NCBI GenBank assembly: GCA_022821845.1
Contig: JAJECT010000034.1
Span: 3,038 to 67,037 of the forward strand
Direction: 5' to 3'
DNA from: Rhodothermales bacterium
GTDB taxonomy: Bacteria > Bacteroidota > Rhodothermia > Rhodothermales > VXPQ01
Length of the DNA: 64,000 nt
How positions within the stretch are numbered: position 1 is the stretch's first letter; each line of letters starts with the position of its first letter. Shown here piece after piece: positions 1 to 64,000 of the stretch. The notes beneath the pieces were generated by a model. It made no database searches, was not told the DNA's origin, and saw nothing but the letters and a program-made list of their open reading frames with translations. The translations under genes and the position numbers were made by a program.

Positions 1-248
1 AGAGCATCAGGCGATGGATTACTGTGCAAGAGCTTCGCGAGGCAATGCAAGCCCCTGAACTTATCGAAGATTATCCAGATGCCAAGTATGGCCCGAGTTG
101 CCTTATTCTGGGGTTCACAAACGCTGGACGCCCGCTACACATTCATTGCAGTCATGCGTCACGGGAGATCGTAAAAATCATTACGCTTTACGAACCATCG
201 CCGTCGATCTGGCTGGATTTCAAACACAGAAAAAAGACCCATGCGTGA
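1..248 (+). CDS. DUF4258-type small toxin-like protein, 5' end outside window
   Basis: The frame is open from position 3 with no stop before the listed start at 24, so the gene begins left of the window. The stretch GPSCLILGFTNAGRPLHIHCS...IITLYEP fits my recollection of DUF4258 toxins. It overlaps the next ORF by 8 nt. Confidence 0.55.
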   Translation, partial: SIRRWITVQELREAMQAPELIEDYPDAKYGPSCLILGFTNAGRPLHIHCSHASREIVKIITLYEPSPSIWLDFKHRKKTHA

Positions 249-468
249 CAACACCGACTGGGACGAGACGTTTGTCGAGGCAAAGGTCACCTATCATATC
301 GAAATCGACGGCACATCGATTCTTGTGCGGAATGTTCCTGCTCGGCTCAATGTCGAAACAGGAGAGCGGCTGTTCTCTCCCGAAATCGTCGAGCACTTGC
401 AGGAAATCGTTCGAAGTAAGCACCACCCCGTCCGCCTGATCGAGACGCCGGTGTACGAATACGCCTGA
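241..468 (+). CDS. YgiT/MqsA-N-terminal-like antitoxin partner lacking the zinc cysteines
   Basis: 75 aa. VTYHIEIDGTSILVRNVPARLNVETGERLFSPEIVEHLQEI follows the layout of YgiT-type zinc-finger antitoxins, but no CxxC pairs are present. It is translationally coupled to the upstream toxin-like ORF. Confidence 0.5.
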   Translation: MRDNTDWDETFVEAKVTYHIEIDGTSILVRNVPARLNVETGERLFSPEIVEHLQEIVRSKHHPVRLIETPVYEYA

Positions 469-592
469 CAGAGATTTGACCCGCCTGCACGGCGCGAACG
501 ACCCCCCTGTTTTCCCTAGCCCCAGGCAGCAACCGCGCTGTCCGCCCCGCGCCCGTCAGGCGGTATTACTCCGCATCAAGGCCGCGCATGGG

Positions 593-1150
593 CTACACGA
601 ACCACTTCAGCGCGGCAATGATCGCCCCCGCTATGCCTATCAAGCAAACGACAAGCCAGCGGGTTTGCGAATTTATTTTATCCGACAAGTCCGTTTTCAG
701 GTCTCCGATTTTCTCCGTCAGGCCTGTTTCTACACGTCCGATTTTCTCCGTCAGGCCTGTTTCCACGCGTCCGATTTCTTCCCGCAGGCCTGTTTCCACG
801 CGTCCGATTTTCTCCGTCAGGCTTGTTTCCACGCGTCCGATTTCCTTCCGCAGGCTTGTTTCTACCCGTCCGATTTCCTTCGTCAGGCTTGTTTCTACGC
901 GTCCGATTTCCTTCGTCAGGCCTGTTTCTACCTGTCCGATTTCTTTCGTCAGCTCCGTTTTCGCTTCGGCTATTTCGGCGCGGACAAAGTCCTGCGTAGC
1001 CGGTCCAGGGCCTGGATTCTGTGCCATGTTCTGCACCTTGTCGTGGGTTGCTGTCTTTCCTGTACGCGCTTCAGGGGCGGGCATGTTCCGCTTCAAGGGT
1101 TGTTTGCCTCCCGCGCCTTGTGCGGGATTGTGGAATCTTCTCGGGTACAT
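593..1150 (-). CDS. Tail-anchored coiled-coil protein made of about 9 tandem 11-residue repeats
   Basis: The repeat KEIGRVETxLT is iterated and in frame. A C-terminal hydrophobic helix WLVVCLIGIAGAIIAALKWFV follows. The start is uncertain (ATG at 1150 or internal Met residues). Confidence 0.6.
   Translation of the reverse strand: MYPRRFHNPAQGAGGKQPLKRNMPAPEARTGKTATHDKVQNMAQNPGPGPATQDFVRAEIAEAKTELTKEIGQVETGLTKEIGRVETSLTKEIGRVETSLRKEIGRVETSLTEKIGRVETGLREEIGRVETGLTEKIGRVETGLTEKIGDLKTDLSDKINSQTRWLVVCLIGIAGAIIAALKWFV
689..952. repeat. 33-bp tandem repeat, about 8 units (unit like gcctgtttccacgcgtccgattttctccgtcag)
   Basis: Units read directly at 722-754, 755-787, 788-820, 821-853, 854-886, 887-919 and 920-952, plus a degenerate unit at 689-721. 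The array lies inside the 593..1150 CDS and encodes its 11-aa repeat. Confidence 0.9.
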
Positions 1151-1219
1151 AAGGCTTTCGTATGGTCATTGTCCATATCGTTGAGGTTGCGATATTGCCG
1201 GAGTGCGGGGGCAACGTTT

Positions 1220-1522
1220 TCAGGCGTCGTCCCGCCGGAAAACCAGGGGCTCGTCCGCAGGCTTGAGCGTTGCGTCCTCCTCGACCGGAGACGGGCGTTC
1301 GATCCTGATTCGGGTTTCGATTACGGCCAACCGCTCCCGAACGTCGGACAGGGTCTCATTCACCTCGTCGATGCGCCCGGACAGGGTTTCGTTGACCGCG
1401 TCGATGCGCCCGGATATTTCCCGTAAATCCGCCCGAATACCGGAATAAAAGCCCAGCAGCAAGAGGCCGAACGTAGCTAACGGGACGTAAGGAAGCACGT
1501 ATTGCTTTAGCCAGTCTTTCAT
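1220..1522 (-). CDS. N-terminally membrane-anchored protein with 11-residue repeats
   Basis: TM segment YVLPYVPLATFGLLLLGFY is followed by ISGRIDAVNETLSGRIDEVNETLSDVRERLAVIETRI. A strong Shine-Dalgarno GGAGGGAGG lies immediately upstream of the ATG at 1522. It sits in tandem with the 593..1150 gene. Confidence 0.6.
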   Translation of the reverse strand: MKDWLKQYVLPYVPLATFGLLLLGFYSGIRADLREISGRIDAVNETLSGRIDEVNETLSDVRERLAVIETRIRIERPSPVEEDATLKPADEPLVFRRDDA

Positions 1523-1786
1523 TTTCCTCCCTCCTGTTTTTGTTGTTGATCTGGAACGCTTGAAAGATACGCCCGGATCGCCGCCTCCGCAAGGCCCTGC
1601 CAGGGGCGTTACAATTTTTTACATTTGGGAAAATGGGGATGTCGCTCGCCCGGCTCGCTTGACGAACGCCTGTGAGTTCAATCCTGAAATTTTGTAAAAA
1701 TAAAATTTGAATTCATAAAATATAAATTATATTTTTATATTTGCACATAACACAAACCGCGAACCAGGAAACGAATCCCCCACGCG

Positions 1787-3031
1787 ATGGTCGAGCGAAA
1801 TCTGAACAAAACAATCCTGGAGGCTTTGCGGGCTTTCCCGGTCGTATATGTGGCCGGTCCGCGACAAGCGGGCAAAAGTACGCTGGCGTTAAGGCTTGCT
1901 GCGAACGAATGGCCTGCGGACTACGCGACGTTCGACGAGGCCACCATGCTGGGCGCAGCGTACGCCAACCCCAAAAGTTTTCTTCGCGCCTGGGAAGGTC
2001 TCCTCGTCCTTGACGAAGCGCAAAGGGCGCCGGGGCTGTTCCGCGCCCTCAAAGAAATAGTCGACGAGGCTCGCTTCAGGAACAAGCTAACCGCAAACGG
2101 CCAGTACCTGCTGACCGGGTCCGCGCATATCCTGGCCCTGCCCGAATTGGCGGGCGCGCTGGTGGGTCGCCTGCGCGTCCTGACGCTCTACCCGCTGTCC
2201 GCGCTGGAAGTTTCGGGCGGCGCGGGCAGTTTCCTGCCTTGCCTTATGGAGAATCGTTTTCGTCCGGGCGCGATACGAAGAAACGGGTCCTTGGCGGACA
2301 TGATCCAGCGCGCCACTTTTCCTGAGATTTCGACGCAGGACGAAAGCGTTCGTCGGGGCTGGTTTGAAAGTTACATAAGCGCCATTCTGCAAAGAGACGT
2401 ACGGCAGATCGCGGATATCGCAAAGTTGGGCGTATTGCCGAACCTGCTCAAGACGCTCGCGGGTCGAGCGGGGGGCCTGGTCAATGAAGCCGATATTGCA
2501 AGAATGATCGGGCAGAACCCCGTAACGGCCAAAAACTACCGCGTTCTACTGCAAATGCTGTTCCTGACGATGGACGTAAAGCCCTGGTTTCGCAATATTG
2601 GCAAGCGTTTGGTCAAATCGCCGAAAAACTATCTTGTCGATACCTCGCTGCTTTGTCATTTGCAGCGAATCGACCTTGCGGAGTCTGAAATCGTCGATCC
2701 GCACAGATTCGGACAGGTTCTGGAAAACTTTGTCGCTACGGAATTTGTCAAGCAGCTATCCGCGTCAGGGGATAGCGCTGCGTTGCATCATTTCAGAACG
2801 AGCGACGGAAAAGAAGTAGACTTTGTACTGGAAAGTCCAGACGGAAAGTTGGCGGCGGTCGAGGTTAAAAACCGGGACGTCGCAACAGAAAACGACTTCA
2901 AGGGATTAAAAATATTGCGCCAGCGAACACAGGAAGATTTTGTCTGTGGAATCGTGCTTTATCGAGGCGACCGAGTGGTTCCCTTCGATAATAATTTATG
3001 GGCGGTTCCGATCCACGCGATGTGGTTGTAA
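1787..3031 (+). CDS. AAA-type ATPase with DUF4143-like C-terminal domain
   Basis: Walker A GPRQAGKST, Walker B-like LLVLDEAQ, and a C-terminal restriction-endonuclease-like tail (DGKEVDFVLE...AVEVK) typical of the AAA_14/DUF4143 family. Confidence 0.85.
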   Translation: MVERNLNKTILEALRAFPVVYVAGPRQAGKSTLALRLAANEWPADYATFDEATMLGAAYANPKSFLRAWEGLLVLDEAQRAPGLFRALKEIVDEARFRNKLTANGQYLLTGSAHILALPELAGALVGRLRVLTLYPLSALEVSGGAGSFLPCLMENRFRPGAIRRNGSLADMIQRATFPEISTQDESVRRGWFESYISAILQRDVRQIADIAKLGVLPNLLKTLAGRAGGLVNEADIARMIGQNPVTAKNYRVLLQMLFLTMDVKPWFRNIGKRLVKSPKNYLVDTSLLCHLQRIDLAESEIVDPHRFGQVLENFVATEFVKQLSASGDSAALHHFRTSDGKEVDFVLESPDGKLAAVEVKNRDVATENDFKGLKILRQRTQEDFVCGIVLYRGDRVVPFDNNLWAVPIHAMWL

Positions 3032-3061
3032 AAGAGGTGGTTATAAAATAACCCCGCCTCC

Positions 3062-4288
3062 CTACCCATCTCCCTCCGCCTCGCGCTCCCGCATTTCTTC
3101 CACCTCCACCGTCACGCTCCATTCGGGATGCGTGGCGGGCGCCGTCACCACGTTGAGCGCCTCGAAAACCAGTTCGTGCCGAAACCCCCGCTCGCCCGTC
3201 TTCACCTCTATCCAGGTAACGTCGCGCGGCTTCAGGACGAGCAGGTCTGTTGCATTGTTAAAAGTATATTCCGACCGGTTGCGCAGCGTAAACGGCGCGT
3301 CGGACGCATTCTTTATCGCCACATGCAGCACCGAAGTATTTTTGCCGTACTCGGCGGCCTGGATCGAGAGCGACGCATCGATCAGCGGGAGTACGCGCTC
3401 CGCTCTGCCGACCAGAATGTCCTTGTACCACGCCACGGTGCGCCGCATTCGGAGCGCCTCGGCAATGGCTTCGACAGAACGCTCCGTCGCAAAAACAAGC
3501 GTAGCGGACCGGTGGCCGCCTCCATGGACGTCGAATGTCCAGTCGATCAGTCCATGAATGTCCGACGTGCCAAGAATGGTCAGATTATAATCGAGGGCGA
3601 TCTGAAGCGCTTCCTCCGAATACCACGCTTCGTTGACCACCTCTATGCCGTGCAGCAACCCCTCGTCTATGAACTGCCGGTGGATGTCGGCGAGTTCCGC
3701 GATCCCGTCCGGTTTTTGCGCCGGATAACTCGGATGATTCCAGAATACGAACGCGCCTTGCCGGTTGGCTTCGCGGACCGCGTCCGCAACGGAGTCCGTC
3801 AGCACGGGATTCACATCCTCCAGAAAGATGGCGTTCATATGGCCCGGCGGCATGGCCCGCGTAATTTCCGCGCCCCGCAGCACGAGCAGCGGCTCGTCCG
3901 CGTCTTCTCCCTCTCCTCCTTGGTCCGCCTGTTCGCCTTCCGCTTCTTCCCGTTCGTTCTCCGCCATTCTTTCTGCCACCCTCGCCGCCAGGTCGTAGCT
4001 CCGGTTGCGGTCCGGATGGGGAATGTCCGCGATGTGCGGCTGGTATTCGAGGTGATCTGTAATGGCGAGGCAATCCAGCCCGTCGCGCAGCGCTTCCTCT
4101 ACCCGGATATTGGGCCAAACGCTCCCGTCAGAGAACACCGTGTGCGTGTGAAAATCGCAAACCAGCGTATGGTATCCCGGCACGTCCGGAAACTCGATAA
4201 GGCGATCTGTCGCGGCGTCCTCCGCATGTTGCGCCGCAGCACCGGAAACAAGCCCGAGAAACACGAAAAGACAGAGAAAGCGTCGCAT
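3062..4288 (-). CDS. Secreted PHP-domain phosphoesterase
   Basis: Signal peptide MRRFLCLFVFLGLVSGAAAQ. PHP metal motifs CDFHTHTVFSDG and ITDHLEY, with later histidine clusters. The start is taken at the Met that gives a canonical signal peptide; the ORF is open to 4333. Confidence 0.8.
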   Translation of the reverse strand: MRRFLCLFVFLGLVSGAAAQHAEDAATDRLIEFPDVPGYHTLVCDFHTHTVFSDGSVWPNIRVEEALRDGLDCLAITDHLEYQPHIADIPHPDRNRSYDLAARVAERMAENEREEAEGEQADQGGEGEDADEPLLVLRGAEITRAMPPGHMNAIFLEDVNPVLTDSVADAVREANRQGAFVFWNHPSYPAQKPDGIAELADIHRQFIDEGLLHGIEVVNEAWYSEEALQIALDYNLTILGTSDIHGLIDWTFDVHGGGHRSATLVFATERSVEAIAEALRMRRTVAWYKDILVGRAERVLPLIDASLSIQAAEYGKNTSVLHVAIKNASDAPFTLRNRSEYTFNNATDLLVLKPRDVTWIEVKTGERGFRHELVFEALNVVTAPATHPEWSVTVEVEEMREREAEGDG

Positions 4289-4390
4289 GGGAATACGTTG
4301 CATAGTCAGGAGATGATGTACCATGGCGGCCATGGGGGTTGCGGGATGCGCGAAGGGGCATGCGCCAGAACGCTCCCGTCTCGTTGAAAA

Positions 4391-4804
4391 TTATTCCGCG
4401 TTTTCGACAAAGGCGTAGCGCAAGGCGAGCGTATGTACGCCTTCCGCCGTACGGGCGATTTCCATTTCGCCCCGGAGGCCGGTTAATTCGCCCGTACCCG
4501 ACCCCGGCACCACATTTCCGAACGAACGCGGCGGCGTGTCCGGCCCCATAATGCCGCCGTGTTGCAACACGAACGTACCGGATCGTCCCGCCAGTACGCC
4601 GGTAACCCGCTCCGAAACCACATAACCCGCCCCGGCTTCCGGGTCGCTCAGCCCGCAAAACAGGCCTTCGCCCGCGCTTTCCCCGTCGAGGTCCCCCTGG
4701 AATTTCTTCCGAATGGCCACCCGGACGAGCGCGGGGCCTTCCGCAGGGTCGTCGCCGGGCGAGGGCTCCCATCCCGTGACGTCGAATGTACACTTGGCTT
4801 CCAT
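4391..4804 (-). CDS. DUF3224 domain protein
   Basis: MEAKCTFDVTGWEP...GRSGTFVLQHGG...VVPGSGTGELTGLRGE matches the DUF3224 pattern. The start is set at MEAK (ATG at 4802-4804). Confidence 0.75.
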   Translation of the reverse strand: MEAKCTFDVTGWEPSPGDDPAEGPALVRVAIRKKFQGDLDGESAGEGLFCGLSDPEAGAGYVVSERVTGVLAGRSGTFVLQHGGIMGPDTPPRSFGNVVPGSGTGELTGLRGEMEIARTAEGVHTLALRYAFVENAE

Positions 4805-4912
4805 ATTGAACTGCGTTGATCGGGCGTGCGGACGCAAAAAATATACATTACTCTGCGTTTATGATTTTAAGGATGCGCTTAATTTTATGGATTTCGAATC
4901 GGGTCCATGATC

Positions 4913-4980
4913 TCTATTTATAGGGAGTTTATCCTAATTTATAAAAAACGGATAAGTTTCCTAAACTTCCTATAAATACA
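4913..4980. repeat. AT-rich imperfect nested palindrome
   Basis: tctatttatagggagttt pairs with the reverse complement of aaacttcctataaataca. An inner ttatcc/ggataa pair is also present. It lies between the DUF3224 gene start and the 3' side of the tRNA. Confidence 0.6.
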
Positions 4981-5082
4981 GATCGACCATGGGGCGGAAC
5001 TGCCGCCCGGCACGCCACCCGTTCCGTCCGGCGCCCGGCAGGACGCCTGTTCCGTCCCCGCCGAGACATTAGCCAAAAAAAG

Positions 5083-5155
5083 TGGGCCCGGTAGGGTTCG
5101 AACCTACGGCCAATGGATTATGAGTCCACTGCTCTAACCGCTGAGCTACGGGCCC
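5083..5155 (-). tRNA. tRNA with CAU anticodon (Met, or lysidine-type Ile2)
   Basis: The reverse complement GGGCCCGTAGCTCAGCGGTTAGAGCAGTGGACTCATAATCCATTGGCCGTAGGTTCGAACCCTACCGGGCCCA folds as a cloverleaf. It has a 7-bp acceptor stem, a CTCATAA anticodon loop and a GGTTCGAA T-loop. The D-loop and variable region resemble Ile2-type tRNAs. Confidence 0.9.
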
Positions 5156-5250
5156 GGATACGCAGGTAACGCATGTACGAACAGGTATGAGGCGGAAGCT
5201 GCTATAACCCGCTCTGGCCTCCTGCGGTTCTGCGGGGCGGCGCGATTTCG

Positions 5251-6198
5251 CTACCCTCCGAATGCGTTCCGCAGTAGCGCCAGGCTCTTTGGAATCGCCG
5301 CGCCGGGGTCTTCCTTCCCCTCGAATTCCAGCGAAACATAGCCCCGAAACCCGGCGTCGCGCATGATGTTCGCAATGCGGTCGTAATCCAGGTCGAGCGT
5401 ATACCAGGTGCCGCCGCCGTAATACGTCTTGGCCTGCACAAGCACTGCGTACGGCGCCAGCATGGCCAGTTTGTCGTACGGGTCCTCCAGAAAATTGCCC
5501 GTATCGAGGGTCACCTGAAGCCAGGGCGAGTCGATGGCGCGCACGATGCGGAGCACGCCCTCGGGCGTACGCCCAAGCCCCCAGTGGTTCTCCAGTCCCA
5601 GCACCACGCCCCGCTCCGCGGCGTGCCCGACGCAGGACCCGATGGCGTCAATGACCCATTCGAACGCCTCCTCGTCCGTATGTCCTTCCAGCGGCGGCTC
5701 AATGCCCCTGTTGGCCATCAAAGCGTCGAAAGATTCGCTCGTGCCCCAGCGCCCCGTATTGATGCGCATGGTGGGAATCCCCAGCGCGGAGGCGAGATCG
5801 ATCTGGCGTTTGGTTCTGTCCACGTTCTCCTGCCGCTTTGCCGCATCCGGCGAGACGAAGCCCTGGTGGGTTGAAAATCCCATCAGGTCCAGGCCCGCCT
5901 CTATGGCCTTGCGCTTTAGCATTTGCAAGTGGGCGTTCTCTTCGGACCCCATCTGAACATGGAGAATCTCCACGCCGTCGAAACCCATCTCCGCCGCCTG
6001 TTCGATGCAGGAAGCGATCGGGTACTTTTCCCGGTCTCCGTCGAAGCGCCAGAACGAATACGTGGATACGCCGATCCGGTTGCCCGGCTTGCGGCCCAGT
6101 TCCGCCATCGGAGCAAGGGCTTTGGCGGGCGCGGCGGCGCCCCATCCAAGCAGTCCCCCCGCCACGGCGGCGCGGCGGAAAAAATCCCTACGGTGCAT
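5251..6198 (-). CDS. Sugar phosphate isomerase/epimerase (xylose-isomerase-like TIM barrel) with Tat signal
   Basis: Twin-arginine leader MHRRDFFRRAAVAGG, with GFDGVEI, LGLENH and SLEFEG motifs. The start is set at MHRRDFF (ATG at 6196-6198). Confidence 0.85.
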   Translation of the reverse strand: MHRRDFFRRAAVAGGLLGWGAAAPAKALAPMAELGRKPGNRIGVSTYSFWRFDGDREKYPIASCIEQAAEMGFDGVEILHVQMGSEENAHLQMLKRKAIEAGLDLMGFSTHQGFVSPDAAKRQENVDRTKRQIDLASALGIPTMRINTGRWGTSESFDALMANRGIEPPLEGHTDEEAFEWVIDAIGSCVGHAAERGVVLGLENHWGLGRTPEGVLRIVRAIDSPWLQVTLDTGNFLEDPYDKLAMLAPYAVLVQAKTYYGGGTWYTLDLDYDRIANIMRDAGFRGYVSLEFEGKEDPGAAIPKSLALLRNAFGG

Positions 6199-6513
6199 AC
6201 TGTTTTGCGTCTTGTGGTTCGTATTGGCGGTCGGTTGTTGCGTGTCCGTTACGGGTACGTCCGGGGCCGCGCCATGTTCGCGCGCCTTGCGAACGGCCCA
6301 CGCTTCCGCATCGCCTTGCAAGCAGATCCGGCCCCGTTTGCAAAAAACGGGTTAATAATCTGAATTTTTGGATGTTTTTTCGCGGATTTCCCTAAATTAG
6401 TTAAGAGACTTGTGCCTTATTGGCCAAGTTATTTGCCCATTCAGGCATCATGACCGCCGGGCAGATCATTGCGTACCCCAATCCCTTTGCCCTTTAAAAC
6501 GCCATGAAACGCC

Positions 6514-6990
6514 ATGTACCGAATCGACGAAATCGATGTTACCATTCTTAATCTGCTGCAAGACAGCGGACGAATGAAGCGCAACGCCATCGCCGAAATC
6601 GTAGGGCTGTCCGTGCCCTCGATCAGCGAGCGCATGCGCAAACTGGAAGAACGCGGGGTCATCACGGGCTATCACGCCGTGCTTGCGCCCAAGCGATTTC
6701 ACATCGACATCACTGCTTTTATCCGCGTCACCGTGGACGGATCCGCAAACTACGACAACTTCGTGAACGAGGCCCTCGTTTTCCCGGAAGTACAGGAGGT
6801 GCACTCCATTACCGGAGAAGGAAGCCACCTGCTCAAGGTGCGCGTAGCGAACACCACCAACCTCGAACAGCTGCTCGGGAAAATTCAGTCGCTGCCGGGC
6901 GTGCACAACACCTCAACCAACATCGTGCTGAGCACATTCAAGGAATCGAGGCACATCAGGCCGTACACCACCGACATCGCGGAAAATTAA
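6514..6990 (+). CDS. Lrp/AsnC family transcriptional regulator
   Basis: HTH IDVTILNLLQDSGRMKRNAIAEIVGLSVPSISERMRKLEERGVI followed by an AsnC-type ligand domain. Confidence 0.9.
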   Translation: MYRIDEIDVTILNLLQDSGRMKRNAIAEIVGLSVPSISERMRKLEERGVITGYHAVLAPKRFHIDITAFIRVTVDGSANYDNFVNEALVFPEVQEVHSITGEGSHLLKVRVANTTNLEQLLGKIQSLPGVHNTSTNIVLSTFKESRHIRPYTTDIAEN

Positions 6991-7100
6991 AGGACCCCGC
7001 CCGCCGAAGCGCTTTCGATCCGGGTTCCTTCCACGCTTTTAACTGCGAGGACCTGCCTCGCACGCCTTAGTACCCTCCACCACCAAAACACGAGAACGCT

Positions 7101-9278
7101 ATGTCCAGGTTAATGGACGATTACAACGTAAAAGCCGCCACCAAATTCGTACAGAGCGCCAAATCGCCGCCGCTTCCCATAGATATCGAGAAAATCTTCG
7201 GGGAGAACGTTTTTGGACTGGAGGCCATGAAAAGCCGCCTTCCAAAGAAGGTCTACGAACGGCTTCTCGCCACCATCGAAAACAACGAACCGCTGGATCC
7301 GACCGTAGCGGACACCGTAGCGACCGCCATGAAAGAATGGGCCCGGGAGCGCGGCGGAACGCACTTTACGCACTGGTTCCAGCCCCTGACCGGTTCGACC
7401 GCCGAAAAGCACGACAGCTTCATCACCCCCAACAAGGGCGGCGGAGCCATCGCGGAATTTTCCGGGAGCAACCTGATACAGGGGGAGCCGGACGCATCGA
7501 GTTTCCCAAGCGGCGGCTTGCGCCCCACCTTCGAAGCGCGCGGCTATACGGCATGGGACCCTACGTCGCCCGCCTTTCTCATCGAGAATGAGAATGGAGC
7601 CTACATGTCGATCCCCACGGCGTTTACGTCCTGGACCGGCGAGGCGCTGGACTACAAGATTCCGCTGTTGCGCTCCATCGCGGCGCTGGACGTAGCCGCC
7701 CGCCGCGCCCTCGCGCTGTTTGGCGTAGACGACGTGCGCAACGTGTATTCCACGGTCGGCGCCGAACAGGAATACTTCCTGATCGACGAGGAATATTATT
7801 ACCGCCGTCCGGACCTCGTAACGACGGGCCGCACCCTGCTCGGCACCAAGCCGCCCAAGGGGCACGAGCTGGACGATCATTATTTCGGGACGATCGAAGA
7901 CCGGGTGCTGTCGTGCATGCTCGATGCGGAACGCGAACTGTACCGCCTTGGGGTGCCCGTCAAAACGCGCCACAACGAAGTCGCGCCAAGCCAGTACGAG
8001 ATCGCGCCGATCTTCGAAAACTCGAACCTTGGCGCCGATCACCAGCACCTGATCATGCTCATGCTGCAAAAGACGGCCCGCAAGTACGGCCTCGTCTGCC
8101 TGCTGCACGAGAAGCCTTTCGACGGACTGAACGGATCGGGCAAGCACAACAACTGGTCCATGTCCACGAACACGGGCCTGAACCTGCTGGACCCGGGAGA
8201 CGATCCTTCCCAGAACCTGCGGTTCCTGTTCTTCTGCGCCGCCGTAATCCGGGCGGTGTTCAAGCACCAGGACCTTTTGCGCATCGCGGTGGCGACCGCC
8301 GGCAACGATCATCGCCTGGGCGCCAACGAAGCGCCCCCGGCCATTTTGAGCGTTTTCCTCGGCGAGGCCCTGTACGACATTTTCGACAAGATCGCGCAAG
8401 GCGCGGCCATGTCGAACAAGGAAGGGGGTTTCCTCGGTCTCGGAACCCCGGTGCTGCCTCCCTTGCCGCGTCACTCGGGCGACCGCAACCGTACGTCCCC
8501 GTTCGCTTTCACGGGCAACAAGTTCGAATTCCGCGCCGTCGGGTCCAATCAGACGATCTCGTTCGCGAACACGGTGCTCAACGTCGCGATGGCGGAGGCG
8601 CTGGACGAACTTTCCTCGAGCGTGCAAGCCCAGCTGGACGGCGGCGCAGCCTTCGAAGACGCCATAGCGCAGGCGCTTCGGGAATCCACGCTGGAAACGA
8701 AAGCCATCCTGTTCGAGGGGGACAACTACTCGGGCGACTGGCACGACGAAGCCGAACGCCGCGGCCTGCTGAACTTGCGCACGACCGTCGACGCGCTCGA
8801 AAGAATGCTCGACGAGAAAAACGTAGCGCTTTTCGACAAGGCGAACGTCCTTTCCGAGACGGAGCTCCGCAGCCGGTACGAAATCTGGCTTGAGCAGTAC
8901 GTCATTACGGTCAATATCGAAGCGGAAACCACGCAGGCCATGGCCGAAACGATGGTGCTTCCCGCCGCGGCGAAGTACTTCGGGGAATTAACGGCGACGG
9001 CGGCGCAAGCCAAAGAGATCGGCGTTTCTTCCTCGGGGATGGCGGCGACGGCGTCCGCAACCGGCGCCCTCATCGACGAACTGCGCGAAGCCATCGACCA
9101 GTTGAAAGCGGTGAACATGACCCATATCGAAGATGGGCATGCCCACGCCGTACATATGCGCGACAAGGTCATTCCGGCCATGGACGCCGTGCGGCTCGCA
9201 TGCGACAAACTCGAACGGGCGGTGCCGAACGAATCCTGGCCGGTGCCGACGTACCGGGAAATGCTGTTTATCCGATAA
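7101..9278 (+). CDS. glnN: Glutamine synthetase type III
   Basis: 725 aa. The N-terminus [16 protein letters not shown]...FGENVF and the catalytic core ([25 protein letters not shown]) are characteristic of GSIII. Confidence 0.95.
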
Positions 9279-9364
9279 TCCGCAGCGCGGGCGGGCCGGA
9301 CGCTTTGCCACCGCGCAGGCGCCCGGCCCGCAAGCGCCCGTCGGTCCTGAACGCTTGCGATAGA

Positions 9365-10525
9365 CTATCGTGCGCGGGCGTCGATGCGCACGGCTTCCAG
9401 CACGTCCTCGCCATCGACGATCCAGGCGGTTTCGTGCAAGTGCATGCACGCGCAGGCATGGTTCGGGACGAACCGGATGCGGTCTCCTGTTTCAAGGGTG
9501 GATCCGCCCGGTACGTCGATCCAGGCGTGTTCTTCGGAAAGCGAAGCGATACGGGCATGCGGCAACGGCTCCATGCGGCGGGCGTCGTACAGCAATTGTC
9601 CATGGCCGTCCGTAAGCGCGCCTTGGTCCGACGCGACGGCTTTCGAACCGGCGTCGGCGAACAGCCGCTCCCTGCCCGAAGCCGTGCGGTGCCGACTCAC
9701 CACGGTGGTCAGCGCCGTAAGCGCGCAGTCCTTGAGCGCGACCGCGCCAAGCGACGCCTGCATGGCGTCGTGAAAAATATAGTTGCCGGGACGAATCTCG
9801 GTGATGCGGAACCCGCCTTCCCGCCTGTTTTCGAAGGCGTGCATGGTGGGCGTCGAGCCGATGCTGATTTCGAAGGAATCCGGTTCCGCAAGTCCGGCCT
9901 CCTGCAAGCGTACGGCGAACCGGAGCATTGCGTCTCGCTCGCGCCGGGAGACGGTTTGGATGGCTTCTTTCTTCGAGACCCCTTTCGCCGGCCCCTTGTA
10001 GACCTGTCCGGCGTGCGTAAGAATTCCGATCAGGCGTATGCCGGGGGATTCCGTCACACTGCGTGCAAGGGCTATGGCGCGGGCGCTTTCCGGATCTACG
10101 CCACAGCGATGCTGACCCGTATCCACCTCGATCAGGACCTCGGCGGTCTCGCCACGCACGGCGAAGAAATCGGCGGCGGCCTGCGCGGCGGGCATGGTAT
10201 CTACGCAGAAAGACACGCGGGCCAGGGCGCTCAGGTTGGCTATGCGCGCCAGCCGGTCGGCGCCGACTGCGGGATACGCAATGCGGATGTCGTCGAAACC
10301 GGCGCGCGCAAAGCATTCCGCTTCGCCCACGGTCGCTACGGTGACGCCGCGCGCGCCCGCCTCCCGCTGCTTGCGGGCCAGAGCCGTGGACTTGTGCGTT
10401 TTGATGTGCGGACGCAAGCGAACTCCCTGCGCGTCGGCGCGGGCCTGCATGGCCGAAATATTCGCTTCAAGGCGAGACCGTTCGATCAGCAGGCAGGGCG
10501 TGGAGAGATCGTTCAGCGTGGCCAT
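9365..10525 (-). CDS. D-threonine aldolase / D-serine dehydratase-like PLP enzyme (alanine racemase N-terminal fold)
   Basis: LRPHIKTHK PLP-lysine motif and TPCLLIERSRLEANI N-terminus. Its start codon directly abuts the atpC stop. Confidence 0.8.
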   Translation of the reverse strand: MATLNDLSTPCLLIERSRLEANISAMQARADAQGVRLRPHIKTHKSTALARKQREAGARGVTVATVGEAECFARAGFDDIRIAYPAVGADRLARIANLSALARVSFCVDTMPAAQAAADFFAVRGETAEVLIEVDTGQHRCGVDPESARAIALARSVTESPGIRLIGILTHAGQVYKGPAKGVSKKEAIQTVSRRERDAMLRFAVRLQEAGLAEPDSFEISIGSTPTMHAFENRREGGFRITEIRPGNYIFHDAMQASLGAVALKDCALTALTTVVSRHRTASGRERLFADAGSKAVASDQGALTDGHGQLLYDARRMEPLPHARIASLSEEHAWIDVPGGSTLETGDRIRFVPNHACACMHLHETAWIVDGEDVLEAVRIDARAR

Positions 10526-10951
10526 TTATCCCGAACCCGTTTTGCCGATGCGCCCCATCGCCACGCGCAACCGGTTGCGGGCCCGCTCAAGCGAGCGGCT
10601 GGCGCGTTCCCGGTCGATGTCTTCGCCGGTTGATCGCAACCGCTGCAACGCCCGTTCTTCGGCGGCTTTCGCCCGCTGCGTATCTATTTCGGAAACCGGC
10701 TCGGCGGTGTCTGCGAGGACCGTAACCCGATTGTCTATCACTTCGAGAAATCCTCCGCTCGAAGCAAAAAACACGTGTTCTCCGCCCGGCGTCGTAACGC
10801 GCACCGCGCCAATATCGAACGCGGCGATCATGGGCGCGTGGTTAAAGAGCGCTTCGAACGAACCAAACCGGCCCGGCGCCTGAACGCCCCGCGCGTCTCC
10901 CTGAAAGACGCGCCGATCCGGAGCGACGATTTCAACCTGAAGATGGGCCAT
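10526..10951 (-). CDS. atpC: F1 ATP synthase epsilon subunit
   Basis: LQVEIVAPDRRVF...GSFEALFNHAPMIA...GGFLEV and its position immediately downstream of atpD. Confidence 0.9.
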   Translation of the reverse strand: MAHLQVEIVAPDRRVFQGDARGVQAPGRFGSFEALFNHAPMIAAFDIGAVRVTTPGGEHVFFASSGGFLEVIDNRVTVLADTAEPVSEIDTQRAKAAEERALQRLRSTGEDIDRERASRSLERARNRLRVAMGRIGKTGSG

Positions 10952-11025
10952 AGGGCTTGGACGTTATGCCATCGGGTGGGCGCCGGGCGCCCGAAAAATC
11001 CGTGGCGGCGAACAGGAATCCCTGC

Positions 11026-12540
<1,515 letters not shown>

Positions 12541-12741
12541 TCAAAAGAGTTATTGCGCAACAAATCCAACCGAATTGTACGCCTTCCCGCGGTTATAGAT
12601 CGCAAAGAATGTGCGAAACCGGATCGGAAACGCCCGCCGCCGCATAGCGCGTTCCAGCGGGTACGAAAAAAAGGAGAGGGACGGTTTTGCCGCCCCCCTC
12701 CTTTTCCGGTTTATCGCGCGATATTTGCGTATCCCGCTGGT

Positions 12742-15639
12742 TTAGTTCCAGTCGAAGTTGTACCGTACGCGGGCGTAGTAGAAGGCTCCGTTGAAGCCGA
12801 ACGGGGTGAACTGCCCGTACTTGTTGCCTACGCCGTCCGCGGCGCCCGGATATTCCTTCGGATAGGTGTTCAGCACGTTCTGCGCGCCGAGCGTAAACGT
12901 CAGGTAATCCGTGAACGGATGGGACGCCTCGACGTCGAAGAGTATGCGGGCCGGATAGTCGGTCGTCTCTCCGGGATCCGATTCGTAGTAGGGCGTTTCG
13001 CCGTCGTAGTAGCCGTCCCAGTAGCTTCCGCGCACGAGGACGCTCGTTCCGCCCCGGAAAGCGTGCGTGACGGACAAGTTGCCGCGCACGTTGGGCAGCC
13101 CTTCTTCGAGAATCCGTATCCGCGTATCGCTCAGGGTCGCGTCATTGTGCTCGGTCACCTTGGTAGCCGTCCAGTTCCAGGCGGCGCTGAACGTCGTGCT
13201 GGAACCGTTCTGGCCCGCTACCCGGTAGGCGCCCACGAGGTCGAGGCCGCGCGTACGCGTTGCGAAGTCGTTGATGAAGAAGCGGAACCGCTTGAGTACG
13301 CCGCCAGGTCGGATGATTTCCTCTTCCAGCAGGGCCTCGATTTCCGTTGTGCTGAGGGCGAAGTTTTGACTCGTCGTGAGCCGATCCGACATGCCGATCT
13401 GGAAAAAGTCCGCCGAAACGATCAGGGGACCCTGGTCGAACACCGCCCCTATGGCGAGGTTGACGGATTTTTCGGGTTCCAGCGGTTCGCCGCCGTACCG
13501 ATCAGCCAGCAACGAGGTCGAGGGAATCGTCCCGTTGTTGGTCAGATCCATGATTTCGGGATCGTAGATCGTCGAGATGTTGAAGGCGTTCTGCTGTCCC
13601 GGCGTGGGCGCGCGGAAGCCCGTGCTTGCGCTGGCGCGCAGCGCAAACGTCTCGGAGAGGCCCATCCGGCCTGCGACTTTTCCGTTGACCGTCGTTCCGA
13701 AGTCCGAAAAATTCTCAATGCGGCCCGCCACGCTGACGTTCCAGTCCTGTAGCGGATCCTGCATTTCGAGCTCTGTGTAGGCCGCGAAATTGCTGCGGTT
13801 CCAATCGCCCGCCGTCAGGGGGCCGAAACCGGTGAACCCGTTCGAGCCGGGCGTAAAGCCCTGCCTTGCAAGCGGTCCCTCGGTCCAGGACTCCGTATCG
13901 CCCTGCGTGATTTCGAAGGTTTCCTGGCGCCACTCGCCGCCGCCCGCGATATTGAGCCGGTCGTTCAAGGGATACGAAAGGTCCACGTTCAGGTTGATTT
14001 CCTGCTGGTCGTAAATCCCGGGATTGAAGTACGGCGTACAAGCCTGGTCGGGTACGTGGGGCGATTCGCCCTCGTCGCTGCACGGCTGGTTGGGTCCCAG
14101 CGAGGCGTTCACCGTGTTGTACATGTAGAAGTCCATGTTGGACTTGCCCCAGCTTGCGCTGGCGTCCCAACCCAGCTTGCCCCGGGTTCCCCGGAGACCC
14201 ACTACGGCGGAGGCGTCGAGCACGTTCGCGCCGAACTGCGGGGTGAAGCCGCCCGGCAGGATTTTCTGGAAGGTGAAGCAGTTGGGGTTGTTGAGCACCT
14301 CGTTCCAGGCCTGCGTGTCCGACACGACGCCGCCGGAGACCCGGACTTCGGGGCAGCCGGCCGATCCGTCGAGTACGCCGTCCTGGGCGTCCAGCAAATC
14401 GCCTACGAGAAGGATGGATTCGTCGTTGGCGTTCGAGGTGCCGTAGACCCCGCTGCGCGTGTTCGGATTACGGAAGTAGAACCCGCCTTCGACCTGCTTG
14501 CTCACGTAATTTCCGTGGCCATAGGCCTCCATTTGGTCGTTGAAGGGGTGTCCTGCGTTGACCCACAACTTGACTTCGTTGTTCACTTCGGGCGACCCCC
14601 AGATTTGCGCAGGTTCGCGCACGGCGCTATTGCCCGCGCCGATGAGGCTGATCGCGTCGTTGCGCTGTACGCTGCGGTCGGTGGGTAGCGTGTTGCCAAA
14701 CTCCCCGGTGAGATTGAGGAAGCCCTCTGCGCCAAGCGGCAGCCCGACATTGGCCGAGATGGCGTACATGTCTCCGTCGCCCGGCAGGGCGCCCCGATCT
14801 ACCCGGTTGCTCGTATCGCCGAGGAGGTGTCCGCCCGTCTTGATGGAGATGGAGCCGCCGGACCGATCTTCCTTAAGCACGAGATTCATCACGCCGGCAA
14901 TGGCGTCCGAACCGTACTGGGCGGCCGCGCCGTCGCGCAACACTTCTGCCTGTTCAAGGGCCAGGCCGGGAATCAGCGCGATGTCGGGTCCCTGGGCGCC
15001 GTCGGCGAGGCCGTTGCCGTACCAGGTGATGACCGCGGTGCGGTGCCGACGCTTGCCGTTGACGAGCACCAGCGTATGGTCGGGCGCCAGGCCGCGCAGG
15101 TTCGCCGGACGCGCGAACGTCGCTGCGTCGCTGATGGGCTGAACGTTGACGTTGAACGAGGGCACCACATTGCGCAACAGGTTGGCGAAGTCCGTATCTC
15201 CCTGATTCACGAAATCGTCGCTGCGAATCACGTCGATGGGCACGGGCGATTCCGTAACCGTTCGCGGCTGCGAGCGGCTGCCGACCACGGCCAGGCCTGC
15301 AAGCAGGATGGTGGTTTCGTTCATGGTCGCGTCGAGCTGGACCGTTTCGCCGTCCGCTACTTCGACTTCCATGGACACCGGTTCATACCCGAGCAGGCGA
15401 AAATGCACCATATGGGTTCCCGCAGGCACTTGGGTAATCACGTAGTTTCCGTCGGCGTCGCTAAGGTCGCCGAGGTTCAGCGCCGTGATGGCCACCTGTA
15501 CGTCGGGCAAACTCATGCCGTTCTCGTCGCTAACCGTCCCTTCAAGGGCTCCCTGCGCAAAAAGCGAGGCAGGCCCAAAAGCCAACATGGTGGCCAGCAT
15601 GGTTACGGCGGCCAATGCGTGTAGTATTCGGTTCTTCAT
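12742..15639 (-). CDS. TonB-dependent outer-membrane receptor with N-terminal carboxypeptidase-regulatory-like domain
   Basis: Signal peptide, then GTVSDENGMSLPDVQVAI...GNYVITQVPAGTHMVHFRLLGYEP, then a plug domain (DVIRSDD, NLRGLAPDHTLVLVNGKR). A C-terminal beta-barrel ends in RVRYNFDWN. Confidence 0.9.
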   Translation of the reverse strand: MKNRILHALAAVTMLATMLAFGPASLFAQGALEGTVSDENGMSLPDVQVAITALNLGDLSDADGNYVITQVPAGTHMVHFRLLGYEPVSMEVEVADGETVQLDATMNETTILLAGLAVVGSRSQPRTVTESPVPIDVIRSDDFVNQGDTDFANLLRNVVPSFNVNVQPISDAATFARPANLRGLAPDHTLVLVNGKRRHRTAVITWYGNGLADGAQGPDIALIPGLALEQAEVLRDGAAAQYGSDAIAGVMNLVLKEDRSGGSISIKTGGHLLGDTSNRVDRGALPGDGDMYAISANVGLPLGAEGFLNLTGEFGNTLPTDRSVQRNDAISLIGAGNSAVREPAQIWGSPEVNNEVKLWVNAGHPFNDQMEAYGHGNYVSKQVEGGFYFRNPNTRSGVYGTSNANDESILLVGDLLDAQDGVLDGSAGCPEVRVSGGVVSDTQAWNEVLNNPNCFTFQKILPGGFTPQFGANVLDASAVVGLRGTRGKLGWDASASWGKSNMDFYMYNTVNASLGPNQPCSDEGESPHVPDQACTPYFNPGIYDQQEINLNVDLSYPLNDRLNIAGGGEWRQETFEITQGDTESWTEGPLARQGFTPGSNGFTGFGPLTAGDWNRSNFAAYTELEMQDPLQDWNVSVAGRIENFSDFGTTVNGKVAGRMGLSETFALRASASTGFRAPTPGQQNAFNISTIYDPEIMDLTNNGTIPSTSLLADRYGGEPLEPEKSVNLAIGAVFDQGPLIVSADFFQIGMSDRLTTSQNFALSTTEIEALLEEEIIRPGGVLKRFRFFINDFATRTRGLDLVGAYRVAGQNGSSTTFSAAWNWTATKVTEHNDATLSDTRIRILEEGLPNVRGNLSVTHAFRGGTSVLVRGSYWDGYYDGETPYYESDPGETTDYPARILFDVEASHPFTDYLTFTLGAQNVLNTYPKEYPGAADGVGNKYGQFTPFGFNGAFYYARVRYNFDWN

Positions 15640-15740
15640 GATGAGAGGGATGTTGCTGTGAAAATTCGCGGTGCGCGACGCCGAAGCCGTTTTGTCCCGG
15701 ATTCGAGGGGGGCGGGCCGAGCGGCCTTCGCGGGTGTAAT

Positions 15741-15770
15741 ATAATAATACGTCCAGCGTATTAATGTCAA
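15741..15770 (-). promoter_or_regulatory. Candidate sigma70-type promoter for the TonB receptor
   Basis: On the minus strand TTGACA (15770-15765), an 18-nt spacer, then TATTAT (15746-15741), about 100 nt upstream of the start codon. Confidence 0.4.
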
Positions 15771-15816
15771 GTAGAAAACTGGTGAAAATGCGCCCGCGTT
15801 TCTGTGAAGGTTTCGT

Positions 15817-16869
15817 TCACGGTGCGTTTTTGTCCCCGAAATGCTCGTAGCCGCTGCGTTCGAGCGGCAAAATCCGGCCATCCGGGGTCCGCGCCGTTAT
15901 GTCGCCGTCCGCCGTGCAGCACCCGATCACATGACACGTTTCCGCATCCATGCGCGCAACCTCTTCGCGAGAGGCCGCGAAAAGCAATTCGTAATCTTCT
16001 CCTCCATAGAGCGCGAAAACCGCGGCGTCTTCTCCGAGGGCCTCGGCGGCGGCGTACGTTTCCGGGGCAATGGGCAGCGCATCAAGCAATAACTCGGCGC
16101 CGCACCCGCTTGCGCGGCAGATATGCCGCACGTCCGATCCCAGGCCGTCCGAAAGGTCGATGAGCGCATTCGGCGCGACGCCGCGCGCCGCCCAGTCTCG
16201 CACCACGTCGAGGCGGGCGCGCGGGACCAGTTGCCGCCCGATCACATACCGGTAGGGGTCGATATCCGGCGCGAAATCCGCCCCTTTTTCCTGGAGTTCC
16301 CGGCGCTGCTCCAGCAAGATGCGGAGCCCGGCGCAGGCGGCGCCCAGATCGCCCGTCGCGCACAGCAAATCTCCCGGAACGGCTCCCCGGCGATGCACGA
16401 GACGGGCGATGTCCGCCTCGCCCGCGACGGTCACGGAAATGGTGAGGCGGGCGGCGGCGGTCGTATCGCCGCCCACGACGGTTACGCCGTACAGGTCGGA
16501 CGCTTTCCGCACGCCCCGGTAAAATGCCTCGATCTGTTCCACGAAAATATTGTCCGGCGCGCCCAGCGCGATCGTCGCATACCGCGGCTCGGCGTTCATC
16601 GCGGCGACGTCGCTTACGTTGACGGCGATCGCCTTGGACCCCAGGTATTCCATGGGCATGACGAGGCGGTCGAAATGGACGCCCTCCACCAGCATGTCGG
16701 TGGTGAGCACATGGGCCCGCCGCTCGTCGATGCGATAGGCGGCGGCGTCGTCCGCAATGCCGGTAAGGAGTTCCGCGTCGGAAGGTTCGCCGAGAATGCG
16801 CCGCATGGCGTCGATCAGCCCGAACTCGCCGTATTCCCCAAGCGGCGTTAATGACGAATCGTTGTTCAT
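15817..16869 (-). CDS. thiL: Thiamine-monophosphate kinase
   Basis: GEFGLIDAMRR...GIADDAAAY...TTDMLVEGVHF...SDVAAM motifs of the AIR-synthase-like ThiL family. Confidence 0.9.
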   Translation of the reverse strand: MNNDSSLTPLGEYGEFGLIDAMRRILGEPSDAELLTGIADDAAAYRIDERRAHVLTTDMLVEGVHFDRLVMPMEYLGSKAIAVNVSDVAAMNAEPRYATIALGAPDNIFVEQIEAFYRGVRKASDLYGVTVVGGDTTAAARLTISVTVAGEADIARLVHRRGAVPGDLLCATGDLGAACAGLRILLEQRRELQEKGADFAPDIDPYRYVIGRQLVPRARLDVVRDWAARGVAPNALIDLSDGLGSDVRHICRASGCGAELLLDALPIAPETYAAAEALGEDAAVFALYGGEDYELLFAASREEVARMDAETCHVIGCCTADGDITARTPDGRILPLERSGYEHFGDKNAP

Positions 16870-16873
16870 GCCG

Positions 16874-18070
16874 TTACGCGGGGATGCAGAGTTTGCCGAG
16901 CGTCGTGCTCCGGGACGCGCCGGTAACCGAAGGCAGGTTCGTTTTCGCTTCGTTTACGGCTTCGTGGGCCAGCACGGCGAAACAAAGCGCCTCCTTGGCT
17001 TCGGAAGGAATGCCGTACGTATCGATCAGGCGGACGGGGATGGGAGCGAACACGTGGGCAAGGCGATCCATCAGGTAGCGGTTGCGCGCGCCGCCGCCGG
17101 AAACGATGAGCGCGTCCAGCGCATGGGTCTTCCGAACGAAACGGGCGTACGCCTGATAGACCGATAATACGGTGAGCATCGTTCCCGCGGCGAGTATATC
17201 GTTCGAATCCGGGCGGTCCATTGCGTCGCGGCACCGCTCAGCAAGTTGTTCGGCGAACGCTGCGCCGAAATATTCGCGCCCGGTGGACTTGGGGGGCTTC
17301 TGGAGAAAATACGCGTCCTCCAGCAAGGCGGCGAGCACGGCGTCGTCCGTGCGTCCTTTGGCGGCGCGGCGGCCCTCGTCGTCGTACGGTTCGTCGAACA
17401 GCATGGTTGCCAGGGCGTCGATCACCATGTTGCCCGGTCCCGTGTCGAAGGCGAATACGTCGTTTCGGTCCGCGCCGGCGGGAAGAATCGTGATATTGGC
17501 GATTCCGCCCAGATTGAGCAGGCCGCGCGTTTCCCGTTCGCAGCGAAAGCATACGTAATCGAAATACGGGACGAGCGGGGCGCCTTGCCCGCCCAGCGCC
17601 ATATCCGCCATCCGAAAATCGCCCGCCACCGGGACGCGCAGCAGGTTGGCCAGCACCGACGGGTCCCCGACCTGAAGCGTGGACATGATTTTCTTGCCGC
17701 CGCAATCCGCCGGATACGGCACATGATGAATCGTCTGTCCATGCGCGCCCACCAGGTCCAGATCGGATACGGCGTATCCGGCTGCGGCGGCGACGCGCTC
17801 GACCGATTCGGCGTAGGCGTGCGCGAGGCGGACGTTCAACTGGGAAATATCGAACACGGTCGAATGCACCAGCGTGGAGTTCGCCAGAATAACCTGCCTG
17901 AGCGCGTCGGGCCAGGGGGCGTGGTCGAACCCGAGGATTTCGAACGCGATCTCCTCCCCGGATCCCGTGAGGCGGGCCAGCACGGCGTCTACTCCGTCCA
18001 GCGACGTGCCGCTCATCAACCCGACCACGATCCGGGATTCTTTGTCCTGCAATTGCCGAAGACGCTGCAT
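16874..18070 (-). CDS. anmK: Anhydro-N-acetylmuramic acid kinase
   Basis: VVGLMSGTSLDGVDAVLA, NLGGIANI and DTGPGNM motifs. The start is set at MQRLRQL (ATG at 18068-18070). Confidence 0.9.
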   Translation of the reverse strand: MQRLRQLQDKESRIVVGLMSGTSLDGVDAVLARLTGSGEEIAFEILGFDHAPWPDALRQVILANSTLVHSTVFDISQLNVRLAHAYAESVERVAAAAGYAVSDLDLVGAHGQTIHHVPYPADCGGKKIMSTLQVGDPSVLANLLRVPVAGDFRMADMALGGQGAPLVPYFDYVCFRCERETRGLLNLGGIANITILPAGADRNDVFAFDTGPGNMVIDALATMLFDEPYDDEGRRAAKGRTDDAVLAALLEDAYFLQKPPKSTGREYFGAAFAEQLAERCRDAMDRPDSNDILAAGTMLTVLSVYQAYARFVRKTHALDALIVSGGGARNRYLMDRLAHVFAPIPVRLIDTYGIPSEAKEALCFAVLAHEAVNEAKTNLPSVTGASRSTTLGKLCIPA

Positions 18071-18074
18071 GGCG

Positions 18075-18617
18075 TTACTGCTCCGTTTCCATGGATCGCA
18101 ACCGGCGCGCCCGCGCCTGAAAAGCCGCCGCCTGTTCCGGGCGCCGTTCGGCCAGCGTCTCGTACATGCGCGCGGCTTCTTCGTACTGCTGTTGCGCGGC
18201 GTAAATCTCTGCAAGGGTTTCGCTGGCTACGTCGTCGATGTCGTCGCCCAGGTCCGGGGAGGGGATTGCGGGGGCGTCGTCGGAGCGAGGTACGATGCGC
18301 GCCGATTCCAGGCGGGCAATGAGGCGGTCGATGTCCGCGAAGGGATTCTCCGGCTGTCGCGGCGGCGCATGCGCTTTGCGCGCGGCGTTCGCCAGTCCGC
18401 GCAACGCTACGGGACTGGTCGGAGCCAGCCGCGCCGCTTCGCGCCACGCGTCCAGCGCGCGGTCCCACGCGCCCAGCGCTTCCTGCGCCCGGGCCAATAC
18501 GACGTACGCCGCTGCATAGTCCGGCAGGCGGTCCAGCGTAGCCTGGAGCAAGGCGACGGCCTGTTCGGCGTCGCCCGCCTCGATACAGGCAGCGGCTTTC
18601 TGAATATCCGGCGTCAT
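18075..18617 (-). CDS. TPR-repeat protein
   Basis: Only the last 180 codons of the 466-aa ORF look real. They read MTPDIQKAAACIEAGDAEQAVALL...YVVLARAQEALGAWDRALDAW (TPR-like) with an acidic tail. The upstream part overlaps the GT2 gene in another frame. Confidence 0.6.
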   Translation of the reverse strand: MTPDIQKAAACIEAGDAEQAVALLQATLDRLPDYAAAYVVLARAQEALGAWDRALDAWREAARLAPTSPVALRGLANAARKAHAPPRQPENPFADIDRLIARLESARIVPRSDDAPAIPSPDLGDDIDDVASETLAEIYAAQQQYEEAARMYETLAERRPEQAAAFQARARRLRSMETEQ

Positions 18618-18637
18618 CGGCAGCGGCAGGGGAGATG

Positions 18638-20122
18638 TTATCGGATGGATTTCGTACGGGTTTCCCGGAATGTCGCGGCGGCGACCAGCACGAACCCCGC
18701 CGCAAAAAGCAGCTGAAAAACGACGGCGTCCCATTGTCCGGTCATCAGAAGATACGCTACGCCCGCCGTTGAATAGACCCCCATGGCGAATTCCAGCGGA
18801 TAGGCTATGCGAAGCGCCGCCGATCCGCGCTGGCGGCGTCCGCGCGAACGGCCCGGCGCCGCCCGGTTTCCAGAGGCGGCGGTTCCGAATTTTGGGGTGC
18901 GCACGAACGGCGAGGATATGCCCGCAAACGCTTCGACCACGGCGATGGTGTTCCGAATGGACATGCCGATCGCGCCGGCCATGAACACCGGCAGCACGCC
19001 GAGGCGCCGGGGCCAGTCGGCGTACAATCGGCGCTGCGCGAAAACCTGCGCCAGCGTAAATCCTGCGAATCCGACGAGGCCAAGCGCCATCCATCCGAAA
19101 TACGCCTGGCCCGGCCCGCCGCCGGCGTGCGCCGCCGCTTGCATGGGAACATGAAGCAGCCCGGCGAGCAGCACGAAGGGAAACACCAGATGACCCGTCA
19201 TGTGGAACGTGCCCTGCACCTTGCGGCGGAAGGATTCGCGGGACGTCCAGAGGCTTCGCAGCAACTTGCGGGCGGCTTCTACAGACCCTTTCGTCCAGCG
19301 AAACTGCTGGGTTCGCACCCCTTCGAACGTCGAGGGAAGCTCTGCGGGCACCTCGACGTCGCCCATGAATTCGATGCGCCAGCCCGCCAATTGCGCCCGG
19401 TAACTGAGGTCGAGGTCCTCGGCGATGGTGTCTGCTTGCCACCCGCCTGCGTCCATAATGGCCGCGCGCCGCCATACGCCCGCCGTCCCGTTGAAGTGCA
19501 AAAAACAGTCGGCGCGGCGCCGCGCCAGTTGCTCCACCGCGAAATGGGCGTCCAGCCCTGCGGCCTGAATGCGCGTAAGCAGGGAAGCGTCCCGGTTGAT
19601 ATGTCCCCAGCGCGCCTGCGCGGCCCCAAGGCGCTCGTCGGCGAAGGCGGGCAGGAGCCGCCGCAAAAAATCGGGGCGAGGCACGAAATCGGCGTCGAAT
19701 ACGGCAAGGAAATCGCCTTGCGCCTGCGTCAGCCCGTAGCGCAGGGCGCCCGCCTTGTATCCCTCCCGATTCGGACGACGAAGATGCGTGATCCGAACGC
19801 CCCGGGCCGCCGCGGCGGACAGGCTGCGGGCTGCCAGGCGCGGCGTGTCGTCCGTAGAATCGTCCAGGACTTGTATTTCAAACCGGTCTCGCGGGTAATC
19901 CAGCCGCGCGCAGGCGTCGATCAGTCGTTCCACCACGAGCGGTTCGTTGAAAACGGGCAGCTGCACTGTGACGAACGGCCAGGCAAACGACCGGTCGGGC
20001 GGCGGGGCGGTCCCCGTATCCGGGGCAAGGCGGCCTGCGCCGGCGGACTGCTTGCACAACCACAACAGGTTTGCGCCGTACAGCGTCAAAACGGCAATCG
20101 CTATCGCATACAAAACCGCCAC
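18638..20122 (-). CDS. Family 2 glycosyltransferase, multi-pass membrane (cellulose-synthase-like)
   Basis: VTVQLPVFNE, QVLDDSTDDT, AVFDADF and QQFRWTKG (QxxRW) motifs, followed by C-terminal TM helices. GTG start. Confidence 0.85.
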   Translation of the reverse strand: MAVLYAIAIAVLTLYGANLLWLCKQSAGAGRLAPDTGTAPPPDRSFAWPFVTVQLPVFNEPLVVERLIDACARLDYPRDRFEIQVLDDSTDDTPRLAARSLSAAAARGVRITHLRRPNREGYKAGALRYGLTQAQGDFLAVFDADFVPRPDFLRRLLPAFADERLGAAQARWGHINRDASLLTRIQAAGLDAHFAVEQLARRRADCFLHFNGTAGVWRRAAIMDAGGWQADTIAEDLDLSYRAQLAGWRIEFMGDVEVPAELPSTFEGVRTQQFRWTKGSVEAARKLLRSLWTSRESFRRKVQGTFHMTGHLVFPFVLLAGLLHVPMQAAAHAGGGPGQAYFGWMALGLVGFAGFTLAQVFAQRRLYADWPRRLGVLPVFMAGAIGMSIRNTIAVVEAFAGISSPFVRTPKFGTAASGNRAAPGRSRGRRQRGSAALRIAYPLEFAMGVYSTAGVAYLLMTGQWDAVVFQLLFAAGFVLVAAATFRETRTKSIR

Positions 20123-20153
20123 GCCAAGCAGGATATGGTCAGGAATGTGAAGA

Positions 20154-20687
20154 CTACCAATTGGATGTGGCGGCCTGGAAAATGTCGTCGGCGATGTCGT
20201 CCAGCGCTTCGGTTGCGGCTTCTTCCTCGCCGGTGAAGTCGGATGGATCGTATTCGAACGACGCGGAGAAACTGCGCTCGAAAATCTCCTGTTCCTCTAC
20301 GCGGTCCGCATAGCGCGCAGACACCGTAATGGAAAGTTGATTCAACGCGGCCCGGTATTCGCCTCCGACGGCGGCGGGGCGCACGGCGTATTGCCGGATT
20401 TCCGCGCTAAGGACCGCGTCGGCCTCGGTCTCGTCGGTTTCCAGTTCGAGGCGCGTCTGCCGCACGAAGCGCTCCACGAGGCGTTCGGTCAACATGCCGC
20501 CCAGGTCGGGAATGGGATTGGACGTAGCGTCCTCCGCCAGCGGAATGGCGACCGTCCCAAGATGCTCCGGAATAGAAGCGCCGGTGAAACTGTAATATCC
20601 GCAGCCCATCGCCAGCGAGGCGAACGCAATGGCGAGGCAGGCGGCCAGCCTGCGCAGAAACGGGCGCGCGGGGAGCCGGAATCTCAC
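20154..20687 (-). CDS. lptE: LptE-like outer-membrane lipoprotein
   Basis: Lipobox LAMGC is followed by GYYSFTGASIP, typical of Bacteroidota LptE. The GTG start overlaps the upstream stop (GTGA). Only the 3' 534 nt of the 903-aa ORF is credible. Confidence 0.6.
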   Translation of the reverse strand: MRFRLPARPFLRRLAACLAIAFASLAMGCGYYSFTGASIPEHLGTVAIPLAEDATSNPIPDLGGMLTERLVERFVRQTRLELETDETEADAVLSAEIRQYAVRPAAVGGEYRAALNQLSITVSARYADRVEEQEIFERSFSASFEYDPSDFTGEEEAATEALDDIADDIFQAATSNW

Positions 20688-21964
20688 AACTCCTCCTCGA
20701 TTTCTTTCAGCTTGCGGTAGAGCGTACGTTCCGAAATGCCCAGGGTGCGCGCCGTTTGTCTGCGGTTGCCGTTGAACGTTTTGAGCGCGCGCGCGATCAA
20801 CGCGCGTTCCGCCGTTTCCAGCGTGGGGAAGGTTTCTTCTTCGGGTTCTTCCTGCTCTTCGGCAACGTCTTCTTCCAGTATCGCGCGCGGCGTTTCCGGC
20901 GCGGGCGCATCCCGTCCGCCCCCCTCCTCTTCGTCGCTTTGCCAGCGCGGCGCGCCCTGATCGCTTGCTATTTCGTACGGAGCATCCTCGATCAGCGGGG
21001 GATATGCTTCCGGTTCGTTCCCGGATACGCCGCCGCGCCGCTTCAATTCTTCCCACATCCGGCGCACTTGAGACCGCAGTTCGAACAGGGCGCGATAGAT
21101 CATTTCGCGTTCGCGGGCGTCCATCGAATCCCCCGTCGCTTTGTGCACGACCGGCAGCAAGGCCGAAGGATCCTCCTCCGTACGCACGCCCCGCAAGCAG
21201 GGGCGAATGTCCTCGGCGGTCACCTCCCGGCCCCGGATCAGCACTTCGATCTGTTCCGCGACATTGCGCAGTTCGCGCACGTTGCCGGGCCAGCGATAGC
21301 GCAGGAGCAGTTCGCGGGCGTCGTCGGAAAGGCGCTTCACCGGACTGTCGTACTTCTGCGCGAAGCGGTGCAGGAACGTTTCGAGGAGCGGGAAAATGTC
21401 CTCCGGGCGTTGCCGCAGCGGCGGCATTTCGACGAGCACCGTGCTGAGGCGGTAATACAGATCCTCCCGAAACCGTCCGGCGCGGACTTCCCGGGCCAGG
21501 TCCTTGTTCGTGGCCGCTACGATGCGCGCATCGACCTTGCGCAGCCGGGAGGCGCCCACGCGGGTGAATTGACCGGACTCCAGCACGCGCAAGAGGCGCA
21601 CCTGCGCGGCCGGCGGCATTTCCCCTATTTCGTCCAGAAAGATGGTGCCCCCGTCGGACTGCTCGAAGTATCCCGTGCGGCGTTCGACGGCGCCCGTGTA
21701 GGCCCCTTTCTCGGCGCCGAACAATTCCGACTCGATGAGCCCTTCCGGGATGGCCCCGCAGTTGACGATGACGAACGACTGATGCCGCCGCGCGCTCAGT
21801 CCGTGAATGGCCTCGGCGATGAGTTCCTTGCCCGTGCCGCTCTCCCCCTGAATGAGGACGGTGATGTCCGTGCGGGCTACTTGCCGTACGCGGTCTATGA
21901 CGTTTCGCAACGCCGCCGACCGGCCCGTGATGCCGAAGCGCTCCTTTATCGATTCCCGGTCCAT
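20684..21964 (-). CDS. Sigma-54-dependent transcriptional activator (AAA+ plus Fis-type HTH, no receiver domain)
   Basis: GESGTGKE Walker A, the GAFTGA-equivalent [16 protein letters not shown], and a C-terminal [22 protein letters not shown]. Confidence 0.9.
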
Positions 21965-21967
21965 CGG

Positions 21968-23479
21968 TTACGCAGCGGCCGAAGCGGCGCATTCGAGCAA
22001 GGTCGCGCGGCCAAGCGGATCGCCGAGGAGCGTGGCCGACGTGCATCCGGTAATGCGCACGCGCACATAGTCCCCCGGCGCGTACGCTTCCCGGTCGAAG
22101 ACGACCATCTTGTTCGTGTCCGTGCGCCCGCACAGCTGCCGGGCGCTGCGTTTGCTTTCTCCCTCCACAAGCGCCACGTGCTCGCGCCCGATCTCTTCCT
22201 GGTTCCGCTCCAGCGAAATGCGCTGTTGCAAGGCGATAATTTCCCCAAGGCGCCGCTTCTTGACGTCTTCGGGAACGTCGTCCTCGTATTTTCGGGCCGC
22301 ATAGGTGTCCGGGCGCTCGGAATACATGAAGGTATAGGCGTAATCGTAGCGCACCGCTTCCATCAGCGAGAGCGTATCCCGATGCTGCGCTTCGGTTTCT
22401 CCGCAAAAACCGGCGATAATGTCCGTAGACAGCGAAATGCCCGGCGTCAGCGCGCGCGCCCGTTCGACGAGGGCCAGATATTCCTCCCGCGAGTACGTCC
22501 GCCGCATGCGTTCGAGCACCTCCGAATTGCCGTGTTGCACGGGAAGATGGATGTAGTTGCACACGTTGCCCCGTTCGCGATGCAGGCGCAGCAGATCGTC
22601 GCTGCAATCCTTCGGATGACTGGTCGAGTAGCGTATGCGGAGCGCCGGCGAAACGAAACTGATCCGCCGGAGCAGTTCGGCGAAATCGACGCAGGCGCCC
22701 TCCTCCTCGAACCGATAGGAATTCACGTTCTGCCCGAGGACGGTGACTTCCTTGTACCCCGCCTCCGCGAGCCGGGCGCATTCGGAGAGAATGCTGGACG
22801 CCGGACGGCTGCGTTCGCGCCCGCGCGTGAACGGCACGACGCAGAAGGAACACATGTTGTCGCACCCCCGCATGATGGACACGAAGGCCGAAACGCCGTT
22901 CGTATCGTAGCGAATCGGCGCAATGTCGGCGTACGTTTCTTCCCGGGAAAGCTGGACGTTGACGGCGGCCTGGCCCGTGTCGTCCGTTTCGTGGAGCAGG
23001 CGGGGCAGGTCGCGGTACGCATCCGGCCCCACGACCAGATCGACCAGTTGCTCCTCTTCCAGCAGCCGGGCGCGCAGGCGTTCGGCCATGCAGCCAAGGA
23101 CGCCCAGGCGAAGCGCAGGCCCGCCCGAAGCGCTACCCCCCGCGCGTTTGCGCCGCCGGAAATCCCGCAAGCGCCGCCGCACTTTCTGCTCGGCGTTTTC
23201 GCGGATGGCGCACGTATTCAGCAGCACCACGTCCGCCTCTTCCTCGTTGCGGGTGAGCCCGAACCCGTTCTCCCGCAGCACGGACGCCACGATCTCGGAG
23301 TCCGAGACATTCATCTGGCATCCGTACGTCTCGATATATACCCGCCGCCGCCCTTCCGCTTCCATGGACGTCGTACGCGCCCGGTCGAGTTCCTCGGGCT
23401 TCCAGGACGCTCCGGCGCGACCCTTCGCAGGCGCACGGCCCGGATCGTCCAGAATTTCTATATCAGGAATTACTTGCAT
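21968..23479 (-). CDS. miaB: tRNA-2-methylthio-N6-dimethylallyladenosine synthase
   Basis: [10 protein letters not shown], radical-SAM [11 protein letters not shown] and a C-terminal TRAM domain. The start is placed at MQVIPD, but alternatives exist. Confidence 0.92.
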
Positions 23480-23561
23480 GGCTGCTTGCGCAGGGCGTAC
23501 GAAAAAGGGTGGGGCGAAACGCCGCAAGAAACAAAGTTCGTCAAAATATCTCTAACGCCTG

Positions 23562-23634
23562 CTGCCCTGCCAGGATTCGAACCTGGAACCCCCTGATCCA
23601 GAGTCAGGTGCTCTGCCAATTGAGCTACAGGGCA
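23562..23634 (-). tRNA. tRNA-Gln (CUG)
   Basis: The reverse complement TGCCCTGTAGCTCAATTGGCAGAGCACCTGACTCTGGATCAGGGGGTTCCAGGTTCGAATCCTGGCAGGGCAG folds as a cloverleaf. The anticodon loop CTCTGGA gives CTG. U1-A72 and G73 match known tRNA-Gln identity features. Confidence 0.9.
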
Positions 23635-23784
23635 GGATGCCGCGCCTTGTATTTTCTCATGCGTCAATGCTTCCGCCCCTCTGCGGTTCCGTTTAGGGCG
23701 TATATTCACTCCGTATCCCGCTGCGATGCAGGGCATCATCGGTTCCCGCACGAAATATCCTGATTCAGCGTACCCCCAAGCGAC

Positions 23785-24948
23785 ATGACGGATCGCGCCT
23801 TGCGTAACGCGCATGAAAAATGGATGGCGTTCTGCCTGGATCTGGCCCGGCAGGGGGCCGGACTGGTCAGTCCCAATCCGATGGTCGGCGCCGTGCTCGT
23901 CGGCACGGACGACACGCTGCTTGGCCAGGGGTTGCACCATGAATACGGCGGGCCGCACGCGGAAGTATACGCCATCCGGGACGCGGAGCGGCGCTACGGC
24001 CCCGACGCGCTGGAGCACGCCACGCTGTACGTGAGCCTGGAGCCGTGTTCGCATACAGGCAAAACGCCGCCCTGCGTCGATCATATCCTCGAAAAACGCA
24101 TTCCGCGCGTCGTGGTGGGGACGCGCGACCCGTTTATCGAAAAGTTCGGCAGTGGCGTGGAGCGTTTGCGCGCACAGGGCGTAGAGGTCGTCGAGGGGGT
24201 GCTGGAAGCCGAATGCAAGCGCCTGAACGAGGCGTTCCTGCATCATGTTCGGACCGGGCGCCCCCTCGTTACCCTGAAAATGGCCCAGACGCTCGACGCC
24301 CGCCTCGCAGGCGCGTCCGGGGCGTCCCAATGGATATCCGGCGACCTTTCCCGCCGACTGGCGCATCATTGGCGGGCCGAGACGGACGGGGTGCTTGTGG
24401 GGACGGAAACCGCCCGGCAGGACAATCCTTCCCTGACGGTGCGGCATGTAGAGGGGCGGCATCCCGTGCGCATCGCGCTGGACCGCGCCGGGCGCCTTCC
24501 CCCCGACCTGAACCTGTTCGCGGACGGGCAGGCCGACAAGACGACGGTGGTCGCCGCCGAATCGGCGCGCATTCCCTACGAAGAGGCGCTCCTCGAACGC
24601 GGCGGGCGGGTGCTTCGCGTGGCGGAGCGAGACGGCGCGCTGGACCTTCGCGAAATGCTCGAAGCGCTGGGCGAATGCGGCGGGCGCGACGGCCTTCCGA
24701 TGCAGTCCTTGCTCGTCGAAGGGGGCGCTGCGCTGGCTGCCTCGCTCCTGCGGCAGGACCTTGCGGATCGGCTGTTTCTGTTCATTGCGCCGAAGGCGCT
24801 GGGGGCTGGGCCTGTTTCTATCGACGGGATCGGCAGGGAGGACCTTGCCGAAGCGCTGACCTTCGCAGACCACGCCTGGGAATCCGTCGGGGAGGACATG
24901 GTGTTCAAGGGGTATCGGCGGGCGCTGGACGCCGCGCCGAAAGCGTGA
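23785..24948 (+). CDS. ribD: Bifunctional riboflavin biosynthesis deaminase/reductase
   Basis: Deaminase zinc motifs HAEVYA and LEPCSHTGKTPPC, followed by a reductase domain. Confidence 0.93.
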   Translation: MTDRALRNAHEKWMAFCLDLARQGAGLVSPNPMVGAVLVGTDDTLLGQGLHHEYGGPHAEVYAIRDAERRYGPDALEHATLYVSLEPCSHTGKTPPCVDHILEKRIPRVVVGTRDPFIEKFGSGVERLRAQGVEVVEGVLEAECKRLNEAFLHHVRTGRPLVTLKMAQTLDARLAGASGASQWISGDLSRRLAHHWRAETDGVLVGTETARQDNPSLTVRHVEGRHPVRIALDRAGRLPPDLNLFADGQADKTTVVAAESARIPYEEALLERGGRVLRVAERDGALDLREMLEALGECGGRDGLPMQSLLVEGGAALAASLLRQDLADRLFLFIAPKALGAGPVSIDGIGREDLAEALTFADHAWESVGEDMVFKGYRRALDAAPKA

Positions 24949-25021
24949 ATCGCGCGGGTTCCGCGCCGCACGAGCTTACCCGCGGCCCTCCGCCGCGCTG
25001 CCCGCAAAATCGACCAGGACC

Positions 25022-25612
25022 ATGTTCACGGGAATTGTAGAGGAAAAGGGGCTCCTTCGGGCCGCCGAGCCGACGGACGAAGGGCGGCGGCTGGTCGTGG
25101 CGTGCTCGTTCGCCCGCGAACTGCGGGTAGATCAAAGCGTGGCGGTCAGCGGCGTTTGCCTGACGGTAACGAGGGCCGAGGCGGACGTTTTCGAGGCCGT
25201 CGCCGTTCGGGAAACGCTAAGTAAAACCACGCTGGGCGCCCTTGCTCCCGGCGCTCCGGTGAATCTGGAACGCGCCCTGAGGCCGACCGGCCGCCTCGAC
25301 GGGCACATGGTGCAGGGCCATGTGGACGGGACGGGCAAGATCGTTTCCGTCTGCCGGGAGGCCGACGGGTTCCTGTGCCGCATTGCGTACGATCCGGTCT
25401 GCGCGCATTTGCTCGTGCCCGCCGGGTCCGTCGCCGTGGACGGCATTTCGTTCACGGTGGCGCGGCTGGACGAGGACGCCTTTACGGTCTCCGTCATTCC
25501 GCATACGCGCGCGCTCACCAATGCGGGCGCCTGGGCGGCGGGCGACCGGGTCAACCTGGAGTTCGACCTGATCGGAAAATATATCGCGCGGGGAGTGGAA
25601 ACGAGGGGGTAG
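25022..25612 (+). CDS. ribE: Riboflavin synthase
   Basis: MFTGIVEEKG...SVAVSGVCLTV...GHMVQGHVDG...SVAVDGISFTV, the duplicated lumazine-binding barrels. Confidence 0.93.
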   Translation: MFTGIVEEKGLLRAAEPTDEGRRLVVACSFARELRVDQSVAVSGVCLTVTRAEADVFEAVAVRETLSKTTLGALAPGAPVNLERALRPTGRLDGHMVQGHVDGTGKIVSVCREADGFLCRIAYDPVCAHLLVPAGSVAVDGISFTVARLDEDAFTVSVIPHTRALTNAGAWAAGDRVNLEFDLIGKYIARGVETRG

Positions 25613-25645
25613 GGATAGGCACTTGTAATTACTTGCGAAATCGCC

Positions 25646-25936
25646 TCACATCCCGGAATTTCGATACGTATCCAGATTGTCTCCAGTGATTTCTCCGGCC
25701 TCCACGAGGCAATAATGCCGCTCGTTCACGATCTCCACATCGTCCCCGTCGAAACGAAGTTCGAACATCGCGATACGGTCGTTCGCGATTACGTCGCCCA
25801 GATTCTTTGGGGGATCGATGCCAAGCCGTGCGCAGGATTCGACGAGGTCGCTTCTTTCGAATTCGAACTCCTCCTGGCCGCTATATTTTCGCTCGAATAT
25901 ATCGAGAATGATTTTTGCGTACCGATTCGTCTTCAT
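25646..25936 (-). CDS. Small hypothetical protein downstream of the methyltransferase (possible endonuclease remnant)
   Basis: 96-aa ORF lying 20 nt downstream of the C5-MTase in visibly lower-GC DNA. I recognise no motif. It is too short for a type II endonuclease. Confidence 0.4.
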   Translation of the reverse strand: MKTNRYAKIILDIFERKYSGQEEFEFERSDLVESCARLGIDPPKNLGDVIANDRIAMFELRFDGDDVEIVNERHYCLVEAGEITGDNLDTYRNSGM

Positions 25937-25956
25937 CCTTACGGCAATTCAAAGGG

Positions 25957-27213
25957 TTATTGCATGACGGCGGTTGCGTGGCGCTTTACGGAAGATACGC
26001 GGCGGCGCTGGGGGATAACGTCTCTGGGTACGCCGTAAAACTTGGCGGCTTCGGCCATCGTCAATGCAAGCAACTTCGGGTCGCCGAGCGCAAGCGTTTG
26101 CTGCGGAATCGTCGGAGCGACGCCGAGGGCGCGTATAATTTCACCCGCGATCGCCCCGCCGAGGAAAGGCGGAACCGAGTTCCCGATCTGTCGAAAACCG
26201 TGCCACTTGGTAACATGAAAACGAAACCAGTCGGGATAGGAGTGCAAACGCGCCGCTTCGCGATTCGTAACGACGCGCGGCGCATGCGGATGTATGGGGC
26301 GAGGCGAAGTGAACGCGCCGCGATCGCTGGCGGTGCCAGCGCGCAGCGTATTGCACTGCCCATCGGGATCCAGTTTCAGAAAACGACTGATCGGTTCGAC
26401 TTTTCCGCATGGCGTCGCCGCAAAACGACGACGGGATTTGTCGGTGTGCGCCGTTCGCAGACTGGACGTCACAAGGGAAGAATCGAAAACGCGCCGATAA
26501 CCGAAATTTTCCGGGTCGTCGCCAGGCACTCGCATTTTTCGAGCGTAATCGGACGGTTGCCCGTACCGCGCCTCGGCCCAATCTCGTCCGATCAATTCGA
26601 ACACATCGTCGGCCTCCGGCAAATCTCCGATGGCGTCGCTTACGGTAACGCGGCGGGTGAGGGGCGAAGGATAATTCGGTAACGGATAGTCCTGTTTGGC
26701 CCCGATCAAAAACAAGCGATGCCGGTTCTGCGGGACTCCGTAATCCGACGCGTTCAGAACGCGATACGGAAGCAGAATGTCGTAATCGTCCGCAAGCGCA
26801 GCGATCATTTCGTCCAGAACCTGCCGCTGTCTGCCCACCGTCAATCCCTTCACATTCTCGAAGACGAAGTACGCCGGGCGCAATTCCAGGACAAGTCGAA
26901 CGAAATGATGCACGAGCGCATTGCGCGGATCGTCCAGGGCGCGCTTGCCGATAAGGGAAAATCCCTGGCACGGCGCGCCCCCGAACACCGCGGCGATATC
27001 CGATCCTTCTATGCCGGCAAGGCGGAGAATATCGCTCCCGGCGATATCGCACACGTTCCGACAGATCGTTTTGCAGTAGGGGAAATTAAATTCGTGCGTC
27101 GCGCAATGAATCGGGTCGATTTCGACGGCGGCCGCCACGTGGAAACCGGCGCGCTCGAAACCGAGGCTCAATCCCCCGGCTCCCGCAAAAAGGTCTATTC
27201 CGATAGGTCGCAT
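25957..27213 (-). CDS. dcm: DNA (cytosine-5)-methyltransferase
   Basis: Motif I DLFAGAGG, motif IV GGAPCQGFS, ENV, QNRHRLF, and C-terminal REAARLHSYPDWF and GNSVPP. The start is set at MRPIGIDLF (ATG at 27211-27213). Confidence 0.92.
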   Translation of the reverse strand: MRPIGIDLFAGAGGLSLGFERAGFHVAAAVEIDPIHCATHEFNFPYCKTICRNVCDIAGSDILRLAGIEGSDIAAVFGGAPCQGFSLIGKRALDDPRNALVHHFVRLVLELRPAYFVFENVKGLTVGRQRQVLDEMIAALADDYDILLPYRVLNASDYGVPQNRHRLFLIGAKQDYPLPNYPSPLTRRVTVSDAIGDLPEADDVFELIGRDWAEARYGQPSDYARKMRVPGDDPENFGYRRVFDSSLVTSSLRTAHTDKSRRRFAATPCGKVEPISRFLKLDPDGQCNTLRAGTASDRGAFTSPRPIHPHAPRVVTNREAARLHSYPDWFRFHVTKWHGFRQIGNSVPPFLGGAIAGEIIRALGVAPTIPQQTLALGDPKLLALTMAEAAKFYGVPRDVIPQRRRVSSVKRHATAVMQ

Positions 27214-27320
27214 GGCGCGCCTCGCATTCTGACTTGGCCTCGAACGTTGAATATGCGTACGAAAAGGCGCTTTGTCAAGATGGAATTTGCCCAGCGCCCG
27301 ACAATGCATCCCGCCCCGTC

Positions 27321-28244
27321 TCACCGCACCGCTTCGTGCACCATCCGGGCGATTTCGGCGCCTGCTTGCGACGCCGTTTCGTGGTCTTCGAATCCTTCCG
27401 TCAGGATGACCAGCACGTAGGACGCGGCGTCTTTCGGATAGACGATGGCTGCGTCGTGCACGACGCCCGTAATCCATCCCGTTTTGTGGGCCACCCGCGT
27501 CCCGGGCGGCAATCCGGCGGGAATCATTTCATTGAATTCCTGCTTCAGCAGAATGTCCCGCATCGCTTCGCTGGCGGCGGGCGAAACCGCCTCGCCCCTG
27601 CGAATGGCGTCCAGCAGCAGGGCCAGGTCCGCCGCCGTGGCCGTATTGTTCAGCCCCCGTTCGAATGCCTTGATGTCCTCCACGCCACGCAGTACGCGCA
27701 TGGTTTGCGTGCCCATGCGTTCCATCGCGCGCTGCACGGAATCCGCCTCCACCCGTTCGATCACCAGATTCGTGGCGAGGTTCGAAGATACCGTGATCAT
27801 GCGTTCGGCCAGGTCGCGGATCGACATTGAATGTCCGAGATGTTCGTAGAGCGCGTCGTCGGAGTCGTCCTCGATGCGAAAGGGGGAGCCGTCCACGATG
27901 GAGGTGAAATCGTTCTCGACGCGCAGGGAATCGTCCAGGGAAAATCGGCCCGCCGCCGCCTGCCGGTAGACCTCGATCAGCACCGGCGTTTTCATGGTGC
28001 TGGCGGCGTGAAACACCCGGTCCCCCCGTATGGAAAAGCGCGTATCGGTTTCCGGGTCGATCAGCGCCACGGCGATCTCCGCCTCCGGCCAGGCAGTGAC
28101 GAAGGATTCGATGTTGGCCTTCAGGGTTTCGGAAGGAGGGGGCATGTTCTGGTCTGGATGGGCGCATCCCGGGGCCACTATGCCCCACGCCGCGAAGAGC
28201 GCGGACGCAAGCAGAACGGGAAGCGGTCGAGCGGGAGCGTACAT
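27321..28244 (-). CDS. Class A beta-lactamase-related serine hydrolase, lipoprotein
   Basis: STMK (SxxK), SSN and KTG triad motifs. Lipobox-like VAPGC in the signal region. The start is set at MYAPARP. Confidence 0.8.
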   Translation of the reverse strand: MYAPARPLPVLLASALFAAWGIVAPGCAHPDQNMPPPSETLKANIESFVTAWPEAEIAVALIDPETDTRFSIRGDRVFHAASTMKTPVLIEVYRQAAAGRFSLDDSLRVENDFTSIVDGSPFRIEDDSDDALYEHLGHSMSIRDLAERMITVSSNLATNLVIERVEADSVQRAMERMGTQTMRVLRGVEDIKAFERGLNNTATAADLALLLDAIRRGEAVSPAASEAMRDILLKQEFNEMIPAGLPPGTRVAHKTGWITGVVHDAAIVYPKDAASYVLVILTEGFEDHETASQAGAEIARMVHEAVR

Positions 28245-28281
28245 GAAGCGAAGGAGGCGCGGTCTGAGGACCCGCAACGGG

Positions 28282-28689
28282 TCAGGATGTATCCAGCAAA
28301 ATATGGTCAAGCGCTGGAATGCGGCCATACTTCTTCTCGAACGTAAGGAGACGCCCGCCGCGCTCTTGCGTCGCTGCCGCAATCCATACCATGTTGGCGG
28401 GCATGGGGGCGTTTGCGCGGCGCAGTGCGGCGAATATGCGGGCATAGTACATGGCGGTTTGCGCAGTCGTTTCCAATACGCTCACGAAGGGTTCGTCCAG
28501 GAATTCCGCAAGCATGCGCCGGTTCTCCTTGGCGCGGCGGCTGAGTGCGAACGCGGCCTCCAGTTCGCCCAGGACGGTTGCGGGCAAGGCCACCGTGGCC
28601 GCTTCGGCTACATGGTCCAGCGCCCCGGGGTGCCCGGCTCGCAAATGCGCCCACGCGCTGGTGTCAAGCACAAGCAGATGCGCGGACAT
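28282..28689 (-). CDS. vapC: PIN-domain toxin
   Basis: LLVLDTSAW N-terminal acidic motif and a conserved E/D pattern. It overlaps the upstream antitoxin gene by 1 nt. Confidence 0.85.
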   Translation of the reverse strand: MSAHLLVLDTSAWAHLRAGHPGALDHVAEAATVALPATVLGELEAAFALSRRAKENRRMLAEFLDEPFVSVLETTAQTAMYYARIFAALRRANAPMPANMVWIAAATQERGGRLLTFEKKYGRIPALDHILLDTS

Positions 28690-28934
28690 TATCGCCAGTA
28701 TCTTCTTCTGAGGCTGCGCTGGGGCCGCAGCGCCTCGGTGAATTCTTCCATGTCTTCGTCCGTCCAGGTGGCGTACCGCTCCAGGCGTTCGCGCCGCATA
28801 TTCAGCCCCGCGGCGTCCCGGAGCAGGTGCAATACGGTGCGGTTCAAACTCTCCCCGCGGGCTGCGCCAATAGCGCGAATCCGCCGCGAAAGTTCCGAAT
28901 CGACATTGCGTACTGTAATGCGGGATGATGTCAT
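28689..28934 (-). CDS. vapB: Ribbon-helix-helix (FitA/VapB-like) antitoxin
   Basis: ITVRNVDSELSRRIRAIGAARGESLNRTVLHLL is the RHH strand-helix-helix pattern. It is paired with the PIN toxin. Confidence 0.75.
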   Translation of the reverse strand: MTSSRITVRNVDSELSRRIRAIGAARGESLNRTVLHLLRDAAGLNMRRERLERYATWTDEDMEEFTEALRPQRSLRRRYWR

Positions 28935-28972
28935 GATGTCGTTAATATAGTGTCATGGTGTCATAATTGCAA
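28925..28972 (-). promoter_or_regulatory. vapBC promoter with TGTCAT/ATGATGTC operator-like repeats
   Basis: On the minus strand TTGCAA (28967-28972), a 17-nt spacer, then TATATT, then a nearly leaderless ATG. Tandem ATGATGTC sits at 28925-28932 and 28933-28940. TGTCAT sits at 28951-28956 and 28959-28964. Confidence 0.45.
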
Positions 28973-28974
28973 GT

Positions 28975-29066
28975 GGGGGTGTTTGTTGGGGTGGTGCGGC
29001 TGGGGGCTGGGCGGGCGCTTCTGGGCTGTGGGGGAAGGGGCTTTTGGGGAAGCGTGGCGGGGGTGG
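28975..29066 (+). repeat. Strand-asymmetric G-tract region (at least nine runs of G3-G5 on the plus strand)
   Basis: G runs read directly at 28975-79, 28988-91, 29002-06, 29009-11, 29013-15, 29023-25, 29030-34, 29037-40, 29046-49 and 29059-63, with almost no C runs. Confidence 0.85.
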
Positions 29067-29121
29067 AAACGTGAAATGCAGCCTGGATACGGGCGGCAAT
29101 TGGGGAATCCAGGGCTTGATC

Positions 29122-29151
29122 TTGACATTGCGATGCTATATTCCGTATCAT
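29122..29151 (+). promoter_or_regulatory. Sigma70-type promoter, module copy A
   Basis: TTGACA (29122-29127), an 18-nt spacer, then TATCAT (29146-29151). The same arrangement recurs at 31387-31416. Confidence 0.55.
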
Positions 29152-29160
29152 GCTGAACCG

Positions 29161-29476
29161 CCATCGGTTTTCAGTAAATATTCCATTCGGTACGGACCAT
29201 GCCAGCCTCCTCCCCCGACAATCGGCCTATCATGCCGGAGGCGCTTGGGCGTACCCGTAACCCGTTGGGGCACAACGAGGAGCCCCCCCCCCTCGATTTT
29301 ATCCTGACCGTTGGGTTCGCGGCGTAGCGCCGATTCTCGCGCTGACGCTTGCAGGGGGTGTCAAAAGTAACACGGCGAATCGCGCGGTTCGCATACGCAG
29401 GCGTTTGGCTCTGTTCTTCGCCACAGCGCAAAGCCTGGCAAGCGGTGTTGTTTGCCAATGTCGAATTCGAAAGCCG
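29161..29476 (+). repeat. Conserved leader / candidate ncRNA module, copy A
   Basis: Aligns without indels to 31425-31740 at a constant offset of 2264 bp. I count 9 mismatches in 29161-29327 and 28 in 29328-29476. Confidence 0.9.
29199..29327 (+). CDS. Candidate 42-codon sORF inside module copy A
   Basis: Encodes MPASSPDNRPIMPEALGRTRNPLGHNEEPPPLDFILTVGFAA. It is conserved in copy B with mostly third-position or conservative changes. Conservation drops right after the shared TAG. No clear Shine-Dalgarno. Confidence 0.3.
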   Translation: MPASSPDNRPIMPEALGRTRNPLGHNEEPPPLDFILTVGFAA

Positions 29477-29539
29477 TGATTGACATCCTTTCCACCGCCT
29501 GCGCGAGCCCAAACCCTTTCCAAGACAATTCATGAGATC

Positions 29540-31348
29540 ATGGAAGTCAAACTACGTAACCTCACTCACCTTTTCGTTCAACCGGGCCAGTACGAGATAC
29601 CGAGGTTCCAGCGCCCATACGTCTGGACCCGGGACAAACAGTGGATGCCGCTCTGGGAAGATGTTCAGCATATGGCGGAACGTATCCTCGCGGCACGACG
29701 CGACGGCTCCCCGCAACCTCAGCCCCATTTTATGGGTGCGGTGGTGCTGCAGCAGATTGCTAATGTAACCGGCTCGCTTCCGCGACGCATCGTAGTGGAC
29801 GGGCAACAACGCCTCACCACGCTCCAGCTTCTTCTCGACGCGGCGCAGGAAGTCTTTTTACGCAGGAATATCGCTGATCCTGCCGCCCGGCTTGAGGACT
29901 TGGTGTTGAACCAGCCGAAATACCAGCGTGGCAACGCGAACTACGCATTCAAGGTTTGGCCTACCGATTCAGACCAGGAGGCGTTTCGACATGCGATGGT
30001 CAATGGCTTGTCGGGAGGCGAATGGCCCAAATCGCGGATCGTACAGGCCCATGAATTCTTCAAGGATCAGGTAGACCAGTGGGTTGACGAAGAGGAGGGG
30101 CTGGATGCGGACGCGAACGAGCGAGCCGAGGCGCTGGAGGAAGTACTGTCGCAGCTATTGGAATTGGTTGTCATCGACTTGGGTGCATCGGATAACCCTC
30201 ATATCATTTTCGAGACCTTGAACGCTCGGGGCACGCCGCTTCGCCAGTCTGACTTGATGAAGAATATGATCCTGCACGAGGCAGAGAAAACCGGTATCGG
30301 CAAAAAAGTGACTTGGCCGTTCGAAGTTTCATGGTGGGATGAGGAAATTGAGCAGGGGCGACTCAGGCGCCCTCGCATCGACGTGTTCCTTAACTACTGG
30401 CTGGCGATGCGTATGCGCCGGGAAATTGTAGCTGCGGACGTGTTTTTGTCGTTCCAACGGTATTACGGAGGACAAGAACATGCCGCGATTAGCGACATTT
30501 TGGCTGATATCGCGAGCGTCAGTTTGGCCTATCGTCGCCTTGAAAAAGAGGAGCTGGACGGAGTGTGGGCGGCGTTTACTCCTCGCAGGAAAGTCATGCA
30601 AGCAGCCGTGGCGACCCCCGTTTTGTTGTGGTTGCTTTCGTCCCAAACGGAGCCGGACCAAGTATTCAGGGCCATCAAGGCACTGGAAAGCTATCTGGTG
30701 CGACGGATGGTGTGTCGTATGACCACCAAGAACTACAACAAGACGTTTATTGAACTCGTTCGGCGACTTGAACACGCTGGTCCGGCGACGGCAGGCGATA
30801 CAATCATTGAATTCCTCGGCGAACAGGAGGCGTACGCCACGCTTTGGCCCAACGACAATCTTGTGCTGGAAGCCATATCCAATAAGCCTTTGTACCGGCT
30901 ACTCTCGCGTAGACGAATGAGAATGGTCCTGGATGGGATTGAGGAGGCGCTCTGGACCACCAAATCCGAAGGCGGGCGGCGCCAAACTGCGTTGACGATC
31001 GAGCATATCATGCCGCGGAGCTGGCGGGGACACTGGCCAGAGCCAGAGCCGACGGACGGCCCCGAAGAACCAGATGAGAGGCGAAACCGACTGCTTGATT
31101 CGCTTGGCAATCTAACGCTCGTCACCCAGCCGTTGAATTCGTCGCTTTCTAACGGACCCTGGGCAGACAAGCGGAAGGGACTCCTGGGGCACAGTACGCT
31201 GTTTCTCAACAAGGACTTACTGGAGCATTTCCAGGATCATGTGTGGGACGAAGATGCGATCTACGCCAGGGCGGAGCGGCTGCATAGGGCATTTGTGAAG
31301 GCGTGGCCGCACGGCGCCGATATTGGCGCCGGATCCGCGACAGGTTAA
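29540..31348 (+). CDS. GmrSD-family type IV (modification-dependent) restriction endonuclease, DUF262 plus DUF1524
   Basis: N-terminal YEIPRFQRPYVW and VVDGQQRLTTL (ParB-like NTPase). C-terminal His-Me finger TIEHIMPRSW...LGNLTLVTQPLNSSLSN. The start is taken at ATG 29540; the ORF is open from 29480. Confidence 0.88.
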   Translation: MEVKLRNLTHLFVQPGQYEIPRFQRPYVWTRDKQWMPLWEDVQHMAERILAARRDGSPQPQPHFMGAVVLQQIANVTGSLPRRIVVDGQQRLTTLQLLLDAAQEVFLRRNIADPAARLEDLVLNQPKYQRGNANYAFKVWPTDSDQEAFRHAMVNGLSGGEWPKSRIVQAHEFFKDQVDQWVDEEEGLDADANERAEALEEVLSQLLELVVIDLGASDNPHIIFETLNARGTPLRQSDLMKNMILHEAEKTGIGKKVTWPFEVSWWDEEIEQGRLRRPRIDVFLNYWLAMRMRREIVAADVFLSFQRYYGGQEHAAISDILADIASVSLAYRRLEKEELDGVWAAFTPRRKVMQAAVATPVLLWLLSSQTEPDQVFRAIKALESYLVRRMVCRMTTKNYNKTFIELVRRLEHAGPATAGDTIIEFLGEQEAYATLWPNDNLVLEAISNKPLYRLLSRRRMRMVLDGIEEALWTTKSEGGRRQTALTIEHIMPRSWRGHWPEPEPTDGPEEPDERRNRLLDSLGNLTLVTQPLNSSLSNGPWADKRKGLLGHSTLFLNKDLLEHFQDHVWDEDAIYARAERLHRAFVKAWPHGADIGAGSATG

Positions 31349-31366
31349 ATCCGCCGCGTTTTTTTT
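31327..31366 (+). terminator. Rho-independent terminator after the GmrSD gene
   Basis: The stem cgccggat (31327-31334) pairs with atccg..gcg (31349-31358) with a CC bulge, and is followed by T8 (31359-31366). The stop codon lies in the loop. Confidence 0.5.
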
Positions 31367-31386
31367 GGAAACCCTTTGGCTTCTGC

Positions 31387-31416
31387 TTGACATTTCGATT
31401 CTAAATTTCGTATCAT
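31387..31416 (+). promoter_or_regulatory. Sigma70-type promoter, module copy B
   Basis: TTGACA (31387-31392), an 18-nt spacer, then TATCAT (31411-31416). Confidence 0.55.
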
Positions 31417-31424
31417 AGTGCCCA

Positions 31425-31740
31425 CCATCGGTTTTCAGTAAACATTCCATTCGGTACGGACCATGCCAGCCTCCTCCCCCGACAATCGGCCTATCATGCC
31501 GGAGGCGCTTGGACGTACCCGTAACCCGTTGGGGCACAAAGAAGAGCCCCCCCCCCTCGACTTTGTCCTGATCATTGGGCTCGCGGCGTAGCGCAAATTC
31601 TGTCGCTGACGCTTACGGGGTGTGTCAAAAGTAACACGGCGAATCGTGCGGTTCGCGGACGAAGCCGTTTGGTCCTGTTCTTCGCCGCAGCGCAAAGATT
31701 GGTACGCGATGTTTCTTGTCAATGCCCAATCCGAAACGCA
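31425..31740 (+). repeat. Conserved leader / candidate ncRNA module, copy B
   Basis: Indel-free alignment to 29161-29476. Confidence 0.9.
31463..31591 (+). CDS. Candidate 42-codon sORF inside module copy B
   Basis: Encodes MPASSPDNRPIMPEALGRTRNPLGHKEEPPPLDFVLIIGLAA, with the same start and stop register as copy A. Confidence 0.3.
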   Translation: MPASSPDNRPIMPEALGRTRNPLGHKEEPPPLDFVLIIGLAA

Positions 31741-32151
31741 ATAAAAATCCGAACCCTGTTTCTTGCGGCGGCCTTGATGCTGGCAGCCTGCGGACCTATG
31801 CAAGCGGAACGGCGGGAAGCGGACGCGCAAACGGATACCGTGTACTATTATAAACTTGCCCCGGTCCTTTCTCCTTGTCTTGATGCGTTCCGGCAAGCTT
31901 TGTATCCCGTAGCCGACTTATCCCTTTTCGTACCCCCTCCGGGGCATTCTGATCTTTTCCCGGCCTATTGGGCTTGCCGGACGCTTGACGAATGGACGGA
32001 AGCAAGCGAACGGTTTCCGGTGGTGTTGCAACTGGGCGGAGTAGACCCCGTTTGCTATGCGCTCAAAGTTTGCAACTGGGCGGCGGACGAACAAGAAGGC
32101 TACGCCGCCGCAATACAGGGTTCCCCGATATGCGAAGCGGTTGCGGTTTAG
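31699..32151 (+). CDS. Hypothetical lipoprotein
   Basis: Lipobox LMLAAC follows a K/R-containing n-region. It is Cys-rich with no recognised domain. The start is uncertain (TTG at 31699 or 31669) and overlaps the end of the module. Confidence 0.5.
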   Translation: MVRDVSCQCPIRNAIKIRTLFLAAALMLAACGPMQAERREADAQTDTVYYYKLAPVLSPCLDAFRQALYPVADLSLFVPPPGHSDLFPAYWACRTLDEWTEASERFPVVLQLGGVDPVCYALKVCNWAADEQEGYAAAIQGSPICEAVAV

Positions 32152-32207
32152 GCTACTTGTCGCTATTCCATTTTTTGTGCTCCATCCATTAACCCATCGG
32201 AAACGCT

Positions 32208-32669
32208 ATGTTTACGACAATCGTTATTATTTGCGTCATTTTCTGGCTTATCAAGAAAATGATCAATAGTTACGCGGATCACAACAGGAGAAAAGAGGGG
32301 GCATCAGGAACACCATTTGCGCGAGCATACTACGCACAGGCGCGGGCATTGTTTGCGGAAGGGGATTACGAATATCTTGAACGCGGTGTAACCACCAAGA
32401 AAGAAGATGCGGCGAGTGCTAAATACAATGCTGAGCGAGCGTGGAGTAAGGACAACGCTTCCTTTTTGCGGGAACAGACTCGCATGGCTCATTTACACGC
32501 CGCACGGGCGCAGGTAAACGCTTCGAACTGGCGGCATACGGAGAGAAAGAAAACCGACGTTCCGAAAGAACTGGCGAACAAGGCGGCGGTGGCGTGGGAA
32601 GAGGCGGCGGAAGCGTGGGAGGCGATTGCTGCGGATCACAAAACGAAGGAAAATGATGGAAATGCATGA
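32208..32669 (+). CDS. Hypothetical N-terminally anchored protein
   Basis: ATG start. TM helix FTTIVIICVIFWLI is followed by a helical, charged domain. Confidence 0.5.
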   Translation: MFTTIVIICVIFWLIKKMINSYADHNRRKEGASGTPFARAYYAQARALFAEGDYEYLERGVTTKKEDAASAKYNAERAWSKDNASFLREQTRMAHLHAARAQVNASNWRHTERKKTDVPKELANKAAVAWEEAAEAWEAIAADHKTKENDGNA

Positions 32670-33120
32670 ATCTTGGCCCTTGATTGTGGGCCTAGGGGCA
32701 GTAATGGGCATAAACCCCTTCGCCGCCGCGTTCGCTCTGGGGCTGGCTGGGGCAACGGGAACGGTTGATTTGCCGGGGGGTCTTGATGCGTTGCAAAAGA
32801 TCTGGGTAATCGTTCTTTCCGGCCTTCTGTATGGCGGGGAAGCGATTCTCGACAAGATTCCGGGCGTGGATACTGTATTTAACGCCATTGAAACCGTTGT
32901 TCGTGTGCCTGCGGCCAGCATGGCGGGCTATGCGGTAACGGGCGATCTGTTTGGAATCATGGCCGGGGGCATTTCGGGTACGACCCTTCACGGGTCAAAG
33001 ACACTTTTGCGTATCCCTATGACCGGTGCGCCGGGCCTTAACATACCCGTATCGTTTGGCGAAGACGCCGCCGTTTTTTATGCCCTGTGGTGGATGTGGC
33101 AACAGGGGTGGTTTGCATGA
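32653..33120 (+). CDS. DUF4126-like integral membrane protein
   Basis: Gly/Ala-rich helices LIVGLGAVMGINPFAAAFALGLAG and DKIPGVDTVFNAIETVVRVPAA fit DUF4126. It overlaps the upstream gene by 17 nt. Confidence 0.7.
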   Translation: MMEMHESWPLIVGLGAVMGINPFAAAFALGLAGATGTVDLPGGLDALQKIWVIVLSGLLYGGEAILDKIPGVDTVFNAIETVVRVPAASMAGYAVTGDLFGIMAGGISGTTLHGSKTLLRIPMTGAPGLNIPVSFGEDAAVFYALWWMWQQGWFA

Positions 33121-33228
33121 AAACGGCTTTCTCCTTCGGTTTTTGGCGGACGGGGAAAGCGGGATATCTTTGTGACGGGGCGAAAACCCGTTTCGCCTGA
33201 AACCTCACCAACAAAACCTCCGAATACA

Positions 33229-33456
33229 ATGGCACTTAAACCAGAAGATGCGAAATCCGATCAAATTTGTCTTTTTGTTGCGGGATGCACGGGCTGCAAA
33301 AAGCAGGACGTGGTAAAGAGTATAGGCGTTCAGTTTGGATCAATAGATACGCGTATAAACCTCGGCTGGATCGTCGATGCAAAAGACAATGTGCAAAAAC
33401 GCACCGAACTTTATGTTACGCATAAGTGGTTGCATCATGTGCGTGGCGGGCTGTAG
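33229..33456 (+). CDS. Small hypothetical protein with a CxxC motif
   Basis: 75 aa from MALKPEDAK, containing CLFVAGCTGC. No recognised family. Confidence 0.35.
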   Translation: MALKPEDAKSDQICLFVAGCTGCKKQDVVKSIGVQFGSIDTRINLGWIVDAKDNVQKRTELYVTHKWLHHVRGGL

Positions 33457-33705
33457 CATGCACTTCGAGAATTGCACACAATCCGGGCGGGCATACGCTC
33501 GTTTTTCCAGCGACCGACCTGCGTGAGGCCGGACAATTCCGTACCAGAGGGGGCAAGGTCCCCGGCCATGCCTATGCGGGCGGAATGCCCCGAAAATTCG
33601 CCATTGAAGTCAACGGTAGCACAGATAAGGAGGGGCACATCCACAATTCCCACGGGACGTTTTTCCCGTCCCCCGCCAAGACAACAGCATAATCAAGTTG
33701 TTTTT

Positions 33706-33733
33706 GTCAGATATTTCATATAATTTTTCTGAC
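33706..33733 (+). promoter_or_regulatory. Promoter with perfect -10 flanked by an inverted repeat (candidate autoregulatory operator)
   Basis: TATAAT at 33719-33724 is bracketed by GTCAGA (33706-33711) and TCTGAC (33728-33733). It lies 20 nt upstream of the DUF6088 start codon. Confidence 0.45.
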
Positions 33734-33753
33734 CAACCACGCAAAAAACCTTC

Positions 33754-34407
33754 ATGGCAACCACAGCAAGCGCCATACTGGAGCGAATCCGGCACCAGCG
33801 GGATCAGGTCTGGACGCCGAAAGATTTCCTGGACCTCGGCAAACGCGCTGCGGTTGACAAGGCCCTCTCTCGCCTTGTCGGCAGCGAAAAACTGCGGCGC
33901 ATAGGGCATGGACTGTACGACATGCCTCGATTCAATCCAATTCTGAAACGCTTCGCGCCGGTCAGCCTCAATGCTGCCATCGCCGCCATCGCCCGACGAG
34001 ACAACATACGCATCATGCCCGATGGCTCCGTGGCGGCGAACAGGCTTGGCCTGACCAACGCTGTCCCGGCCAAGCCGAATTATCTTACGGACGGCGGAAC
34101 GCGATCACTGATTGTCGATGGACGTATGATCTACCTGCGACACGCCGGACCCAAGGTAATGTACTGGACAGGCAACAAGCGAACCGGCCCGGTCGTTCAG
34201 GCAATTCGCTGGCTTGGCCCGCAAGCAGTCCAGGACGAGCAGGTCCTCTCCGCGCTAAAACGCCGCCTCCCCGATTCCGTGAAGCAGGATTTGGTGCGCA
34301 ACGCCCGCCATTTACCCGGATGGATCCTGTCTTTGGCGAATGAACTCGTGGACAATCCGCCCGATGCCCCCGCAACGCGATGCGAGAAGCATTCAGGAAA
34401 TTTATGA
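33754..34407 (+). CDS. DUF6088 / AbiEi-like antitoxin-family protein
   Basis: ILERIRHQRDQVWTPKDFLDLG...VDKALSRLVGSEKLRRIGHGLY is the wHTH N-terminus of AbiEi/DUF6088 proteins. No AbiEii nucleotidyltransferase follows. Confidence 0.8.
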   Translation: MATTASAILERIRHQRDQVWTPKDFLDLGKRAAVDKALSRLVGSEKLRRIGHGLYDMPRFNPILKRFAPVSLNAAIAAIARRDNIRIMPDGSVAANRLGLTNAVPAKPNYLTDGGTRSLIVDGRMIYLRHAGPKVMYWTGNKRTGPVVQAIRWLGPQAVQDEQVLSALKRRLPDSVKQDLVRNARHLPGWILSLANELVDNPPDAPATRCEKHSGNL

Positions 34408-34442
34408 ATTTGTACAGTAAGGACTAAACCGACGGCCTCTCT

Positions 34443-34706
34443 CTATTGTTTTTGTGCTCCTGCCAAGAAAGCAGCGTACTTGGTTTTGCCCTCAGTAAAG
34501 GAGGAGGGAATCCGTTCGCCATACTTGAGTTTGACCATCAGGAACCCCTTTACTGCATCTTTGGCGTTCTCGAACGCTTCCTCTTTTGTATCCCCAGGCA
34601 TATGCAGGCCGGGCAAATCAGGGCAGTATGCGTGAAACCCATCTTCGTCAGGTTCAATTATGATTGGAACCTCGAAAATGGTGTCGTTGGGGTGCATGGT
34701 ATTCAT
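34443..34706 (-). CDS. hicB: HicB-family antitoxin (UPF0150-type)
   Basis: FEVPIIIEPDEDGFHAYCPDLPGLHMPGDTKEEAFENAKDAVKGFL is the HicB N-terminal fold signature. The start is set at MNTMHP. Confidence 0.8.
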   Translation of the reverse strand: MNTMHPNDTIFEVPIIIEPDEDGFHAYCPDLPGLHMPGDTKEEAFENAKDAVKGFLMVKLKYGERIPSSFTEGKTKYAAFLAGAQKQ

Positions 34707-34783
34707 CTTTTTATTTCCGTTATTGCATTGTCGATAGCAGGGCTGCAATCGCTGCGTCCCCATCCTTATGCAGAAACATGGTC

Positions 34784-34812
34784 AGGATACCAAATATTTT
34801 GAGCGATAGCAA
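34784..34812 (-). promoter_or_regulatory. Candidate promoter for hicB
   Basis: On the minus strand TTGCTA (34812-34807), a 17-nt spacer, then TATCCT (34789-34784). Confidence 0.35.
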
Positions 34813-35042
34813 AAAAGGCGAAGCGCCTCGTTGCGCCGATCCAGAAACCCCTTCCTGTCTCCGCACCCGTCCCGGCTTCAATTCCCCCCTCCCTGTAACC
34901 AATCCCCAAACAAATCCGTATGTAATCAGACCCCCCGGCGGCAGCCCTCCCGCAAATCCGACCCCAAACCCCTCCAGGCGCCATCCGTCCTTTGCGAAAA
35001 AATATCAGGGAACGCTTTGTCCAGACAGGCTCTGTGCTTGGC

Positions 35043-35219
35043 ATGGCCGCCGCCTTGGCGCTCTATATTTTCCTTGCCTTTCTGGCCTGCGAAGGGTTGC
35101 GGACGGTCCTTTCTGAGCATTTTGGCGTAGATATGCCTTGGTATGCGTTCATTCTGGCGATGATCGTCGTTTTGCTACTCATCATGCCCGGAAAACGCCG
35201 CCGCCGAAGGGCGCCGTAA
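35043..35219 (+). CDS. Possible small two-helix membrane protein
   Basis: MAAALALYIFLAFLAC...WYAFILAMIVVLLLIM followed by KRRRRR. Support is weak (hydrophobicity pattern only). Confidence 0.3.
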   Translation: MAAALALYIFLAFLACEGLRTVLSEHFGVDMPWYAFILAMIVVLLLIMPGKRRRRRAP

Positions 35220-35265
35220 TCCGCCGCTGTCCTGCGCTGAAACGACCCTGGCAAACGTTCGGTTT

Positions 35266-35532
35266 TCAAGACGCCACTGGCGCTTTCCCCACCGGATACC
35301 CTGTAGCGAGGGATGGCCACCGCATGTCGTTCAGCCGTGATCGCAGTTGAGTGGCTTTCTTCGCTACGTCTGGATACTGCTCCCGATACGCCTTGGCGAC
35401 ATCGTCCAGTACATCCAGCAAAAAAACCAGTTCATCTTCTGCCGCCAATTCAATCTGTCCGACGGCAATCCGAGGATCTTTCCGAAATTCTCCCCGAAGC
35501 CATTCGAAGTGGTCTACGCCCATGTTGCTCAT
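35266..35532 (-). CDS. Antitoxin-like protein, copy 2 (paralog of 36914..37273)
   Basis: MSNMGVDHFEWLRGEFRKDP... is about 65% identical to copy 1, with a single-codon in-frame indel. The N-terminus resembles addiction-module antidote proteins that follow killer toxins. Confidence 0.55.
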   Translation of the reverse strand: MSNMGVDHFEWLRGEFRKDPRIAVGQIELAAEDELVFLLDVLDDVAKAYREQYPDVAKKATQLRSRLNDMRWPSLATGYPVGKAPVAS

Positions 35533-35603
35533 GGTCCTTATGGTTTGGTTATTCCGTGTCTTGATTTCCAGTCCTGGAGACGTTTTTTCGCTGTGGCGAC
35601 GTC
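35290..35603. repeat. Segmental duplication, lower copy (antitoxin gene plus the last ~63 nt of the toxin gene)
   Basis: Aligns to about 37028-37344 (offset 1738-1741) at roughly 80% identity. Confidence 0.8.
35538..35603 (-). pseudogene. 3' remnant of a RelE/ParE-type killer toxin gene
   Basis: Encodes DVATAKKRLQDWKSRHGITKP-stop, homologous to the C-terminus DIATAKKRLRDWKARHGKTRH of the intact toxin at 37270..37620. Homology ends 5 nt from the stop codon of the 433-aa gene. Confidence 0.6.
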
Positions 35604-35608
35604 GCCAG

Positions 35609-36910
35609 TCAACCCTGCAAGGCGGCAATACTTTCGATCAATTCCTGAAAGTCGGGGTCCTCGCGCAAGTTCGGGCCGGTCCGAACGGGGGTATTCGAAA
35701 GGGGGGGCCGTCGAAGAGGCGTTGCAAAGCGTAGCCATCCATTCCTGCGTTGTGGTTGATCCCCTGCGATCTGCGGTTGGCAGGGACGGTCCAGCCCGGC
35801 CGTTTTGATGCCTCGCTTGATTTCTTGCGCCCGCCAATGGTTCAACATGATGGCTTTCCCGAACCCACATTCCGGTCCAAGTTGCGCGGGCAGCACAGCC
35901 TCATAGGGACGAGGCGACCCGGCCTCGGCGACCAGGAGTTTGAGCGTTGACGCCAGGCGCTTCGCTGGATCCGGCCAGCAGATGAATTCCGGCCACCCCG
36001 TATCGGCCAGGGAAAAGTCTACGACAAGCAGCCGCAGATAATCCGGCGAGGGCGCGCCGCACGGGCGTTTCTGTAATTCGCCCAACAGTTTACGCCCCCA
36101 CTGGCTCCGGGCTGTGCTTTGGGGCGTTCCAAAGTGGTCGAAAAACATTCTGGCTTCGGCTGATCGCATGGATGTATGTTGCGTAACAATACGATACGCC
36201 GGATCGGGATGCAGGGTGTCGATCGTTACGCGCAAGCGGAGCGATGCCGTGGCGTCTTGAAACAAACGCTCCTCTCCCGCTTGCGCACGGGGAATCCATG
36301 CTGCGGCTTCTTCTCTCAACGCAGCAAGCCACGCGCGGACAAGATTTTCGCGCATAGCGTCGTCGAAGAATAAATCGTCGTCGTCCTCCTTCTCCTCATC
36401 CTGACGCAGGCTTTCGAGGCGGAGCGTTATTTCAAACCCCGTATCGACTTCAAGGTACTTGAATGTCATGCCCAGATAGCGCCCGACCAATTGGCAACCG
36501 AAAAAATCCGCAGGACAATAGACCTCGACGCGCATACGCGACGAACCGGCGGTCAGTTCGATGTCGCCGCGCCTGGTTTCCGGCGGGGCGGAAGCCGGTT
36601 GCGCATGCTCTGCTCCGAATACGCCCTGAAGATGCGCAAGCAAATTGAATTCCGACAGCGCTCGGTGGAATGGCAACAGGTCGGTTTGTTCGACTACGCG
36701 CTTGCCGATGCTCCCGGATGCGGTAAGATGGTCGTCTATAAAGGCCAGCAACGCCTCGATATGCTCGTACTGCGCGTTCCCAAGCAGGCGGACAATTTCC
36801 AGTTCGCTTCGACCGGATTCGGGCAGTTTGCCCCTTATTCGTTCCGCAATGCGCGGGAAACGCTCCAGGACGTTCTGGACTTCGCTGGTGATCGGATACC
36901 GAATGGCCAT
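35609..36910 (-). CDS. Hypothetical 433-aa protein, no recognised domain
   Basis: Long ORF with an ATG start 4 nt after the upstream antitoxin stop. It contains an acidic block QDEEKEDDDDLFFDD and a possible nuclease-like segment RGDIELT...RVEVYCP (speculative). Confidence 0.7.
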   Translation of the reverse strand: MAIRYPITSEVQNVLERFPRIAERIRGKLPESGRSELEIVRLLGNAQYEHIEALLAFIDDHLTASGSIGKRVVEQTDLLPFHRALSEFNLLAHLQGVFGAEHAQPASAPPETRRGDIELTAGSSRMRVEVYCPADFFGCQLVGRYLGMTFKYLEVDTGFEITLRLESLRQDEEKEDDDDLFFDDAMRENLVRAWLAALREEAAAWIPRAQAGEERLFQDATASLRLRVTIDTLHPDPAYRIVTQHTSMRSAEARMFFDHFGTPQSTARSQWGRKLLGELQKRPCGAPSPDYLRLLVVDFSLADTGWPEFICWPDPAKRLASTLKLLVAEAGSPRPYEAVLPAQLGPECGFGKAIMLNHWRAQEIKRGIKTAGLDRPCQPQIAGDQPQRRNGWLRFATPLRRPPLSNTPVRTGPNLREDPDFQELIESIAALQG

Positions 36911-36913
36911 GTC

Positions 36914-37273
36914 TCATCCTGTGGTTTCCACTGCCGTAGGTTGGGTTTGACTCCTGCGACGACGAGCGTGGCGCAGGCCCGTCGCGGCGGCTTGTTTGTC
37001 AAGGCCTTGTTCCGGTAACGTTTTCCGCACCGGATAGCCTATAGCGAGAGACGGCCACCGCATGTCGTTCAGCCGCGCCCGCAGCTGAATGGCTTTCTTC
37101 GCTACGTCTGGATACTCCTCCCGGTACGCCTCGGCGATATTGTCCAAGGCGCGCATAAGAATAACCAGCGCCTCTTCTTCCGCCGCCACGTTCAGATAAC
37201 CGGTGGCGAATTCCGGGTCTTTCCTTAATTCTCCCCGAAGCCATTCGTAGTGGTCTACGCCCAAGTTGCTCAT
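36914..37273 (-). CDS. Antitoxin-like protein, copy 1
   Basis: Its start overlaps the toxin stop (ATGA). Sequence begins MSNLGVDHYEWLRGELRKDPEFATGYLNVAAEEE. Confidence 0.6.
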   Translation of the reverse strand: MSNLGVDHYEWLRGELRKDPEFATGYLNVAAEEEALVILMRALDNIAEAYREEYPDVAKKAIQLRARLNDMRWPSLAIGYPVRKTLPEQGLDKQAAATGLRHARRRRSQTQPTAVETTG

Positions 37274-37344
37274 GATTTTGCGGTGTTATGTCTTGTTTTC
37301 CCGTGTCTCGCCTTCCAGTCCCGCAGTCGCTTTTTCGCTGTGGC
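37028..37344. repeat. Segmental duplication, upper copy
   Basis: Counterpart of 35290-35603. Confidence 0.8.
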
Positions 37345-37620
37345 GATGTCGGCGCGTTGTGTTTTCTTGCTACCTGCGCACAAAAGCAAAATGACTGTTT
37401 TCCCTGCGCGAGCGAAGTATACGCGATATCCGGGGCCATAATGGATACGCAGTTCCCGTATTGTCCCGCCTACTGCTATGCAGTCGCCGAAATTGCCTTC
37501 CGCAAGACGGTCAAGCCGCGTTGCAATTCGCTCTCTGGCTCTCGGGTCCCGAAGATCATCCAGCCACCGCTGCACCGGATCGCGTGCATTTTCCGTAGTG
37601 TAATGCTGGATATCGAACAT
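37270..37620 (-). CDS. RelE/ParE-superfamily addiction-module killer toxin
   Basis: YTTENARDPVQRWLDDLRDPRARERIATRLDRLAEGNFGDCIAVGGTIRELRIHYGPGYRVYF matches the killer-protein family that precedes HigA-like antidotes. Confidence 0.85.
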   Translation of the reverse strand: MFDIQHYTTENARDPVQRWLDDLRDPRARERIATRLDRLAEGNFGDCIAVGGTIRELRIHYGPGYRVYFARAGKTVILLLCAGSKKTQRADIATAKKRLRDWKARHGKTRHNTAKS

Positions 37621-37773
37621 CCGCTATCCTTTCCTGAAACACGCCCGGGCCGCTCTGGATCCGGGGAAATGTTCCGTCCGTGCATAAAAAACTGTCCTCC
37701 TTTAGACAAAGAAACCTGGCGAATATAACCTCGCGCCCCGCCGTTTTTTTCGGAGCGCTTCCCCCCGCCGCCC

Positions 37774-39246
37774 CTAAAAATACTTTTGCACCACTTCTTC
37801 GGGCTGCCATTGGTCCGGCTTGCGGACGATCTCCGAATAATCGAACTCCATGGACACGTGCGTTTCGGAGGTCAGAGGGTGCGGGTCGCCCGCCTCCTCT
37901 TGCGCGGACCGCAGAAGCGTCATCAGGCGTTCCTGCTCCTCGGCGTACGCCGGATCGTCCGCAAGATTCCGCAACTCCCAGGGGTCCGCCTCCAGGTCGA
38001 AAAGCTGCGTGTAGTGGATTTTGGGATACCGGATGAGTTTCCACCGATCCTCCACTATTGACCGATGCAGGTCTTCGTAGGCCAGGAAAAGGCGCTCCCG
38101 GAAGGCCGAACGCTCCCCCTTCCACAGCGCGGACAAATCCTGCGCGTCCACATCGGCGGGCGCCTCGACCCCGGCCAGGCCCAGCACGGTGGCGAACAGA
38201 TCGTGCAAATACACGAGGGCGTGGGTTTCCCCCTGCGGAATGCCCGGCCCCTGCACGACGAGCGGCGTTTTGGCGCTATGTTCGTACAGATTCTGCTTGC
38301 CGAGCAGGCCATGCCGCCCCACGGCCAGTCCATGATCGGACGCAAACACGACAATGGTGTTTTCGGCCAGGCCCTGCACATCGAGTGCGTCCAGAATCCG
38401 CCCGATTTCCTCGTCCATGTGCGTAATAAGCCCGTAGTATTCGGCCAACTGGTCGCGGATGACGTTCGCGCGGCGCGGCCAGGCGGCAAGGATTTCGTCC
38501 CGGACCGTCATGCGCCCGTTGTCGAACGGATGCACGGGCAAATAATTGGGAGGCAGGGGCATGCCCGATCCGGCGTAGTCCGCCGCATGGCTGGCCGGAG
38601 GCGTCCGGGGATCGTGGGGCACGGTGAAGGACACATAGGCCAGAAAAGGGGCCGCCCGATCCGATGCGCCGTAGTCCTCAAGGAAATCCACCGCCGCATC
38701 CGCGAACAGGGTCGTGGAAAAACCCTTCATGACAGGTTCCGAAAACGTCCCGTCCGCCTGCAAATCCTGTAGCCGGATGCTGAAATGATTGGCCATTCCC
38801 CCGATGAACACGGCGCTGCCCTCTCCGAAACTGCGCGCGAAAGACGAGCGGCTCTGGTGCCATTTGCCCGTGCCGAAGGTCCGGTAGTCCGCCTCCCGAA
38901 GGATTTCCGGGAACGTGCGCACGGAATCCAGATTGTCGTACACGCGGAACAGGGTGCGTCCGCTCATCATCATGGCCCGGCTGGGCGCGCAGACGGCCCC
39001 ATGGTGGGCGCCCATGTTGTAGGTTCGCCGGAAGGAGTACCCGTCCTCCACGAGACGGTCCAGGTTCGGCGTACGAATATAGCCGTTGCCGTACGCGCCG
39101 ATGGCGTCGGCTTGCAGATCGTCGGCCAGAAGGAACAGGATATTCGGGGCGGAACCGTCCGAATCGGTATCGGAATCCACCGAACAGGATGCCGCGAAGG
39201 CGGCGAGGAATGCGAAAACGCCAAGGCGCAGGAAAAAAGGGTGCAT
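37774..39246 (-). CDS. Sulfatase (Cys-type), lipoprotein
   Basis: PNILFLLADD, the CAPSRAMMMSG formylglycine motif, and lipobox AASC. Confidence 0.9.
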   Translation of the reverse strand: MHPFFLRLGVFAFLAAFAASCSVDSDTDSDGSAPNILFLLADDLQADAIGAYGNGYIRTPNLDRLVEDGYSFRRTYNMGAHHGAVCAPSRAMMMSGRTLFRVYDNLDSVRTFPEILREADYRTFGTGKWHQSRSSFARSFGEGSAVFIGGMANHFSIRLQDLQADGTFSEPVMKGFSTTLFADAAVDFLEDYGASDRAAPFLAYVSFTVPHDPRTPPASHAADYAGSGMPLPPNYLPVHPFDNGRMTVRDEILAAWPRRANVIRDQLAEYYGLITHMDEEIGRILDALDVQGLAENTIVVFASDHGLAVGRHGLLGKQNLYEHSAKTPLVVQGPGIPQGETHALVYLHDLFATVLGLAGVEAPADVDAQDLSALWKGERSAFRERLFLAYEDLHRSIVEDRWKLIRYPKIHYTQLFDLEADPWELRNLADDPAYAEEQERLMTLLRSAQEEAGDPHPLTSETHVSMEFDYSEIVRKPDQWQPEEVVQKYF

Positions 39247-39365
39247 GGTGCGATGCGGTCAGGTCTGGAAAGGGGGGCAATGCGTGTCAGAGAGGGAGGA
39301 CATGACAAAATATCATTTTCGGGAAAATTCCTGGACGAAAACCGGGTCGGCGGGCGTTTTCACGG

Positions 39366-40379
39366 TCATTTCTTCGTAATAAGACCAGCGGCGGCCCGTC
39401 CCCGCGCCGTGAGGCGGTATTTCTGATTTCTTGCCGTGGGCGCGTCGGGATGGGTCATTTCCACCAGTCCGGCGTCCAGCGCGGGCCAAATGTAGTTGTT
39501 GCGAAACGTCGGCCGGTGGGAGAGGCCAAGCGCCCCCATGAGTGCGCGCGCGGACCTGGGACCGCCTTGCAACCCTTCGATTAGACGCGCTACTTGGTCG
39601 GTTGCATGATCGCTTTCTTGGTCGGTCTCCCCGCAATCCAGCACCGCCTCAAGAATAGCCTCCAGCATATAGACGATAAACGGGGTGCTTTCCCCTTTCG
39701 AAGAACTTTCCCGAATGGCCTCATAGTACGCGCTTTGCCGCGCATAAACGAGGCTTTCCACCGGCACGTCGGCGAACAGGGACTTCCAGCGCGTCAGGAT
39801 CAGCGTTTGCCACAGCCTGCCCATGCGCCCGTTGCCGTCCTCGAAAGGATGAATAAACTCGAATTCGTAGTGGAATACCGAACTGGCGATCAAGGGATGT
39901 TCGTCGGCGCTGTCCAGCCAGGCAAGGAGATTCGACATGAGGCCTGGTACGAGGTGGGTGGGCGGCGCGATATGCTGCACTTTGCCGCCGCCGAATACCC
40001 CCACGCCGCGGCGCCGGTACTGTCCGGGGGCGTCGAGCAGCGCCGTCATGAGCATCCGGTGCGCCGTGAGCAAGTCGTCCTCGCTTGCGGGGTTCCACTG
40101 CGGGAACTGGTCGTAGACCTTGATGGCGTTGCGCGCTTCCTGGACTTCCCGCAAGGGCGCGATGACCGGCTTGCCGTCGAGAATGGTCGAAATCTCGTCC
40201 TAGCTGAGCGTATTCCCTTCGATCGCCAGCGAGCCCTGGATGGCGCGGATGCGGTTGATCCGCCGCAGACGCAAACTCATCGGCTGCGCGACGGCCTCCG
40301 CGCGGCCGATGGCTTCGCCGATCTGCGCGACCAGGTCGAGAATGGCGGGGATGATGGCGTATGGCGGCGCGGTACTCAT
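39366..40379 (-). pseudogene. Fic-domain protein interrupted by one in-frame TAG (40200-40202)
   Basis: ORFs 40200..40424 and 39366..40154 are in the same frame. The read-through gives ...SLAIEGNTLS*DEISTILDGKPV..., then the Fic motif HPFEDGNGRMGR and a C-terminal wHTH. Confidence 0.8.
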
Positions 40380-40398
40380 GAACGTGGCAGACAGACGA

Positions 40399-41646
40399 TC
40401 AGAAGATGTCCTCTCGCCCTTCATGCGGGGACGGCTTCGCCCAGATGGTCAGGCGCAGTTCCTCGCCGAATAGTTCGTATTCGGGTCGTCGCCCGGAATG
40501 CGCTTCGCTGGCTTCAAGTATGCCGCGTACGCCCTCGCCCCTTGATTCCAGAAATGCGCGTCCAGTGTGGCGGCTCTTCATTCGGGACAGGAAATTCACC
40601 AGGAGTTGATTCCGGGTGAAAACGCGGTATGGCATTGTTTTGATCGAAAGCGTATTGGGCAACGATCCTGGACTGTATATCTCCATCCTGTCCGCGAAGA
40701 GAAATAGTCTGATCTTTCCGCCGGAAATCGAGTAATCGCGGTGAGCGACGGCATTCACAATGGCTTCGTGTACGGCGTTCGGCACGTACTGGGGATGATC
40801 CTCGCGTCCGGCGTTCTTGCGTGCAGGCCTCAGCATGAATCGATCAACAAACTCGGCAGCGTCATCAATCTGTTCATTTGCCGGACCCCTGATCGACTCG
40901 GCGTGCACCAGGTCGTCGGACGTAAGGCGTGTTCCGCGGTATACTGCCGCCTCCACGAACGCCGAGGGCAAGTGCTTGTCCGGCGTTGCGCCGAATGCCA
41001 ATAGTCCGGCAACAGTAGGTTGTGCGACGTTGTTATCGCTTGTTTCTACGACACGCGTATTTCGCAGGAGATCAAGCCACGGTATCAGGGTGGGGCCGTT
41101 CGCGAAAAATTCCTTCAGGCGGCGGTCGTCAAGATCGTCAACCGTTGCCGTGGGAACGCGTTTCTCATCGAAAACGAATGTTCGTCCGCGCTCTTGAAAG
41201 AGGCGAGCCAGAGCGGCGCCTTTAAGCAATTGTTTCGTCGCGCCAACCCGGATGTAGTGACGTCCGCTACTTGTGCCATGAACGTACAGTCCGCGCTTTA
41301 CTTCCACCAGGATTACGAGGCGTTCCGAATTGCCTGGGTCGGCCAGTCGCTCCTTGCGGAGAATCGGGTGAATAGGAGGATCGCAATTGTTGTTGGCGAT
41401 GTTGATGGCCCAAGACTCCACCACGTTCGCACGGTCCGGCGGAATGCCGCGCACAACGCCGTCATCGTCCACGCCTAAAAAAATCACTCCCCCCTCGGCG
41501 TTGGCGAACGCGACCATTTCGCTTGCCATTTCCTCGGTGTTTGGAGAACGAACGCCGTGAGTGCGCAAATCGACCTGCTTAAACTCAGCCCTTGCATCCT
41601 CCAGGGCCTCTAACTGTCGTCTAATTTCGTCTAAAGTGTCGAACAT
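40399..41646 (-). CDS. AlbA_2 (Schlafen-like) DNA-binding domain plus HATPase_c_4-type protein
   Basis: N-terminal EDARAEFKQ...MVAFANAEGGVIFLGVDDDG pattern and C-terminal EAIVNAVAHRDYS. It lies 16 nt after the upstream ATPase gene. Confidence 0.8.
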   Translation of the reverse strand: MFDTLDEIRRQLEALEDARAEFKQVDLRTHGVRSPNTEEMASEMVAFANAEGGVIFLGVDDDGVVRGIPPDRANVVESWAINIANNNCDPPIHPILRKERLADPGNSERLVILVEVKRGLYVHGTSSGRHYIRVGATKQLLKGAALARLFQERGRTFVFDEKRVPTATVDDLDDRRLKEFFANGPTLIPWLDLLRNTRVVETSDNNVAQPTVAGLLAFGATPDKHLPSAFVEAAVYRGTRLTSDDLVHAESIRGPANEQIDDAAEFVDRFMLRPARKNAGREDHPQYVPNAVHEAIVNAVAHRDYSISGGKIRLFLFADRMEIYSPGSLPNTLSIKTMPYRVFTRNQLLVNFLSRMKSRHTGRAFLESRGEGVRGILEASEAHSGRRPEYELFGEELRLTIWAKPSPHEGREDIF

Positions 41647-41662
41647 GTGCGCAGGGCTTGTT

Positions 41663-44600
41663 TCAGTAACCGTAGCGTTCCCGTCTAAGCCGAAATGCCT
41701 CGGCGCTTCCTTCCATGATTCTGCTGACGTGGTTCTTCACGTCCGGGCGGTCGATGCTACCGGCGCTAATGACCTTGCCTAACCGATTTTTCGCTCCGAG
41801 CGCCACAATCAGCTCGGCATCCCCGTTCACGGGAATATTGGCGTTGTGGGTGACGATAATGACCTGCCGGGAAAATTTGCGTCTTCGCAGCAAGTCTACA
41901 ACCACATTGTAGACGTACTGGTTGTCCAGGTCGTCTTCCGGTTGGTCGATGATAATCGGCTGGTCGCCGGCGGATAGAAGCAGGCTCAGGATCGCAGTAC
42001 TTTTCTGTCCAATGGACCCGGTCTCAATTGTCTTGAAAGCGCCATCGTCCGTCCTGACCTGCGCTTCAATGCGATCCTCTGGAAGAAAACGTTCTATTTC
42101 GTCGATCCTGATGCGTTCCCGTCGTTCAAGGGCATTGAGAAAGTTTTTGGTCAATTGTGCATTCGGACCAACAAGGGCGACAACCTTTGATGCGGATGCT
42201 TCAATAGCGGCGCCCTTGTCGGTTGTAGCCCCCAAATCTTCGCGGATCGCCTTTGCAAGGTCTGCAATACGGTCAGGCACGACGCCATTCGGTGCGAAGA
42301 CGTGCTCGCAAAGCGCCGTCCAGTCGCGTTCTTGTACTCCCGCGCCGCCGAACCAATGCTCGCGACGCGACTCGAAGTCCCCCCGATCCCGAAATGCATA
42401 AACCTCCAGGCGGACGTCGGCATCCATATCTTCGAGCGCCTTCGCCTGTTCCAGGCGTGCCGCCAAACGCGCTTTATGCGTTTCGACAAGTCGTAAACGC
42501 GTCTCGCCAAGATTACGTTCAATGTCGCTGAGTTCCTGATCAGTTTTCTGGAGCGTTTCCAATTCGCGCTCCAGTTGCGCCCTGCGCTGAAGCAGCTTCT
42601 CGTGCTGGGCGAAGTCTACGCCTCGTTCAACCATCTCTTGTCGTAGCGCATCGTATTCAGCGTGCGATTTGTCGTAATCCGCCTGCCACTTTTCGGCTGT
42701 TTCCTGTTTGATTGCGGTGGCCAGGGCTCGCAAGGAATTCGCTTCTTCTCGCAATGCCGCCGCAGCGCCGTTGCATGCGGTTGCCACGCGGCCGGCTACC
42801 GAATCAAGCCAGGTTGTCGTTGGGGTCGATTTTGGAACCCCGCGAGCACCCGAGTCGTCCTGTTCAACCACACCGGCCTCCTCATCAAGTCGGGCAGCGA
42901 TTTCGTTCAAGTCTTTCTGGATACTTTCCAACCAGCGGCGCTCTCGCTCGAAGGCGTCGAATCGTTGCAATACTTCCTTGCGCCCTTCGCTTTCAAGAAA
43001 GCCGATCTGGTCGCATATCTTTTTTAGTTCGGTCTTGATGGAGGGGTATTTCCGACGTTGCTCCTCAAGCCGCGAACGCGTTGTCTGAAACTGTGCGAGC
43101 TTCTCTCCGTGCGACCGGCGCAGGTTCTCGATCTTGCGCAGACGGTCGGGGTCGATCAGGGCATCGAGTTCGGTACGCTGCGATGCGGGATTGCGGGCGA
43201 TACGCGCTATCTGGCGCTGCGAAAGAATGCGCGGCACGATAAGACTGCGCACGTCCAACGCTGCCGGCGCGGCGTTGGGTTGGTTTGCGTCCGGGATGAC
43301 CGTAAGACCGTTCGCTGATCGGCGAACAAGGTAATGGCGCTCGGCCACCACCAGGTCGATATCCATTTCGTAATCGGGGAGCAGCGTACCCCTGGAGTCT
43401 CCGAAGTCGCGTTCTTTCTTCGACAAGAGCAGGGGGTGCACCTGATCGCGGATATCACTGGTCTCGTGGTTGCGCAGGTCTTCGCTGCGAGCGCGATCCA
43501 GTGTGTGGCGCAGGTATTCGACAACAGTAGACTTTCCCGAGCCGCGACCGCCGATAAGCGTCGTAAGGCATGCGTTGAAAGGCACGTCGATATCCTCAAA
43601 GAAGTCCGTGCATCGGACACGCAAGCGCTTGATTCTGGTATAATGTTGTCCCGGGGGGCCTTCCGTCATGCGGCGCAGCCGGGATTGCGGGTCAAGCAGG
43701 GCGAGCCGGATCCCCTCTACGTCCGGGACTTCCATCTTGAGCCAACTGTAGCGACTGCCGATGGCCTCATAATTGTGCGGGTCCGAGCCCTCAACGAGTG
43801 GCCAATGGCCCTGATTCCGTACCCCTTGCCGACGAGACGTTGGCAACTTGTCCCAATCTTCGCCCTGTTTCGCAACCGTCCATTGGCACAGGAGGTCCTG
43901 AAAAGCCTGTGGTAATCTTTCGAAAGGCCGGGTCGTTTCAAAACCGTTCCATTCCGTGCGCGCAACCGCCCACTGCCTCAGGTGTCCCTTCATTTCGTCC
44001 CAAAGGTTGGCGGCAACACCAGACTTGTCAGCTCCGGTTTCTTTGGCGACTCCGCGATTACCGTCAGCATGGGCCGGCAGCAGCACGAAACTCAGGTTCC
44101 GCTTGCCCGTCGCAGGTTTTGCGTACTCGTAGAGCTTTTTAAGAAAATCATTGAGCGATTCGCCCGTTGCAAGGGGTGTTCCTGTCGTTGAATTGAAGCA
44201 TTCTCGCGCCTGAAAAACATGGCGGATAACCCCTTCTATATCGGCGGGCTCGGTATCGGATGCAAAGATGACAAGGAAGTGGATGGGGCGCTCCCCCCCG
44301 ACGCTAAACTCTACCGCGGGCAAGATCGCAGGCATAGCCTTGCCTTCGTTCTTCGCGCGCGTCTCGATTTTCTGAAACAGCGGTTTGAGCTGTTTGAAGC
44401 CTTCAATGCTGTTATGGTCCGCGAGCGCGACGAGGTCCATACCGTTCCCGTCATCGGCCGATTGGCAGGCCCCGACGAAACGTTCGGCAATCTCTTCAAG
44501 GCGCGTGGAGTCGCCCTGCGTCAGGGCAGCAATAGCTCCGCGTATATCCCCTCCGAATCTCTTTTCGCCATCGAAAGGAGTGTGTACGTGCAGATCGCAA

Positions 44601-44731
44601 CGCAACCAACGGGCGCCGGGTTCGACATGCGTTGTAGTCAATTCAGTTATCTCGCTGTAAGTGTCAAAAATAGTGGCGTACAAGGCGCTATACCGGATTG
44701 CAGGGCGCTCTGCGCTTGGTATCCACACCAT
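41663..44731 (-). CDS. PHP phosphoesterase fused to an SMC/Rad50-like ABC ATPase with coiled-coil insert (Ppl-like)
   Basis: PHP motifs CDLHVHTPFD and ADHNSIEG. Walker A GGRGSGKST. A long E/R/L/Q-rich coiled-coil segment. SIGQKSTAILSLLL, Walker B PIIIDQPEDDLD, and VTHNANI. Confidence 0.8.
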   Translation of the reverse strand: MVWIPSAERPAIRYSALYATIFDTYSEITELTTTHVEPGARWLRCDLHVHTPFDGEKRFGGDIRGAIAALTQGDSTRLEEIAERFVGACQSADDGNGMDLVALADHNSIEGFKQLKPLFQKIETRAKNEGKAMPAILPAVEFSVGGERPIHFLVIFASDTEPADIEGVIRHVFQARECFNSTTGTPLATGESLNDFLKKLYEYAKPATGKRNLSFVLLPAHADGNRGVAKETGADKSGVAANLWDEMKGHLRQWAVARTEWNGFETTRPFERLPQAFQDLLCQWTVAKQGEDWDKLPTSRRQGVRNQGHWPLVEGSDPHNYEAIGSRYSWLKMEVPDVEGIRLALLDPQSRLRRMTEGPPGQHYTRIKRLRVRCTDFFEDIDVPFNACLTTLIGGRGSGKSTVVEYLRHTLDRARSEDLRNHETSDIRDQVHPLLLSKKERDFGDSRGTLLPDYEMDIDLVVAERHYLVRRSANGLTVIPDANQPNAAPAALDVRSLIVPRILSQRQIARIARNPASQRTELDALIDPDRLRKIENLRRSHGEKLAQFQTTRSRLEEQRRKYPSIKTELKKICDQIGFLESEGRKEVLQRFDAFERERRWLESIQKDLNEIAARLDEEAGVVEQDDSGARGVPKSTPTTTWLDSVAGRVATACNGAAAALREEANSLRALATAIKQETAEKWQADYDKSHAEYDALRQEMVERGVDFAQHEKLLQRRAQLERELETLQKTDQELSDIERNLGETRLRLVETHKARLAARLEQAKALEDMDADVRLEVYAFRDRGDFESRREHWFGGAGVQERDWTALCEHVFAPNGVVPDRIADLAKAIREDLGATTDKGAAIEASASKVVALVGPNAQLTKNFLNALERRERIRIDEIERFLPEDRIEAQVRTDDGAFKTIETGSIGQKSTAILSLLLSAGDQPIIIDQPEDDLDNQYVYNVVVDLLRRRKFSRQVIIVTHNANIPVNGDAELIVALGAKNRLGKVISAGSIDRPDVKNHVSRIMEGSAEAFRLRRERYGY

Positions 44732-44873
44732 AGAGTACAGTTTTGCGCCAGCGCCACGGCATGCCTTGCGTCGAATTGCAGCGCTGCCCTTATCGTCATC
44801 ACGCCATCAACTCTTCAAAGTTCCTGCAATTTGGGTAGCCAGACACGCTGTATCAAGCAAGCGCCCCCGCAAT

Positions 44874-46484
44874 CTACCGCACCTCGATATGCCCGGTGAT
44901 TCGGCCCAGCAGTTTGGCGGCGTACCAGCCGGTTCGTTGCTGGAGCGTGGCCATGTCGTCGGGACCGGCGAGCCGCAGGCACGTCTCCCCAAGCCGGTCG
45001 GCGGCGAAAACGTCCCCTTCGTAGGGATTGAACGCAATCCAGTAGAGCACCTGGATCAATTCGTCCTCGGGATAGGCATTCGCCAGATGCTCGAACACGG
45101 CGTGCGGCGCCCACCGCTCGATCCCGCTCATCTGGTACATATCCGGCACCGCCGCCACGAACAACACGTTGCGCGCCCGTTGCACCGGATCCGCCGTCCA
45201 GGCGGGCGGCCATACTTCGAGGTCGTCCAGAAGGCACTGGATAATCGCCTCGATATCGGGATACACCGGTTCGTCCAGCGCGGCCACGGGCGCCTCCAGG
45301 CCCTCGTCGTAGGGCAGCGCGTCGAACCGGATGTCGCGGTCGATATCCTCCATGGTCACTTCTTCCCAGGAATCCGGGTAGTCGATAATGGGGAACGGCG
45401 GAGGCGGCGCGGCGGCTTGCTCCCCGGAGGCGGCGTCCGCAGGTTCTTCGGACGTTGCGGCAGCGGCGGCGGGCGCATCCGGCGCATCGAACGGCTCCGG
45501 CGACGCCTGCGCGGAATCCGCTTCGCTTACGGCGAGCGCAACCGAATCCGGCGGGGTTCCGTATGCGTTAATGGGTTTTTCCGTTTTTGCAAAATCCGCG
45601 CTGTCTGCGGCGGCGGAGCGCAGCGTTTCGGTCAGCGACGTTGCGCTGTCGGCGGGCAAGCGTCCGCCAGGCAGGGCGCGCCCCGTCGTTTCCGCCAGCG
45701 TGCCCGCCAGCATCCAGCCCGCCAGCGCGGCGATCGCCCATGCCTTGCCGCGCGGCGCGCCGGCGCGTTCCCGCGTATCCCATCGAAACATTTTGGCCGC
45801 CGCAAGGCACCCTGCCGCCCCGGTCAGCGACAGGGCCAGCAGCGGGAAGCCCGCCTCGCCCAGCCCGCCTCCGTTCACCGTAGCCTGCATCGCCTCCACC
45901 GCATAGCGTCCGGGAAAAAAGGCGGACAGATGCTGCGCCCAGACGGGCAGGCTTTCGATGCGGACCGCCACGCCCCCAATGATCAGCATGGGCAGGAAAA
46001 TGGACTGCCCAAGGGCCTGCACGGCGGGCACCGTGTCTGCAAGCATGGCGATGACCAGGCCCAGCCCGACAAAGGCGAAGGCCACGAACGTGAAACTGGC
46101 CCACAGCCCGGCGATATGATCGGGAAACGGCATGCCGACCAGCATGGCCAGCGTAACCTGAAGCGCCGCGGCGGTAAGCAGCGCCAGATACCGGGCTGTC
46201 GCCGTCGTCAGCACGAGGCGCAGGGTGGAGACGGGCGTCGCCCGGTACCGCCGCCAGACGCCGCGCTCCCGTTCGCCCACCATGGACGTCGGCAGGCCAA
46301 AACAGGCGCCGCCGAGGGCCGTCACGGTAAGCAATTCTCCCATGTGATCGACCAGCGGCACGGGTTCATGCCGGTAGAGCACAAGGAAGGCGACAAGAAA
46401 AATCAGCGGGAAAAGATAGCCGTAGACGAGGGCCATCCTGTTCCGGTAATAGAGCCGCAGTTCGATGAGCAAGGCGTACGTCAT
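44874..46484 (-). CDS. ABC-2 type permease fused to an Ala/Pro-rich linker and an unknown ~190-aa C-terminal domain
   Basis: Six hydrophobic helices run from MTYALLIELRLYY. The start overlaps the ATPase stop (ATGA). The C-terminal region IIDYPDSWEEV...YWIAFNPYEGD has no domain I recognise. Confidence 0.8.
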   Translation of the reverse strand: MTYALLIELRLYYRNRMALVYGYLFPLIFLVAFLVLYRHEPVPLVDHMGELLTVTALGGACFGLPTSMVGERERGVWRRYRATPVSTLRLVLTTATARYLALLTAAALQVTLAMLVGMPFPDHIAGLWASFTFVAFAFVGLGLVIAMLADTVPAVQALGQSIFLPMLIIGGVAVRIESLPVWAQHLSAFFPGRYAVEAMQATVNGGGLGEAGFPLLALSLTGAAGCLAAAKMFRWDTRERAGAPRGKAWAIAALAGWMLAGTLAETTGRALPGGRLPADSATSLTETLRSAAADSADFAKTEKPINAYGTPPDSVALAVSEADSAQASPEPFDAPDAPAAAAATSEEPADAASGEQAAAPPPPFPIIDYPDSWEEVTMEDIDRDIRFDALPYDEGLEAPVAALDEPVYPDIEAIIQCLLDDLEVWPPAWTADPVQRARNVLFVAAVPDMYQMSGIERWAPHAVFEHLANAYPEDELIQVLYWIAFNPYEGDVFAADRLGETCLRLAGPDDMATLQQRTGWYAAKLLGRITGHIEVR

Positions 46485-47428
46485 GACGAGGCCCCTCCAT
46501 GCGGTTCGTCCGCCGCTTCGCCTTCGTTCTGCGTCCATTCGATGAGCGCGTCTTCCAGCGTGGCGCGGCGGACATGCAGTTCGACAAGGGTTGCCCCGGC
46601 TGCTTCCAGGCGCTCCGCAAGCGCAGCGAGCGCCCGATGCGCCGCTTCCGCCCGAAACCGCGCCGTGCAGCCCGCCTGCTCCAGATCGCGCAGGCCCTCG
46701 ATGTCCGCGAAGGTCTCTGGCGGGAGCGGGGCGGACGTTTCGAGACGGACCGACGGCGCCGCGCCCAGGTTTTCCGTCAGATCGCGGGGGGCGCCCTGCG
46801 CGACGAGCCTGCCGCGCTGCATGATCGCCACGCGGTCGCACAGGGTTTCCGCTTCTTCCATGTAATGCGTCGTGAGCAGCACGGTCCGGCCCTCCGCTTT
46901 CATATCCAGAATGCGCCGGTGCAGGTCGCGGCGCGAAGCCGGGTCCAGGCCCGTCGTGGGTTCGTCCAGCAACACCACCTCAGGCCGGTTCACGAACGCC
47001 AGCGCCAGCGCCAGCCGCCGCCGCTGCCCTCCCGACAGGGTATGAAAGGGCGCATCGGCCTGCTCCTCCAGCGCAAACCGTTGCAACAGGGCTTCGGGGG
47101 CTTCCGCCTCGCGGTAAAACGAACCAAAGAGCCGAAGCGCTTCCCGGGGCGTGATCTTGTCCTGCAAGGCGTTCGTCTGAAGCGCCGCGCCGATGCGCTG
47201 CTGCATGTCGCGAGGACGGCGGCGGGCGTCTATTCCGGCTATCCGTACGCTCCCCCGATCCGGCCGCCGCAGCCCCAGCATGCACTCTATCGTGGTGGTT
47301 TTGCCCGCGCCGTTCGGACCCAGCAGGCCAAAAATTTCGCCCGCCGCCACATCGAACGTAACCCCGCAGGCGGCGGGCGTCCCGCCGTACGCTTTCCATA
47401 GATCATGTACCTGAACCCGGGCGGACAT
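46481..47428 (-). CDS. ABC transporter ATP-binding protein
   Basis: Walker A GPNGAGKTT, signature LSGGQRRRL, Walker B VVLLDEPT. The start is set at MSARVQV. Confidence 0.92.
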   Translation of the reverse strand: MSARVQVHDLWKAYGGTPAACGVTFDVAAGEIFGLLGPNGAGKTTTIECMLGLRRPDRGSVRIAGIDARRRPRDMQQRIGAALQTNALQDKITPREALRLFGSFYREAEAPEALLQRFALEEQADAPFHTLSGGQRRRLALALAFVNRPEVVLLDEPTTGLDPASRRDLHRRILDMKAEGRTVLLTTHYMEEAETLCDRVAIMQRGRLVAQGAPRDLTENLGAAPSVRLETSAPLPPETFADIEGLRDLEQAGCTARFRAEAAHRALAALAERLEAAGATLVELHVRRATLEDALIEWTQNEGEAADEPHGGASS

Positions 47429-47643
47429 GGGCGTAAACTCGAAAAGCAGCGTAAACAGGGAGGGTAGCGGAACAATGTCCCGCTTACCTTCGCGCCCGCC
47501 GGGATGTTCTCTAAAAAGACGCGACGGGGCCGGATTTCGCCGCCGGATTCCGCCGCCACGCATTGATACTATGCCGTTTCCTTCGTATCAAGTAGACTGT
47601 TTCGCGTCCCATCCGATATCGTATCCTCCCCTTCGCTGATTCC

Positions 47644-49089
47644 ATGCGTTTTCCGCTTTTTCCGCGCCGGGCGGCCATGCTGCTTGCGCTCGCCGCCGCC
47701 ATGGCGCCTGTCCTGACCGCGCAGGCCCAGGCCCCGGACGATTCCCCGTCGGCCCGCCGCGCGCCGAACATCGTGTTCATCCTGGCCGACGACCTTGGGT
47801 ACGGAGATTTGAGCGTCTATGGACAAAAACGCTTCGCGACGCCCCGGCTGGACCGCATGGCCGAAGAAGGCGCGCGATTCACCGCATTTTATGCGGGGAA
47901 TACGGTGTGCGCCCCGTCCCGCTGGTCGCTGATGACCGGCGCGCACATGGGGCATGCCTACGTGCGGGGCAATGCGGGCGCCTCGCTGCGGGACGAGGAC
48001 CGGACGCTGCCCCGGGCGCTCAAACAGGCCGGGTACGCCACAGGCATGTTCGGAAAATGGGGTTTGGCCGAAGACGCAGATTCCGGGCTGCCGCATCGGC
48101 AGGGGTTCGACGCCTTCCTCGGATATTTGCGGCATGTCCACGCGCATTCGCACTACACGGATCATTTGTTCGAAATACAGGACGGGGAAACCGTGCGCGT
48201 CGAGGTGGACACGATGCAGTATACGCAGGAACTTTTCGTGGACGCGGCGCTGGATTTCATCGAGGAGAATCGGGATAGGCCATTCTTTCTGTACCTGCCG
48301 TTCGCCCTTGTTCATGCGGAATTGCTGGTTCCGGAAGAGGACATTGCGCCCTTCAGGGACGAAAACGGGCGCAGCCTCATGGCGCCAGACCCGCCTTTTC
48401 CGTGTTGCGGGGTCATCGGGACGTACCGGGCCCAGCCCACGCCGCACGCCGCGCACGCCGCCATGGTTACGCGTCTGGATCGGGACGTCGGGCGCATTCT
48501 GGACCGGATCGGCGAACTGGGCCTCGGCGAGGACACCATCGTGCTTTTCACCAGCGACAACGGGCCGCACGGCGAAGGCGGGGCGGACCCCGGCTATTTC
48601 GAATCCAACGGTCCGCTGCGGGGCATGAAGCGGGATTTGTACGAAGGCGGCATTCGCGTGCCGATGATCGCCTGGGGGCCGGGCTACGTGCCGTCCGGGC
48701 AAGTCAGCGACCACGCCTGGGCCATGTGGGACGTTTTCCCCACCCTTGCCGCCTTCGCCGGAGCGGACGTCCCGGATGTGGACGGCTTGTCCATGGCGGC
48801 GCTGCTCCGAAACGACGGCCCCGTGCCCACGCATCGCGCGCTCTACTGGGAGCATCGCAACAACATGGAGGCGAGATATTCCCAGGCCGTGCGGCAGGGG
48901 GACTGGAAACTGCTGCGCGTGTGGACCCCGGATCGGCAGGCGACCGAATTGTACGATCTGCGCCGCGACATCGGGGAATACCACGATCTTTCCGAACGAT
49001 ACCCGGACGTGGCGCAGCGCCTGAAGGCCCTGATCGAGGAGGTGCGAACGGAGCCGGAAATGGACGTTTTCAAAAACCCCTACGAATGA
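47644..49089 (+). CDS. Arylsulfatase (Cys-type)
   Basis: Signal peptide, PNIVFILADDLGYGD, CAPSRWSLMTG, and GPLRGMKRDLYEGGIRVP. Confidence 0.92.
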   Translation: MRFPLFPRRAAMLLALAAAMAPVLTAQAQAPDDSPSARRAPNIVFILADDLGYGDLSVYGQKRFATPRLDRMAEEGARFTAFYAGNTVCAPSRWSLMTGAHMGHAYVRGNAGASLRDEDRTLPRALKQAGYATGMFGKWGLAEDADSGLPHRQGFDAFLGYLRHVHAHSHYTDHLFEIQDGETVRVEVDTMQYTQELFVDAALDFIEENRDRPFFLYLPFALVHAELLVPEEDIAPFRDENGRSLMAPDPPFPCCGVIGTYRAQPTPHAAHAAMVTRLDRDVGRILDRIGELGLGEDTIVLFTSDNGPHGEGGADPGYFESNGPLRGMKRDLYEGGIRVPMIAWGPGYVPSGQVSDHAWAMWDVFPTLAAFAGADVPDVDGLSMAALLRNDGPVPTHRALYWEHRNNMEARYSQAVRQGDWKLLRVWTPDRQATELYDLRRDIGEYHDLSERYPDVAQRLKALIEEVRTEPEMDVFKNPYE

Positions 49090-49171
49090 CCCTGAACGCG
49101 CCCTGCGGAACCTTTTCGCGCCATAAATCCTGACGGCGCGAGGGGATGCGGCGCAAAAACCGATACGAGAC

Positions 49172-50560
49172 ATGACCTTTTTTCTGAAAATCATGAAACG
49201 CAAGAAGCCGGCGGCGCTGCGGCTGGCCCTGTTATGCCTGCTGGCGTTTTCCATGCAGGCGGACGTCGCTGGACAAGCGGCGGACGCGCCGCCGAATTTC
49301 GTGGTGTTGTTTGCGGACGATCTTGGCTACGGCGACCTGGGCAGTTACGGAAATCCGACCATTCGTACGCCTGAACTCGACCGGATGGCGGACGAGGGCG
49401 TCCGGCTGACCTCTTTTTATGTAACCGCGGCGGTCTGTACGCCGTCGCGCGCGGGCTTGCTGACGGGGCGCTATCCCATTCGCCATCTTCCCCACAATCT
49501 GGGGCCGGATTCGAAAAACGGGCTGCCGCTCGACGAAACCCTGATCGGCGAGCCGCTGCAGGCACGCGGCTACCGGACCATGATGGTCGGAAAATGGCAC
49601 CTCGGACATGCCGAGGACGCCTACATGCCCGTTTCGCGGGGGTTCGACGGATATTACGGCCTGCTCTACAGCAACGATATGATTCGCCCGTGGGTGCAGA
49701 CCGACGCGCCGCTCTATATGTTCAGGGACCTGGAGCCGATCCGCGAACCGCTGAACCAGGATACGCTGACGGTTACGTACACCAAAGAGGCCGTTCGCTT
49801 CATCGAAGAGGCCGGGACGGAGCCGTTCTTTTTGTATCTCGCCTATGGAATGCCCCATGTGCCCATCTATCCGGCGCCGCATCGGGACGGGCGGTCTCGC
49901 AAGGGGCGCTACGGAGACGTGATCGAAACCATCGACTGGAGCGTCGGGGAGATTCTGGCGGCGCTCAAGGCCAACGGGCTGGACGAGCGCACCCTCGTGA
50001 TCTTCGCCAGCGACAACGGGCCGTGGCAGGCCATGCCGGACCGCATGTTCCAGACGGACATGATGCCGTTGCACGAACCCGTCGAACCATGGCACAGCGG
50101 ATCGGCGGGGCCTTTGCGCGGCTACAAGGGGACGACCTTCGAGGGCGGTTTTCGGGTGCCGTTCATTGCGCGCTGGCCGGGACGCATTCCTGCGGGGCGC
50201 GTTTCCGCCGACATGCTTTCCTCCCTGGACGTGTTCCCGACGCTGCTGGATGCGGCGGGTGTTGCGCCGCCGGATAATCTCGACGGAACCAGCGCGCTCT
50301 CCTTCCTGACGACGCGGGCCGTTTCTTCTCCGCGGAGCGTCTTCTATTATTACCTGGGGGACCGGATCGAAGGGGTGCGGGAAGGCCCCTGGAAACTGCG
50401 AATCGCCCCTGCGCCCGAAGGAGCGCAAGGCGAACCGGCCCTGTACCATCTGGACGAGGATCCCGAGGAGAAATACAATCGGGCGGCAGCGTACCCGGAC
50501 CTGACGGTTCGCTTGCAGGCAGCCATGGAGGCATTCGATGCGGAAGCAAGGCGACCTTAA
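49172..50560 (+). CDS. Arylsulfatase (Cys-type)
   Basis: PNFVVLFADDLGYGD, CTPSRAGLLTG, and GPLRGYKGTTFEGGFRVP. An alternative start at 49193 gives a cleaner signal peptide. Confidence 0.9.
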   Translation: MTFFLKIMKRKKPAALRLALLCLLAFSMQADVAGQAADAPPNFVVLFADDLGYGDLGSYGNPTIRTPELDRMADEGVRLTSFYVTAAVCTPSRAGLLTGRYPIRHLPHNLGPDSKNGLPLDETLIGEPLQARGYRTMMVGKWHLGHAEDAYMPVSRGFDGYYGLLYSNDMIRPWVQTDAPLYMFRDLEPIREPLNQDTLTVTYTKEAVRFIEEAGTEPFFLYLAYGMPHVPIYPAPHRDGRSRKGRYGDVIETIDWSVGEILAALKANGLDERTLVIFASDNGPWQAMPDRMFQTDMMPLHEPVEPWHSGSAGPLRGYKGTTFEGGFRVPFIARWPGRIPAGRVSADMLSSLDVFPTLLDAAGVAPPDNLDGTSALSFLTTRAVSSPRSVFYYYLGDRIEGVREGPWKLRIAPAPEGAQGEPALYHLDEDPEEKYNRAAAYPDLTVRLQAAMEAFDAEARRP

Positions 50561-50585
50561 TAATTTAGGCGCCGGAATTTGGAGG

Positions 50586-52259
50586 TTAAATAATTAAGGC
50601 GGAACCATCGGCGCTACGCTCCTGCAGGAGATGCTTGGACAACCGCTTCGCATCTTCAAGACTGTCCACGAAATGCCTGTCGGGGACACGGCGAAAGACC
50701 TTGAGGGATCGCAGCGTCCTGGCCACGTCTCCGGACAGGCCCAACACAACGCAGGCCGTGTCGTCGTCGATGGCGTTTTGGACGAGTTCCTCGATCGCGA
50801 GCGCAGCGCTATCGTCCACGCCGGTGGTCCCGGAAAAGTCGAGGATGATGATATCGTGATCCTCAATGTCCGCAGCAATCGCTCTGGTGAGTTCGTTTGC
50901 GGAAGCAATCGAGAAACTTCCCCTCAACTTGATGAGACCGACCGGCAGGTTATAGGGATCGATATCTTCTGGAGACGGAAAAAAATCGAGGTCCAGGAGT
51001 GGTACCGAAACCACGCTTTCCAGTTCGCTCTGCGCCAAATCTCTCGCGCGAATCACGCCCGCCACGATCAATCCGAGCGCGACAGCGGTAACCAGATCGA
51101 CGAACACGGTAACAAGAAAGGTAAGGAGCATGACAAGAACATACTCAGCCCGGATCGTCCGCAGGCGGGAGATAAAGCGCCAATCAATAATATCCCAACC
51201 AATTTTTATGAGAATGCCGGCCAGAACGGCAAGCGGAATCGGTTCGGCAATCCAGCCGAAACCGAGCAGCAGGCCGAGCAGGAGGAGCGCGGCCAGGGCG
51301 CCTGCCAGCGGGCTGCGTCCCCCGGCCCGGATGTTGGTGACGGTGCCCATCGTGGCGCCCGCCCCCGGCAACGCGCCCAGAATGCCGGTCGCCAGGTTGC
51401 CGAGCCCTTGCCCCACGAGTTCGCGGTTGGGGTTGTGGCGGGTGCGGGTTTGCGAATCTGCTACCAACGAGGTCAGCAGGCTGTCAATGGAACCGAGAAG
51501 CGCAAGGATCAGCGCCGGCTCCACGAAGCCCCCGATCAAGCCCCACGCCAGTTGCGGCCTCTGGAATGCGGGGAGGCCCGCAGGAATCGCGCCGATGGTT
51601 CGCGCCTCGGTGAGCCAGAAGAGCGCAACGCAAGTGCCGAGTATCAAGGCGGCCAGGGGGGCAGGGAGGAAGCGTCGTATCCGGCGGGGCCAGAAGACGC
51701 ACGTAGCCAAGGCGGTCAATCCGACGGCAAGATCGTGCGGATTAGGTTTGGCGATGGCGTCCGGCCAGGCTGCAATCTGGACAAGCGGCCCTCCCGGAAC
51801 CGGGTCGGCGCCGAGGATGGTAAGAACCTGCAGAATTATGATGATTGCGCCGATACCGGTCATGAAGCCGGAAACCACGGAGTAGGGCGTGTAACTCACA
51901 AAGCTGCCGATCCGGAGGAATCCCAGCGCTATTTGCAGCAGGCCGGCCAGCATGACTATGGTGAAGGCGATTGCGAGATCGTCCGCATACAGGGTGACAA
52001 CCGCCGCCATGGCAACCGTCATCGGGCCGGTGGGGCCGGATATTTGCGAGGGCGTGCCGCCGAACACGGCGGCAAAAAATCCTACTGCGACGGCGCCGTA
52101 GATTCCAGCAACCGGCCCCAGCCCCGAGGCAACGCCAAAGGCCAGGGCCATGGGAAGCATCACGATCGCGGAGGTGACGCCGCCGAATACGTCACCTGTA
52201 AAAGTGGACCCAACCGACGCGAAAGAGAAGTCGCCCCTTGTTTTTCCGAACAATTTCAA
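50586..52259 (-). CDS. SulP-family anion (sulfate) transporter with C-terminal STAS domain
   Basis: GGVTSAIVMLPMALAFGVASGL, and GGTPSQISGPTGPMTV. The C-terminal STAS segment is IIILDFSGTTGVDDSAALAIEEL. Confidence 0.92.
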   Translation of the reverse strand: MKLFGKTRGDFSFASVGSTFTGDVFGGVTSAIVMLPMALAFGVASGLGPVAGIYGAVAVGFFAAVFGGTPSQISGPTGPMTVAMAAVVTLYADDLAIAFTIVMLAGLLQIALGFLRIGSFVSYTPYSVVSGFMTGIGAIIIILQVLTILGADPVPGGPLVQIAAWPDAIAKPNPHDLAVGLTALATCVFWPRRIRRFLPAPLAALILGTCVALFWLTEARTIGAIPAGLPAFQRPQLAWGLIGGFVEPALILALLGSIDSLLTSLVADSQTRTRHNPNRELVGQGLGNLATGILGALPGAGATMGTVTNIRAGGRSPLAGALAALLLLGLLLGFGWIAEPIPLAVLAGILIKIGWDIIDWRFISRLRTIRAEYVLVMLLTFLVTVFVDLVTAVALGLIVAGVIRARDLAQSELESVVSVPLLDLDFFPSPEDIDPYNLPVGLIKLRGSFSIASANELTRAIAADIEDHDIIILDFSGTTGVDDSAALAIEELVQNAIDDDTACVVLGLSGDVARTLRSLKVFRRVPDRHFVDSLEDAKRLSKHLLQERSADGSALII

Positions 52260-52503
52260 GCTGCTTTTTTTCGGTAACTTCGTATCCAGGCCGCAATCAA
52301 CTTCATCCGGCGCGAGATGGTCAAGGCTTTGGTGCGGACGCGCTTCGTAACGAGGGGGGCACGCCGGGCAAGCCAGTCCGCGCCGAACACAATATTCATA
52401 TTAAGGCTCGCAAATTCCCCATGCTTGACAAATTGCGCGACAAAATTCCGCTTCGCATCGCCTGCGGTTGGGGCCCGCCTGTCCAGCCCTATGCTCCGCC
52501 CCG

Positions 52504-54939
52504 CTACCGCCCCAGCTCCACGCCAAATCCCGCCACAATCCGCGAACCCGCAAAATCTTCCGAACCGCCGAGGCGGCGGGCGAGGTCCAGGCGGAGCGGC
52601 GTACCCCCGATCCGGGTCAGGGAAACGCCGATCTCGTGGATGGCCTGATCCGCGCAGCGCGGCGGGAGCGTACAGAAAAACCCTTCGGGACGGGAGGCGG
52701 CGGGCAATCCCGCGATGCGCCCGTGCGCTCCGAACGCCGCAAGACCCATGCGCAAACGGACCAGCGGCCACAGCCGAACCCATTCGAAGGGAAGCGTCGC
52801 GAAGTCGTGGCGCCAGAAAACGGCGGCGTACCGCGCCCCTTGCAACGGACGTCCGTGCAGAGACCGGAACGCATGGCGCCGGTTCGCCCGGAGGCCATCG
52901 AAAAATTCGAGTCCGGCGTCGAGCAGCGCGCGCCGCTGCGGCGGCAGATCGCCGAAGGACGCGCTGGCCTCAAGGCGAATATGCAGGCGCGCAGGCGTGG
53001 GGCGGTATCGGCGCAGCGTGGGTTGCGCGAGGTCGATGTGCCCGCCCAGCGCGCTAAACGCCCCGGCGCTCGCAAGCCGCCCGGACGAACCATGCTCCAT
53101 GCGAAGCGCGGCGGAGCGGATGGTACGGTTGGCGCGGGCGGGCAAGGCAAGCGTGGCGTACGCGGACAGGAACGCCCCGTCCCTAATGGCCGGATTCTCC
53201 CGAAAAGCCTGCGCGTACGGCCAGGAACGGGGTACTTGCCGCGCTACCGATTCCGCCTCTTCCCGCGCAATCCCGGCGGCGAAATGCAGTGCCCGCCATG
53301 CGGTTTCCACGCCGGCGCCGTACCGGGTCCGCCGAAAATAATCGAAATAATCTCGCCCGCCAAGAGCCGCCTGCACCGAAGCAAGCGCCTCGCTGTGGCT
53401 GGACCCCGCGCCCTGCGACGCAATATCCCGTGCATACGAAACGCGAAGCAGTGCGCGGGCGCCGAGCGGCCTCTTCAGGGCGGCGTACGACCGGGTCTCC
53501 TTCAGTCCGGTTGCCTGGCCCAGGCGCCACGCCATGCGGATGCCGGAAAAAAGGTCCAGTTCGTTGCCGACGCTGCTGACGAGGCCGTCCACCCGATTGT
53601 AGCGGAACCGGAACCGGTACCCCATAACGACAGGCCATTGCAGCCGATCAGAAATCTCCGGGTCCAGAAAACCCACGAACCGTCCTGTGCGCCGTTCGGG
53701 AGGAAACGCCTCGTTCAGCGTCAGGTTGGCGGCGTGCAGGTCGGCAAGCGCGTCCAGTTCGCGGGCCGTCATGGGCATCAGCGCTTGCCCGTATCGAAAA
53801 GCCGGATCGCGCCAGGGCGTGGTTACCGAGGCAAACTGTTCCGGGGGAATGTCGATGCGGTGCGCGGTCAGTACCGTCCGCCGCCGAAACGCCACGACGC
53901 GCGCCCGCTGCATGCCGACGGCGGCGTGGAGCGTCCCCTCCATATCCAGATTGACAGGTGCCCAGAACCCGCCGTCCGCCTCCCGAAAGTGCTGCGCGTA
54001 CCGGACGCGCCAGCCGGACGTCGGGTCGGGAAAAACCACGTGCCGCGCCGGGAAAAGCCGGGCTTCCAGCAAGACGAACGCTTCGTCCAGGACGGAAATC
54101 TGCCCGATAAAGGTAGCCTCCTCTTCGCCGACGGGAGAGACGTTCAGGTCGTAGATCGTCCGGTCGCCCAGCGCGCGCTCCGCGGCCACCCGGAAGACGT
54201 AATGCTCCAGCGCGTCGGGGTGGGTAGGGCCGATCATCCGTTGTCCCTGAATGGTCACGAAATCCTCGTACAGGTTCGCCACGTCGTGCGGCGCAGGCAA
54301 GGGGAGTTCCTCGCTCCATGCCCCGGTTTGGCTCACGGCGCTTACCGTCGCGCGCGGGGCCGCCTGCTCCCCGTCTCCATACAGCCACAGCAGGTCGAAC
54401 GCGGTATCGCTGAGATGGACGATGCGGTCGCCGCGCGCAAGCGTCATGCGGGTCTGCCCCGCCACGGCAAGCGAAGCAATCTCCGCGAACATGCGTTGCT
54501 TGCGGCGAATCACCTGTTCCATCAAACCGTATGCGAACCCCTCGCCCGACACCAGCGCTTCTTCCAGCGGAATCACGACGGGCGCGAGGCGAATAACGAG
54601 CGATTCCGCCTCGTCCGGGCGTACGGGCAATGCGAGCGGGGCGTATCCGAGGTGCTGAACGACGATGGTGTCGGGCAGCGCGGGCAATGCCAGCGCAAAT
54701 CGTCCCTCCGCATTCGTAATGGCGCCGTAGGCCATGTCCTCCGTGAACACATGCGCGCCGGTCAGCAAGGCGCCGGTTTCTTCGTCCGCCACCGTTCCCC
54801 CGATGCGCGCCTGCCCGGCGGCGGGTCCGGCAGTTAGGGCGAGCGGCAGGATATAGAGGAGATATCGGAGCACGGCGGACAAGGGAAGGGTTTTCGTTCG
54901 GGCGAGCCGCCGCGAAAGCCATGCGGCGGACAAGCGCAA
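52504..54939 (-). CDS. CarboxypepD_reg plus DUF5686 outer-membrane protein
   Basis: N-terminal RIGGTVADEETGALLTGAHVF...NAEGRFAL, then a large beta-rich region as in Bacteroidota DUF5686 proteins. TTG start; the exact start is uncertain. Confidence 0.75.
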   Translation of the reverse strand: MRLSAAWLSRRLARTKTLPLSAVLRYLLYILPLALTAGPAAGQARIGGTVADEETGALLTGAHVFTEDMAYGAITNAEGRFALALPALPDTIVVQHLGYAPLALPVRPDEAESLVIRLAPVVIPLEEALVSGEGFAYGLMEQVIRRKQRMFAEIASLAVAGQTRMTLARGDRIVHLSDTAFDLLWLYGDGEQAAPRATVSAVSQTGAWSEELPLPAPHDVANLYEDFVTIQGQRMIGPTHPDALEHYVFRVAAERALGDRTIYDLNVSPVGEEEATFIGQISVLDEAFVLLEARLFPARHVVFPDPTSGWRVRYAQHFREADGGFWAPVNLDMEGTLHAAVGMQRARVVAFRRRTVLTAHRIDIPPEQFASVTTPWRDPAFRYGQALMPMTARELDALADLHAANLTLNEAFPPERRTGRFVGFLDPEISDRLQWPVVMGYRFRFRYNRVDGLVSSVGNELDLFSGIRMAWRLGQATGLKETRSYAALKRPLGARALLRVSYARDIASQGAGSSHSEALASVQAALGGRDYFDYFRRTRYGAGVETAWRALHFAAGIAREEAESVARQVPRSWPYAQAFRENPAIRDGAFLSAYATLALPARANRTIRSAALRMEHGSSGRLASAGAFSALGGHIDLAQPTLRRYRPTPARLHIRLEASASFGDLPPQRRALLDAGLEFFDGLRANRRHAFRSLHGRPLQGARYAAVFWRHDFATLPFEWVRLWPLVRLRMGLAAFGAHGRIAGLPAASRPEGFFCTLPPRCADQAIHEIGVSLTRIGGTPLRLDLARRLGGSEDFAGSRIVAGFGVELGR

Positions 54940-55104
54940 GCGACGCGGCGGGCGCAGTGGTTTTGACGGCGTATCGAAAAATACGTTAAGGACGCGCTTG
55001 TTCAGCGTAATGCTAACGAAAAACCGGCGGGGTTCGTATCATGGATTGCAACGCGCTCGCAAGAGATTTCGCGACTTCCCGACGGATATCTACCGCCGAT
55101 TGCA

Positions 55105-56802
55105 ATGGATCGAAGGCATTTTCTTGGCAATCTGGCCGCCGCGGCCGGACTGGGCGCGCTGGGCGCGTCGCATGCCCTCGTCGCCGGTCCGCATCCTCCG
55201 GCCCGCGAACGCCGCGCCGACGTGGTCATTCTGGGCGGCGGCACGGGAGGCGTCGCCGCCGCGCTGGGCGCCTTGCGCAGCGGACGCCGGGTCCTCATGA
55301 CCGAAGAAACGGACTGGATTGGCGGGCAATTGACCCAGCAGGCGGTTCCCCCGGACGAACACCCCTGGATCGAACAGTTTGGCGCGCCCGCTTCGTACCT
55401 CGATTTCCGGCGGCGGGTGCGCGCTTTGTACCGGCGGGCCTATCCGCTTGCCGCAGGCGCTTCGGACCCGCTGAATCCGGGGAATTGCGGGGTTTCTTAC
55501 CTGTGTCACGAACCGCGCGTCGCGCTGGCCGCGCTGGAAGAAATGCTGGCTTCCTATGCGAGCAGCGGCCAACTCGTCGTTTTGCTGCGCCATGCGTGCA
55601 CGGGGGCGAGCGTTACGGGAGATCGCGTCGAATCCGTGCGCGTACGGGAGGAGCGAACCGGAACCGAAACCGAATTGACGGCGCCGTTTTTCATCGACGC
55701 GACAGAGTTGGGGGACGTGCTTCCGCTGGCGGGGGTCGAATACGTAACCGGGGCGGAAGCGGCAGGCGAGACGGGCGAGCCGCACGCCCCCGCCGAGGCG
55801 CAACCGCAAAACATGCAGGCGCCCACCTGGTGCTTCGCCATGGAGCATGTGGACGGCGAAAATCATGTCATCGACCGGCCCGCCGAGTACGCATTCTGGC
55901 GCGATTACACGCCGGACCTTGCGCCGCCCTGGCCCGGCCCCTTGCTGAGTTTCACCTACAGCCATCCGATCACGCTCAAGCCGCGCACGTTGCCCTTTGA
56001 CCCGCGGACGAACGACGGGGGATGGTGGACGTACCGCCGCCTTATCGATCCGGCCAACTTCGCGCCGGGAACGTATCCGGGCGGCGTCACGCTGGTCAAC
56101 TGGCCGCAAAACGATTACCTGCTCGGAAATTTCGTAGACGTAAGCCCCGAAGAAAAAGCCCGGCATATGGACGGGGCCATGGCCCTCAGCCGGTCCCTTT
56201 TCTACTGGTTGCAAACGGAAGCCCCCCGGCCCGACGGGGGCGCAGGCTGGCCCGGATTGCGGCTGCGCGGCGACTTGACCGGCTCCCCGCACGGATTGGC
56301 GAAACGCCCCTACATTCGGGAAGCCCGCCGCATTCGGGCCGAATTCACGGTATGCGAACAGCATGTGGGCCTGGAGGCGCGCATGGCGGAAACGGGCTTG
56401 CCGGAAGGAGAAGTTACCGCCGCCGCGTTTCCGGACTCCGTGGGCATCGGCAGTTACCGCATCGACCTGCATCCGTCCACGGGCGGGGATAATTACATCG
56501 ACGTCGGGTCCCTGCCCTTTGAAATTCCGCTCGGCGCCCTGCTGCCCGTACGCATGGAGAACCTGCTGCCCGCCGCAAAAAACATCGGTACGACGCACAT
56601 CACCAACGGATGCTACCGCCTGCACCCCGTGGAATGGAATATCGGGGAGGCGGCGGGCCAACTGGCGGCGTTTTGCCTGCGCGGAAAGCATGCGCCCCGA
56701 CAAGTGCGCGCCAACGCGAAATTACTGGAGGATTTCCAGCGCTCGCTGAAGCGGCAGGGCGTGGAGATTCGCTGGCCCGACCCGGCGAGGCGGGTGCGGT
56801 AA
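55105..56802 (+). CDS. FAD-dependent oxidoreductase with Tat signal
   Basis: MDRRHFLGNLAAAAGLGA twin-arginine leader and DVVILGGGTGGVAAA dinucleotide-binding motif. Confidence 0.85.
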   Translation: MDRRHFLGNLAAAAGLGALGASHALVAGPHPPARERRADVVILGGGTGGVAAALGALRSGRRVLMTEETDWIGGQLTQQAVPPDEHPWIEQFGAPASYLDFRRRVRALYRRAYPLAAGASDPLNPGNCGVSYLCHEPRVALAALEEMLASYASSGQLVVLLRHACTGASVTGDRVESVRVREERTGTETELTAPFFIDATELGDVLPLAGVEYVTGAEAAGETGEPHAPAEAQPQNMQAPTWCFAMEHVDGENHVIDRPAEYAFWRDYTPDLAPPWPGPLLSFTYSHPITLKPRTLPFDPRTNDGGWWTYRRLIDPANFAPGTYPGGVTLVNWPQNDYLLGNFVDVSPEEKARHMDGAMALSRSLFYWLQTEAPRPDGGAGWPGLRLRGDLTGSPHGLAKRPYIREARRIRAEFTVCEQHVGLEARMAETGLPEGEVTAAAFPDSVGIGSYRIDLHPSTGGDNYIDVGSLPFEIPLGALLPVRMENLLPAAKNIGTTHITNGCYRLHPVEWNIGEAAGQLAAFCLRGKHAPRQVRANAKLLEDFQRSLKRQGVEIRWPDPARRVR

Positions 56803-56892
56803 CGACATGGGCGCTCTGCATGATCGCGCCCCGGTATGCATCGTGGCGCAGCGCCTTCGTTTTGCGATTCGGAAGGAAAATCAATCGGCAAA

Positions 56893-57435
56893 TCAGGCGG
56901 CTTCCCCCCTGCCCTTCAGCAAGAACGCCATAACGAACGCCAGCAGGAACGAAATGCCCACGCCGATGGCCAGCACGGTGGCGTACATCACGAGCGATTG
57001 CAAGGCGACATTGGTCGCCAGCGCGCTTTGGGCCTCCATCGTAGCCTGGAACGCCTGAAACGCTTCCGCCGTCATGGACGCCCGCGCCGATTCCGTCTGA
57101 TAATCCATGTATTTCTGCGTGAAATCGGGATCGATGACTTTTACGTACAGGAGATGGTACGCCGCGAAAGCCAGCGCGGGCAATTCGGTTACGACGACGC
57201 CGACCAGCCAGGCTTTCCCGAAAGAAATCCTGCCGCCGCCCTGCTTGCGCCGGTAGTCCCTGACGCCAAGATAGATGGAAACGGCGAGCGCAACGACGAT
57301 CGCCGAGTACCCGACGATTTCGCCTGTCGCATATTCTTCCGGTCCTGGAATGCCCATGACGAGCAGCGTAAGCAGGTTGACGCCGATCAGGATGGCGGCG
57401 CCGATTCCGCCGTAGTAGAGGAGCATGCGGATCAT
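56893..57435 (-). CDS. DUF4199-like membrane protein
   Basis: Four-helix layout with YLGVRDYRRK after helix 2, as in Bacteroidota DUF4199 proteins. Confidence 0.7.
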   Translation of the reverse strand: MIRMLLYYGGIGAAILIGVNLLTLLVMGIPGPEEYATGEIVGYSAIVVALAVSIYLGVRDYRRKQGGGRISFGKAWLVGVVVTELPALAFAAYHLLYVKVIDPDFTQKYMDYQTESARASMTAEAFQAFQATMEAQSALATNVALQSLVMYATVLAIGVGISFLLAFVMAFLLKGRGEAA

Positions 57436-57731
57436 GATTTTCTACGGGTTTTGCGACAAAAGCATACGGAGGGGCAACGTCTGCAAGGTACGGCGGACGA
57501 CAACCGGAAAACACGGAAATTTCCCGGGTGGATAGCCGAAAAGGGTTCTGGCGTACCTTGAAAATTGGAAGTCGCCCGTCCAATTTTCAAGGTTATTTGC
57601 CCGGATGTCCCGCAGAAGAACAGCATTCGGAAGGTTTATAAATTCATACGACAAATCAGCCTGTACGACAAATCAGTGCGCAATCCCTATTTTCCAAACC
57701 GTTTCCAAACCGCTTCCGAACGCAAAAATCC

Positions 57732-59219
57732 ATGCCCATCCTGTCCGATCTCTCCGAATCGTCGCCACCAGACGACCTGCACGACCCGCGCGACCTGGAC
57801 CCCGAAGCGTTTCGCCGCGCGGGATACGCCGTTACGGACTGGATCGTCGAGTATCTTGCGCATCCCGAACGCTGGCCCGTGCAGCCGGACGTGGCGCCGG
57901 GGGCGCTGCTGGAGAAGTTGCCTGCGGAAGCGCCCGCCCAGCCGTCGTCCCAGGAGGATATTCTCGCCGATTTCGAGCGTACGATTCTGCCCCATGCAAT
58001 GCACTGGAATCACCCCGGTTTTATGGGATACTTTTCCGCCGGGGGGTCTTGTCCTGGGATTCTCGCGGAAACGCTGATCGCCGCGCTGAATAACATTGGC
58101 CTCTTGTGGAGTTCGTCGCCCGCCCTCGCCGAACTGGAAGAAAGAACCTTGCAATGGCTTGGCAAACTCCTCGGGTTGCCCGCTTCCTGGTTCGCCATGA
58201 TCCATGGCACGGCCTCCGCGGCCAGCCTCCATGCCATGATCGCGGCGCGGGAATTCGCTGCCGCCCGCGCCGAACAAGCCGGGGCGTCGCTGGATTTGAA
58301 CCGCCTGGTCATCTATACGTCGGAGCAGGCGCACTCGTCTGTCGAGAAAACCACGGCGGCGCTTGGCACGGGGCGCGAAGCGTGCCGCAAGATCGCGGTG
58401 GACGAGCGGTACGCCATGAAACCCGCCGCGCTTCGGGAAGCGATCGCCTCGGATTGCCGACAAGGTTTCGCGCCGGTTGCGATCGTGGCGACGGTAGGCA
58501 CTACGGGATGCACGGCGGTAGACCCCGTGCCCGCCCTTGCCGATATCGCCGCCGAGCATGGGCTCTGGCTGCATGTCGATGCGGCCTATGCGGGCGCCGC
58601 CGCCATGCTGCCGGAGATGCGCCCGTACTTTGCAGGATGCGAACGCGCCGATTCGTTCGTGGTCAATCCGCACAAATGGATGTTCGTGCCCATGGACCTG
58701 ACGGCGTTCTATACGGCGCGCCCGGAATATCTGCGCAAGGCCCTTTCGCTGGTGCCGGAGTACCTTCGGAGCCGCGAATACGACCGGACGGTCAATTATA
58801 TGGAGTACGCCGTCCCGCTGGGCAGACGGTTTCGGGCATTGAAACTCTGGTACGTATTTCGTTCGCTGGGCGCCGAACGCATTGCGGCCGCCGTGCGCGA
58901 ACATATACGCCTGGCCCGCTGGCTTGCCGACCAGGCGGATGCGTCTCCCGGCTTCGAGCGCATGGCCCCAACGCATTTCTCGCTTGTTTGCCTGCGGTTT
59001 CGGCCGCCGGGGGCCAGCGAAGAAGAAACCGACGCCGCGAACGAGCGCCTTCTGTACGCCATCAACGCAACCGGCGAGTTTTTCCTTTCCCACGTCAGGC
59101 TGCGGGGGCGGTACGCAATCCGGGTGGCCATTGGGAATTTGCGGACGACGGAGGCGCATGTTCGTCGCCTGTGGGAACGTATGCAGGAACTCGCGCATGC
59201 AGACGCGAACGGGCGTTAG
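57732..59219 (+). CDS. Group II PLP-dependent (aromatic-L-amino-acid-type) decarboxylase
   Basis: HWNHPGFMGYF, GTASAASL, HVDAAYAG, and the PLP-lysine motif NPHKW. Confidence 0.9.
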   Translation: MPILSDLSESSPPDDLHDPRDLDPEAFRRAGYAVTDWIVEYLAHPERWPVQPDVAPGALLEKLPAEAPAQPSSQEDILADFERTILPHAMHWNHPGFMGYFSAGGSCPGILAETLIAALNNIGLLWSSSPALAELEERTLQWLGKLLGLPASWFAMIHGTASAASLHAMIAAREFAAARAEQAGASLDLNRLVIYTSEQAHSSVEKTTAALGTGREACRKIAVDERYAMKPAALREAIASDCRQGFAPVAIVATVGTTGCTAVDPVPALADIAAEHGLWLHVDAAYAGAAAMLPEMRPYFAGCERADSFVVNPHKWMFVPMDLTAFYTARPEYLRKALSLVPEYLRSREYDRTVNYMEYAVPLGRRFRALKLWYVFRSLGAERIAAAVREHIRLARWLADQADASPGFERMAPTHFSLVCLRFRPPGASEEETDAANERLLYAINATGEFFLSHVRLRGRYAIRVAIGNLRTTEAHVRRLWERMQELAHADANGR

Positions 59220-59298
59220 GGGTACGGCGCCTTTGGCGCGCCGATTTGCGGTCTGAAAATCGTTCCGGGTTCGGACAGATTGGCCTGAAGCCAGTAAC

Positions 59299-59440
59299 TA
59301 TGCAATAATTGCATAGAACACAGGATGATTATGCAAAAATTGCATAAAGGCAAGCTCGTTGTCATGATTATTTATCCAGAAAACAAATTCATTATGCAAG
59401 AATTGCATAGAAATAGGCCGATCTATGCAAAATTTGCATA
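59299..59440. promoter_or_regulatory. Array of four 17-bp palindromes TATGCAA-N3-TTGCATA (candidate operator cluster)
   Basis: Sites lie at 59299-59315, 59330-59346, 59393-59409 and 59424-59440. Start-to-start spacing is 31, 63 and 31 bp. The surrounding block is AT-rich and lies upstream of yceI/doxX. Confidence 0.6.
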
Positions 59441-59632
59441 GGGGCGACTTTGCCGAGGAAAAGAAAGGCCTGTAAATCGTGCAAGCGCAGGCAAGATTCA
59501 GCGGGGCTTCTCTGGAAAACGGCGCCGCGCCCCGGCGATTTTCCAAGAACCGTATCCCCCGAAATCAGTATTATGCGCGCATTCGTCGCCTCAATCGGCG
59601 CATCCTGTTTTCCCCAAACCACCCTTCTCGCC

Positions 59633-60253
59633 ATGCAGACCGCTCGTTTTCTGACCGCCGCCTTTTTCGCTGCCGCCTTGTTCCTGAGCGGTGCTGCGCC
59701 TGCGGAGCGCGACCAGGCAGAGGTCATCGCGTTTCGTCCAGACAAGACCCATTCCAATGTGGGGTTCAAGGTTCGCCATCTCGGCATTTCCAATGTGCGC
59801 GGCGCGTTCGGCGAGTACGACGCCGCCGTGAAGTTCGATCCGGAAGACCTGAGCACCCTCTCAATCGAGGCGACGATTCAGGCGAGCAGTATCGATACCG
59901 GGAACGAACGCCGGGACGATCACCTTCGCTCGGACGATTTCTTCAACGCAGAGGCGTTCCCGGAATTGCGGTTCGCGAGCAAGGAAGTCCGCAATATCGA
60001 CGGCGGCGAATTCGAACTCGTTGGCGACCTGACCATCCGGGACGTTACGAAAGAGGTCGTGCTGGAGGCCGAATTTCTGGGGATGGGCGCCGGGCGAAAC
60101 GGGCGCAAGGCTGGTTTCGAGGCGCGCGTCATGATCGACCGCTTCGACTACAACCTGAAATTCGATGCGCTGACCGAAACCGGCGGCCTGGTCGTGGGGA
60201 GCGACGTGGAGATCGTGCTGGACATGGAGCTGGACGAGCGAACAGAGGGGTAG
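59633..60253 (+). CDS. yceI: YceI-family periplasmic polyisoprenoid-binding protein
   Basis: Signal peptide MQTARFLTAAFFAAALFLSG, then SNVGFKVRHLGISNVRGAF and DTGNERRDDHLRSDDFF. The start is set at 59633. Confidence 0.88.
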   Translation: MQTARFLTAAFFAAALFLSGAAPAERDQAEVIAFRPDKTHSNVGFKVRHLGISNVRGAFGEYDAAVKFDPEDLSTLSIEATIQASSIDTGNERRDDHLRSDDFFNAEAFPELRFASKEVRNIDGGEFELVGDLTIRDVTKEVVLEAEFLGMGAGRNGRKAGFEARVMIDRFDYNLKFDALTETGGLVVGSDVEIVLDMELDERTEG

Positions 60254-60406
60254 TTTTCCTGGAAATACGGTGTCGTTTCGGGGCGTTCCCGCCTGGGCGC
60301 CAGGCCGATTTGCCGGAAAAAGGCGAAAATCGGGGCCGGGACTTGCTTTTGTAGATACTTTCTGCTAATAATAAGTACGGTATCTCTTAACCAATTCTTC
60401 GAAACG

Positions 60407-60799
60407 ATGCTCGACTTCCTCCGTTCCCCCTCCGTCCGCGGCGCTACCCATGCGGTCGCCCGCATGCTCATCGGCCTGCTGTTCATGCAGCACGGCGCCC
60501 AGAAACTTTTCGGCATGTTTGGCGGCAATCAGGTGGAGTCCCTGTTCGGACTCATGGGCCTGGCCGGCGTGATGGAATTCTTTGGCGGCTTGCTCGTCGT
60601 CGCGGGACTTTGGACCGCTCCGGTCGCCGCGCTCCTTGCGCTCCAGATGCTCGTAGCCTATTTCATGGCTCATGCGGGCAACGGCCTCATACCGGTCGAG
60701 AACCACGGAGAGCTGGCCCTGCTCTACATGGCCGCGTTCGCATTCCTCGCGGTATCCGGCTCCGGCCCGGCCAGCCTGGACAGGAAGCTGGGCGCCTGA
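60407..60799 (+). CDS. DoxX-family membrane protein
   Basis: RMLIGLLFMQHGAQKLFGMFGG and a four-helix layout. Confidence 0.88.
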   Translation: MLDFLRSPSVRGATHAVARMLIGLLFMQHGAQKLFGMFGGNQVESLFGLMGLAGVMEFFGGLLVVAGLWTAPVAALLALQMLVAYFMAHAGNGLIPVENHGELALLYMAAFAFLAVSGSGPASLDRKLGA

Positions 60800-60822
60800 G
60801 CGGAGGAACGGGATAATATTCC

Positions 60823-63444
60823 TCATTCCCCAAAATCCACCTCCAGCACGGAAGCGTCTGCGGACGAAGCGCTCTGGACGCCCGTGAAGGTTTGCATGGG
60901 GCCGTCCGGCTCGCCGACGCGCAGCGTGTAGGAGCCTGCGGCGAATACCTTTGGCGAAAAGGTGGTCCCGGCGATGCGCAGCGTATACGCGATTTCGCCG
61001 GTCGCCTCGTCGATCACTTGCACGACCGGGTCCTCCATCCCGCGCACCTGTATTTGCGGAAGCCAGGCCGCGGCCTCCCGGCCGTAATTATCTTCCTGCC
61101 GGATCGCGATGGGCCATCCGGGGTACGGCTCGCCGTCTTCCGGGTCCACATGGCGAGGCCAATTCGCCATGTGCAGGGTGCGGTCTTCCCGGTTCAGCCG
61201 TACGATTCCGTAGCCGGGCGCCCTGTCGTACAGATTGCGCGGCTCCATGCCTGTCCGATATGGATTCGACACCGCAAGCACGGTCATGTGGTTGCCGAAT
61301 CCGTCCAGAAAATCGCCGGTGTTTTTCGGGGCGCCTTCCGGGCGATTGGCGCCGGGCATGGGGGGATACCACCTCCGGGGATAAAAATTGGCCACCGAGG
61401 GCACGCACAGCGCATAGCCCGCATCGCCCCAGGCGTCCACGCCGTACCGGATGGTGCTTCCAAGGTGCTGATCCCCCGCAAGATGAAACGCGAACCCCTT
61501 GCGAATGGCCCGAATCGCCGCATCGCGCCCGTGTTTCGGCCACCCATTGGAGTCCATGTCCTGTACGATGCGGTCATAGGGCGCATATTCGCTTGCGTCG
61601 AAAATTTCCAGGCGGGGCACCACCACATCGCTTGGCGCCGCCTGCGGCAGGGTCGCTACATTCGCGAAAATGGTCTGGGACACGAGGAATTTCATCCATG
61701 CGCCGCGCGACCAGTCCGCCGCCCAATGCTCCAGAAAATCAAGTTGCCGCTGCCCGAGGAGATCGGCGGTCGGGGCATGCAGCGCTTCCGGGGGATTCGT
61801 CGGCTGGTTCTCCGCCCATCCGTTTTCGATGTCGAGCGAGGCGGGCAGCGTCACCTTGGGCGAATCTTTCCATTTGCGGTCCTCGATGATCCCGAAACTG
61901 ACGCCGCCGTACGTCAGGTCGGTGTAATAGACGCCAATGCCCTGCTCGACGGGCGCCGGGTCGTACGGGGGCGGAAGATGGGCTGTCTGCGTTCGCTGCA
62001 CGGCGTTTACCCAGGATGCCGGCATAACGTATCCGCCCGTATCCTGCCGTTCTTTCTTGGTGGCGCCGGGTCCGGTGGCCTTGCCGCCCGCGCCCCAGAC
62101 GTTGCCGTGGTACACGTCGTGGTCGTCGGGAATGGCGACCGTGGGAATATCTTTCGTAAGTTCGCCGTATTCCCAACCGAAGAGATACCACTTGCGCAGG
62201 TAATCAAGCATCGCTGTGTGGAGCGGCCCTTCCACGTAGCCGTATCCGCCGATGCTTTCGTAGATGTTGTCTCCGGTGAAAAGCAGGATGTCCGGGTCGT
62301 GCCATGCGACGCGGCGGACCAGATCGGCGTGCGGAAATCCGAGGTCGTTGTTGCCCGTGAAGCCCGCCACGACCATCTCTTCCTGGTCTGTCGGATCGCG
62401 CCGCACCGTGCCTTCGAGAATATGTTCGACCGTCCGGCCCGTCGCGCTCGTCAAATCGTACGCGAGGCGATAGGGCGCGTCCAGCGAGTCGGGCCAGTCG
62501 GTGATGGCGAAGGTCGCCGTCCGCGCCATGGGGTCGATCAGGGCCCGTCCAACGTCCTCCCACTGCCCGTCCTTGCGCACGGCAAGCCGAACCTCTTGCG
62601 CCTCGTCCTCCGAGAGCGGCGGCATTTGGGCCGTCATGTAGAGGGCGCCCTTGCTCAGGGTGTGCATAGCGAACAAAATGGGGCCAAAAGCGCGCTCGGG
62701 CCAGGCCCGCACCCGCGTACCGTTCGCCTGCCAGTCTTCAAACCAGAAACTCGGATGATTGGTCTCTTCGCGGGACAGTCCGGCGTCGTTGAAATCCACC
62801 GTCAACGCCAGTCCGCCGGTTAACGCATCGGAGTCCACGGGCGTCTCCAGGGATTCGAGGACGCTCCCATCCAGATTCTCCAGCCGCAGCCGGAGCGCGT
62901 ATTGCCCATCCTCTCGTTCCATCGCCCGCATATCCAGAAAAACCCCTTCTTCGGGGATAACGCCCCCCGGAAACGGAGAAACCGAGGAGGCCTCTTCCGC
63001 AACGACGAGGACGTCGCCGATATACAAATGGCCCGCCGCGGTTACGCCCACGTCCAGCCCGGCGCCCCGCAGCGCCGTGTCCCGGTAATCATGGAACGCG
63101 CCGCGCGCGCCGATGCGAAAGCCCGCCCGCCCCGAATCCGGCAGCGGAACGTCGGAGGCAATGGCTCCGAGGCGGACCCGCAGATGCACGTCCCCGCCTT
63201 CTGCGGCCACATCCCGGACAAGCAACGCTACGTTTCGGTTTGGGCGCCGGGTCAGGCATTCCATGCGCCCCTCCCGGATGCGCCAGTCCTGAAGCGGATT
63301 CGACCAGTATTCCGGGCCGATCCACGTACGTTCGATCAAGGGATGCGCCGCATGGAAAGGCGCCCGGTTCGTCGGGCTGCAACCGGCCCATATCAGGGCG
63401 ATGGCGCCGCACGCAGTCAGAAAAATCCGTCGGGGTGTTTTCAC
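60823..63444 (-). CDS. PhoD-like metallophosphatase lipoprotein with extra N-terminal domain
   Basis: FTGDNIYE, IPDDHDVYHGN and LAGDQHLG metallophosphoesterase motifs. The GTG start at 63444 gives KTPRRIFLTACGAIALIWAGC (lipobox). The ORF upstream of that overlaps the sulfatase gene end. Confidence 0.78.
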   Translation of the reverse strand: MKTPRRIFLTACGAIALIWAGCSPTNRAPFHAAHPLIERTWIGPEYWSNPLQDWRIREGRMECLTRRPNRNVALLVRDVAAEGGDVHLRVRLGAIASDVPLPDSGRAGFRIGARGAFHDYRDTALRGAGLDVGVTAAGHLYIGDVLVVAEEASSVSPFPGGVIPEEGVFLDMRAMEREDGQYALRLRLENLDGSVLESLETPVDSDALTGGLALTVDFNDAGLSREETNHPSFWFEDWQANGTRVRAWPERAFGPILFAMHTLSKGALYMTAQMPPLSEDEAQEVRLAVRKDGQWEDVGRALIDPMARTATFAITDWPDSLDAPYRLAYDLTSATGRTVEHILEGTVRRDPTDQEEMVVAGFTGNNDLGFPHADLVRRVAWHDPDILLFTGDNIYESIGGYGYVEGPLHTAMLDYLRKWYLFGWEYGELTKDIPTVAIPDDHDVYHGNVWGAGGKATGPGATKKERQDTGGYVMPASWVNAVQRTQTAHLPPPYDPAPVEQGIGVYYTDLTYGGVSFGIIEDRKWKDSPKVTLPASLDIENGWAENQPTNPPEALHAPTADLLGQRQLDFLEHWAADWSRGAWMKFLVSQTIFANVATLPQAAPSDVVVPRLEIFDASEYAPYDRIVQDMDSNGWPKHGRDAAIRAIRKGFAFHLAGDQHLGSTIRYGVDAWGDAGYALCVPSVANFYPRRWYPPMPGANRPEGAPKNTGDFLDGFGNHMTVLAVSNPYRTGMEPRNLYDRAPGYGIVRLNREDRTLHMANWPRHVDPEDGEPYPGWPIAIRQEDNYGREAAAWLPQIQVRGMEDPVVQVIDEATGEIAYTLRIAGTTFSPKVFAAGSYTLRVGEPDGPMQTFTGVQSASSADASVLEVDFGE

Positions 63445-63502
63445 GGGTACGGGGGGTTCGATTTTCGATGCGCGAGAAGGCGCAAAAAGCAGACTGGCCG
63501 GT

Positions 63503-64000
63503 CTACCTTTTGGTCCACTGAATGGGCGACGGGCGGTGCGCCGCCTGCATGATGCTGTCGAGGCGCGCCGCCACCTCGGGATGTTGCGCGGCCAGGTCGG
63601 TCGTTTCCGAAAGGTCTGCACGCAGATCGTACACCTCGATAGCGTCCTGCGCGGGCGTACGCACCCCTTTCCACGAACCGAGCCGCACGGCCTGCGCCAT
63701 GCCGTTCTCATGGAATTCCCAGTACAGATATTCGTGTTCTCGCTGGTCCTGCGGGGAGCCCAGCAAGGTCGGCGTCATGTCGATTCCGTCGATGCCTTTC
63801 GGGGGCGCGGCGCCGGCCAGGGACGCGAACGTCGGCAGGATATCGGGGAAATATCCCACATGATCCGTGACGCTTCCCGCTTCCACGCTTCCCGGCCACC
63901 AGGCAATGGCGGGTACGCGGACGCCGCCCTCGTATAGATCCCGCTTGATGCCTCGAAGGGGTCCGTTCGAATCGAAATATTCCGGGTCGCGTCCCCCTTC
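63503..64000 (-). CDS. Arylsulfatase, C-terminal part (5' end outside window)
   Basis: The frame is open to the window edge. EGGRDPEYFDSNGPLRGIKRDLYEGGVRVPAIAWWPG parallels the 47644 sulfatase. Confidence 0.85.
   Translation of the reverse strand, partial: EGGRDPEYFDSNGPLRGIKRDLYEGGVRVPAIAWWPGSVEAGSVTDHVGYFPDILPTFASLAGAAPPKGIDGIDMTPTLLGSPQDQREHEYLYWEFHENGMAQAVRLGSWKGVRTPAQDAIEVYDLRADLSETTDLAAQHPEVAARLDSIMQAAHRPSPIQWTKR

Follow-up and report, generated by a model that had tools for sequence, protein, structure and literature searches.

A promoter and leader that flank a GmrSD gene in a Rhodothermales bacterium probably constitute a lineage-specific expression module, a "mobile promoter" that combines a predicted sigma-70-type promoter with a 5' leader of about 320 nt and is reused in front of different genes. 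Two copies, A and B, lie in the 64,000-nt stretch of DNA that we analysed (the window; Table 1). One group of uncultured Rhodothermales carries copies before six or more gene sets that have no relation to each other, so the repeat is a real reused module and not a chance duplication. The initial annotation of this DNA had described one promoter and leader placed before unrelated cargos, which is true of the window and holds again in relatives, in no fewer than six independent contexts. It had also allowed that the sequence might occur nowhere else, and this is not the case.

Two copies around a GmrSD gene

A base-by-base count bore out the constant offset of 2264 that had been reported for the two copies. 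Window positions 29158-29476 align to 31422-31740 without indels, as a direct repeat with 89% identity between 29158-29457 and 31422-31721. The 9 mismatches previously counted in the first 167 nt (29161-29327) stand, whereas the next 149 nt (29328-29476) contain 29 rather than 28. The sequence TTGACA-18 nt-TATCAT precedes both copies, as had been noted, and at both sites it agrees with the consensus at 11 of 12 positions (31387-31416 for copy B); its role as a sigma-70-type promoter is predicted from this match. In a promoter scan of 28900-32300, which gave 7 sites where 1.8 were expected, these two ranked highest. The DNA upstream of the two promoters had been called unrelated, but the similarity of A and B spans the promoters themselves and about 9 nt 5' of the -35 box (29113-29151 and 31378-31416 are 82% identical, and a 1-nt indel separates the -10 box from the core).

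The gene between the copies had been named correctly as GmrSD, both Pfam GmrSD domains being found. The hairpin and T8 terminator proposed to follow it fared less well: the U8 run is there, but the stem is a weak one of 4 bp and the terminator scan was silent. The signal peptide of the lipoprotein in cargo 2 ends in LAAC, and the gene starts at or within the 3' end of copy B. Copies A and B, as paralogues, are less alike (86-88%) than orthologous copies are (92-93%), so they arose by a duplication that preceded the divergence of these genomes.

Table 1. Positions of the module copies, their parts and the neighbouring genes in the window
Feature	Position	Strand	Evidence
Module copy A, promoter and ~320-nt leader, 5' of GmrSD	29113..29476	+	nhmmer match 29113-29479 to family profile; aligned with 10 other copies
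Copy A sigma-70-like promoter, TTGACA-18 nt-TATCAT	29122..29151	+	11/12 consensus positions; predicted
P1, 67-nt imperfect hairpin, best-conserved module part (copy A)	29189..29255	+	Predicted in both copies and in alignment fold
42-aa pseudo-ORF or possible uORF (copy A), C tract read as PPP	29199..29327	+	Gene call in public data
Poly-C tract of copy A, C10 (L004 and L011 orthologues: C12)	29283..29292	+	
Three short conserved hairpins (29321-29349, 29358-29373, 29375-29392)	29321..29392	+	Folds and alignment
Cargo 1: GmrSD (DUF262/DUF1524) type IV restriction enzyme gene	29540..31348	+	Pfam GmrSD_N 7e-34, GmrSD_C 1e-24
U8 run past GmrSD stop codon; weak terminator-like site	31359..31366	+	Read from sequence
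Module copy B	31378..31740	+	Promoter 31387-31416, P1 31453-31519, C10 31547-31556
Cargo 2: lipoprotein (~31699-32151), 153-aa membrane protein (32208-32669), DUF4126 protein (32656-33120)	31699..33120	+	ORFs, Pfam DUF4126, L002 gene calls
Tyrosine-recombinase gene remnant at block border	33485..33616	.	blastn 84% to L004 5534-5665

Copies, cargos and exchange in related genomes

Eleven copies from six independent contexts were found in related metagenome assemblies, with several copies to a genome, and further contigs carry more variants of the 42-aa pseudo-ORF. The edges of the module are sharp, from about 9 nt 5' of the -35 box to GAATTCGAA some 320 nt downstream, and at independent loci the flanks outside it are unrelated. 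Across all 11 copies TTGACATT never changes and the -10 box is conserved; the spacer is variable. The downstream gene is co-directional in six of six contexts (p = 0.016) and begins 0-190 nt past the 3' end of the module, and the upstream gene is divergent in four of five. In copy B of the window, copy B of L004 and the copy in L014 the module leads straight into a lipoprotein signal peptide.

The cargos comprise GmrSD, the lipoprotein/TM/DUF4126 operon, a second DUF4126 operon, a secreted 502-aa protein, and three-gene and four-gene operons. All-against-all BLASTP found a single related pair among them, the two DUF4126 proteins (42% identity). The suggested link to a defence hotspot was not borne out: one copy neighbours the mraZ/dcw cluster (L014), another occupies a distant site on the chromosome (L013), and GmrSD is the only cargo recognised as a defence gene. 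What is more, GmrSD homologues of 77-79% identity (L005-L010) lack the module both before and after the gene; it is therefore not a general companion of GmrSD.

The distribution is narrow. One MAG among 185,579 species-representative genomes carries the module, and no copy was found in the JGI metagenomes, viral contigs, plasmids and phages searched. An exact-pattern scan of the genome collection with invariant blocks returned the Rhodothermales MAG already known and a chance match in Paenibacillus. The invariant-block scan gave zero matches in viral contigs; its four metagenome matches were spurious, covering only a C-rich stretch of about 28 nt that recurs inside each contig. Nothing similar to the module was detected by blastn in plasmid and phage records, and the stop-free minus-frame translation, used as a pseudo-protein query against genome and metagenome contigs, had no relatives.

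Both edges of the module are sites where the gene content of close relatives diverges. In L011 the homology to the window stops at L011 position 2829, equivalent to window 31733, and three unrelated genes come next; the exchange of the cargo behind copy B falls exactly on the 3' end of the module. In L004, window 29121-33458 is conserved as a unit with 95% identity, but it lies on the opposite side of the integrase/DUF6088 pair, and the breakpoint relative to the window is the 5' edge of the module. The order A-GmrSD-B is retained in all three genomes readable on both sides (the window, L004 and L011). Recombinational loss or exchange of the cassette had been suggested. Recombination at the copies and between them is evident from the L011 swap and from copy B of L011, which is a mosaic of A and B; the window, L004 and L011 include no GmrSD-minus variant. 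In a four-gamete test 527 of 1176 informative site pairs (45%) were incompatible, and a PHI-like test of neighbour incompatibility detected no spatial signal, the level being uniformly high. Module copies swap sequence patches among themselves, and gene conversion inflates the likeness among them.

Conserved core, predicted fold and rival readings

Between genomes, the first ~135 nt of the leader, with P1 at their centre, change at roughly a third of the rate of the 3' part of the same module. Between orthologues the core diverges by 4.0% and the 3' part by 11.0% (Fisher p = 5e-7), and between independent loci P1 differs by 1.5-4.5% and the 3' part by 15-39%. Synonymous divergence in the adjacent genes is 0.05-0.15.

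The P1 hairpin, in which GGTACG/CGTACC encloses GCCTCC/GGAGGC, had already been described, as had the GTGT/ACAC and CGAATC/GGTTCG hairpins and the C10 run. All are present in the sequence, the C10 run in both copies; the hairpins are predicted in A and B alike, and the A/B difference in the last of them does fall in its loop (position 29383). Fold energies of the whole leader are ordinary (z = -1.2 and +0.8 for the two copies). In a pairing survey 97.7% of cells pair, and 26 of the 40 tested pairs are invariant with only 2 compensatory; the alifold covariation term is +1.41. P1 has one compensatory pair, and the hairpin at 29358-29373 has one compensatory U-A to C-G change (L013/L019). A hand count of stem transitions gave 10 compatible with the plus strand and 5 with the minus strand, which is not a significant difference. 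Covariation is too sparse and weak to prove an RNA structure, and P1 is a predicted fold. In the 11-copy alignment the loops and bulges of P1 are roughly as conserved as its stems, so that a sequence-specific protein or DNA site fits as well as an RNA fold.

We compared the region with the curated families of Rfam 15 (riboswitches, leaders, sRNAs, 6S, tmRNA, RNase P, HEARO and others). At the gathering threshold, the whole window together with L013, L014 and L016 yielded tRNAs only, and a permissive search of 29000-31900 (to E = 10) gave nothing credible in either copy, in agreement with the earlier statement that the repeat is not a recognised riboswitch, RNase P, 6S or tmRNA.

It is quite unlikely that the 42-aa ORF is a translated leader peptide (uORF), with stalling at PPP or the C10/C12 length acting as a switch (by attenuation or phase variation) that sets the expression of the genes behind it. 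Every copy examined has the ATG, the C tract (PPP or PPPP) and an in-module stop, orthologous copies differ in tract length, gene callers predict the ORF repeatedly, and in L016 C12 with a compensating +1 regains the same TAG stop. However, C12 frameshifts the ORF in copy A of both L004 and L011, and the C-terminal third is altered in the C12 copies. Variable columns are distributed 9:6:6 by codon position, and the N-terminal 25 codons hold about 10 amino-acid changes and 3 silent ones (hand count), which argues that there is no constraint at the protein level. The ORF also has no Shine-Dalgarno sequence (nor do the adjacent genes). The frameshifts, the codon-phase pattern and the absence of protein family matches led us to reject it as a real gene; the long minus-strand ORFs, which have no family matches either, were likewise rejected.

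An independent trans-acting small-RNA gene with its own promoter, the downstream genes being incidental or reached by read-through only, is an improbable explanation. It would suit the strong predicted promoter, the onset of conservation within a few nt of the predicted start and the promoter-proximal position of the most conserved ~135 nt. On the other hand, the scan revealed no plus-strand intrinsic terminator either inside the module or at its end, the gene downstream is co-directional in every context and in three of the copies the module joins a lipoprotein signal peptide directly. Several near-identical copies per genome would also be unusual for a trans-acting RNA.

We also doubt that the repeat acts as a DNA-level element, whether as the end of a mobile element or as a site at which a neighbouring tyrosine recombinase moves module-plus-cargo cassettes. 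Structural breakpoints between relatives do lie at both module edges, P1 is a long imperfect palindrome, and a tyrosine recombinase gene or remnant adjoins the block in the window, L004 and L011 (intact in L004 at 5472-6473; Pfam Phage_integrase). However, the breakpoints are at the edges and outside P1, and the modules of L013, L014 and L016 have no adjacent recombinase. A MITE or IS end (such as the Correia-like promoter-bearing elements) was rejected, there being no inverted repeat between the module ends and no target-site duplication at the junctions. The recurring junction motif AATCCGGG, AATCCGG(G), was rejected as an att-like core, its frequency being that expected by chance. The L004 recombinase was rejected as an integron-type integrase: it reaches 22 bits with the XerC and XerA/integron models, which set their cut-offs at 220-335 bits.

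It is highly improbable that a single promoter region simply underwent a recent, neutral segmental duplication and has no function of its own. The presence of only two copies in the window and the unremarkable fold energies would agree with this, but copies stand in six or more unrelated contexts in several assemblies, the duplication is older than the genome split, and the divergence of core and 3' part between orthologues is strongly non-uniform.

Proposed working and related systems

As a reused expression module, the repeat would supply transcription and a common cis-acting control to whatever gene joins its 3' end. The cargos, for their part, could also have their own promoters. The control element would be either P1 as RNA or, just past the start site, the same stretch acting as DNA. 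Each context places the cargo start at a different distance beyond the module, so control would most likely act on transcription or on the fate of the transcript (its elongation, termination or stability), and it is unlikely that one particular ribosome-binding site is sequestered. Copies A and B may flank GmrSD because a module-plus-GmrSD unit joined 5' of a resident module-plus-lipoprotein operon, an event that would predate the divergence of the sampled genomes. Homologous recombination and gene conversion between modules could then permit rewiring and cargo exchange.

Putative mobile promoters (PMPs; Matus-Garcia, Nijveen & van Passel, NAR 2012, as summarised in PMC3575422) are highly similar non-coding upstream sequences (80% or more across 50 nt or more) before non-paralogous genes in one genome; most of the families match nothing in Rfam, and what they do and how they move are unexplained. 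The module resembles PMPs as a reused upstream sequence before non-paralogous genes and in its lack of an Rfam match. Copies A and B are 88-89% identical across 300-360 nt, three copies occur in the 3.07-Mb genome, and the adjacent coding sequences are non-paralogous but for the two DUF4126 proteins. The module differs from PMPs in its length (about 360 bp), its defined edges, its predicted leader with a constrained core and the replacement of cargo seen exactly at its 3' edge. To our knowledge, reused promoters are known statistically, in thousands of families, and almost none has defined edges, measured constraint or observed rewiring. The module combines sharp boundaries, a core conserved between genomes and a documented cargo swap, and one of its six or more different cargos is an anti-phage restriction enzyme. 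It is a concrete system for asking how genes acquired horizontally come to be expressed and jointly regulated once in a new host, and it contains a candidate for a new leader RNA in an order of bacteria that has received little study.

The "upstream homology box" of Borrelia erp/ospEF is a conserved 5' region of a lipoprotein gene family, and in Mycoplasma the vlp/vsp genes have promoter, leader and signal peptide in common, a homopolymer tract lying in the promoter spacer. The module is like these families in that promoter, leader and sometimes signal peptide are recombined onto different coding sequences and in having a homopolymer tract of varying length. Unlike them, it has several non-lipoprotein cargos (GmrSD, membrane and coiled-coil proteins), and its homopolymer is in the leader.

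The ops/JUMPStart leaders with RfaH, and the UpxY leaders of Bacteroides, recruit processive antiterminators to horizontally acquired operons. Here too a conserved promoter-proximal leader precedes diverse accessory or surface-related operons, and control would have to work whatever the start region of the cargo. The module is not an ops leader, as its ~320 nt are far longer than ops and the 12-mer GGCGGTAGnnTG is absent from the plus strand of both modules at up to 2 mismatches; counts across the window match chance.

More speculatively, and with low confidence, the module could be a portable regulatory adaptor whose P1 core is an undescribed cis-acting RNA and whose body is a homologous-recombination handle for plugging in or exchanging new genes, defence genes included. 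If so, the P1 RNA might be a processive-antitermination, Rho-attenuation or ligand- or protein-sensing leader, a hypermutable C tract could add on/off switching, and the whole would be a recombinase-independent functional analogue of the integron expression platform. The arrangement is like that of integron gene cassettes (Pc promoter, attI/attC, IntI) in its tandem single cargos split by hairpin-forming repeats, with a tyrosine recombinase close by. It differs in that each repeat is about 360 bp with its own predicted promoter, the recombinase is not integron-type, dispersed single copies occur without a recombinase, and the breakpoints are at the repeat edges rather than inside the hairpin.

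The repeated module and its boundaries

The module, a ~360-bp repeat made of a promoter and a ~320-nt leader, occurs only twice within the window. Its direct repeats (29158-29457 and 31422-31721) are 89% identical at a spacing of 2264, and the adjoining 39-nt promoter segments (29113-29151 and 31378-31416) are 82% identical and shifted by one extra base. The initial annotation had aligned 29161-29476 with its counterpart at a constant offset without indels, counting 9 and then 28 mismatches; a base-by-base count bore out the absence of indels and the 9 mismatches in 29161-29327, but gave 29 in 29328-29476. With 11 of 12 positions matched, the proposed TTGACA-18-TATCAT promoters are the top two promoter hits within 28900-32300, the described hairpins and C10 run were found where they had been placed, and the gene between the copies carries both Pfam GmrSD domains. 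As for the hairpin and T8 terminator said to follow this gene, a U8 run is present (31359-31366), but only a 4-bp stem precedes it, and a terminator scan did not report the site.

Scans with a pseudo-protein translated from the stop-free minus frame found no relatives in species-representative genomes or JGI metagenomes. Further copies were reached by exact look-up of the 42-aa pseudo-ORFs inside the repeat in a large protein collection, followed by homology searches, and 11 distinct copies were aligned (alignment A6): four orthologues of copy A (window and contigs L004, L011 and L015), three of copy B (window, L004 and L011), L014, L013 with its orthologue L019, and L016, to which L017 and L018 are identical. 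At least four more pseudo-ORF variants lie on other contigs. The family is confined to one lineage of uncultured Rhodothermales.

In all 11 copies alignable sequence sets in about 9 nt before the -35 box, and similarity fades near GAATTCGAA (window 29464-29472), ~320 nt past the predicted start; the flanks on either side are unrelated among independent loci. TTGACATT is invariant in all copies and the -10 box is conserved as TATCAT, TATTAT or TCTTAT, while variation is found in the promoter spacer and in the few nucleotides at the predicted transcript start. Conserved boxes with a variable spacer are the pattern that would be expected of a working promoter. After the variable start region conservation returns at CCATCGGTTTTCAGTAAA and reaches its maximum in P1, a predicted 67-nt imperfect hairpin, where the independent loci A, B, L014 and L013 differ by 1.5-4.5%, and by 7.5-10% from L016. 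The same comparisons give 15-39% in the 3' part.

In short-read Logan assemblies of the same organism (L001-L003, L012) the contigs break inside both module copies, and in fragmented assemblies GmrSD stands alone on a ~2.2-kb contig. Such contigs would conceal the A-GmrSD-B architecture in routine surveys.

Cargos and their rearrangement

The central idea of the initial annotation, a shared promoter-leader module in front of unrelated cargos (the genes or operons downstream), is real: further copies on relatives' contigs bring the independent contexts in which it holds to six. In all six the next gene is co-stranded with the module (p = 0.016), and the cargo starts 0-190 nt past the module end. 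The cargos are mutually unrelated, with the sole exception of the two DUF4126 proteins. The idea of a defence hotspot fared less well, since GmrSD is a defence system but no other cargo is a recognised defence protein. The L016 operon gave weak ZorA-, JetC- and LmuB-like matches, for which coiled-coil composition is the probable cause; a defence or envelope system not yet characterised could be encoded there.

Module cargos and features inside the module (window coordinates unless a contig is named)
Feature	Position	Content
Module copy A	29113-29476	promoter and leader
Module copy B	31378-31740	promoter and leader
Promoter boxes	29122-29151 (A), 31387-31416 (B)	TTGACA-18-TATCAT
P1	29189-29255 (A)	predicted hairpin
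42-aa ORF	29199-29327 (A), 31463-31591 (B)	inside the repeat; called as a gene in public data
Poly-C tract	29283-29292 (A), 31547-31556 (B)	C10
Cargo of copy A	29540-31348	GmrSD
Cargo of copy B, window and L004		lipoprotein, 153-aa membrane protein, DUF4126 protein
Cargo of copy B, L011		three unrelated small proteins
Cargo, L013/L019		small membrane protein, DUF4126 paralogue (42% identity), two others
Cargo, L014		lipoprotein-like ORF, secreted 502-aa protein, 174-aa protein; adjoins mraZ/dcw cluster
Cargo, L016	L016 1-5607	four-gene membrane/coiled-coil operon (506, 254, 456, 414 aa); ends beside tRNA gene

In L014 and at copy B of the window and of L004, the module continues directly into a lipoprotein signal peptide ending LAAC, so that part of the family resembles lipoprotein families with a conserved upstream region plus signal peptide. 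Conserved 5' regions are found in some lipoprotein families, and the module bears a resemblance to them. Three otherwise unrelated secreted cargos (31727-31782; L004 2776-2831; L014 from 10635) have near-alike signal-peptide starts: MKTRILF/LLxAALTL for L004_779 and L014_502, IKIRTLFLAAALMLAAC for the lipoprotein of the window. Window and L004 are 82% identical in nucleotides here, across 56 nt, and the stretch coding for the signal peptide may act as a second recombination handle.

L011 shares with the window the order VapB, copy A, GmrSD, copy B at 92% identity, and homology ends at L011 2829 (window 31733), the 3' end of copy B, past which three unrelated genes stand in place of the lipoprotein operon. 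L004 keeps the block from copy A through the lipoprotein operon (window 29121-33458) at 95% identity, across a tyrosine-recombinase/DUF6088 pair from its window position and with the breakpoint at the 5' edge of copy A. The recombinase gene, intact in L004, is split in L011, and just 132 nt of it survive in the window (33485-33616). These islands are rearranged among the close relatives (window 33485-34413, L004 5472-7493, L011 4390-7391); AbiEii follows DUF6088 in L011 only, and in L004 an additional T9SS-sorted protein of 779 aa separates VapB from the recombinase.

In L011, copy B visibly mixes A-like with B-like segments, and the four-gamete test fails for 527 of 1176 informative site pairs; the copies thus swap patches by gene conversion. 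The earlier proposal was recombinational loss or exchange of the GmrSD cassette; recombination is borne out by this mosaicism and by the replaced cargo behind copy B in L011, and a GmrSD-lacking variant was not found among the relatives examined. GmrSD would have come to lie between copies A and B when a module-GmrSD unit was joined on ahead of a resident module-lipoprotein operon, and recombination between modules would explain both the mosaicism and the cargo swap.

In L015, a syntenic relative with an intact upstream module, GmrSD is divided into ORFs of 373 aa and at least 181 aa (10341-12062), probably a pseudogene; P0034 (373 aa, 91% identical to the GmrSD N-terminal part) is similarly truncated on another contig. 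GmrSD homologues of 77-79% identity in other genomes have the module on neither side, so it is not a general companion of GmrSD. Contigs L007-L010, from Gemmatimonadota-labelled and other MAGs, carry an identical GmrSD protein, 77% identical to that of the window, in at least three chromosomal contexts (8001-9809 in L007 and L008). In L007-L009 it is preceded by DUF5128 and 350/414-aa protein genes and followed by a ~900-nt gap, which suggests a separate mobile unit without the module.

Constraint on the leader and competing explanations

Within one genome copies A and B share 86-88% identity, and each shares 92-93% with its own orthologue; the duplication therefore predates the split of the genomes compared. 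When six orthologous pairs are added up, the between-genome difference is 4.0% in the core, the conserved 5' part of the leader (A6 columns 49-183), and 11.0% in the 3' part (Fisher p = 5e-7); three independent pairs give 5.0% and 13.4%. Were gene conversion the only process at work, the copies in one genome would become alike, but divergence between genomes would not slow. At synonymous sites, neighbouring genes of the window and L004 diverge by 0.05-0.15. Purifying selection at the nucleotide level, roughly three-fold, thus acts on the core, and the 3' part looks near neutral.

P1 and three short hairpins can form in 11/11 copies, with 97.7% of cells paired and about 10 unpaired. Of the 40 pairs 26 are invariant, and compensatory change is seen in just two, one in P1 of the L015 copy A (G-C to A-U) and one in the GUGU/ACAC stem of L013/L019 (U-A to C-G). 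RNAalifold returned no positive covariation term, one-sided transitions favoured plus-strand pairing by 10 to 5 in a hand count (not significant), and the P1 loops and bulges, as read from the alignment, are about as conserved as the stems. Whole-leader fold energies are ordinary (z = -1.2 and +0.8). With so little compensatory change and such conserved loops, a predicted RNA structure is compatible with the data, short of demonstrated; the fit would be as good for a sequence-specific protein or DNA site placed immediately after the transcription start.

The likeliest reading of the module is a reused promoter whose 5' leader is under constraint; it would drive whichever accessory operon is joined at its 3' end and probably co-regulates the joined operons. 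The joined sequences and spacings differ in each context, so the shared control would most likely act on transcription or transcript fate, not on one ribosome-binding site.

That the leader instead works as a translated PPP-containing uORF or as a C-tract switch is unlikely. Variable columns of the 42-aa ORF fall 9:6:6 on codon positions 1, 2 and 3 across copies, a hand count in its most conserved part gives about 10 amino-acid replacements to 3 silent changes, and the ORF is frameshifted in the copy A of L004 and of L011 because the C tract is C12, not C10. We therefore rejected it as a selected protein, which it is unlikely to be on these substitution patterns. The tract is C10 in most copies; it is C12 in L016 and in the copy-A orthologues of L004 (about 7818-7829) and L011, and none of the copies examined has a length of 9 or 11. 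It could be a hypermutable switch or a homopolymer assembly artefact.

The initial annotation recognised no known RNA in the repeat, and the repeat matches no known RNA family: Rfam 15 returned only two tRNAs for the window, and for the repeats no credible hit even at E up to 10, with the same outcome for the most diverged copies. A trans-acting sRNA is slightly less probable than the uORF or switch, and a DNA-level recombination site we consider just as doubtful. The module ends share no inverted repeat and there is no visible target-site duplication, in keeping with the view that this is no IS end, and no match was found in plasmid, phage or viral collections. Neutral duplication of a promoter region is contradicted by the unequal divergence of core and 3' part between genomes and by the copies in six contexts.

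Known systems and the surrounding island

Putative mobile promoters are defined operationally as sequences in front of non-paralogous genes that share 80% identity or more across 50 nt or more, in a survey stressing that for most families both function and means of movement are unknown (PMC3575422). The module satisfies this definition and adds a well-delimited new member, its core under constraint, to a class that is known but poorly understood. It bears a resemblance to antitermination leaders, but lacks the ops motif. There is a likeness to integron cassette arrays as well, but here the neighbouring recombinase is not integron-type, every repeat has its own promoter, and the breakpoints fall at the edges of the repeats.

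A second, diverged direct repeat (35281-35604 and 37019-37351; 77-82% identical, spacing ~1740) flanks a 433-aa gene on the minus strand (35609-36910), so that duplicated sequence flanks an accessory gene here too, as with GmrSD. This repeat is made up of a HigA-like antitoxin gene (35266-35628, 36914-37273) and the 3' end of a Gp49/HigB-like toxin gene (37270-37620). Tandem 33-nt repeats occur at least seven times at 642-971 and twice at 1345-1410, and probably represent repetitive coding sequence. The surroundings of the module (25957-28934, 39366-44731) form a defence- and TA-rich island near tRNA-Gln (23562-23634), with genes for a Dcm-type methyltransferase, VapBC, HicB-like, HigBA-like and Fic proteins, an AlbA_2/HATPase_c_4 protein and a 1022-aa ATPase. 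The GC content dips to 0.53-0.58 across 29-38 kb, against 0.60-0.68 outside.

Follow-up and report, generated by a model that had tools for sequence, protein, structure and literature searches.

In the Vlp, Vsa and Vsp lipoprotein families of Mycoplasma, divergent mature parts follow a 5' expression region that is conserved and carries a homopolymer tract; the tract of Vlp is part of the promoter spacer and affects transcription. Phase variation through homopolymeric tracts is also known from the poly-G/C tracts of Campylobacter, Neisseria and Bordetella (PMC8355987, PMC5084427, PMC1891110, PMC2831843), and the general picture of the poly-G/C contingency locus has already been described (PMC8355987, PMC2831843). 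Contingency loci of this kind are usually linked with host-adapted pathogens. Phase switches can also be located in leaders, as is the case for the invertible elements of fim and of C. difficile flgB (review PMC12360218). A literature search returned no report of poly-G/C contingency loci for the Rhodothermales. The locus analysed here lies in a stretch of 64,000 nucleotides (the window) from a Rhodothermales genome of 2.8 Mb with 60.8% GC in 45 contigs (G000), and a preliminary description had singled it out for a duplicated 42-codon ORF that may encode a peptide. To judge from the nucleotide sequence of 12 copies, translation of the region is probable, in the form of a switchable leader frame, and the odds lean towards a phase-variable leader ORF of which the 42-aa ORF would be the OFF phase.

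The window contains a direct repeat in which a promoter (TTGACA, 18 nt, TATCAT) and about 310 nt recur at 89% identity with an offset of 2264 nt, all features discussed here being on the forward strand. In the first copy, the promoter at 29122..29151 matches the consensus at 11 of 12 positions, with both hexamers kept in all full copies, and is followed by a 5' leader at 29158..29198 (0.32 changes per site on a nine-copy tree) whose first ~27-35 nt are common to a locus of the sister genome that lacks the core of the module. The part of the leader ORF that precedes the tract (MPASSPDNRPIMPEALGRTRNPLGHNEE; start codon and 28 codons) extends over 29199..29282, with the ATG kept in 12 of 12 copies. 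This is the slowest-evolving part of the module with 0.23 changes per site, yet its ratio of nonsynonymous to synonymous change (pN/pS) is 0.66-0.70. The poly-C run, here C10 and the proposed slipped-strand switch, occupies 29283..29292. Downstream of it, a TGA at 29305..29307 closes the 36-aa reading seen with C12 and a TAG at 29325..29327 closes the 42-aa reading seen with C10, the former inside a CTGA and the latter inside GCGTAGCG, both of which are invariant across all copies.

The frame at +1 relative to the 42-aa frame, called the ON frame in the following, extends over 29291..29479 with 62 open codons and a TGA at 29477-29479. It ends 60 nt before the ATG of the cargo gene and in the same frame as this gene, which encodes a GmrSD-type type IV restriction enzyme at 29540..31348 (Pfam GmrSD_N E=7e-34, GmrSD_C E=1e-24). 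The 60-nt spacer holds no further stop in this frame, and an in-frame TTG at 29480 directly adjoins the TGA (window 29477-29482), with TTA in its place in one lineage (L069_A). In the second copy, the promoter lies at 31387..31416 (again 11 of 12 consensus matches), the second 42-codon reading, in the proposed OFF phase with C10, at 31463..31591, and the run, likewise C10, at 31547..31556. Here the ON frame (31555..32151) comprises 198 codons and stays open from the run through the cargo lipoprotein, whose expected start at 31741-31743 reads ATA where related genes have the ATG of a signal peptide of the form MK(T/I)R.. The same ATA-for-ATG replacement is present in L069_B, and a 24-nt in-frame indel near 31741-31743 is bordered by ATCCGAA direct repeats. 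No internal promoter was found around the C run.

The two 42-codon frames, each running from ATG to TAG, have the coordinates and peptides given for them in the preliminary description, which was also right that they differ at exactly eight sites (four third, three first and one second codon position), of which three are synonymous and the remaining third-position change exchanges N and K. Other parts of that description need correction. The 38 nt upstream of the ATG, said to be invariant, contain one mismatch (T/C at 29179), and the four-fold jump in divergence placed immediately after the stop is a ~2.9-fold one, from 6.2% in the ORF to 18% after it. The step itself sits at the poly-C run and not at the TAG, with mismatches between the copies at 3 of 84 positions before the run, 5 of 35 from the run to the TAG and 25 of 139 beyond the TAG. 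As for the claim that other genes here have strong Shine-Dalgarno sites, cores of such sites stand upstream of 10% of 2185 long ORFs, which is the frequency in a control window (10%), and none precedes ribD, ribE, the GmrSD gene or the sulfatase gene. Translation starts in this genome resemble those of Bacteroidota, and since the genome does not use Shine-Dalgarno sites, their absence at the 42-aa ORF is uninformative. The start context of the ORF, ggaccATG, is that of ribE. The mere presence of the ORF does not go beyond chance, as 27% of core shuffles have an ATG-initiated ORF of at least 42 codons, and nor does its intactness, as it survives eight random substitutions in 63% of trials. The synonymous share of the changes (3/8 in two copies, 4/16 in four) corresponds to the neutral expectation of 0.26-0.30. 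Comparisons of ORFs from two copies in GC-rich DNA carry almost no information, which may serve as a general warning.

A larger sample was obtained from this genome, its sister genome and metagenome contigs, giving 12 distinct copies of the module, several of them in two or three independent assemblies. A third copy in G000 lies on another contig and one is present in the sister genome (G009, Rhodothermales MAG jk18x25bins.61); across 285 genomes of the order, BLAST with the module as query matched these two genomes only. Exact 22-mer scans gave the sister MAG and one chance match among genome contigs and zero matches among JGI metagenome contigs. The extra copies were gained via contigs encoding close GmrSD homologs and via contigs encoding an antisense ORF, a spurious one that gene callers often place over the module. 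These antisense ORFs (120 and 153 aa over the core) are Arg-rich and frameshifted by the same run; they were discarded as genes and served only as bait.

In all 12 copies the C run is uninterrupted, while its flanking sites carry 0.23-0.83 changes per site. Its length varies, with seven copies at C10, two at C11 and three at C12, and this length sets the reading frame from the ATG. All seven C10 copies read 42 aa; one C12 copy with a 1-nt insertion just upstream of the run reads 43 aa in the same phase; the other two C12 copies read 36 aa up to the invariant TGA; and in both C11 copies the frame enters the copy's own cargo, giving products of 442 aa and 277 aa. Computation of the frames indicates that a C11 reading would reach the cargo in the other copies as well, after ~93-155 codons. 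When the N-terminal 105 residues of the 442-aa product were searched against proteins, the only match was the product itself, and the exact sequence is not on record. Between orthologous copies linked to GmrSD, the run differs (C10 versus C12) at 90-95% identity of the flanks. Three marks of a contingency locus are present: a run of at least ~8-9 nt, polymorphic length with kept flanks, and a switch between a long and a truncated frame.

These frames bear directly on the reading in which the 42-aa peptide is a functional micropeptide, perhaps beside the switch, with its hydrophobic tail LDF(I/V)L(T/I)(V/I)GF(A)A as the active part. Eight of the 12 copies keep the 42/43-aa phase, where random phases would give one in three, and the most divergent copy (L083) restores this phase by a net +3 change and has a similar tail, NVGFIA. 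The TAG is invariant, and a gene caller annotated the 42-aa ORF in GCA_022823835.1 (L075 3660-3788). The excess of this one phase and its restoration in L083 also count against a switch, as the phase could be favoured in itself. The remaining four copies are out of frame, and pN/pS by the Nei-Gojobori method is 0.66-0.70 on both sides of the run, which is no better than in other frames (0.50-1.32). Third positions are not enriched among the variable sites (7/4/5 in four copies, 6/3/6 in eleven), the replacements in the 42-aa frame include the radical changes R20P, R20C, P2T and A41K, and no protein family matches the peptide. Neither the intact ORF nor the frame-specific purifying selection expected of a small-protein gene is therefore found, and the micropeptide must be considered highly improbable.

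The same observations apply to the claim from which the analysis started. Homologs carry frameshifts in the flagged frame while the surrounding sequence and the stems are kept, an outcome that the preliminary description had itself named as a refutation, and no frame is under purifying selection at the amino-acid level; a conserved 42-aa peptide gene is therefore unsupported. The wider suggestion that the core is translated and does not act as RNA only has gained ground, with the ATG and its context kept and the ON frame open. As run length sets the frame and C10 leads to the TAG, the 42-aa ORF would be the product of the OFF phase and not a peptide selected for its sequence. Annotation pipelines will label it a hypothetical protein, as one already did, and this would be misleading.

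The ON frame is free of stops across a core of ~60 codons in every copy, which has a probability of ~0.013 given ~129 parsimony changes and a stop probability of ~0.033 per change. In four copies with lipoprotein or secreted cargo it is fused in frame to the cargo gene, also across a 24-nt in-frame indel, and two of the four fused genes have ATA where relatives carry the start ATG. Besides the 60 nt that separate it from GmrSD, the ON frame ends 37 nt before the ATG of a membrane protein gene (L073_B), 23 nt before that of orf76 (L081) and only 2 nt before that of orf506 (L083), while the two OFF frames end 212-359 nt upstream of the cargo ATG at stops that sit inside invariant blocks. The tails of L073_B, L081 and L083 are unrelated in sequence and hence provide independent tests of openness; their other frames have 3-6 stops each, and multiplied together, the shuffle probabilities give 3.8e-4. 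Setting aside the run itself, indels within the module downstream of the ATG keep the frame (one of 24 nt, one -1/+1 pair), in contrast to those upstream of the ATG (5 nt, 1-2 nt).

An open frame of this kind could also be what is left of an older gene. Such an explanation takes the core as the decaying and functionless 5' end of a former lipoprotein gene, caught between the promoter and a newer cargo, with the C run as a mutational hotspot. It draws on the resemblance of the ON frame to a lipoprotein signal peptide (R..RWV.GVAAILSLTLAGC), on the sister locus without the core, where the same promoter and leader run straight into a lipoprotein gene, and on the near-neutral substitutions, with the module diverging by 10-13% between orthologous loci whose flanks diverge by 4-5%. 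A relic would however be expected to acquire stops and interruptions of the run, neither of which is seen in 12 copies, and it would not be expected to stay open through unrelated tails; the similarity to the sister signal peptide at the DNA level is weak (local scores 27-46). This origin is consequently given a very low probability. Homology of the signal-peptide-like stretch of the core with the signal peptide of the sister lipoprotein (G009:C7) was considered separately and is not claimed, the scores of 27-46 arising partly from matches to the cargo's own signal peptide. As the module diverges faster than its flanks, its apparent conservation holds only relative to the cargo, which is wholly unalignable.

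Comparison with relatives shows what the module precedes. Synteny with the sister locus (G009:C7, 95% identity) stops at 29184, inside the leader. In the sister locus (L022, 1599-2078), which is orthologous to the first copy in the window, a lipoprotein gene comes first after the shared promoter and leader, and its signal peptide (frame 0) would be joined to the A/E/W-rich mature part (frame 2) only if a C6 became C7, so that the gene is either in an OFF phase or a pseudogene. The cargo after the module has been replaced between close relatives, with a break either where the module ends on its 3' side or at the signal peptide. Between two genomes with flanks that are 95-97% identical, the genes that follow the module are unalignable (window 29185-33671 against L023 9782-14717; L025 6992-8038 against L024 9000-10857), and at the third copy of G000 recombination between two similar signal-peptide sequences seems to have removed a 141-aa lipoprotein gene that is found in G009. 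The module thus heads variable loci for secreted proteins and brackets the GmrSD gene in G000 and some relatives. GmrSD homologs with 77-79% identity (L077-L080) have no module upstream. One of these (L080 2204-2501, ERZ24894576; 77% identical) occupies the same site between vapBC and the sulfatase gene and has an AT-rich spacer, with both the module and the secreted-protein genes missing. In L075 (4001-5809, GCA_022823835.1) and L076, GmrSD is split into ORFs of 373 aa and 209 aa and is therefore probably inactivated.

As for the RNA of the leader, the core might be a structured cis-regulatory leader RNA in which the ORFs are incidental and the C run is either neutral or part of a helix. In the first four copies, a stretch of 39 nt (29203-29241) does not vary at all; it can pair GCCUCC with GGAGGC around a CCGA-CAA-UCGG hairpin, within a GGUACG/CGUACC stem. 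One compensatory change from G-C to A-U is found in the main stem, and the percentage of paired positions together with the covariation score exceeds all 500 shuffles, a control that related sequences without structure are known to exceed too. Double changes occur in 4 of 62 pairs among nine copies, a level reached by 48 of 500 shuffles. Covariation is weak overall. In the remaining analyses, a scan of 27000-34000 against Rfam 15 (E<=1) gave zero matches, the folding energy of -118.9 kcal/mol equals the shuffle mean of -118.9 (z=0.00), and the alifold covariation term is close to zero (0.04). In L069_A, a 5-nt deletion has removed the 5' arm of the main stem, and other copies show breaks in two pairs. 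Nor does a structured RNA account for the openness of one frame across unrelated tails as far as the start of the cargo. It is an unlikely explanation of the region by itself, but a structured leader could coexist with an ORF switch.

Four things have been observed directly: the run is polymorphic in length, its length alters the frames, the ON frame is kept open, and such runs are in excess across the genome. Around these observations, a mechanism can be proposed for the phase-variable leader ORF. The unit would consist of a sigma-70-type promoter, a leader of ~40 nt, the ATG at 29199, 28 codons and the poly-C run, after which ~60 codons are held open in one frame only. Slipped-strand changes in the run would set the phase, and cells of one population would come to differ in it. 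Ribosomes starting at this ATG would halt at the TAG after 42 codons with C10 (or C13) and at the TGA after 36 codons with C12, while with C11, the ON state, they would reach the end of the module. In the four copies with lipoprotein or secreted cargo, translation would then proceed in frame into the cargo; in the other copies it would end 2-60 nt before the cargo ATG, from where coupling, re-initiation or the opening and unmasking of the start region may act. In each case, the ON phase is predicted to raise expression of the cargo.

Further points besides the phase excess speak against a switch. Run lengths are stable within a lineage across samples, and independent assemblies of one lineage give identical values, which as read from assemblies represent only the majority length. 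None of the five copies linked to GmrSD is in the ON phase, and the 60-nt gap found there is long for coupling. The ON product has no amino-acid constraint, and several copies, one of the two ON copies among them, no longer have its lipobox-like Cys. The untranslated tail lacks a C>G skew or rut-like composition that would suggest a Rho site.

The run in the module does not stand alone, as G000 contains 33 internal G/C runs of 9-13 nt. Counts of G/C runs for lengths 6 to 13 are 855, 123, 11, 8, 10, 10, 5 and 3, a bimodal distribution; A/T runs, by comparison, fall off smoothly with length, and all are shorter than 10. Of the 33 runs, about half are found no more than 60 codons from where a long open frame begins. 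Among the genes next to runs are two N6_N4 DNA methylases, an HsdM-type methylase with a frame that breaks at its run and an Mrr+ResIII enzyme, as well as a TonB-dependent receptor, a Calx-beta protein and large secreted proteins. Examples are the runs at C21:139888-139900, C21:165136-165146, C29:74433-74445, C4:10812-10823 and C19:83785-83794, and many runs in this genome share the context TAG-Cn. Where orthologous runs can be compared between G000 and G009, four of five differ in length or have decayed, with flanks that are 88-97% identical. Long runs are present in most genomes of the genus, closed ones included, but are nearly absent from sister genera. The runs give the classic picture of contingency loci, with a set of phase-variable defence and surface genes.

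A more far-reaching proposal, somewhat short of an even chance, is that the ~355-nt unit is a portable cassette for stochastic expression that recombines in front of unrelated cargo and delivers ribosomes to or into the cargo start, and that it is one of a large unreported set of poly-G/C contingency loci by which a free-living Rhodothermales genus would switch its defence and surface genes at random. The cargo found so far comprises the GmrSD restriction enzyme, at least four different secreted proteins or lipoproteins and one membrane protein. If the reading as a switch is right, slipped-strand phase variation would work via a separate and movable leader ORF, unlike the usual cases with a tract in the controlled gene or its promoter, and an anti-phage type IV restriction enzyme as well as hypervariable secreted proteins would be turned on and off at random in an environmental bacterium. 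With ~33 runs in the genome, this would further suggest that contingency loci are a genus-wide strategy in uncultured Rhodothermales, probably tied to the arms race with phages.

Among the described systems, those in which the leader decides expression share the principle of the proposed switch. As in control by uORFs and leader peptides, be it through coupling or Rho-dependent polarity, the distance that ribosomes travel in the leader would decide downstream expression, and as in fim and flgB the switch would be stochastic, genetic and sited in the leader. It differs from invertible elements and from a metabolite-sensed stall in using a slippage run, with no Rho site evident from composition. 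Stochastic leader switches and uORF-dependent control are therefore known in principle, and a slippage run within a movable leader ORF would be a new form of them.

The Mycoplasma families Vlp, Vsa and Vsp are matched in another respect, as the promoter and 5' end are conserved up to the signal peptide and the mature part is hypervariable and replaced between close strains. Unlike the tract of Vlp, the run is placed inside an ORF, 125 nt beyond the likely start of transcription. The opa and pilC genes of Neisseria, whose repeats lie in the part coding for the signal peptide, share with the four fused cargo genes that a repeat upstream of or within the export signal lets the frame decide over a secreted or surface protein, but in place of CTCTT the present locus has a C run, and ~100 unconstrained leader residues precede the cargo's own signal peptide. 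The poly-G/C contingency loci are matched in several respects: a G/C run of 9 nt or more, without interruption, sits close to the 5' end of a frame, its length differs among close relatives with one length in three giving the long frame, and the genome has many such runs, which cluster at DNA methylases, restriction genes and surface proteins. Three differences set the present locus apart from these. Its host is an uncultured environmental member of the Rhodothermales and not a host-adapted pathogen; the run mostly lies in a separate leader ORF and not in the controlled gene; and the promoter, leader ORF and run recur together in front of unrelated cargo.

Follow-up and report, generated by a model that had tools for sequence, protein, structure and literature searches.

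Several toxin–antitoxin (TA) systems contain a third gene. In TAC systems, this gene encodes a SecB-like chaperone; examples are HigB1-HigA1-SecB(TA) of M. tuberculosis (Rv1955-57) and HigBAC of E. coli C496. TAC antitoxins bear a chaperone-addiction (ChAD) extension at the C-terminus; ChAD elements are hydrophobic or aromatic. Killer/antidote pairs of the TIGR02683/TIGR02684 group (HI1419/HI1420 type) are common on plasmids. The PF_gp49 toxins have a toxin-first gene order, and HigB1 is placed under PF05973 (PMC11980606). Three-part TA systems with a separate regulator also exist (PMC8630535). Here, we describe a locus, T-A-X, that is a version of tripartite TA systems not described before. 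The locus was found in a 64,000-nucleotide stretch of DNA from a Rhodothermales bacterium, hereafter the window.

Organisation of the locus and its toxin and antitoxin genes

The locus is encoded by the minus strand and has the following features.

37621..37732, minus strand: conserved leader, the putative promoter region of the T-A-X operon, defined by alignment across loci; carries the palindrome-like element CCGGATCC(A/G)G
37270..37620, minus strand: T, intact HigB1/gp49-type RelE/ParE toxin, 116 aa (TIGR02683, PF05973, PHROG 3445)
36914..37273, minus strand: A1, full-length antitoxin-like protein, 119 aa (hhalign to canonical antidotes; start overlaps the T stop)
35609..36910, minus strand: X, third gene, 433 aa, long form of an uncharacterised family (homologues and AF2 model)
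35538..35606, minus strand: t', non-coding remnant of the 3' end of another toxin gene (matches T residues ~90-111 plus stop)
35266..35532, minus strand: A2, truncated antitoxin copy, 88 aa, at the 3' end of the array (A homology to residue 83)

An earlier note on this DNA had listed T, A1, X, a toxin 3' remnant and A2 in this order, and all five parts lie at the coordinates it gave. The T stop and A1 start overlap as ATGA. The X start codon lies one codon (GAC, 3 nt) past the A1 stop, in the same frame as A1. Stump t' consists of 22 codons plus a stop (about 66 nt), lacks a start codon and is not in the reading frame of X; its homology to T begins 5 nt past the X stop. It is 81% identical to 37290-37351, and its translation (GDVATAKKRLQDWKSRHGITKP*) is nearest to the toxin C-terminus of L006, the same locus in a sister genome. 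A repeat search identified three collinear repeat blocks (35281-35604 versus 37019-37351) with 77-82% identity and a spacing of 1738-1747 nt. Aligned with MAFFT, the copies share ~330 nt, interrupted by a single in-frame codon indel. Chance does not account for a repeat of this kind. The window as a whole is a defence island, which also encodes GmrSD, DUF6088, HicB, Fic, Schlafen/AlbA_2 and an SMC-like ATPase.

T matches TIGR02683 (E 2.1e-34; 117.8 bits against a cut-off of 62.85; model positions 4-95 of 95), Pfam PF05973 Gp49 (E 8.5e-8; 32.6 bits against 23.9) and PHROG 3445 'toxin' (E 1.5e-31). The score above the curated TIGR02683 cut-off, with the Gp49 match, bears out the call of an intact RelE/ParE-type killer. 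On these matches, T is a bona fide RelE/ParE toxin of the gp49/HigB1 family. The nearest solved structure is that of M. tuberculosis HigB1, a TAC toxin (7nbu/7awk; E 4.5e-4), and from this homology T would presumably mediate ribosome-dependent mRNA cleavage. Relatives of T were found in 930 plasmid records. In the three records inspected, a gene of ~105 aa lies directly 3' of the toxin; two of these genes carry the annotation 'addiction module antidote protein'. The toxin-first order, with the antitoxin directly downstream, holds for these plasmid examples and for T-A1.

Neither A1 nor A2 matched NCBIfam or Pfam at E<=1. We compared the A family profile (A4) with three canonical TIGR02683 partners using hhalign. 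Homology was detected (probability 93%, E 3.2e-7, 57 columns) for A residues 5-62 only, and the alignment ends at the first HTH helix. In the AF2 model, A has four helices between residues 4 and 70. Residues 55-70 form one continuous helix, disorder follows, and pLDDT is below 50 from residue 84. Hence, by both hhalign and AF2, A is not an HTH antidote of the TIGR02684 type; the recognition helix and C-terminal HTH helices are missing. The family has a conserved motif, YRE(E/Q)(Y/H)PD(V/I)..K.A..LR.RLNDMRWP(S/T)LA.GY, and a disordered, basic, Arg-rich and polar tail (residues 84-119). Among 12 homologues, 40 of the 119 columns are invariant. Judged by sequence, A derives from the 'addiction module antidote' family but is HTH-less and has a new conserved motif and tail. 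Going by position and homology, A would neutralise T.

Both antitoxin copies are under purifying selection, as the earlier note had supposed. The Nei-Gojobori dN/dS is 0.40 for A1 versus A2, and 0.17-0.19 for A2 versus its closest relatives, Aa and Ad of L006 (94% identity over 83 aa and 83% identity, respectively). However, the two copies are not equivalent. The homology of A2 to the A family stops after residue 83, and the ~35-residue tail of full-length A is missing. L006 Ad stops at the same point as A2 (GKAPVAS and GRAPMVS, respectively).

The X protein family

X has no match in Pfam, NCBIfam, PADLOC or PHROGs, consistent with the earlier view that it contains no nameable domain. We identified 54 close homologues, and the whole family comprises 228 clusters at 50% identity. 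Members are found in Rhodothermales, Latescibacterota, Gamma- and Deltaproteobacteria and Gemmatimonadetes. When 88 members were scanned against PADLOC-DB v2, each model matched at most two of them (best E 0.003). The family, typically of ~380 aa, is undescribed and covered by no current library.

AF2 gave a confident model of X (pLDDT 81.4, pTM 0.81). An N-terminal helical domain precedes a core (residues 78-167) of alpha-beta-beta-beta-alpha-beta order, which is PD-(D/E)xK-like, and a C-terminal alpha/beta domain follows. A disordered linker (381-413) then leads to a terminal helix (419-432; DPDFQELIESIAALQ) that is clade-specific; the C-terminal tail DDPDFxELxxSIxxLQ occurs only in the TA-linked clade. 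Foldseek aligned X locally, over ~50 columns, with Hjc and VRR-NUC in the PDB (rmsd ~2.2 Å, E>1, probability <=0.44). In the viral library, VRR-NUC was the best match (E 0.37, probability 0.87). Hjc, VRR-NUC, N.BspD6I and restriction endonucleases predominate in the top lists, none of them significant. Overall, the best Foldseek E values were 0.05-0.6, with whole-protein TM-scores <0.2, and no significant functional match for X was found. The modelled order of elements fits a nuclease-like core, but the structural search provides no significant match.

The core contains E87, D116, E129-x-Y131, P133 and Q140. Across 88 diverse members, E129 is conserved in 100%, P133 in 98%, E87 in 94% and D116 in 88% (otherwise E); these acidic residues occupy canonical PD-(D/E)xK positions. 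The residue before D116 is proline in 53%. A 'D...E-x-Y' motif, guessed at from the window alone, turned out to be the most conserved feature of the family. Across these 88 members, the family as a whole departs from the complete PD-(D/E)xK catalytic motif: at the lysine position, 80% have Y and 12% have F. Hence, catalysis is not assured. The conserved C-terminal domain (R240, S250, K278, Q283, D337) has no recognisable relatives; R240 is conserved in 95% of the 88 members, and K278 and Q283 each in 97%. The dN/dS of X is 0.2-0.5. In the window copy, two residues that are among the best conserved in the family are substituted (K278E and Q283P), and the function of this X may be impaired.

Most X-family members lie outside TA operons, and the short form stands alone in defence islands. 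One member sits inside a BREX locus, adjoining a PARIS-like pair. Others follow RhuM, lie beside ResIII helicases and MNT-HEPN, or occur within TA/GmrSD islets. These neighbours are varied and include no constant partner. The question of whether X homologues always adjoin this antitoxin family has a divided answer: long-form X is preceded by A at every locus examined, but short-form X in other phyla has no T or A relative adjacent. Hence, X is not obligatorily antitoxin-dependent.

Recurrence, toxin loss and tandem arrays

About ten Rhodothermales assemblies contain T-A-X, which occupies two chromosomal loci among them. All the carriers are MAGs of uncultured organisms, most of them sponge-associated. 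We examined long-form X at L001/L007, L002-4, L006, L008, L009, L036, L037, L038, L042 and L043. In every case, A lies upstream at fixed spacing, with the same junction of A stop, one codon and ATG, even where protein identity is as low as 57% (range 57-93%). In at least eight T-A-X loci, nothing TA-like follows X. Most loci occupy one syntenic site in related genomes. Hence, the conserved linkage there is largely due to vertical inheritance, and independent support comes from the two loci only. These are the sulfatase locus (window, L006) and the Rce1/glyoxalase locus (L001, L002, L009, L036, L037). The ~110 nt upstream of T align between the two, and a leader palindrome, CCGGATCCGG, travels with the module. 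The leader would act as a promoter or operator. Recurrence at two sites, with the same A/X junction and a conserved leader of its own, agrees with the earlier suggestion that X is a third component of the module.

Deletions in T arose independently at least twice. The leader is joined to residue 58 of T in L008 and to residue 85 in L038, L042 and L043; it is retained in L038, L042 and L008. Despite loss of T, both A and X are intact in L008, L042 and L043 (dN/dS 0.28-0.5). In L038, and also in L014, X is disrupted by an IS. X could be a new toxin that has taken over the antitoxin; the intact A-X pairs of L008, L042 and L043 fit with this, but the short-form X proteins of other phyla, with neither T nor A relatives nearby, do not.

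The sulfatase-flanked locus of L006 has flanks ~90% identical to those of the window. Here, the array reads T-Aa-X'-t'-Ab-(x stump)-t'-Ac-X-t'-Ad. The junction between the X stop and t' (TTGACTGGCGAC...) occurs three times and is identical to that in the window. Hence, t'-A2 in the window corresponds to the start of the next [t'-A-X] unit. On this comparison, t'-A2 is the stump of a further tandem unit rather than a toxin displaced by X, and the 5' part of the toxin was evidently lost before the unit multiplied. The earlier proposal, that X had inserted between two copies and replaced most of the second toxin, is not supported: most T-A-X loci lack t'-A. One L006 t' copy has an in-frame stop. 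Throughout the array, A stays with X in the repeated unit. A block of 85-97% identity spans the C-terminal half of A and roughly 60 codons at the start of X. The N-terminus of each A varies in type together with the toxin 3' end (T or t') just before it. Between L006 and the window, T and A types have been exchanged. Since the cassettes are mosaics, the order of events in array formation is not reconstructable.

Models for T-A-X and comparison with known systems

We give an even chance to a model in which T, A and X form a three-gene operon acting as one unit, followed in the window by the stump of a second unit, with X a nuclease-fold effector or sensor coupled to A. X would be translationally coupled to A. 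In one Rhodothermales lineage, X would have gained its C-terminal linker and helix, and with them a fixed place behind T-A. Tandem multiplication of the segment [toxin 3' end - A - X] would have followed, with divergence and recombination among the cassettes. In the window, T-A1-X is followed by 0.35 kb (t'-A2) from the start of another unit. The N-terminal domain of A would neutralise T, while the conserved C-terminal part of A, the X-specific tail, or both, would tie X to the complex by contact with A or T. X, as a second effector or a sensor of nuclease type, would stay inactive until the cell is infected or A is lost, and the module may serve in defence or addiction.

A bolder version is tentative and somewhat unlikely. 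It holds that A-X is an undescribed effector-inhibitor pair, in which A, descended from a HigA-type antidote but itself HTH-less, acts as an adaptor restraining both a HigB1-type mRNase encoded upstream and a novel 'PD-ExY' nuclease-fold protein encoded downstream. Diverged [t'-A-X] arrays would be a specificity reservoir, recombined behind a single promoter and toxin head, and stand-alone short X would be a new single-gene anti-phage family.

Alternatively, X could be the counterpart of the SecB-like chaperone, binding the A tail, shielding A from proteolysis and sensing infection. Titration or triggering of X would lead to loss of A, so that T, a HigB1-type toxin, stops translation; X would not be an effector. 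The relationship of T to the TAC toxin HigB1, the order toxin, antitoxin, third gene, the disordered ~35-residue extension of full-length A (missing from the orphan A2) and an X tail found only when T-A-linked are all consistent with such a role. However, X has no SecB similarity (no Pfam match) and is a large, two-domain protein with conserved, catalytic-looking acidic residues. Furthermore, the A tail is Arg-rich and polar, apparently unlike ChAD, short-form X exists without any TA, and intact A-X after T deletion makes little sense if X serves T control only. We consider this model unlikely.

It is decidedly unlikely that there is no functional link, X being an independent defence-island gene inherited beside T-A and the tandem copies neutral products of unequal crossing-over in the decaying island of an uncultured symbiont. 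The diverse neighbours of short-form X, the vertical inheritance of most T-A-X loci at syntenic positions and several signs of decay (T deletions, IS in X of L014 and L038, truncated A, K278E/Q283P in the window) could be explained in this way. Conversely, the A/X junction is kept at 57-93% protein identity, the unit and its leader occupy two unrelated loci, and the repeated unit always retains A with X. The X tail is confined to the linked clade, and A is remodelled, with the HTH lost and a conserved motif gained, in the T-A-X context only.

We regard as very unlikely a role for X as the regulator that supplies operator binding and autoregulation for an HTH-less A, like PaaR2 in paaR2-paaA2-parE2 or omega in omega-epsilon-zeta. 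The X core would then be an inert DNA-binding module; inactive nuclease folds often act as DNA binders, and tyrosine replaces the (D/E)xK lysine in X. The match of A to canonical antidotes only as far as the first HTH helix, the conserved leader with its palindrome and the precedent of tripartite systems with a separate regulator also point this way. However, known third-component regulators are ~70-120 aa and encoded first, whereas X is 433 aa and encoded last. In addition, the 88-100% conservation of E87, D116 and E129 in a mostly non-TA family is more in keeping with an active site than with operator recognition, and the Arg-rich A tail could bind nucleic acid itself.

Finally, the earlier reading, that X is an orphan gene which inserted into a tandem pair of T-A modules, removed most of the second toxin and now draws on the flanking antitoxins, with A2 dedicated to it, is hardly credible: the window alone shows just such a picture, and A2 is under purifying selection, but the comparative data already contradict it, since at least eight T-A-X loci have no TA-like gene after X, the X-stop/t' junction is reiterated inside one array, A2 lacks the conserved family tail, and the constant partner of X is the upstream A.

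If the three-gene model is correct, a large nuclease-fold protein would be a third kind of TA third component, beside chaperones and regulators, and an antitoxin family would have been remodelled from a DNA-binding repressor into something else. From the company it keeps (BREX, PARIS-like genes, GmrSD, helicases and MNT-HEPN), the X family is a plausible candidate for a role in defence. Together, the array of cassettes and the repeated loss of T with A-X kept provide a natural series on which parts of a TA module are dispensable.

Compared with TAC, T-A-X has a toxin of the same gp49/HigB1 family, the same gene order, a disordered antitoxin C-terminal extension and a plausibly anti-phage setting. 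The differences are a 433-aa third gene product with a predicted nuclease-like, rather than SecB-like, fold, an antitoxin without a complete HTH and with a basic, apparently not ChAD-like, tail, and the formation of tandem cassette arrays. T is a member of the TIGR02683/TIGR02684 killer/antidote pairs, and A residues 5-62 are homologous to their antidotes; unlike these, A falls below NCBIfam and Pfam models, has an incomplete HTH, a new motif and tail, and a fixed third gene downstream. T-A-X resembles paaR2-paaA2-parE2 and omega-epsilon-zeta in having an extra operon protein and an antitoxin without a DNA-binding domain, and shares a RelE/ParE-superfamily toxin with the former. The extra protein of those systems is small, binds DNA and has its gene upstream, whereas X is large, has conserved catalytic-type residues, is encoded last and belongs to a family found mostly outside TA loci.

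X may also share its predicted alpha-beta-beta-beta-alpha-beta core with PD-(D/E)xK defence nucleases (Hjc/VRR-NUC core, N.BspD6I-type, Shedu SduA, Hachiman HamA). As in these, a conserved Glu lies in the first helix, (P)D opens strand 2 and E-x-(Y) falls in strand 3, and the genes reside in defence islands. It differs in having no significant match, tyrosine for lysine and an extra conserved C-terminal domain. In CDI/Rhs orphan toxin-immunity arrays, tandem divergent cassettes each follow a fragment of the upstream gene's 3' end, and recombination shuffles which cassette adjoins the single full-length head gene. T-A-X encodes intracellular TA-type proteins, its repeated fragment is a toxin 3' end rather than a conserved pre-toxin region, and the analysis gave no sign of cassette switching. 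Its layout is nevertheless similar: tandem cassettes are each preceded by a 3' fragment, and the window and L006 differ by an exchange of T and A types.

Gene order and conserved linkage

Five parts lie in sequence on the minus strand, in the order that an earlier note described.

37620-37270, minus: T, a HigB1/gp49-type RelE/ParE toxin (116 aa)
37273-36914, minus: A1, the first antitoxin copy (119 aa), whose ATG overlaps the T stop
36910-35609, minus: X (433 aa), one codon past the A1 stop and in the frame of A1
35606-35538, minus: t', a 22-codon toxin stump similar to the C-terminus of T, with no start codon and out of frame with X
35532-35266, minus: A2, the second antitoxin copy (88 aa)

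The two copies of the toxin 3' end plus antitoxin are 77-82% identical across ~330 nt, with one codon indel. Antitoxin copies from the window genome and a sister genome, compared in pairs, give dN/dS of 0.17-0.59. Hence, the antitoxins evolved as coding sequence, and the constraint proposed earlier is borne out. An Rfam search over the region gave no credible match.

Close homologues of X number 54, and none is annotated. Long-form homologues, which have a terminal linker and helix, are ~420-435 aa and 57-93% identical. We examined the loci L001/L007, L002-4, L006, L008, L009, L036, L037, L038, L042 and L043. In every readable neighbourhood, long-form X is directly behind A with a constant stop/one-codon/ATG junction, and A is preceded by a T gene or T stump. 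This agrees with the suggestion that X is a third component of the module. The earlier note had also read X as an insertion displacing most of a second toxin. That reading is not supported: T-A-X recurs as a conserved unit, and nothing TA-like follows X in single-unit loci.

Most T-A-X loci share a single syntenic site (Rce1-like protease ... glyoxalase) in related Rhodothermales MAGs. Hence, conservation at this site is largely vertical. Unlike these loci, the window and L006, the same locus in the sister genome, have the module adjoining a sulfatase gene. A leader of ~110 nt upstream of T (window 37621-37732, compared with equivalent stretches of L001, L002, L006, L009, L036 and L037) is conserved between these two unrelated chromosomal sites. 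Hence, the module moved as one unit with its own leader. Within the leader is a CCGGATCCGG palindrome, a possible operator. This operator-like leader coexists with an A that has no complete HTH.

Alleles of X at the Rce1/glyoxalase site (L001, L002, L009, L036, L037, L042 and L043) differ by up to 43% in protein, with dS of 0.3-0.85, and the flanking genes are collinear. Such divergence suggests either that alleles were replaced through recombination or that the polymorphism is long-lived. A conserved convergent ORF of 146-151 aa, with no Pfam match, follows X at this site.

Tandem arrays and loss of the toxin

The flanks of L006 are ~90% identical to those of the window. Its order is T-Aa-X'-t'-Ab(truncated)-[last ~15 codons of an X]-t'-Ac-X-t'-Ad, where Aa to Ad are successive A copies and X' is a diverged first X. 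The junction between X stop and toxin stump (…TTGACTGGCGAC(A/G)TCGCCACAGCGAAAAA…) is identical in the window and all three L006 copies, and Ad has the same end residue as A2. Hence, the repeat unit is [t'-A-X], of ~1.75 kb. The window has one full unit behind the sole complete toxin gene, plus the 0.35 kb start of the next. The second toxin-antitoxin copy, which makes X look framed, is thus the start of that next unit.

The cassettes of the array are mosaics. The type of toxin 3' end co-varies with the N-terminus type of the next A, and these types occur in opposite order in the window genome and L006. Otherwise diverged units share a block of 85-97% identity, covering the C-terminal half of A and approximately the first 60 codons of X. 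Although X and X' share just 60% identity, each is intact (dN/dS 0.36-0.39). Compared with the window (34840/34816), L006 carries 2.4 kb more sequence (8076-10459) immediately downstream of the array, and this includes a 458-aa ORF (8956-10332, minus) with no Pfam match.

Two diverged repeats beside an unknown ORF could suggest a diversity-generating retroelement, but this was rejected: a reverse-transcriptase signature is absent from X, and the repeats differ by ordinary codon substitutions (dN/dS 0.2-0.6). That a cassette entered the toxin 3' end by an integron-like or att-site mechanism is only remotely possible, there being no nearby recombinase, inverted repeats or attC-like structure. 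A single deletion or duplication, later copied, accounts better for the X/t' junction.

Deletions that begin at the leader have removed T up to residue 58 in L008 and up to residue 85 in L038, L042 and L043. Despite this, A and X are intact in L008, L042 and L043 (dN/dS 0.28-0.5). In the array, several A and X genes share one T. Hence, A-X outlives T. Two X genes are interrupted by IS elements: in L038 an rve-family element (5355-6308) truncates X after 141 residues, and in L014 (4000-6915) a DDE_Tnp_1_4 transposase splits the homologue. At residues 278 and 283, X of the window has E and P instead of the K and Q found in 86 of 88 family members. The L006 copy, 93% identical to it, keeps K278 and Q283. 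The K278E and Q283P missense changes may have attenuated or inactivated X in the window.

Families and predicted folds of T, A and X

T scores above the curated TIGR02683 threshold (117.8 versus 62.85 bits) and also passes the Pfam Gp49 threshold. Among solved structures, M. tuberculosis HigB1, the toxin of the toxin-antitoxin-chaperone (TAC) system, is nearest to it (E 4.5e-4). According to a recent survey (PMC11980606), HigB1 is one of the gp49-family mRNases, which depend on the ribosome and whose toxin gene comes first. In L036 (4293-4620), the toxin gene is internally duplicated over a short stretch close to the N-terminus (…DYTTEVQGYKTEVQHYTTE…).

A1 and A2 matched no Pfam or NCBIfam family model. 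Hence, we fetched the genes after the toxin in three plasmid-borne T relatives, two of which are annotated as antidote proteins. Profile-profile comparison aligned A with these antidotes (93% probability, E 3.2e-7) at A residues 5-62 only, ending at the first HTH helix. In place of the HTH, A has YRE.YPD.AKKA.QLR.RLNDMRWPSLA.GY, nearly invariant across all copies. Because homology is confined to residues 5-62 and this near-invariant part replaces the HTH, A is a remodelled, HTH-less descendant of the usual antidote. The AF2 model of A1 has four helices (4-70), then an arginine-rich disordered tail from residue 84. In A2, homology ends after residue 83 and the tail is missing. Foldseek and PDB profiles found no relatives of A.

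The X family comprises 228 clusters, mostly of 360-410 aa (profile search of 1.84 billion representatives). The earlier note could name no domain in X. Consistent with this, X and distant members had no match in Pfam, NCBIfam, PADLOC or PHROGs; ten distant members gave no credible Pfam match at E<=0.1, and no PADLOC model was common to more than two of 88 members. Nor was X matched in PDB sequence profiles or the plasmid collection, and Foldseek against PDB and BFVD gave no significant match. T is a TIGR02683 member, A a partial member only of the antidote family, and X belongs to no described family.

The AF2 model of X is confident (pLDDT 81, pTM 0.81). Briefly, an N-terminal helical domain is followed by a helix(78-96)-strand-strand-strand-helix(138-151)-strand unit, a second alpha/beta domain, a disordered linker (381-413) and a terminal helix. 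Among 88 diverse members, E129 never varies, E87 is kept in 94% and D116 in 88% (otherwise E; P precedes it in about half). These residues sit at PD-(D/E)xK catalytic positions, with Y or F at the lysine position. Non-significant Foldseek top lists held mainly Hjc resolvases, VRR-NUC, N.BspD6I and restriction endonucleases, in local matches (~50 residues at 2.2 Å). The D...E-x-Y residues picked out earlier as nuclease-like are therefore conserved, but no significant structural match to nucleases accompanies them. We read the core of X as nuclease-like, and its activity as putative.

A separate group of conserved polar residues (R240, S250, K278, Q283 and D337) marks the C-terminal domain, which has no recognisable relatives. 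A P-loop kinase or zeta-toxin-like domain was rejected: Walker A residues are absent, and a PDB profile match to Clp1/Grc3 (E ~1) was lost in a deeper profile. Foldseek also listed zeta/PezT, guanylate kinase and PPK2 (E>0.7, TM<0.2).

The clade-specific tail of X (NLREDPDFQELIESIA; residues 414-429, window 35624-35671) resembles A1 residues 15-30. Against the N-terminal 'R.DP.F' motif of antidotes (ELRKDPEFATGYLNVA), the most conserved in that family, hhalign gave a weak alignment (E 0.03, 1.6% probability). If the likeness is real, X could bind T via an antitoxin-like peptide. The idea that the tail is the antidote's missing C-terminal helix, left by a gene split by insertion, was rejected; hhalign did not align it there.

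Genomic company, proposed mechanism and known systems

Latescibacterota, Gamma- and Deltaproteobacteria and further phyla have short-form X, which lacks the linker and terminal helix. The expectation that homologues always adjoin this antitoxin family held for all readable long forms but not for short forms, which have no T or A relative nearby. In a BREX locus (L020 740-11155 / L021), the accessory genes between a PglX-like methyltransferase and PglZ are an AAA_15/AAA_21 + DUF4276 (PARIS-like) pair, then short-form X. The insert also encodes an 800-aa protein with no Pfam match, its start overlapping the X stop. Elsewhere, short-form X is found behind a RhuM-family gene, in front of ResIII/DEAD helicases or an MNT-HEPN pair, near GmrSD and in TA-rich islets, and in one neighbourhood an IS interrupts it. 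No constant partner gene was found among these neighbourhoods. The module's own surroundings (29480-44731) are a defence/TA island.

Genes of the island around the module
29480-31348, plus: GmrSD
32626-33120: DUF4126
33754-34407, plus: DUF6088/AbiEi-like gene
34443-34763, minus: orphan HicB-like antitoxin, HicA not alongside
37774-39246, minus: sulfatase
39366-40154, minus: Fic/DOC protein
40399-41646, minus: Schlafen/AlbA_2 + HATPase_c_4 protein
41663-44731, minus: SMC_N/AAA_21 ATPase (SMC-like), 1022 aa

Alongside the observed homologies, linkage, array, selection and losses of T, we favour a mechanism in which X would be a nuclease-fold effector or sensor under the control of A. The N-terminus of A would neutralise T, as in the parent antidote family. 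We infer that A physically associates with X (or T with X) because A has a new C-terminal part, the X tail is confined to the TA-linked clade and translational coupling is tight. With X as an A-controlled effector, the layout would be toxin-antitoxin-toxin, and A-X would have the usual antitoxin-first order. Alternatively, X could be a TAC-like stabiliser or sensor, a regulator standing in for the lost HTH of A, or a mere neighbour of T-A. A single codon always separates A and X, which share a frame, but programmed read-through to an A-X fusion is unlikely: the stop codon varies between TGA and TAA among loci, and Aa of L006 terminates earlier.

Our literature search found no description of a T-A-X module or of the X family. 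The feature is real and well defined. It fits best among tripartite toxin-antitoxin modules, as a new variant with an uncharacterised candidate defence protein at its centre. TAC systems are closest to T-A-X, being alike in toxin family, gene order and antitoxin extension. However, their defining third gene is SecB-like, and X is not. The likeness between the [t'-A-X] arrays and the orphan cassette arrays at CDI/Rhs loci is confined to form.

Follow-up and report, generated by a model that had tools for sequence, protein, structure and literature searches.

A two-gene cassette of a Rhodothermales bacterium homologous to Photorhabdus trlF-trlG and its probable role in conditional growth arrest or phage defence

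The window analysed here, a stretch of 64,000 nucleotides from a Rhodothermales bacterium, carries on its minus strand three consecutive open reading frames, A, B and Fic, which the original prediction had grouped as a candidate three-gene defence locus. Recomputed coordinates agree with it on the three frames and on the gaps between them (16 nt from A to B and 19 nt from B to Fic). Of that grouping, the association of A with B is upheld, but not the inclusion of Fic. The genes and the cassette that we delimit are as follows:

41663..44731, minus strand: gene A, 1022 aa, TrlF family, with a Ppl-like N-terminal metal-phosphoesterase domain (putatively PHP-type), then a split ATPase of the SMC/ABC type that contains a long coiled coil
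40399..41646, minus strand: gene B, 415 aa, a TrlG-like 'Schlatpase' with a Schlafen/AlbA_2 nuclease domain and a GHKL (HATPase_c_4) ATPase domain
39366..40379, minus strand: Fic pseudogene, 337 codons, a neighbour outside the cassette
40373..44854, minus strand: two-gene cassette, comprising the upstream region, A, the 16-nt spacer, B, the 19-nt spacer and codons 1 and 2 of Fic

The cassette genes are set apart by their composition, with a GC content of 0.570 in A and 0.565 in B (0.567 for both) against 0.62-0.67 in the flanks, where the sulfatase gene stands at 0.623 and the ABC genes at 0.67; the window mean is 0.612. The lower GC content once ascribed to all three genes is thus a property of A and B, with Fic (0.624) at the level of the sulfatase gene. 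From the start of A (44731) to the ABC-2 permease gene upstream, whose stop is at 44874, there are only 142 nt; no ORF fits this gap, and no trlR-like small regulator gene lies upstream of A. Elsewhere, the window holds defence or toxin-antitoxin genes for a GmrSD-type enzyme, AbiEi and a Gp49-type toxin, with no restriction-modification (RM) genes adjoining the cassette.

Judged by profile matches, A is a member of the TrlF family, the sister group of the anti-phage protein Ppl. It scores 469.7 bits against the NCBIfam model TrlF_fam_ATP (NF045780; cut-off 350), with residues 39-1021 covering profile positions 2-944 of 944, whereas the NCBIfam Ppl model (NF042955; cut-off 1000) yields 245.2 bits in three separate stretches. 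The earlier likening of A to Ppl holds for the architecture and the N-terminal homology, with a match to the PADLOC Ppl model at 2.1e-52, but A as a Ppl equivalog was rejected. Pfam recovers SMC_N and AAA_21, and Foldseek matches the ATPase and coiled coil to SMC, MukB, JetC, Rad50 and RecN, with E-values for SMC, JetC and Rad50 down to 4e-11. All the motifs quoted earlier for this protein were found, namely CDLHVHTPFD, ADHNSIEG, GGRGSGKST, SIGQKSTAILSLLL, IIIDQPEDDLD and THN, so that Walker A, signature and Walker B are all present in its SMC/ABC-type ATPase. The principal elements are:

43652..44629, minus strand: N-terminal domain (residues 35-360), with putative metal ligands HxH (H48, H50), D105-H106, E141, H151, H221 and D317-x-H319
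43526..43552, minus strand: Walker A GGRGSGKST (K400, present in 78/78 homologs)
42428..43150, minus strand: coiled-coil insert between the halves of the ATPase head (about residues 528-768), from the AlphaFold2 model
41924..42016, minus strand: ABC signature SIGQKS and Walker B IIIDQPEDDLD, with Gln after the Walker B Asp

In isolation, the N-terminal domain matches the TrlF model at 6e-34, the N-terminus of Ppl at 3e-15 and a CehA/McbA metallohydrolase model at 0.035. The Pfam PHP model does not detect it, PHP_C reaches only E=0.13, and sequence and profile searches of the PDB returned no match for it; its assignment as a PHP domain is putative, resting on the homology to Ppl and TrlF and on conserved His, Asp and Glu positions. 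Among the putative metal ligands, H319 is conserved in 58 of 78 homologs and every other one in 76 or more. Because DQPEDDLD served as one of the two peptide patterns of the search, its invariance is in part built in. As the first ~36 residues are unconserved among homologs, the true start of A may lie further downstream. The AlphaFold2 models of the two proteins reach middling confidence (pLDDT 67 and 69), with the coiled-coil helices of A (528-560, 562-582, 585-628, 639-702 and 708-768) at pLDDT 75-92.

The earlier domain calls for B and Fic are both upheld by Pfam. In B, SLFN_AlbA_2 (6e-16, residues 16-141) precedes HATPase_c_4 (PF13749, 6.9e-18, residues 309-401), and the protein matches the N-terminal Schlafen-GHKL part (54-436) of a PADLOC pAgo model at 2.6e-23. 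Its top Foldseek match is 3lmm, followed by GHKL domains of the histidine-kinase/PDK type, SLFN13 and SLFN5. Two motifs are of particular importance:

41578..41601, minus strand: Schlafen nuclease motif E16-DARA-E21-F-K23, fitting Ex4(E/D)xK
40732..40770, minus strand: GHKL N-box HEAIVNAVAHRDY (E294 and N298, ATP/Mg2+ ligands), both residues present in 49/49 B homologs

The nuclease motif follows the published definition for Schlafens (PMC13056530), with E16 and K23 in all 49 homologs and position 21 being E in 48 and D in one. The spacing of E294 and N298 equals that of E314 and N318 in RzAgo (10.64898/2026.05.29.728809). At the level of sequence, both the nuclease and the ATP-binding motifs of B are intact.

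The A-B pair, contrary to the earlier impression of a combination not known as a described system, matches trlF-trlG of the Temperature Restricting Locus (TRL), trlR-trlF-trlG, of Photorhabdus laumondii (Hapeshi et al., 2020, PMC7554251). It has thus already been named and has a published phenotype, and the locus reported here is one more copy. We judge the likeness by family model, domains and gene order: A passes the model named after TrlF, B shares the AlbA_2 and HATPase_c_4 domains of TrlG in the same order (PMC7554251, Fig. 1 legend), and a large PHP-annotated gene (trlF) is followed by a Schlafen-type gene (trlG). The two loci differ in host, a Rhodothermales bacterium as opposed to a gammaproteobacterium, and in the trlR-type small gene upstream, which is confined to Photorhabdus in this comparison. 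In the latter, growth arrest at 36 °C is relieved when trlG, or the operon in its entirety, is lost, and TRL transcription rises upon temperature upshift and towards stationary phase (PMC7554251). None of the sequenced temperature-tolerant mutants carried a trlF mutation (PMC7554251), which suggests that the toxicity of TrlG may not require TrlF. Temperature-dependent growth arrest is the sole recorded phenotype of any TrlF-TrlG pair, and our literature search found no paper linking trlF-trlG to phage defence.

Both proteins have relatives of described function. Ppl, which protects E. coli against phage as a single gene (Gao et al. 2020 screen; PMC12904381, PMC11482910), is described as an NTP-inhibited 3'-5' ssDNA exonuclease that requires 3'-OH ends (PMC12904381). 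A shares with it the homologous phosphoesterase domain joined to an ATPase; however, Ppl acts alone, whereas A usually has a dedicated, co-diverging Schlafen-GHKL partner. The prokaryotic Schlafens are tRNA-cleaving proteins that protect against phage, those with fused domains defending as single genes, and the 'pSlfn-HisKinase' is their commonest architecture (PMC13056530); the term 'Schlatpase' denotes the Schlafen+GHKL supradomain of SLFN-pAgo (bioRxiv 10.64898/2026.05.29.728809). B has the nuclease and ATP-binding motifs of these proteins but stands alone, without a fused sensor domain, the candidate sensor being the separate upstream-encoded A. The main texts of PMC13056530 and 10.64898/2026.05.29.728809 make no mention of a Schlatpase paired with an A-type protein.

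For the comparative analysis, 80 loci were chosen as the best tblastn matches among the hits to two peptide patterns, and they are therefore not an unbiased sample. In 52 of the 78 assessable loci, drawn from many phyla, the A homolog is followed immediately, and on its own strand, by a B homolog that starts within about 45 nt, an arrangement retained even where A is just 23-29% identical. This conservation bears out the AlbA_2 protein as a partner of A; the same survey found Fic adjoining A in 1/80 loci. On the neighbor-joining tree, B occurs in two of three major clades, where it has been lost here and there; one entire clade of A homologs lacks B, as do several plasmid copies. The pairwise identities of A and of B are correlated (r=0.85; none of 500 label permutations rose above 0.23), and the other neighbours of A shuffle between loci. 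As had been anticipated for a defence gene, A homologs sit in RM, DISARM-like and BREX-like islands, where their neighbours include HsdM, HsdR, HsdS, type III Mod and Res, SNF2, Eco57I-type methylases, AAA_21+DUF4276 and the DISARM-like DUF1156 and DUF499. GTDB species representatives yielded at least 590 loci. B homologs also turned up in 131 plasmid records, IncC resistance plasmids among them; on pNDM102337, which has an IncC replicon, the pair lies within a type I RM operon.

A comparison of related strains delimits the cassette precisely. The nearest relative, the Rhodothermales MAG L001 (~93% nucleotide identity), carries A, B and an intact Fic together. In the strain L089 (~96% identical), exactly 40373..44854 is missing, these 4,482 bp being replaced by 47 unrelated nt in a blastn alignment of the window, with the flanks aligned at 96% and 92-96% identity. 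The insertion proposed earlier is thereby confirmed for A and B alone, to the exclusion of Fic. The adjacency in 52/78 loci, the co-divergence, the shared low GC and the exact absence from L089 together mark A and B as one unit, which is widespread and patchy and looks horizontally transferred, conjugative plasmids included.

We consider it likely that 40373..44854 is a self-contained cassette homologous to Photorhabdus trlF-trlG, in which a sensor-nuclease is coupled to a growth-arrest effector, and a conditional growth-arrest or anti-phage module is its most likely role. The biochemical activities of both proteins, any physical or regulatory coupling between them and an anti-phage function are what we infer from the features above. 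By analogy to Ppl, A would be a sensor responsive to nucleotides and DNA ends as well as a nuclease; by analogy to other prokaryotic Schlafens, B would be the effector that arrests growth, forming oligomers once ATP is bound and cutting tRNA. A and B would be tripped by phage or by a different stress, for example heat in the case of Photorhabdus, so that translation is stopped and DNA degraded. A comparable logic operates in the anticodon nucleases PrrC and RloC, in which an ABC/Rad50-like ATPase controls a tRNA-cleaving effector and whose genes often lie in type I RM operons, as does TrlF-TrlG on pNDM102337, though the cassette in the window has no RM genes alongside. In PrrC and RloC, a nuclease domain unrelated to that of B shares one polypeptide with the ATPase, and no PHP domain is known in them.

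Could A and B instead be two single-gene defence systems that are adjacent but work independently, one a Ppl-like nuclease-ATPase, the other a Schlafen-GHKL RNase that stands alone? We regard this as unlikely. Such independence would accord with the solitary action of Ppl (PMC11482910, PMC12904381) and of the fused-domain Schlafens (PMC13056530), and with the failure of the Photorhabdus screen to yield trlF mutants (PMC7554251); further, the clade and plasmid copies of A without B, together with the autonomy of Ppl, indicate that the coupling is not obligatory. However, ordinary neighbours in defence islands shuffle, as do the other neighbours of A, whereas the order, strand and very short spacing of A and B are fixed in the majority of loci across many phyla, the two proteins co-diverge, and they move as a single indel in L089.

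A non-immune physiological module, which halts growth under heat or stationary-phase stress or participates in DNA repair, as first proposed for TRL, appears decidedly unlikely. Temperature restriction being the only experimental phenotype, and TRL being transcriptionally responsive to temperature upshift and the approach of stationary phase (PMC7554251), this proposal has an empirical basis; but it fits poorly with the patchy, apparently horizontal distribution, the carriage on conjugative plasmids, the differing content of ~96%-identical strains, the embedding of the pair in RM and DISARM-like operons and the presence of phage-defending members in both protein families (PMC12904381, PMC13056530).

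The third gene has features of its own:

39816..39851, minus strand: Fic motif HPFEDGNGRMGR (residues 177-188; fits HxFx(D/E)GNGRxxR)
40215..40232, minus strand: N-terminal SxxxEG inhibitory-type motif
40200..40202, minus strand: premature TAG, codon 60, which is CAG (Gln) in L001 and L089

Pfam identifies Fic (3.5e-22) and a C-terminal Fic-like_C (1.2e-25), and the two motifs liken the gene to SoFic and other Fic-domain AMPylases, as does the PADLOC SoFic model (1.7e-43). It was nevertheless rejected as a SoFic equivalog, with 59.6 bits against an NCBIfam cut-off of 550 and a frame that is not intact: the in-frame TAG noticed earlier (40202..40200) is a CAG-to-TAG change that breaks the reading frame in this genome, and a Logan assembly with an identical A has Fic likewise split, into 59 + 262 aa. 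A three-gene system with Fic as the functional partner of A and B, for which the 19-nt spacing, the common strand and the same trio in L001 might speak, is highly improbable given the single adjoining locus among 80, the flank-like GC, the Fic remnant that persists at the site in L089 despite the absence of A and B, and the inactivation of the gene here and, by a different lesion, in L089. Fic is an independent gene, of toxin or defence type, that resides at this site; it is inactivated in this genome and unlinked to the cassette.

Returning to the sensor-nuclease and effector reading of the A-B pair, we tentatively advance a broader proposal, to which we give slightly less than even odds: that TrlF-TrlG is a widespread two-component anti-phage system in which a Ppl-like sensor-nuclease for DNA ends and NTPs controls a stand-alone Schlafen-GHKL tRNase, and that the 'temperature restriction' of Photorhabdus, most of which are barred from growth at 37 °C, is heat-triggered autoimmunity. 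The comparison joins work on the temperature-restriction operon of Photorhabdus, on the defence protein Ppl and on the Schlafen tRNases of bacteria, three separate lines of research. Stand-alone Schlafen+GHKL is the most frequent architecture of bacterial Schlafens; at least one clade of such proteins, that of B itself, has a dedicated upstream partner in most sampled loci, and the pair is carried on clinically important IncC plasmids, within a type I RM operon. If A is indeed the sensor, it would provide a trigger mechanism for this Schlafen+GHKL clade and a molecular explanation for the failure of some Photorhabdus to grow at body temperature.

The unit at this locus is a Ppl-related two-gene TrlF-TrlG cassette, made up of a TrlF-family gene (hereafter A) and a TrlG-like gene coding for a Schlafen/AlbA_2 domain coupled to a GHKL domain (hereafter B), rather than the three-gene defence system, with a Fic gene as its last member, of the original prediction. 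The underlying observation is confirmed: recomputation of the coordinates returned the three minus-strand ORFs, with spacers of 16 nt between A and B and 19 nt between B and the Fic gene, and all the motifs quoted for them were found at computed coordinates. The interpretation placed on it is partly supported. The relevant features are:

41663..44731, minus strand: A, an ORF of 1022 aa
41924..41956 (A residues 926-936): Walker B motif IIIDQPEDDLD of A, with Gln directly after the Walker B Asp
40399..41646, minus strand: B, an ORF of 415 aa
39366..40379, minus strand: Fic gene, an ORF with an in-frame TAG at codon 60 (40202..40200)
40200..40202, minus strand: the Fic lesion, CAG to TAG at codon 60, directly after an SxxxEG inhibitory-type motif

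Pfam models identify SMC_N/AAA_21 in A, SLFN_AlbA_2 and HATPase_c_4 in B, and Fic and Fic-like_C in the third gene. The lower GC content attributed to all three genes holds for A (0.570) and B (0.565) but not for the Fic gene (0.624), which is on a par with the sulfatase gene (0.623) and the window mean (0.612); the ABC genes stand at 0.67. A scan of 39000-45200 for sigma-70 promoters and terminators performed no better than on shuffled sequence, and the promoter type of the host probably differs from the sigma-70 model scanned. Across the whole window, Rfam searches recovered just two tRNAs as RNA genes, both far from the locus; hence, the cassette is not tRNA-associated.

Scanning a single genome for each GTDB species with two peptide patterns turned up relatives of A in at least 590 stretches, and of these hits we kept the 80 best-matching loci; one of the two patterns was the Walker B peptide DQPEDDLD, so the sample is biased and the invariance of that peptide (78/78 loci) is partly by construction. 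In this neighborhood survey by tblastn, 52 of the 78 assessable loci had a B homolog in the same orientation as the A homolog, its start no more than ~45 nt from where the latter ends, which bears out the expectation that the AlbA_2 partner recurs with A. The Fic gene adjoins A in a single locus among the 80, that of a syntenic Rhodothermales MAG (L001) ~93% identical to the window, which argues against Fic as a third member. Among the loci with the pair are representatives of Planctomycetota, Myxococcota, Bacillota, Acidobacteriota, Chlorobiota, Verrucomicrobiota, Latescibacterota and a Methanospirillum contig, with A merely 23-29% identical in many of these loci. In a neighbor-joining tree, B is spread across two of the three major clades, with scattered losses, and is missing from one clade in which Bacteroidota and Bacillota abound. 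In pairwise identity, A and B are correlated (r=0.85), with none of 500 label permutations exceeding 0.23. Two further configurations were seen: a degraded copy in another Rhodothermales MAG (L028, OZ242302.1, 8001..11313), where just the last ~160 residues of A are left and an insertion of ~1.5 kb, containing a 387-aa ORF, divides the B homolog into two parts, and extra Schlafen-GHKL B-like paralogs near TrlF-TrlG in two Thermoanaerobaculia genomes (L060, 8398..15594; L041, 2333..3606).

On a 3.07-Mb contig of a related strain (L089), the ABC-2 permease adjoining A is matched by an ortholog of 97% identity, and a blastn comparison aligns the flanks at ~96% and 92-96% identity. Between them, window positions 40373..44854 (4,482 bp), containing the upstream region, A, B, the 19-nt spacer and two Fic codons, are replaced by 47 unrelated nt in L089. 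This precise absence marks A and B as a discrete indel cassette. The decaying Fic gene of L089 (9679..9909) retains its 5' part, with CAG at the position of the TAG, and its core carries a separate 505-bp deletion. Thus, the Fic gene, present in part where A and B are missing, has occupied the site for longer and is undergoing separate decay in two strains. It is intact in L001 (12329..13330), and a Logan assembly with an identical A has the same split Fic gene. Speculatively, a restart after the TAG (TTG ORF, 39366..40154) would give a Fic protein lacking the inhibitory motif. In L088, a relative further removed (85% protein identity), the stretch between permease and sulfatase holds a 220-aa gene with no match in Pfam or PADLOC.

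The Ppl identity proposed for A is upheld as a relationship but not as an assignment. A matches the PADLOC Ppl model (2e-52) but scores 245 bits against the NCBIfam Ppl model, whose cut-off is 1000, while exceeding the cut-off of 350 for NF045780, 'TrlF family AAA-like ATPase' (469.7 bits, residues 39-1021); hence, it represents a sister family of Ppl and not a Ppl equivalog. Against the Spaf_1101 model it reaches 203 bits (cut-off 475). Searched on their own, its N-terminal 326 residues align with the start of the TrlF model at 6e-34 and with that of the Ppl model at 3e-15, and only faintly with a PHP-superfamily metallohydrolase model (0.035). In Pfam, neither whole A nor these 326 residues produced a PHP hit beyond PHP_C at E=0.13, and searching the PDB by sequence and by profile with this domain returned nothing meaningful. 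The putative PHP assignment, therefore, derives solely from the homology to Ppl/TrlF and from conserved candidate metal ligands, H48, H50, D105, H106, E141, H151, H221 and D317, retained in at least 76 of 78 homologs. A PDB sequence search with A recovered SMC heads only and no solved Ppl or TrlF relative. The structure models of A and B are of middling confidence, and their fold matches were used solely to confirm domain classes. The AlphaFold2 model of A (pLDDT 69) places a long helical insert (residues 528-768) between the two ATPase halves, and Foldseek matches it to the heads with coiled coils of SMC, MukB, JetC, RecN and Rad50 (E 4e-11 to 1e-7). In ABC ATPases, a catalytic Glu usually follows the Walker B Asp directly; with Gln in that place, A would be suited to work as a nucleotide switch with slow hydrolysis. 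Homologs leave the first ~36 codons of the ORF (44624..44731) unmatched, their alignments beginning at about residues 26-39, and the true start of A may be further downstream than the ATG at 44731.

In B, the Schlafen nuclease motif Ex4(E/D)xK takes the form E16-DARA-E21-F-K23 and the GHKL ATP/Mg ligands are E294 and N298 (motif definitions from PMC13056530 and 10.64898/2026.05.29.728809); both sets are kept in 49/49 B homologs examined. B also matches the N-terminal Schlafen-GHKL part of a PADLOC pAgo model (2.6e-23). A PDB sequence search with B found no match, and Foldseek with its model (pLDDT 67) retrieved 3lmm (E 1.6e-14), then GHKL kinase domains, then SLFN13 and SLFN5. Together, the motifs and the pAgo-model and fold matches identify B as a stand-alone 'Schlatpase', the commonest prokaryotic Schlafen architecture.

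Homologs of A are found beside HsdM, type III Mod and Res, SNF2 helicases, DISARM-like DUF1156 and DUF499 proteins, Eco57I/MmeI-type methylases, AAA_21 with DUF4276, GmrSD and SbcD, with such a neighbor in at least 26 of the 80 loci. Matches extend to plasmid records (A, 397; B, 131). The E. coli plasmid pNDM102337 (L085, NC_019045.2, IncC replicon, 414..11184) carries TrlF and a B homolog inside a type I RM operon, in the order HTH-hsdR-TrlF-B homolog ('RNA-binding domain-containing protein')-hsdS-AAA ATPase-hsdM, and across many further plasmid records from Klebsiella and E. coli, the features overlapped by the B match bear the two product names used in pNDM102337. A Burkholderia plasmid has TrlF and a B homolog beside a PLD restriction enzyme, and the E. 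coli IncF plasmid pVCSW5 combines helicase, methylase and TrlF without B; A also matches numerous further plasmid records of E. coli. Within 15 kb to the left of the locus, the window contains:

29480..31348, plus strand: GmrSD-type (DUF262/DUF1524) type IV restriction enzyme, 622 aa, also matched by PADLOC Orf5, mREase_IV and HEC-06
33754..34407, plus strand: AbiEi-type antitoxin gene (DUF6088; PADLOC AbiEi 2e-53)
37270..37620, minus strand: Gp49/HigB-type toxin gene, followed by 119-aa and 433-aa genes (group 35609..37620)

No AbiEii partner was found downstream of the AbiEi gene (to ~35300), just ORFs of 99-150 aa without family matches, and this partner may have been lost or degraded. The ~2.4 kb between the GmrSD and AbiEi genes (31349..33753) have no ORF above 164 aa and no Rfam match. 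The 119-aa gene and the 433-aa gene, the latter coding for an uncharacterised protein, match nothing in Pfam or PADLOC; L089 has the toxin gene and these two in the same order, and all three also align in L001.

The A-B pair has already been described. A and B match trlF and trlG, in that order, of the Photorhabdus laumondii Temperature Restricting Locus (TRL), the operon trlR-trlF-trlG from which the name TrlF comes (PMC7554251). There, TrlF is annotated as a histidinol phosphatase, and TrlG, mis-annotated as recG, has the same domains as B, AlbA_2 (residues 14-128) and HATPase_c_4 (residues 298-365) (PMC7554251). A derivation of 'Trl' from the Helicobacter 'tRNA-associated locus' was rejected, the name being traced to Photorhabdus (PMC7554251). 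The bacterium grows at 36-37 °C once trlG is lost or the operon is deleted entirely, and is restricted again on complementation; of 29 tolerant isolates sequenced, 19 had a SNP and one an IS insertion in trlG, and no trlF mutants were recovered (PMC7554251). This last result fits either dispensability of TrlF for toxicity or lethality of TrlF loss when TrlG is present. The TRL authors did not propose phage defence (PMC7554251), and our limited literature search found no paper in which Schlafen is paired for defence with TrlF or Ppl.

Ppl is reported to be an NTP-inhibited 3'-5' ssDNA exonuclease triggered by nucleotide depletion and 3'-OH ends (PMC12904381), and a phage counter-defence protein against it exists (PMC11482910). 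Schlafen-GHKL modules assemble into active tRNases upon ATP binding (10.64898/2026.05.29.728809), and tRNA cleavage by bacterial Schlafens leads to growth arrest (PMC13056530). From these activities, we propose that A would act as a sensor of DNA ends and nucleotide status, possibly also degrading DNA itself, and B as the executor of translation arrest. The control logic of this proposal resembles that of PrrC and RloC, anticodon nucleases whose cleavage of tRNA is under the control of an ABC ATPase and whose genes are embedded in type I RM loci. The value of these observations lies not in the locus itself but in linking the TRL phenotype, Ppl and the bacterial Schlafens into one testable system.
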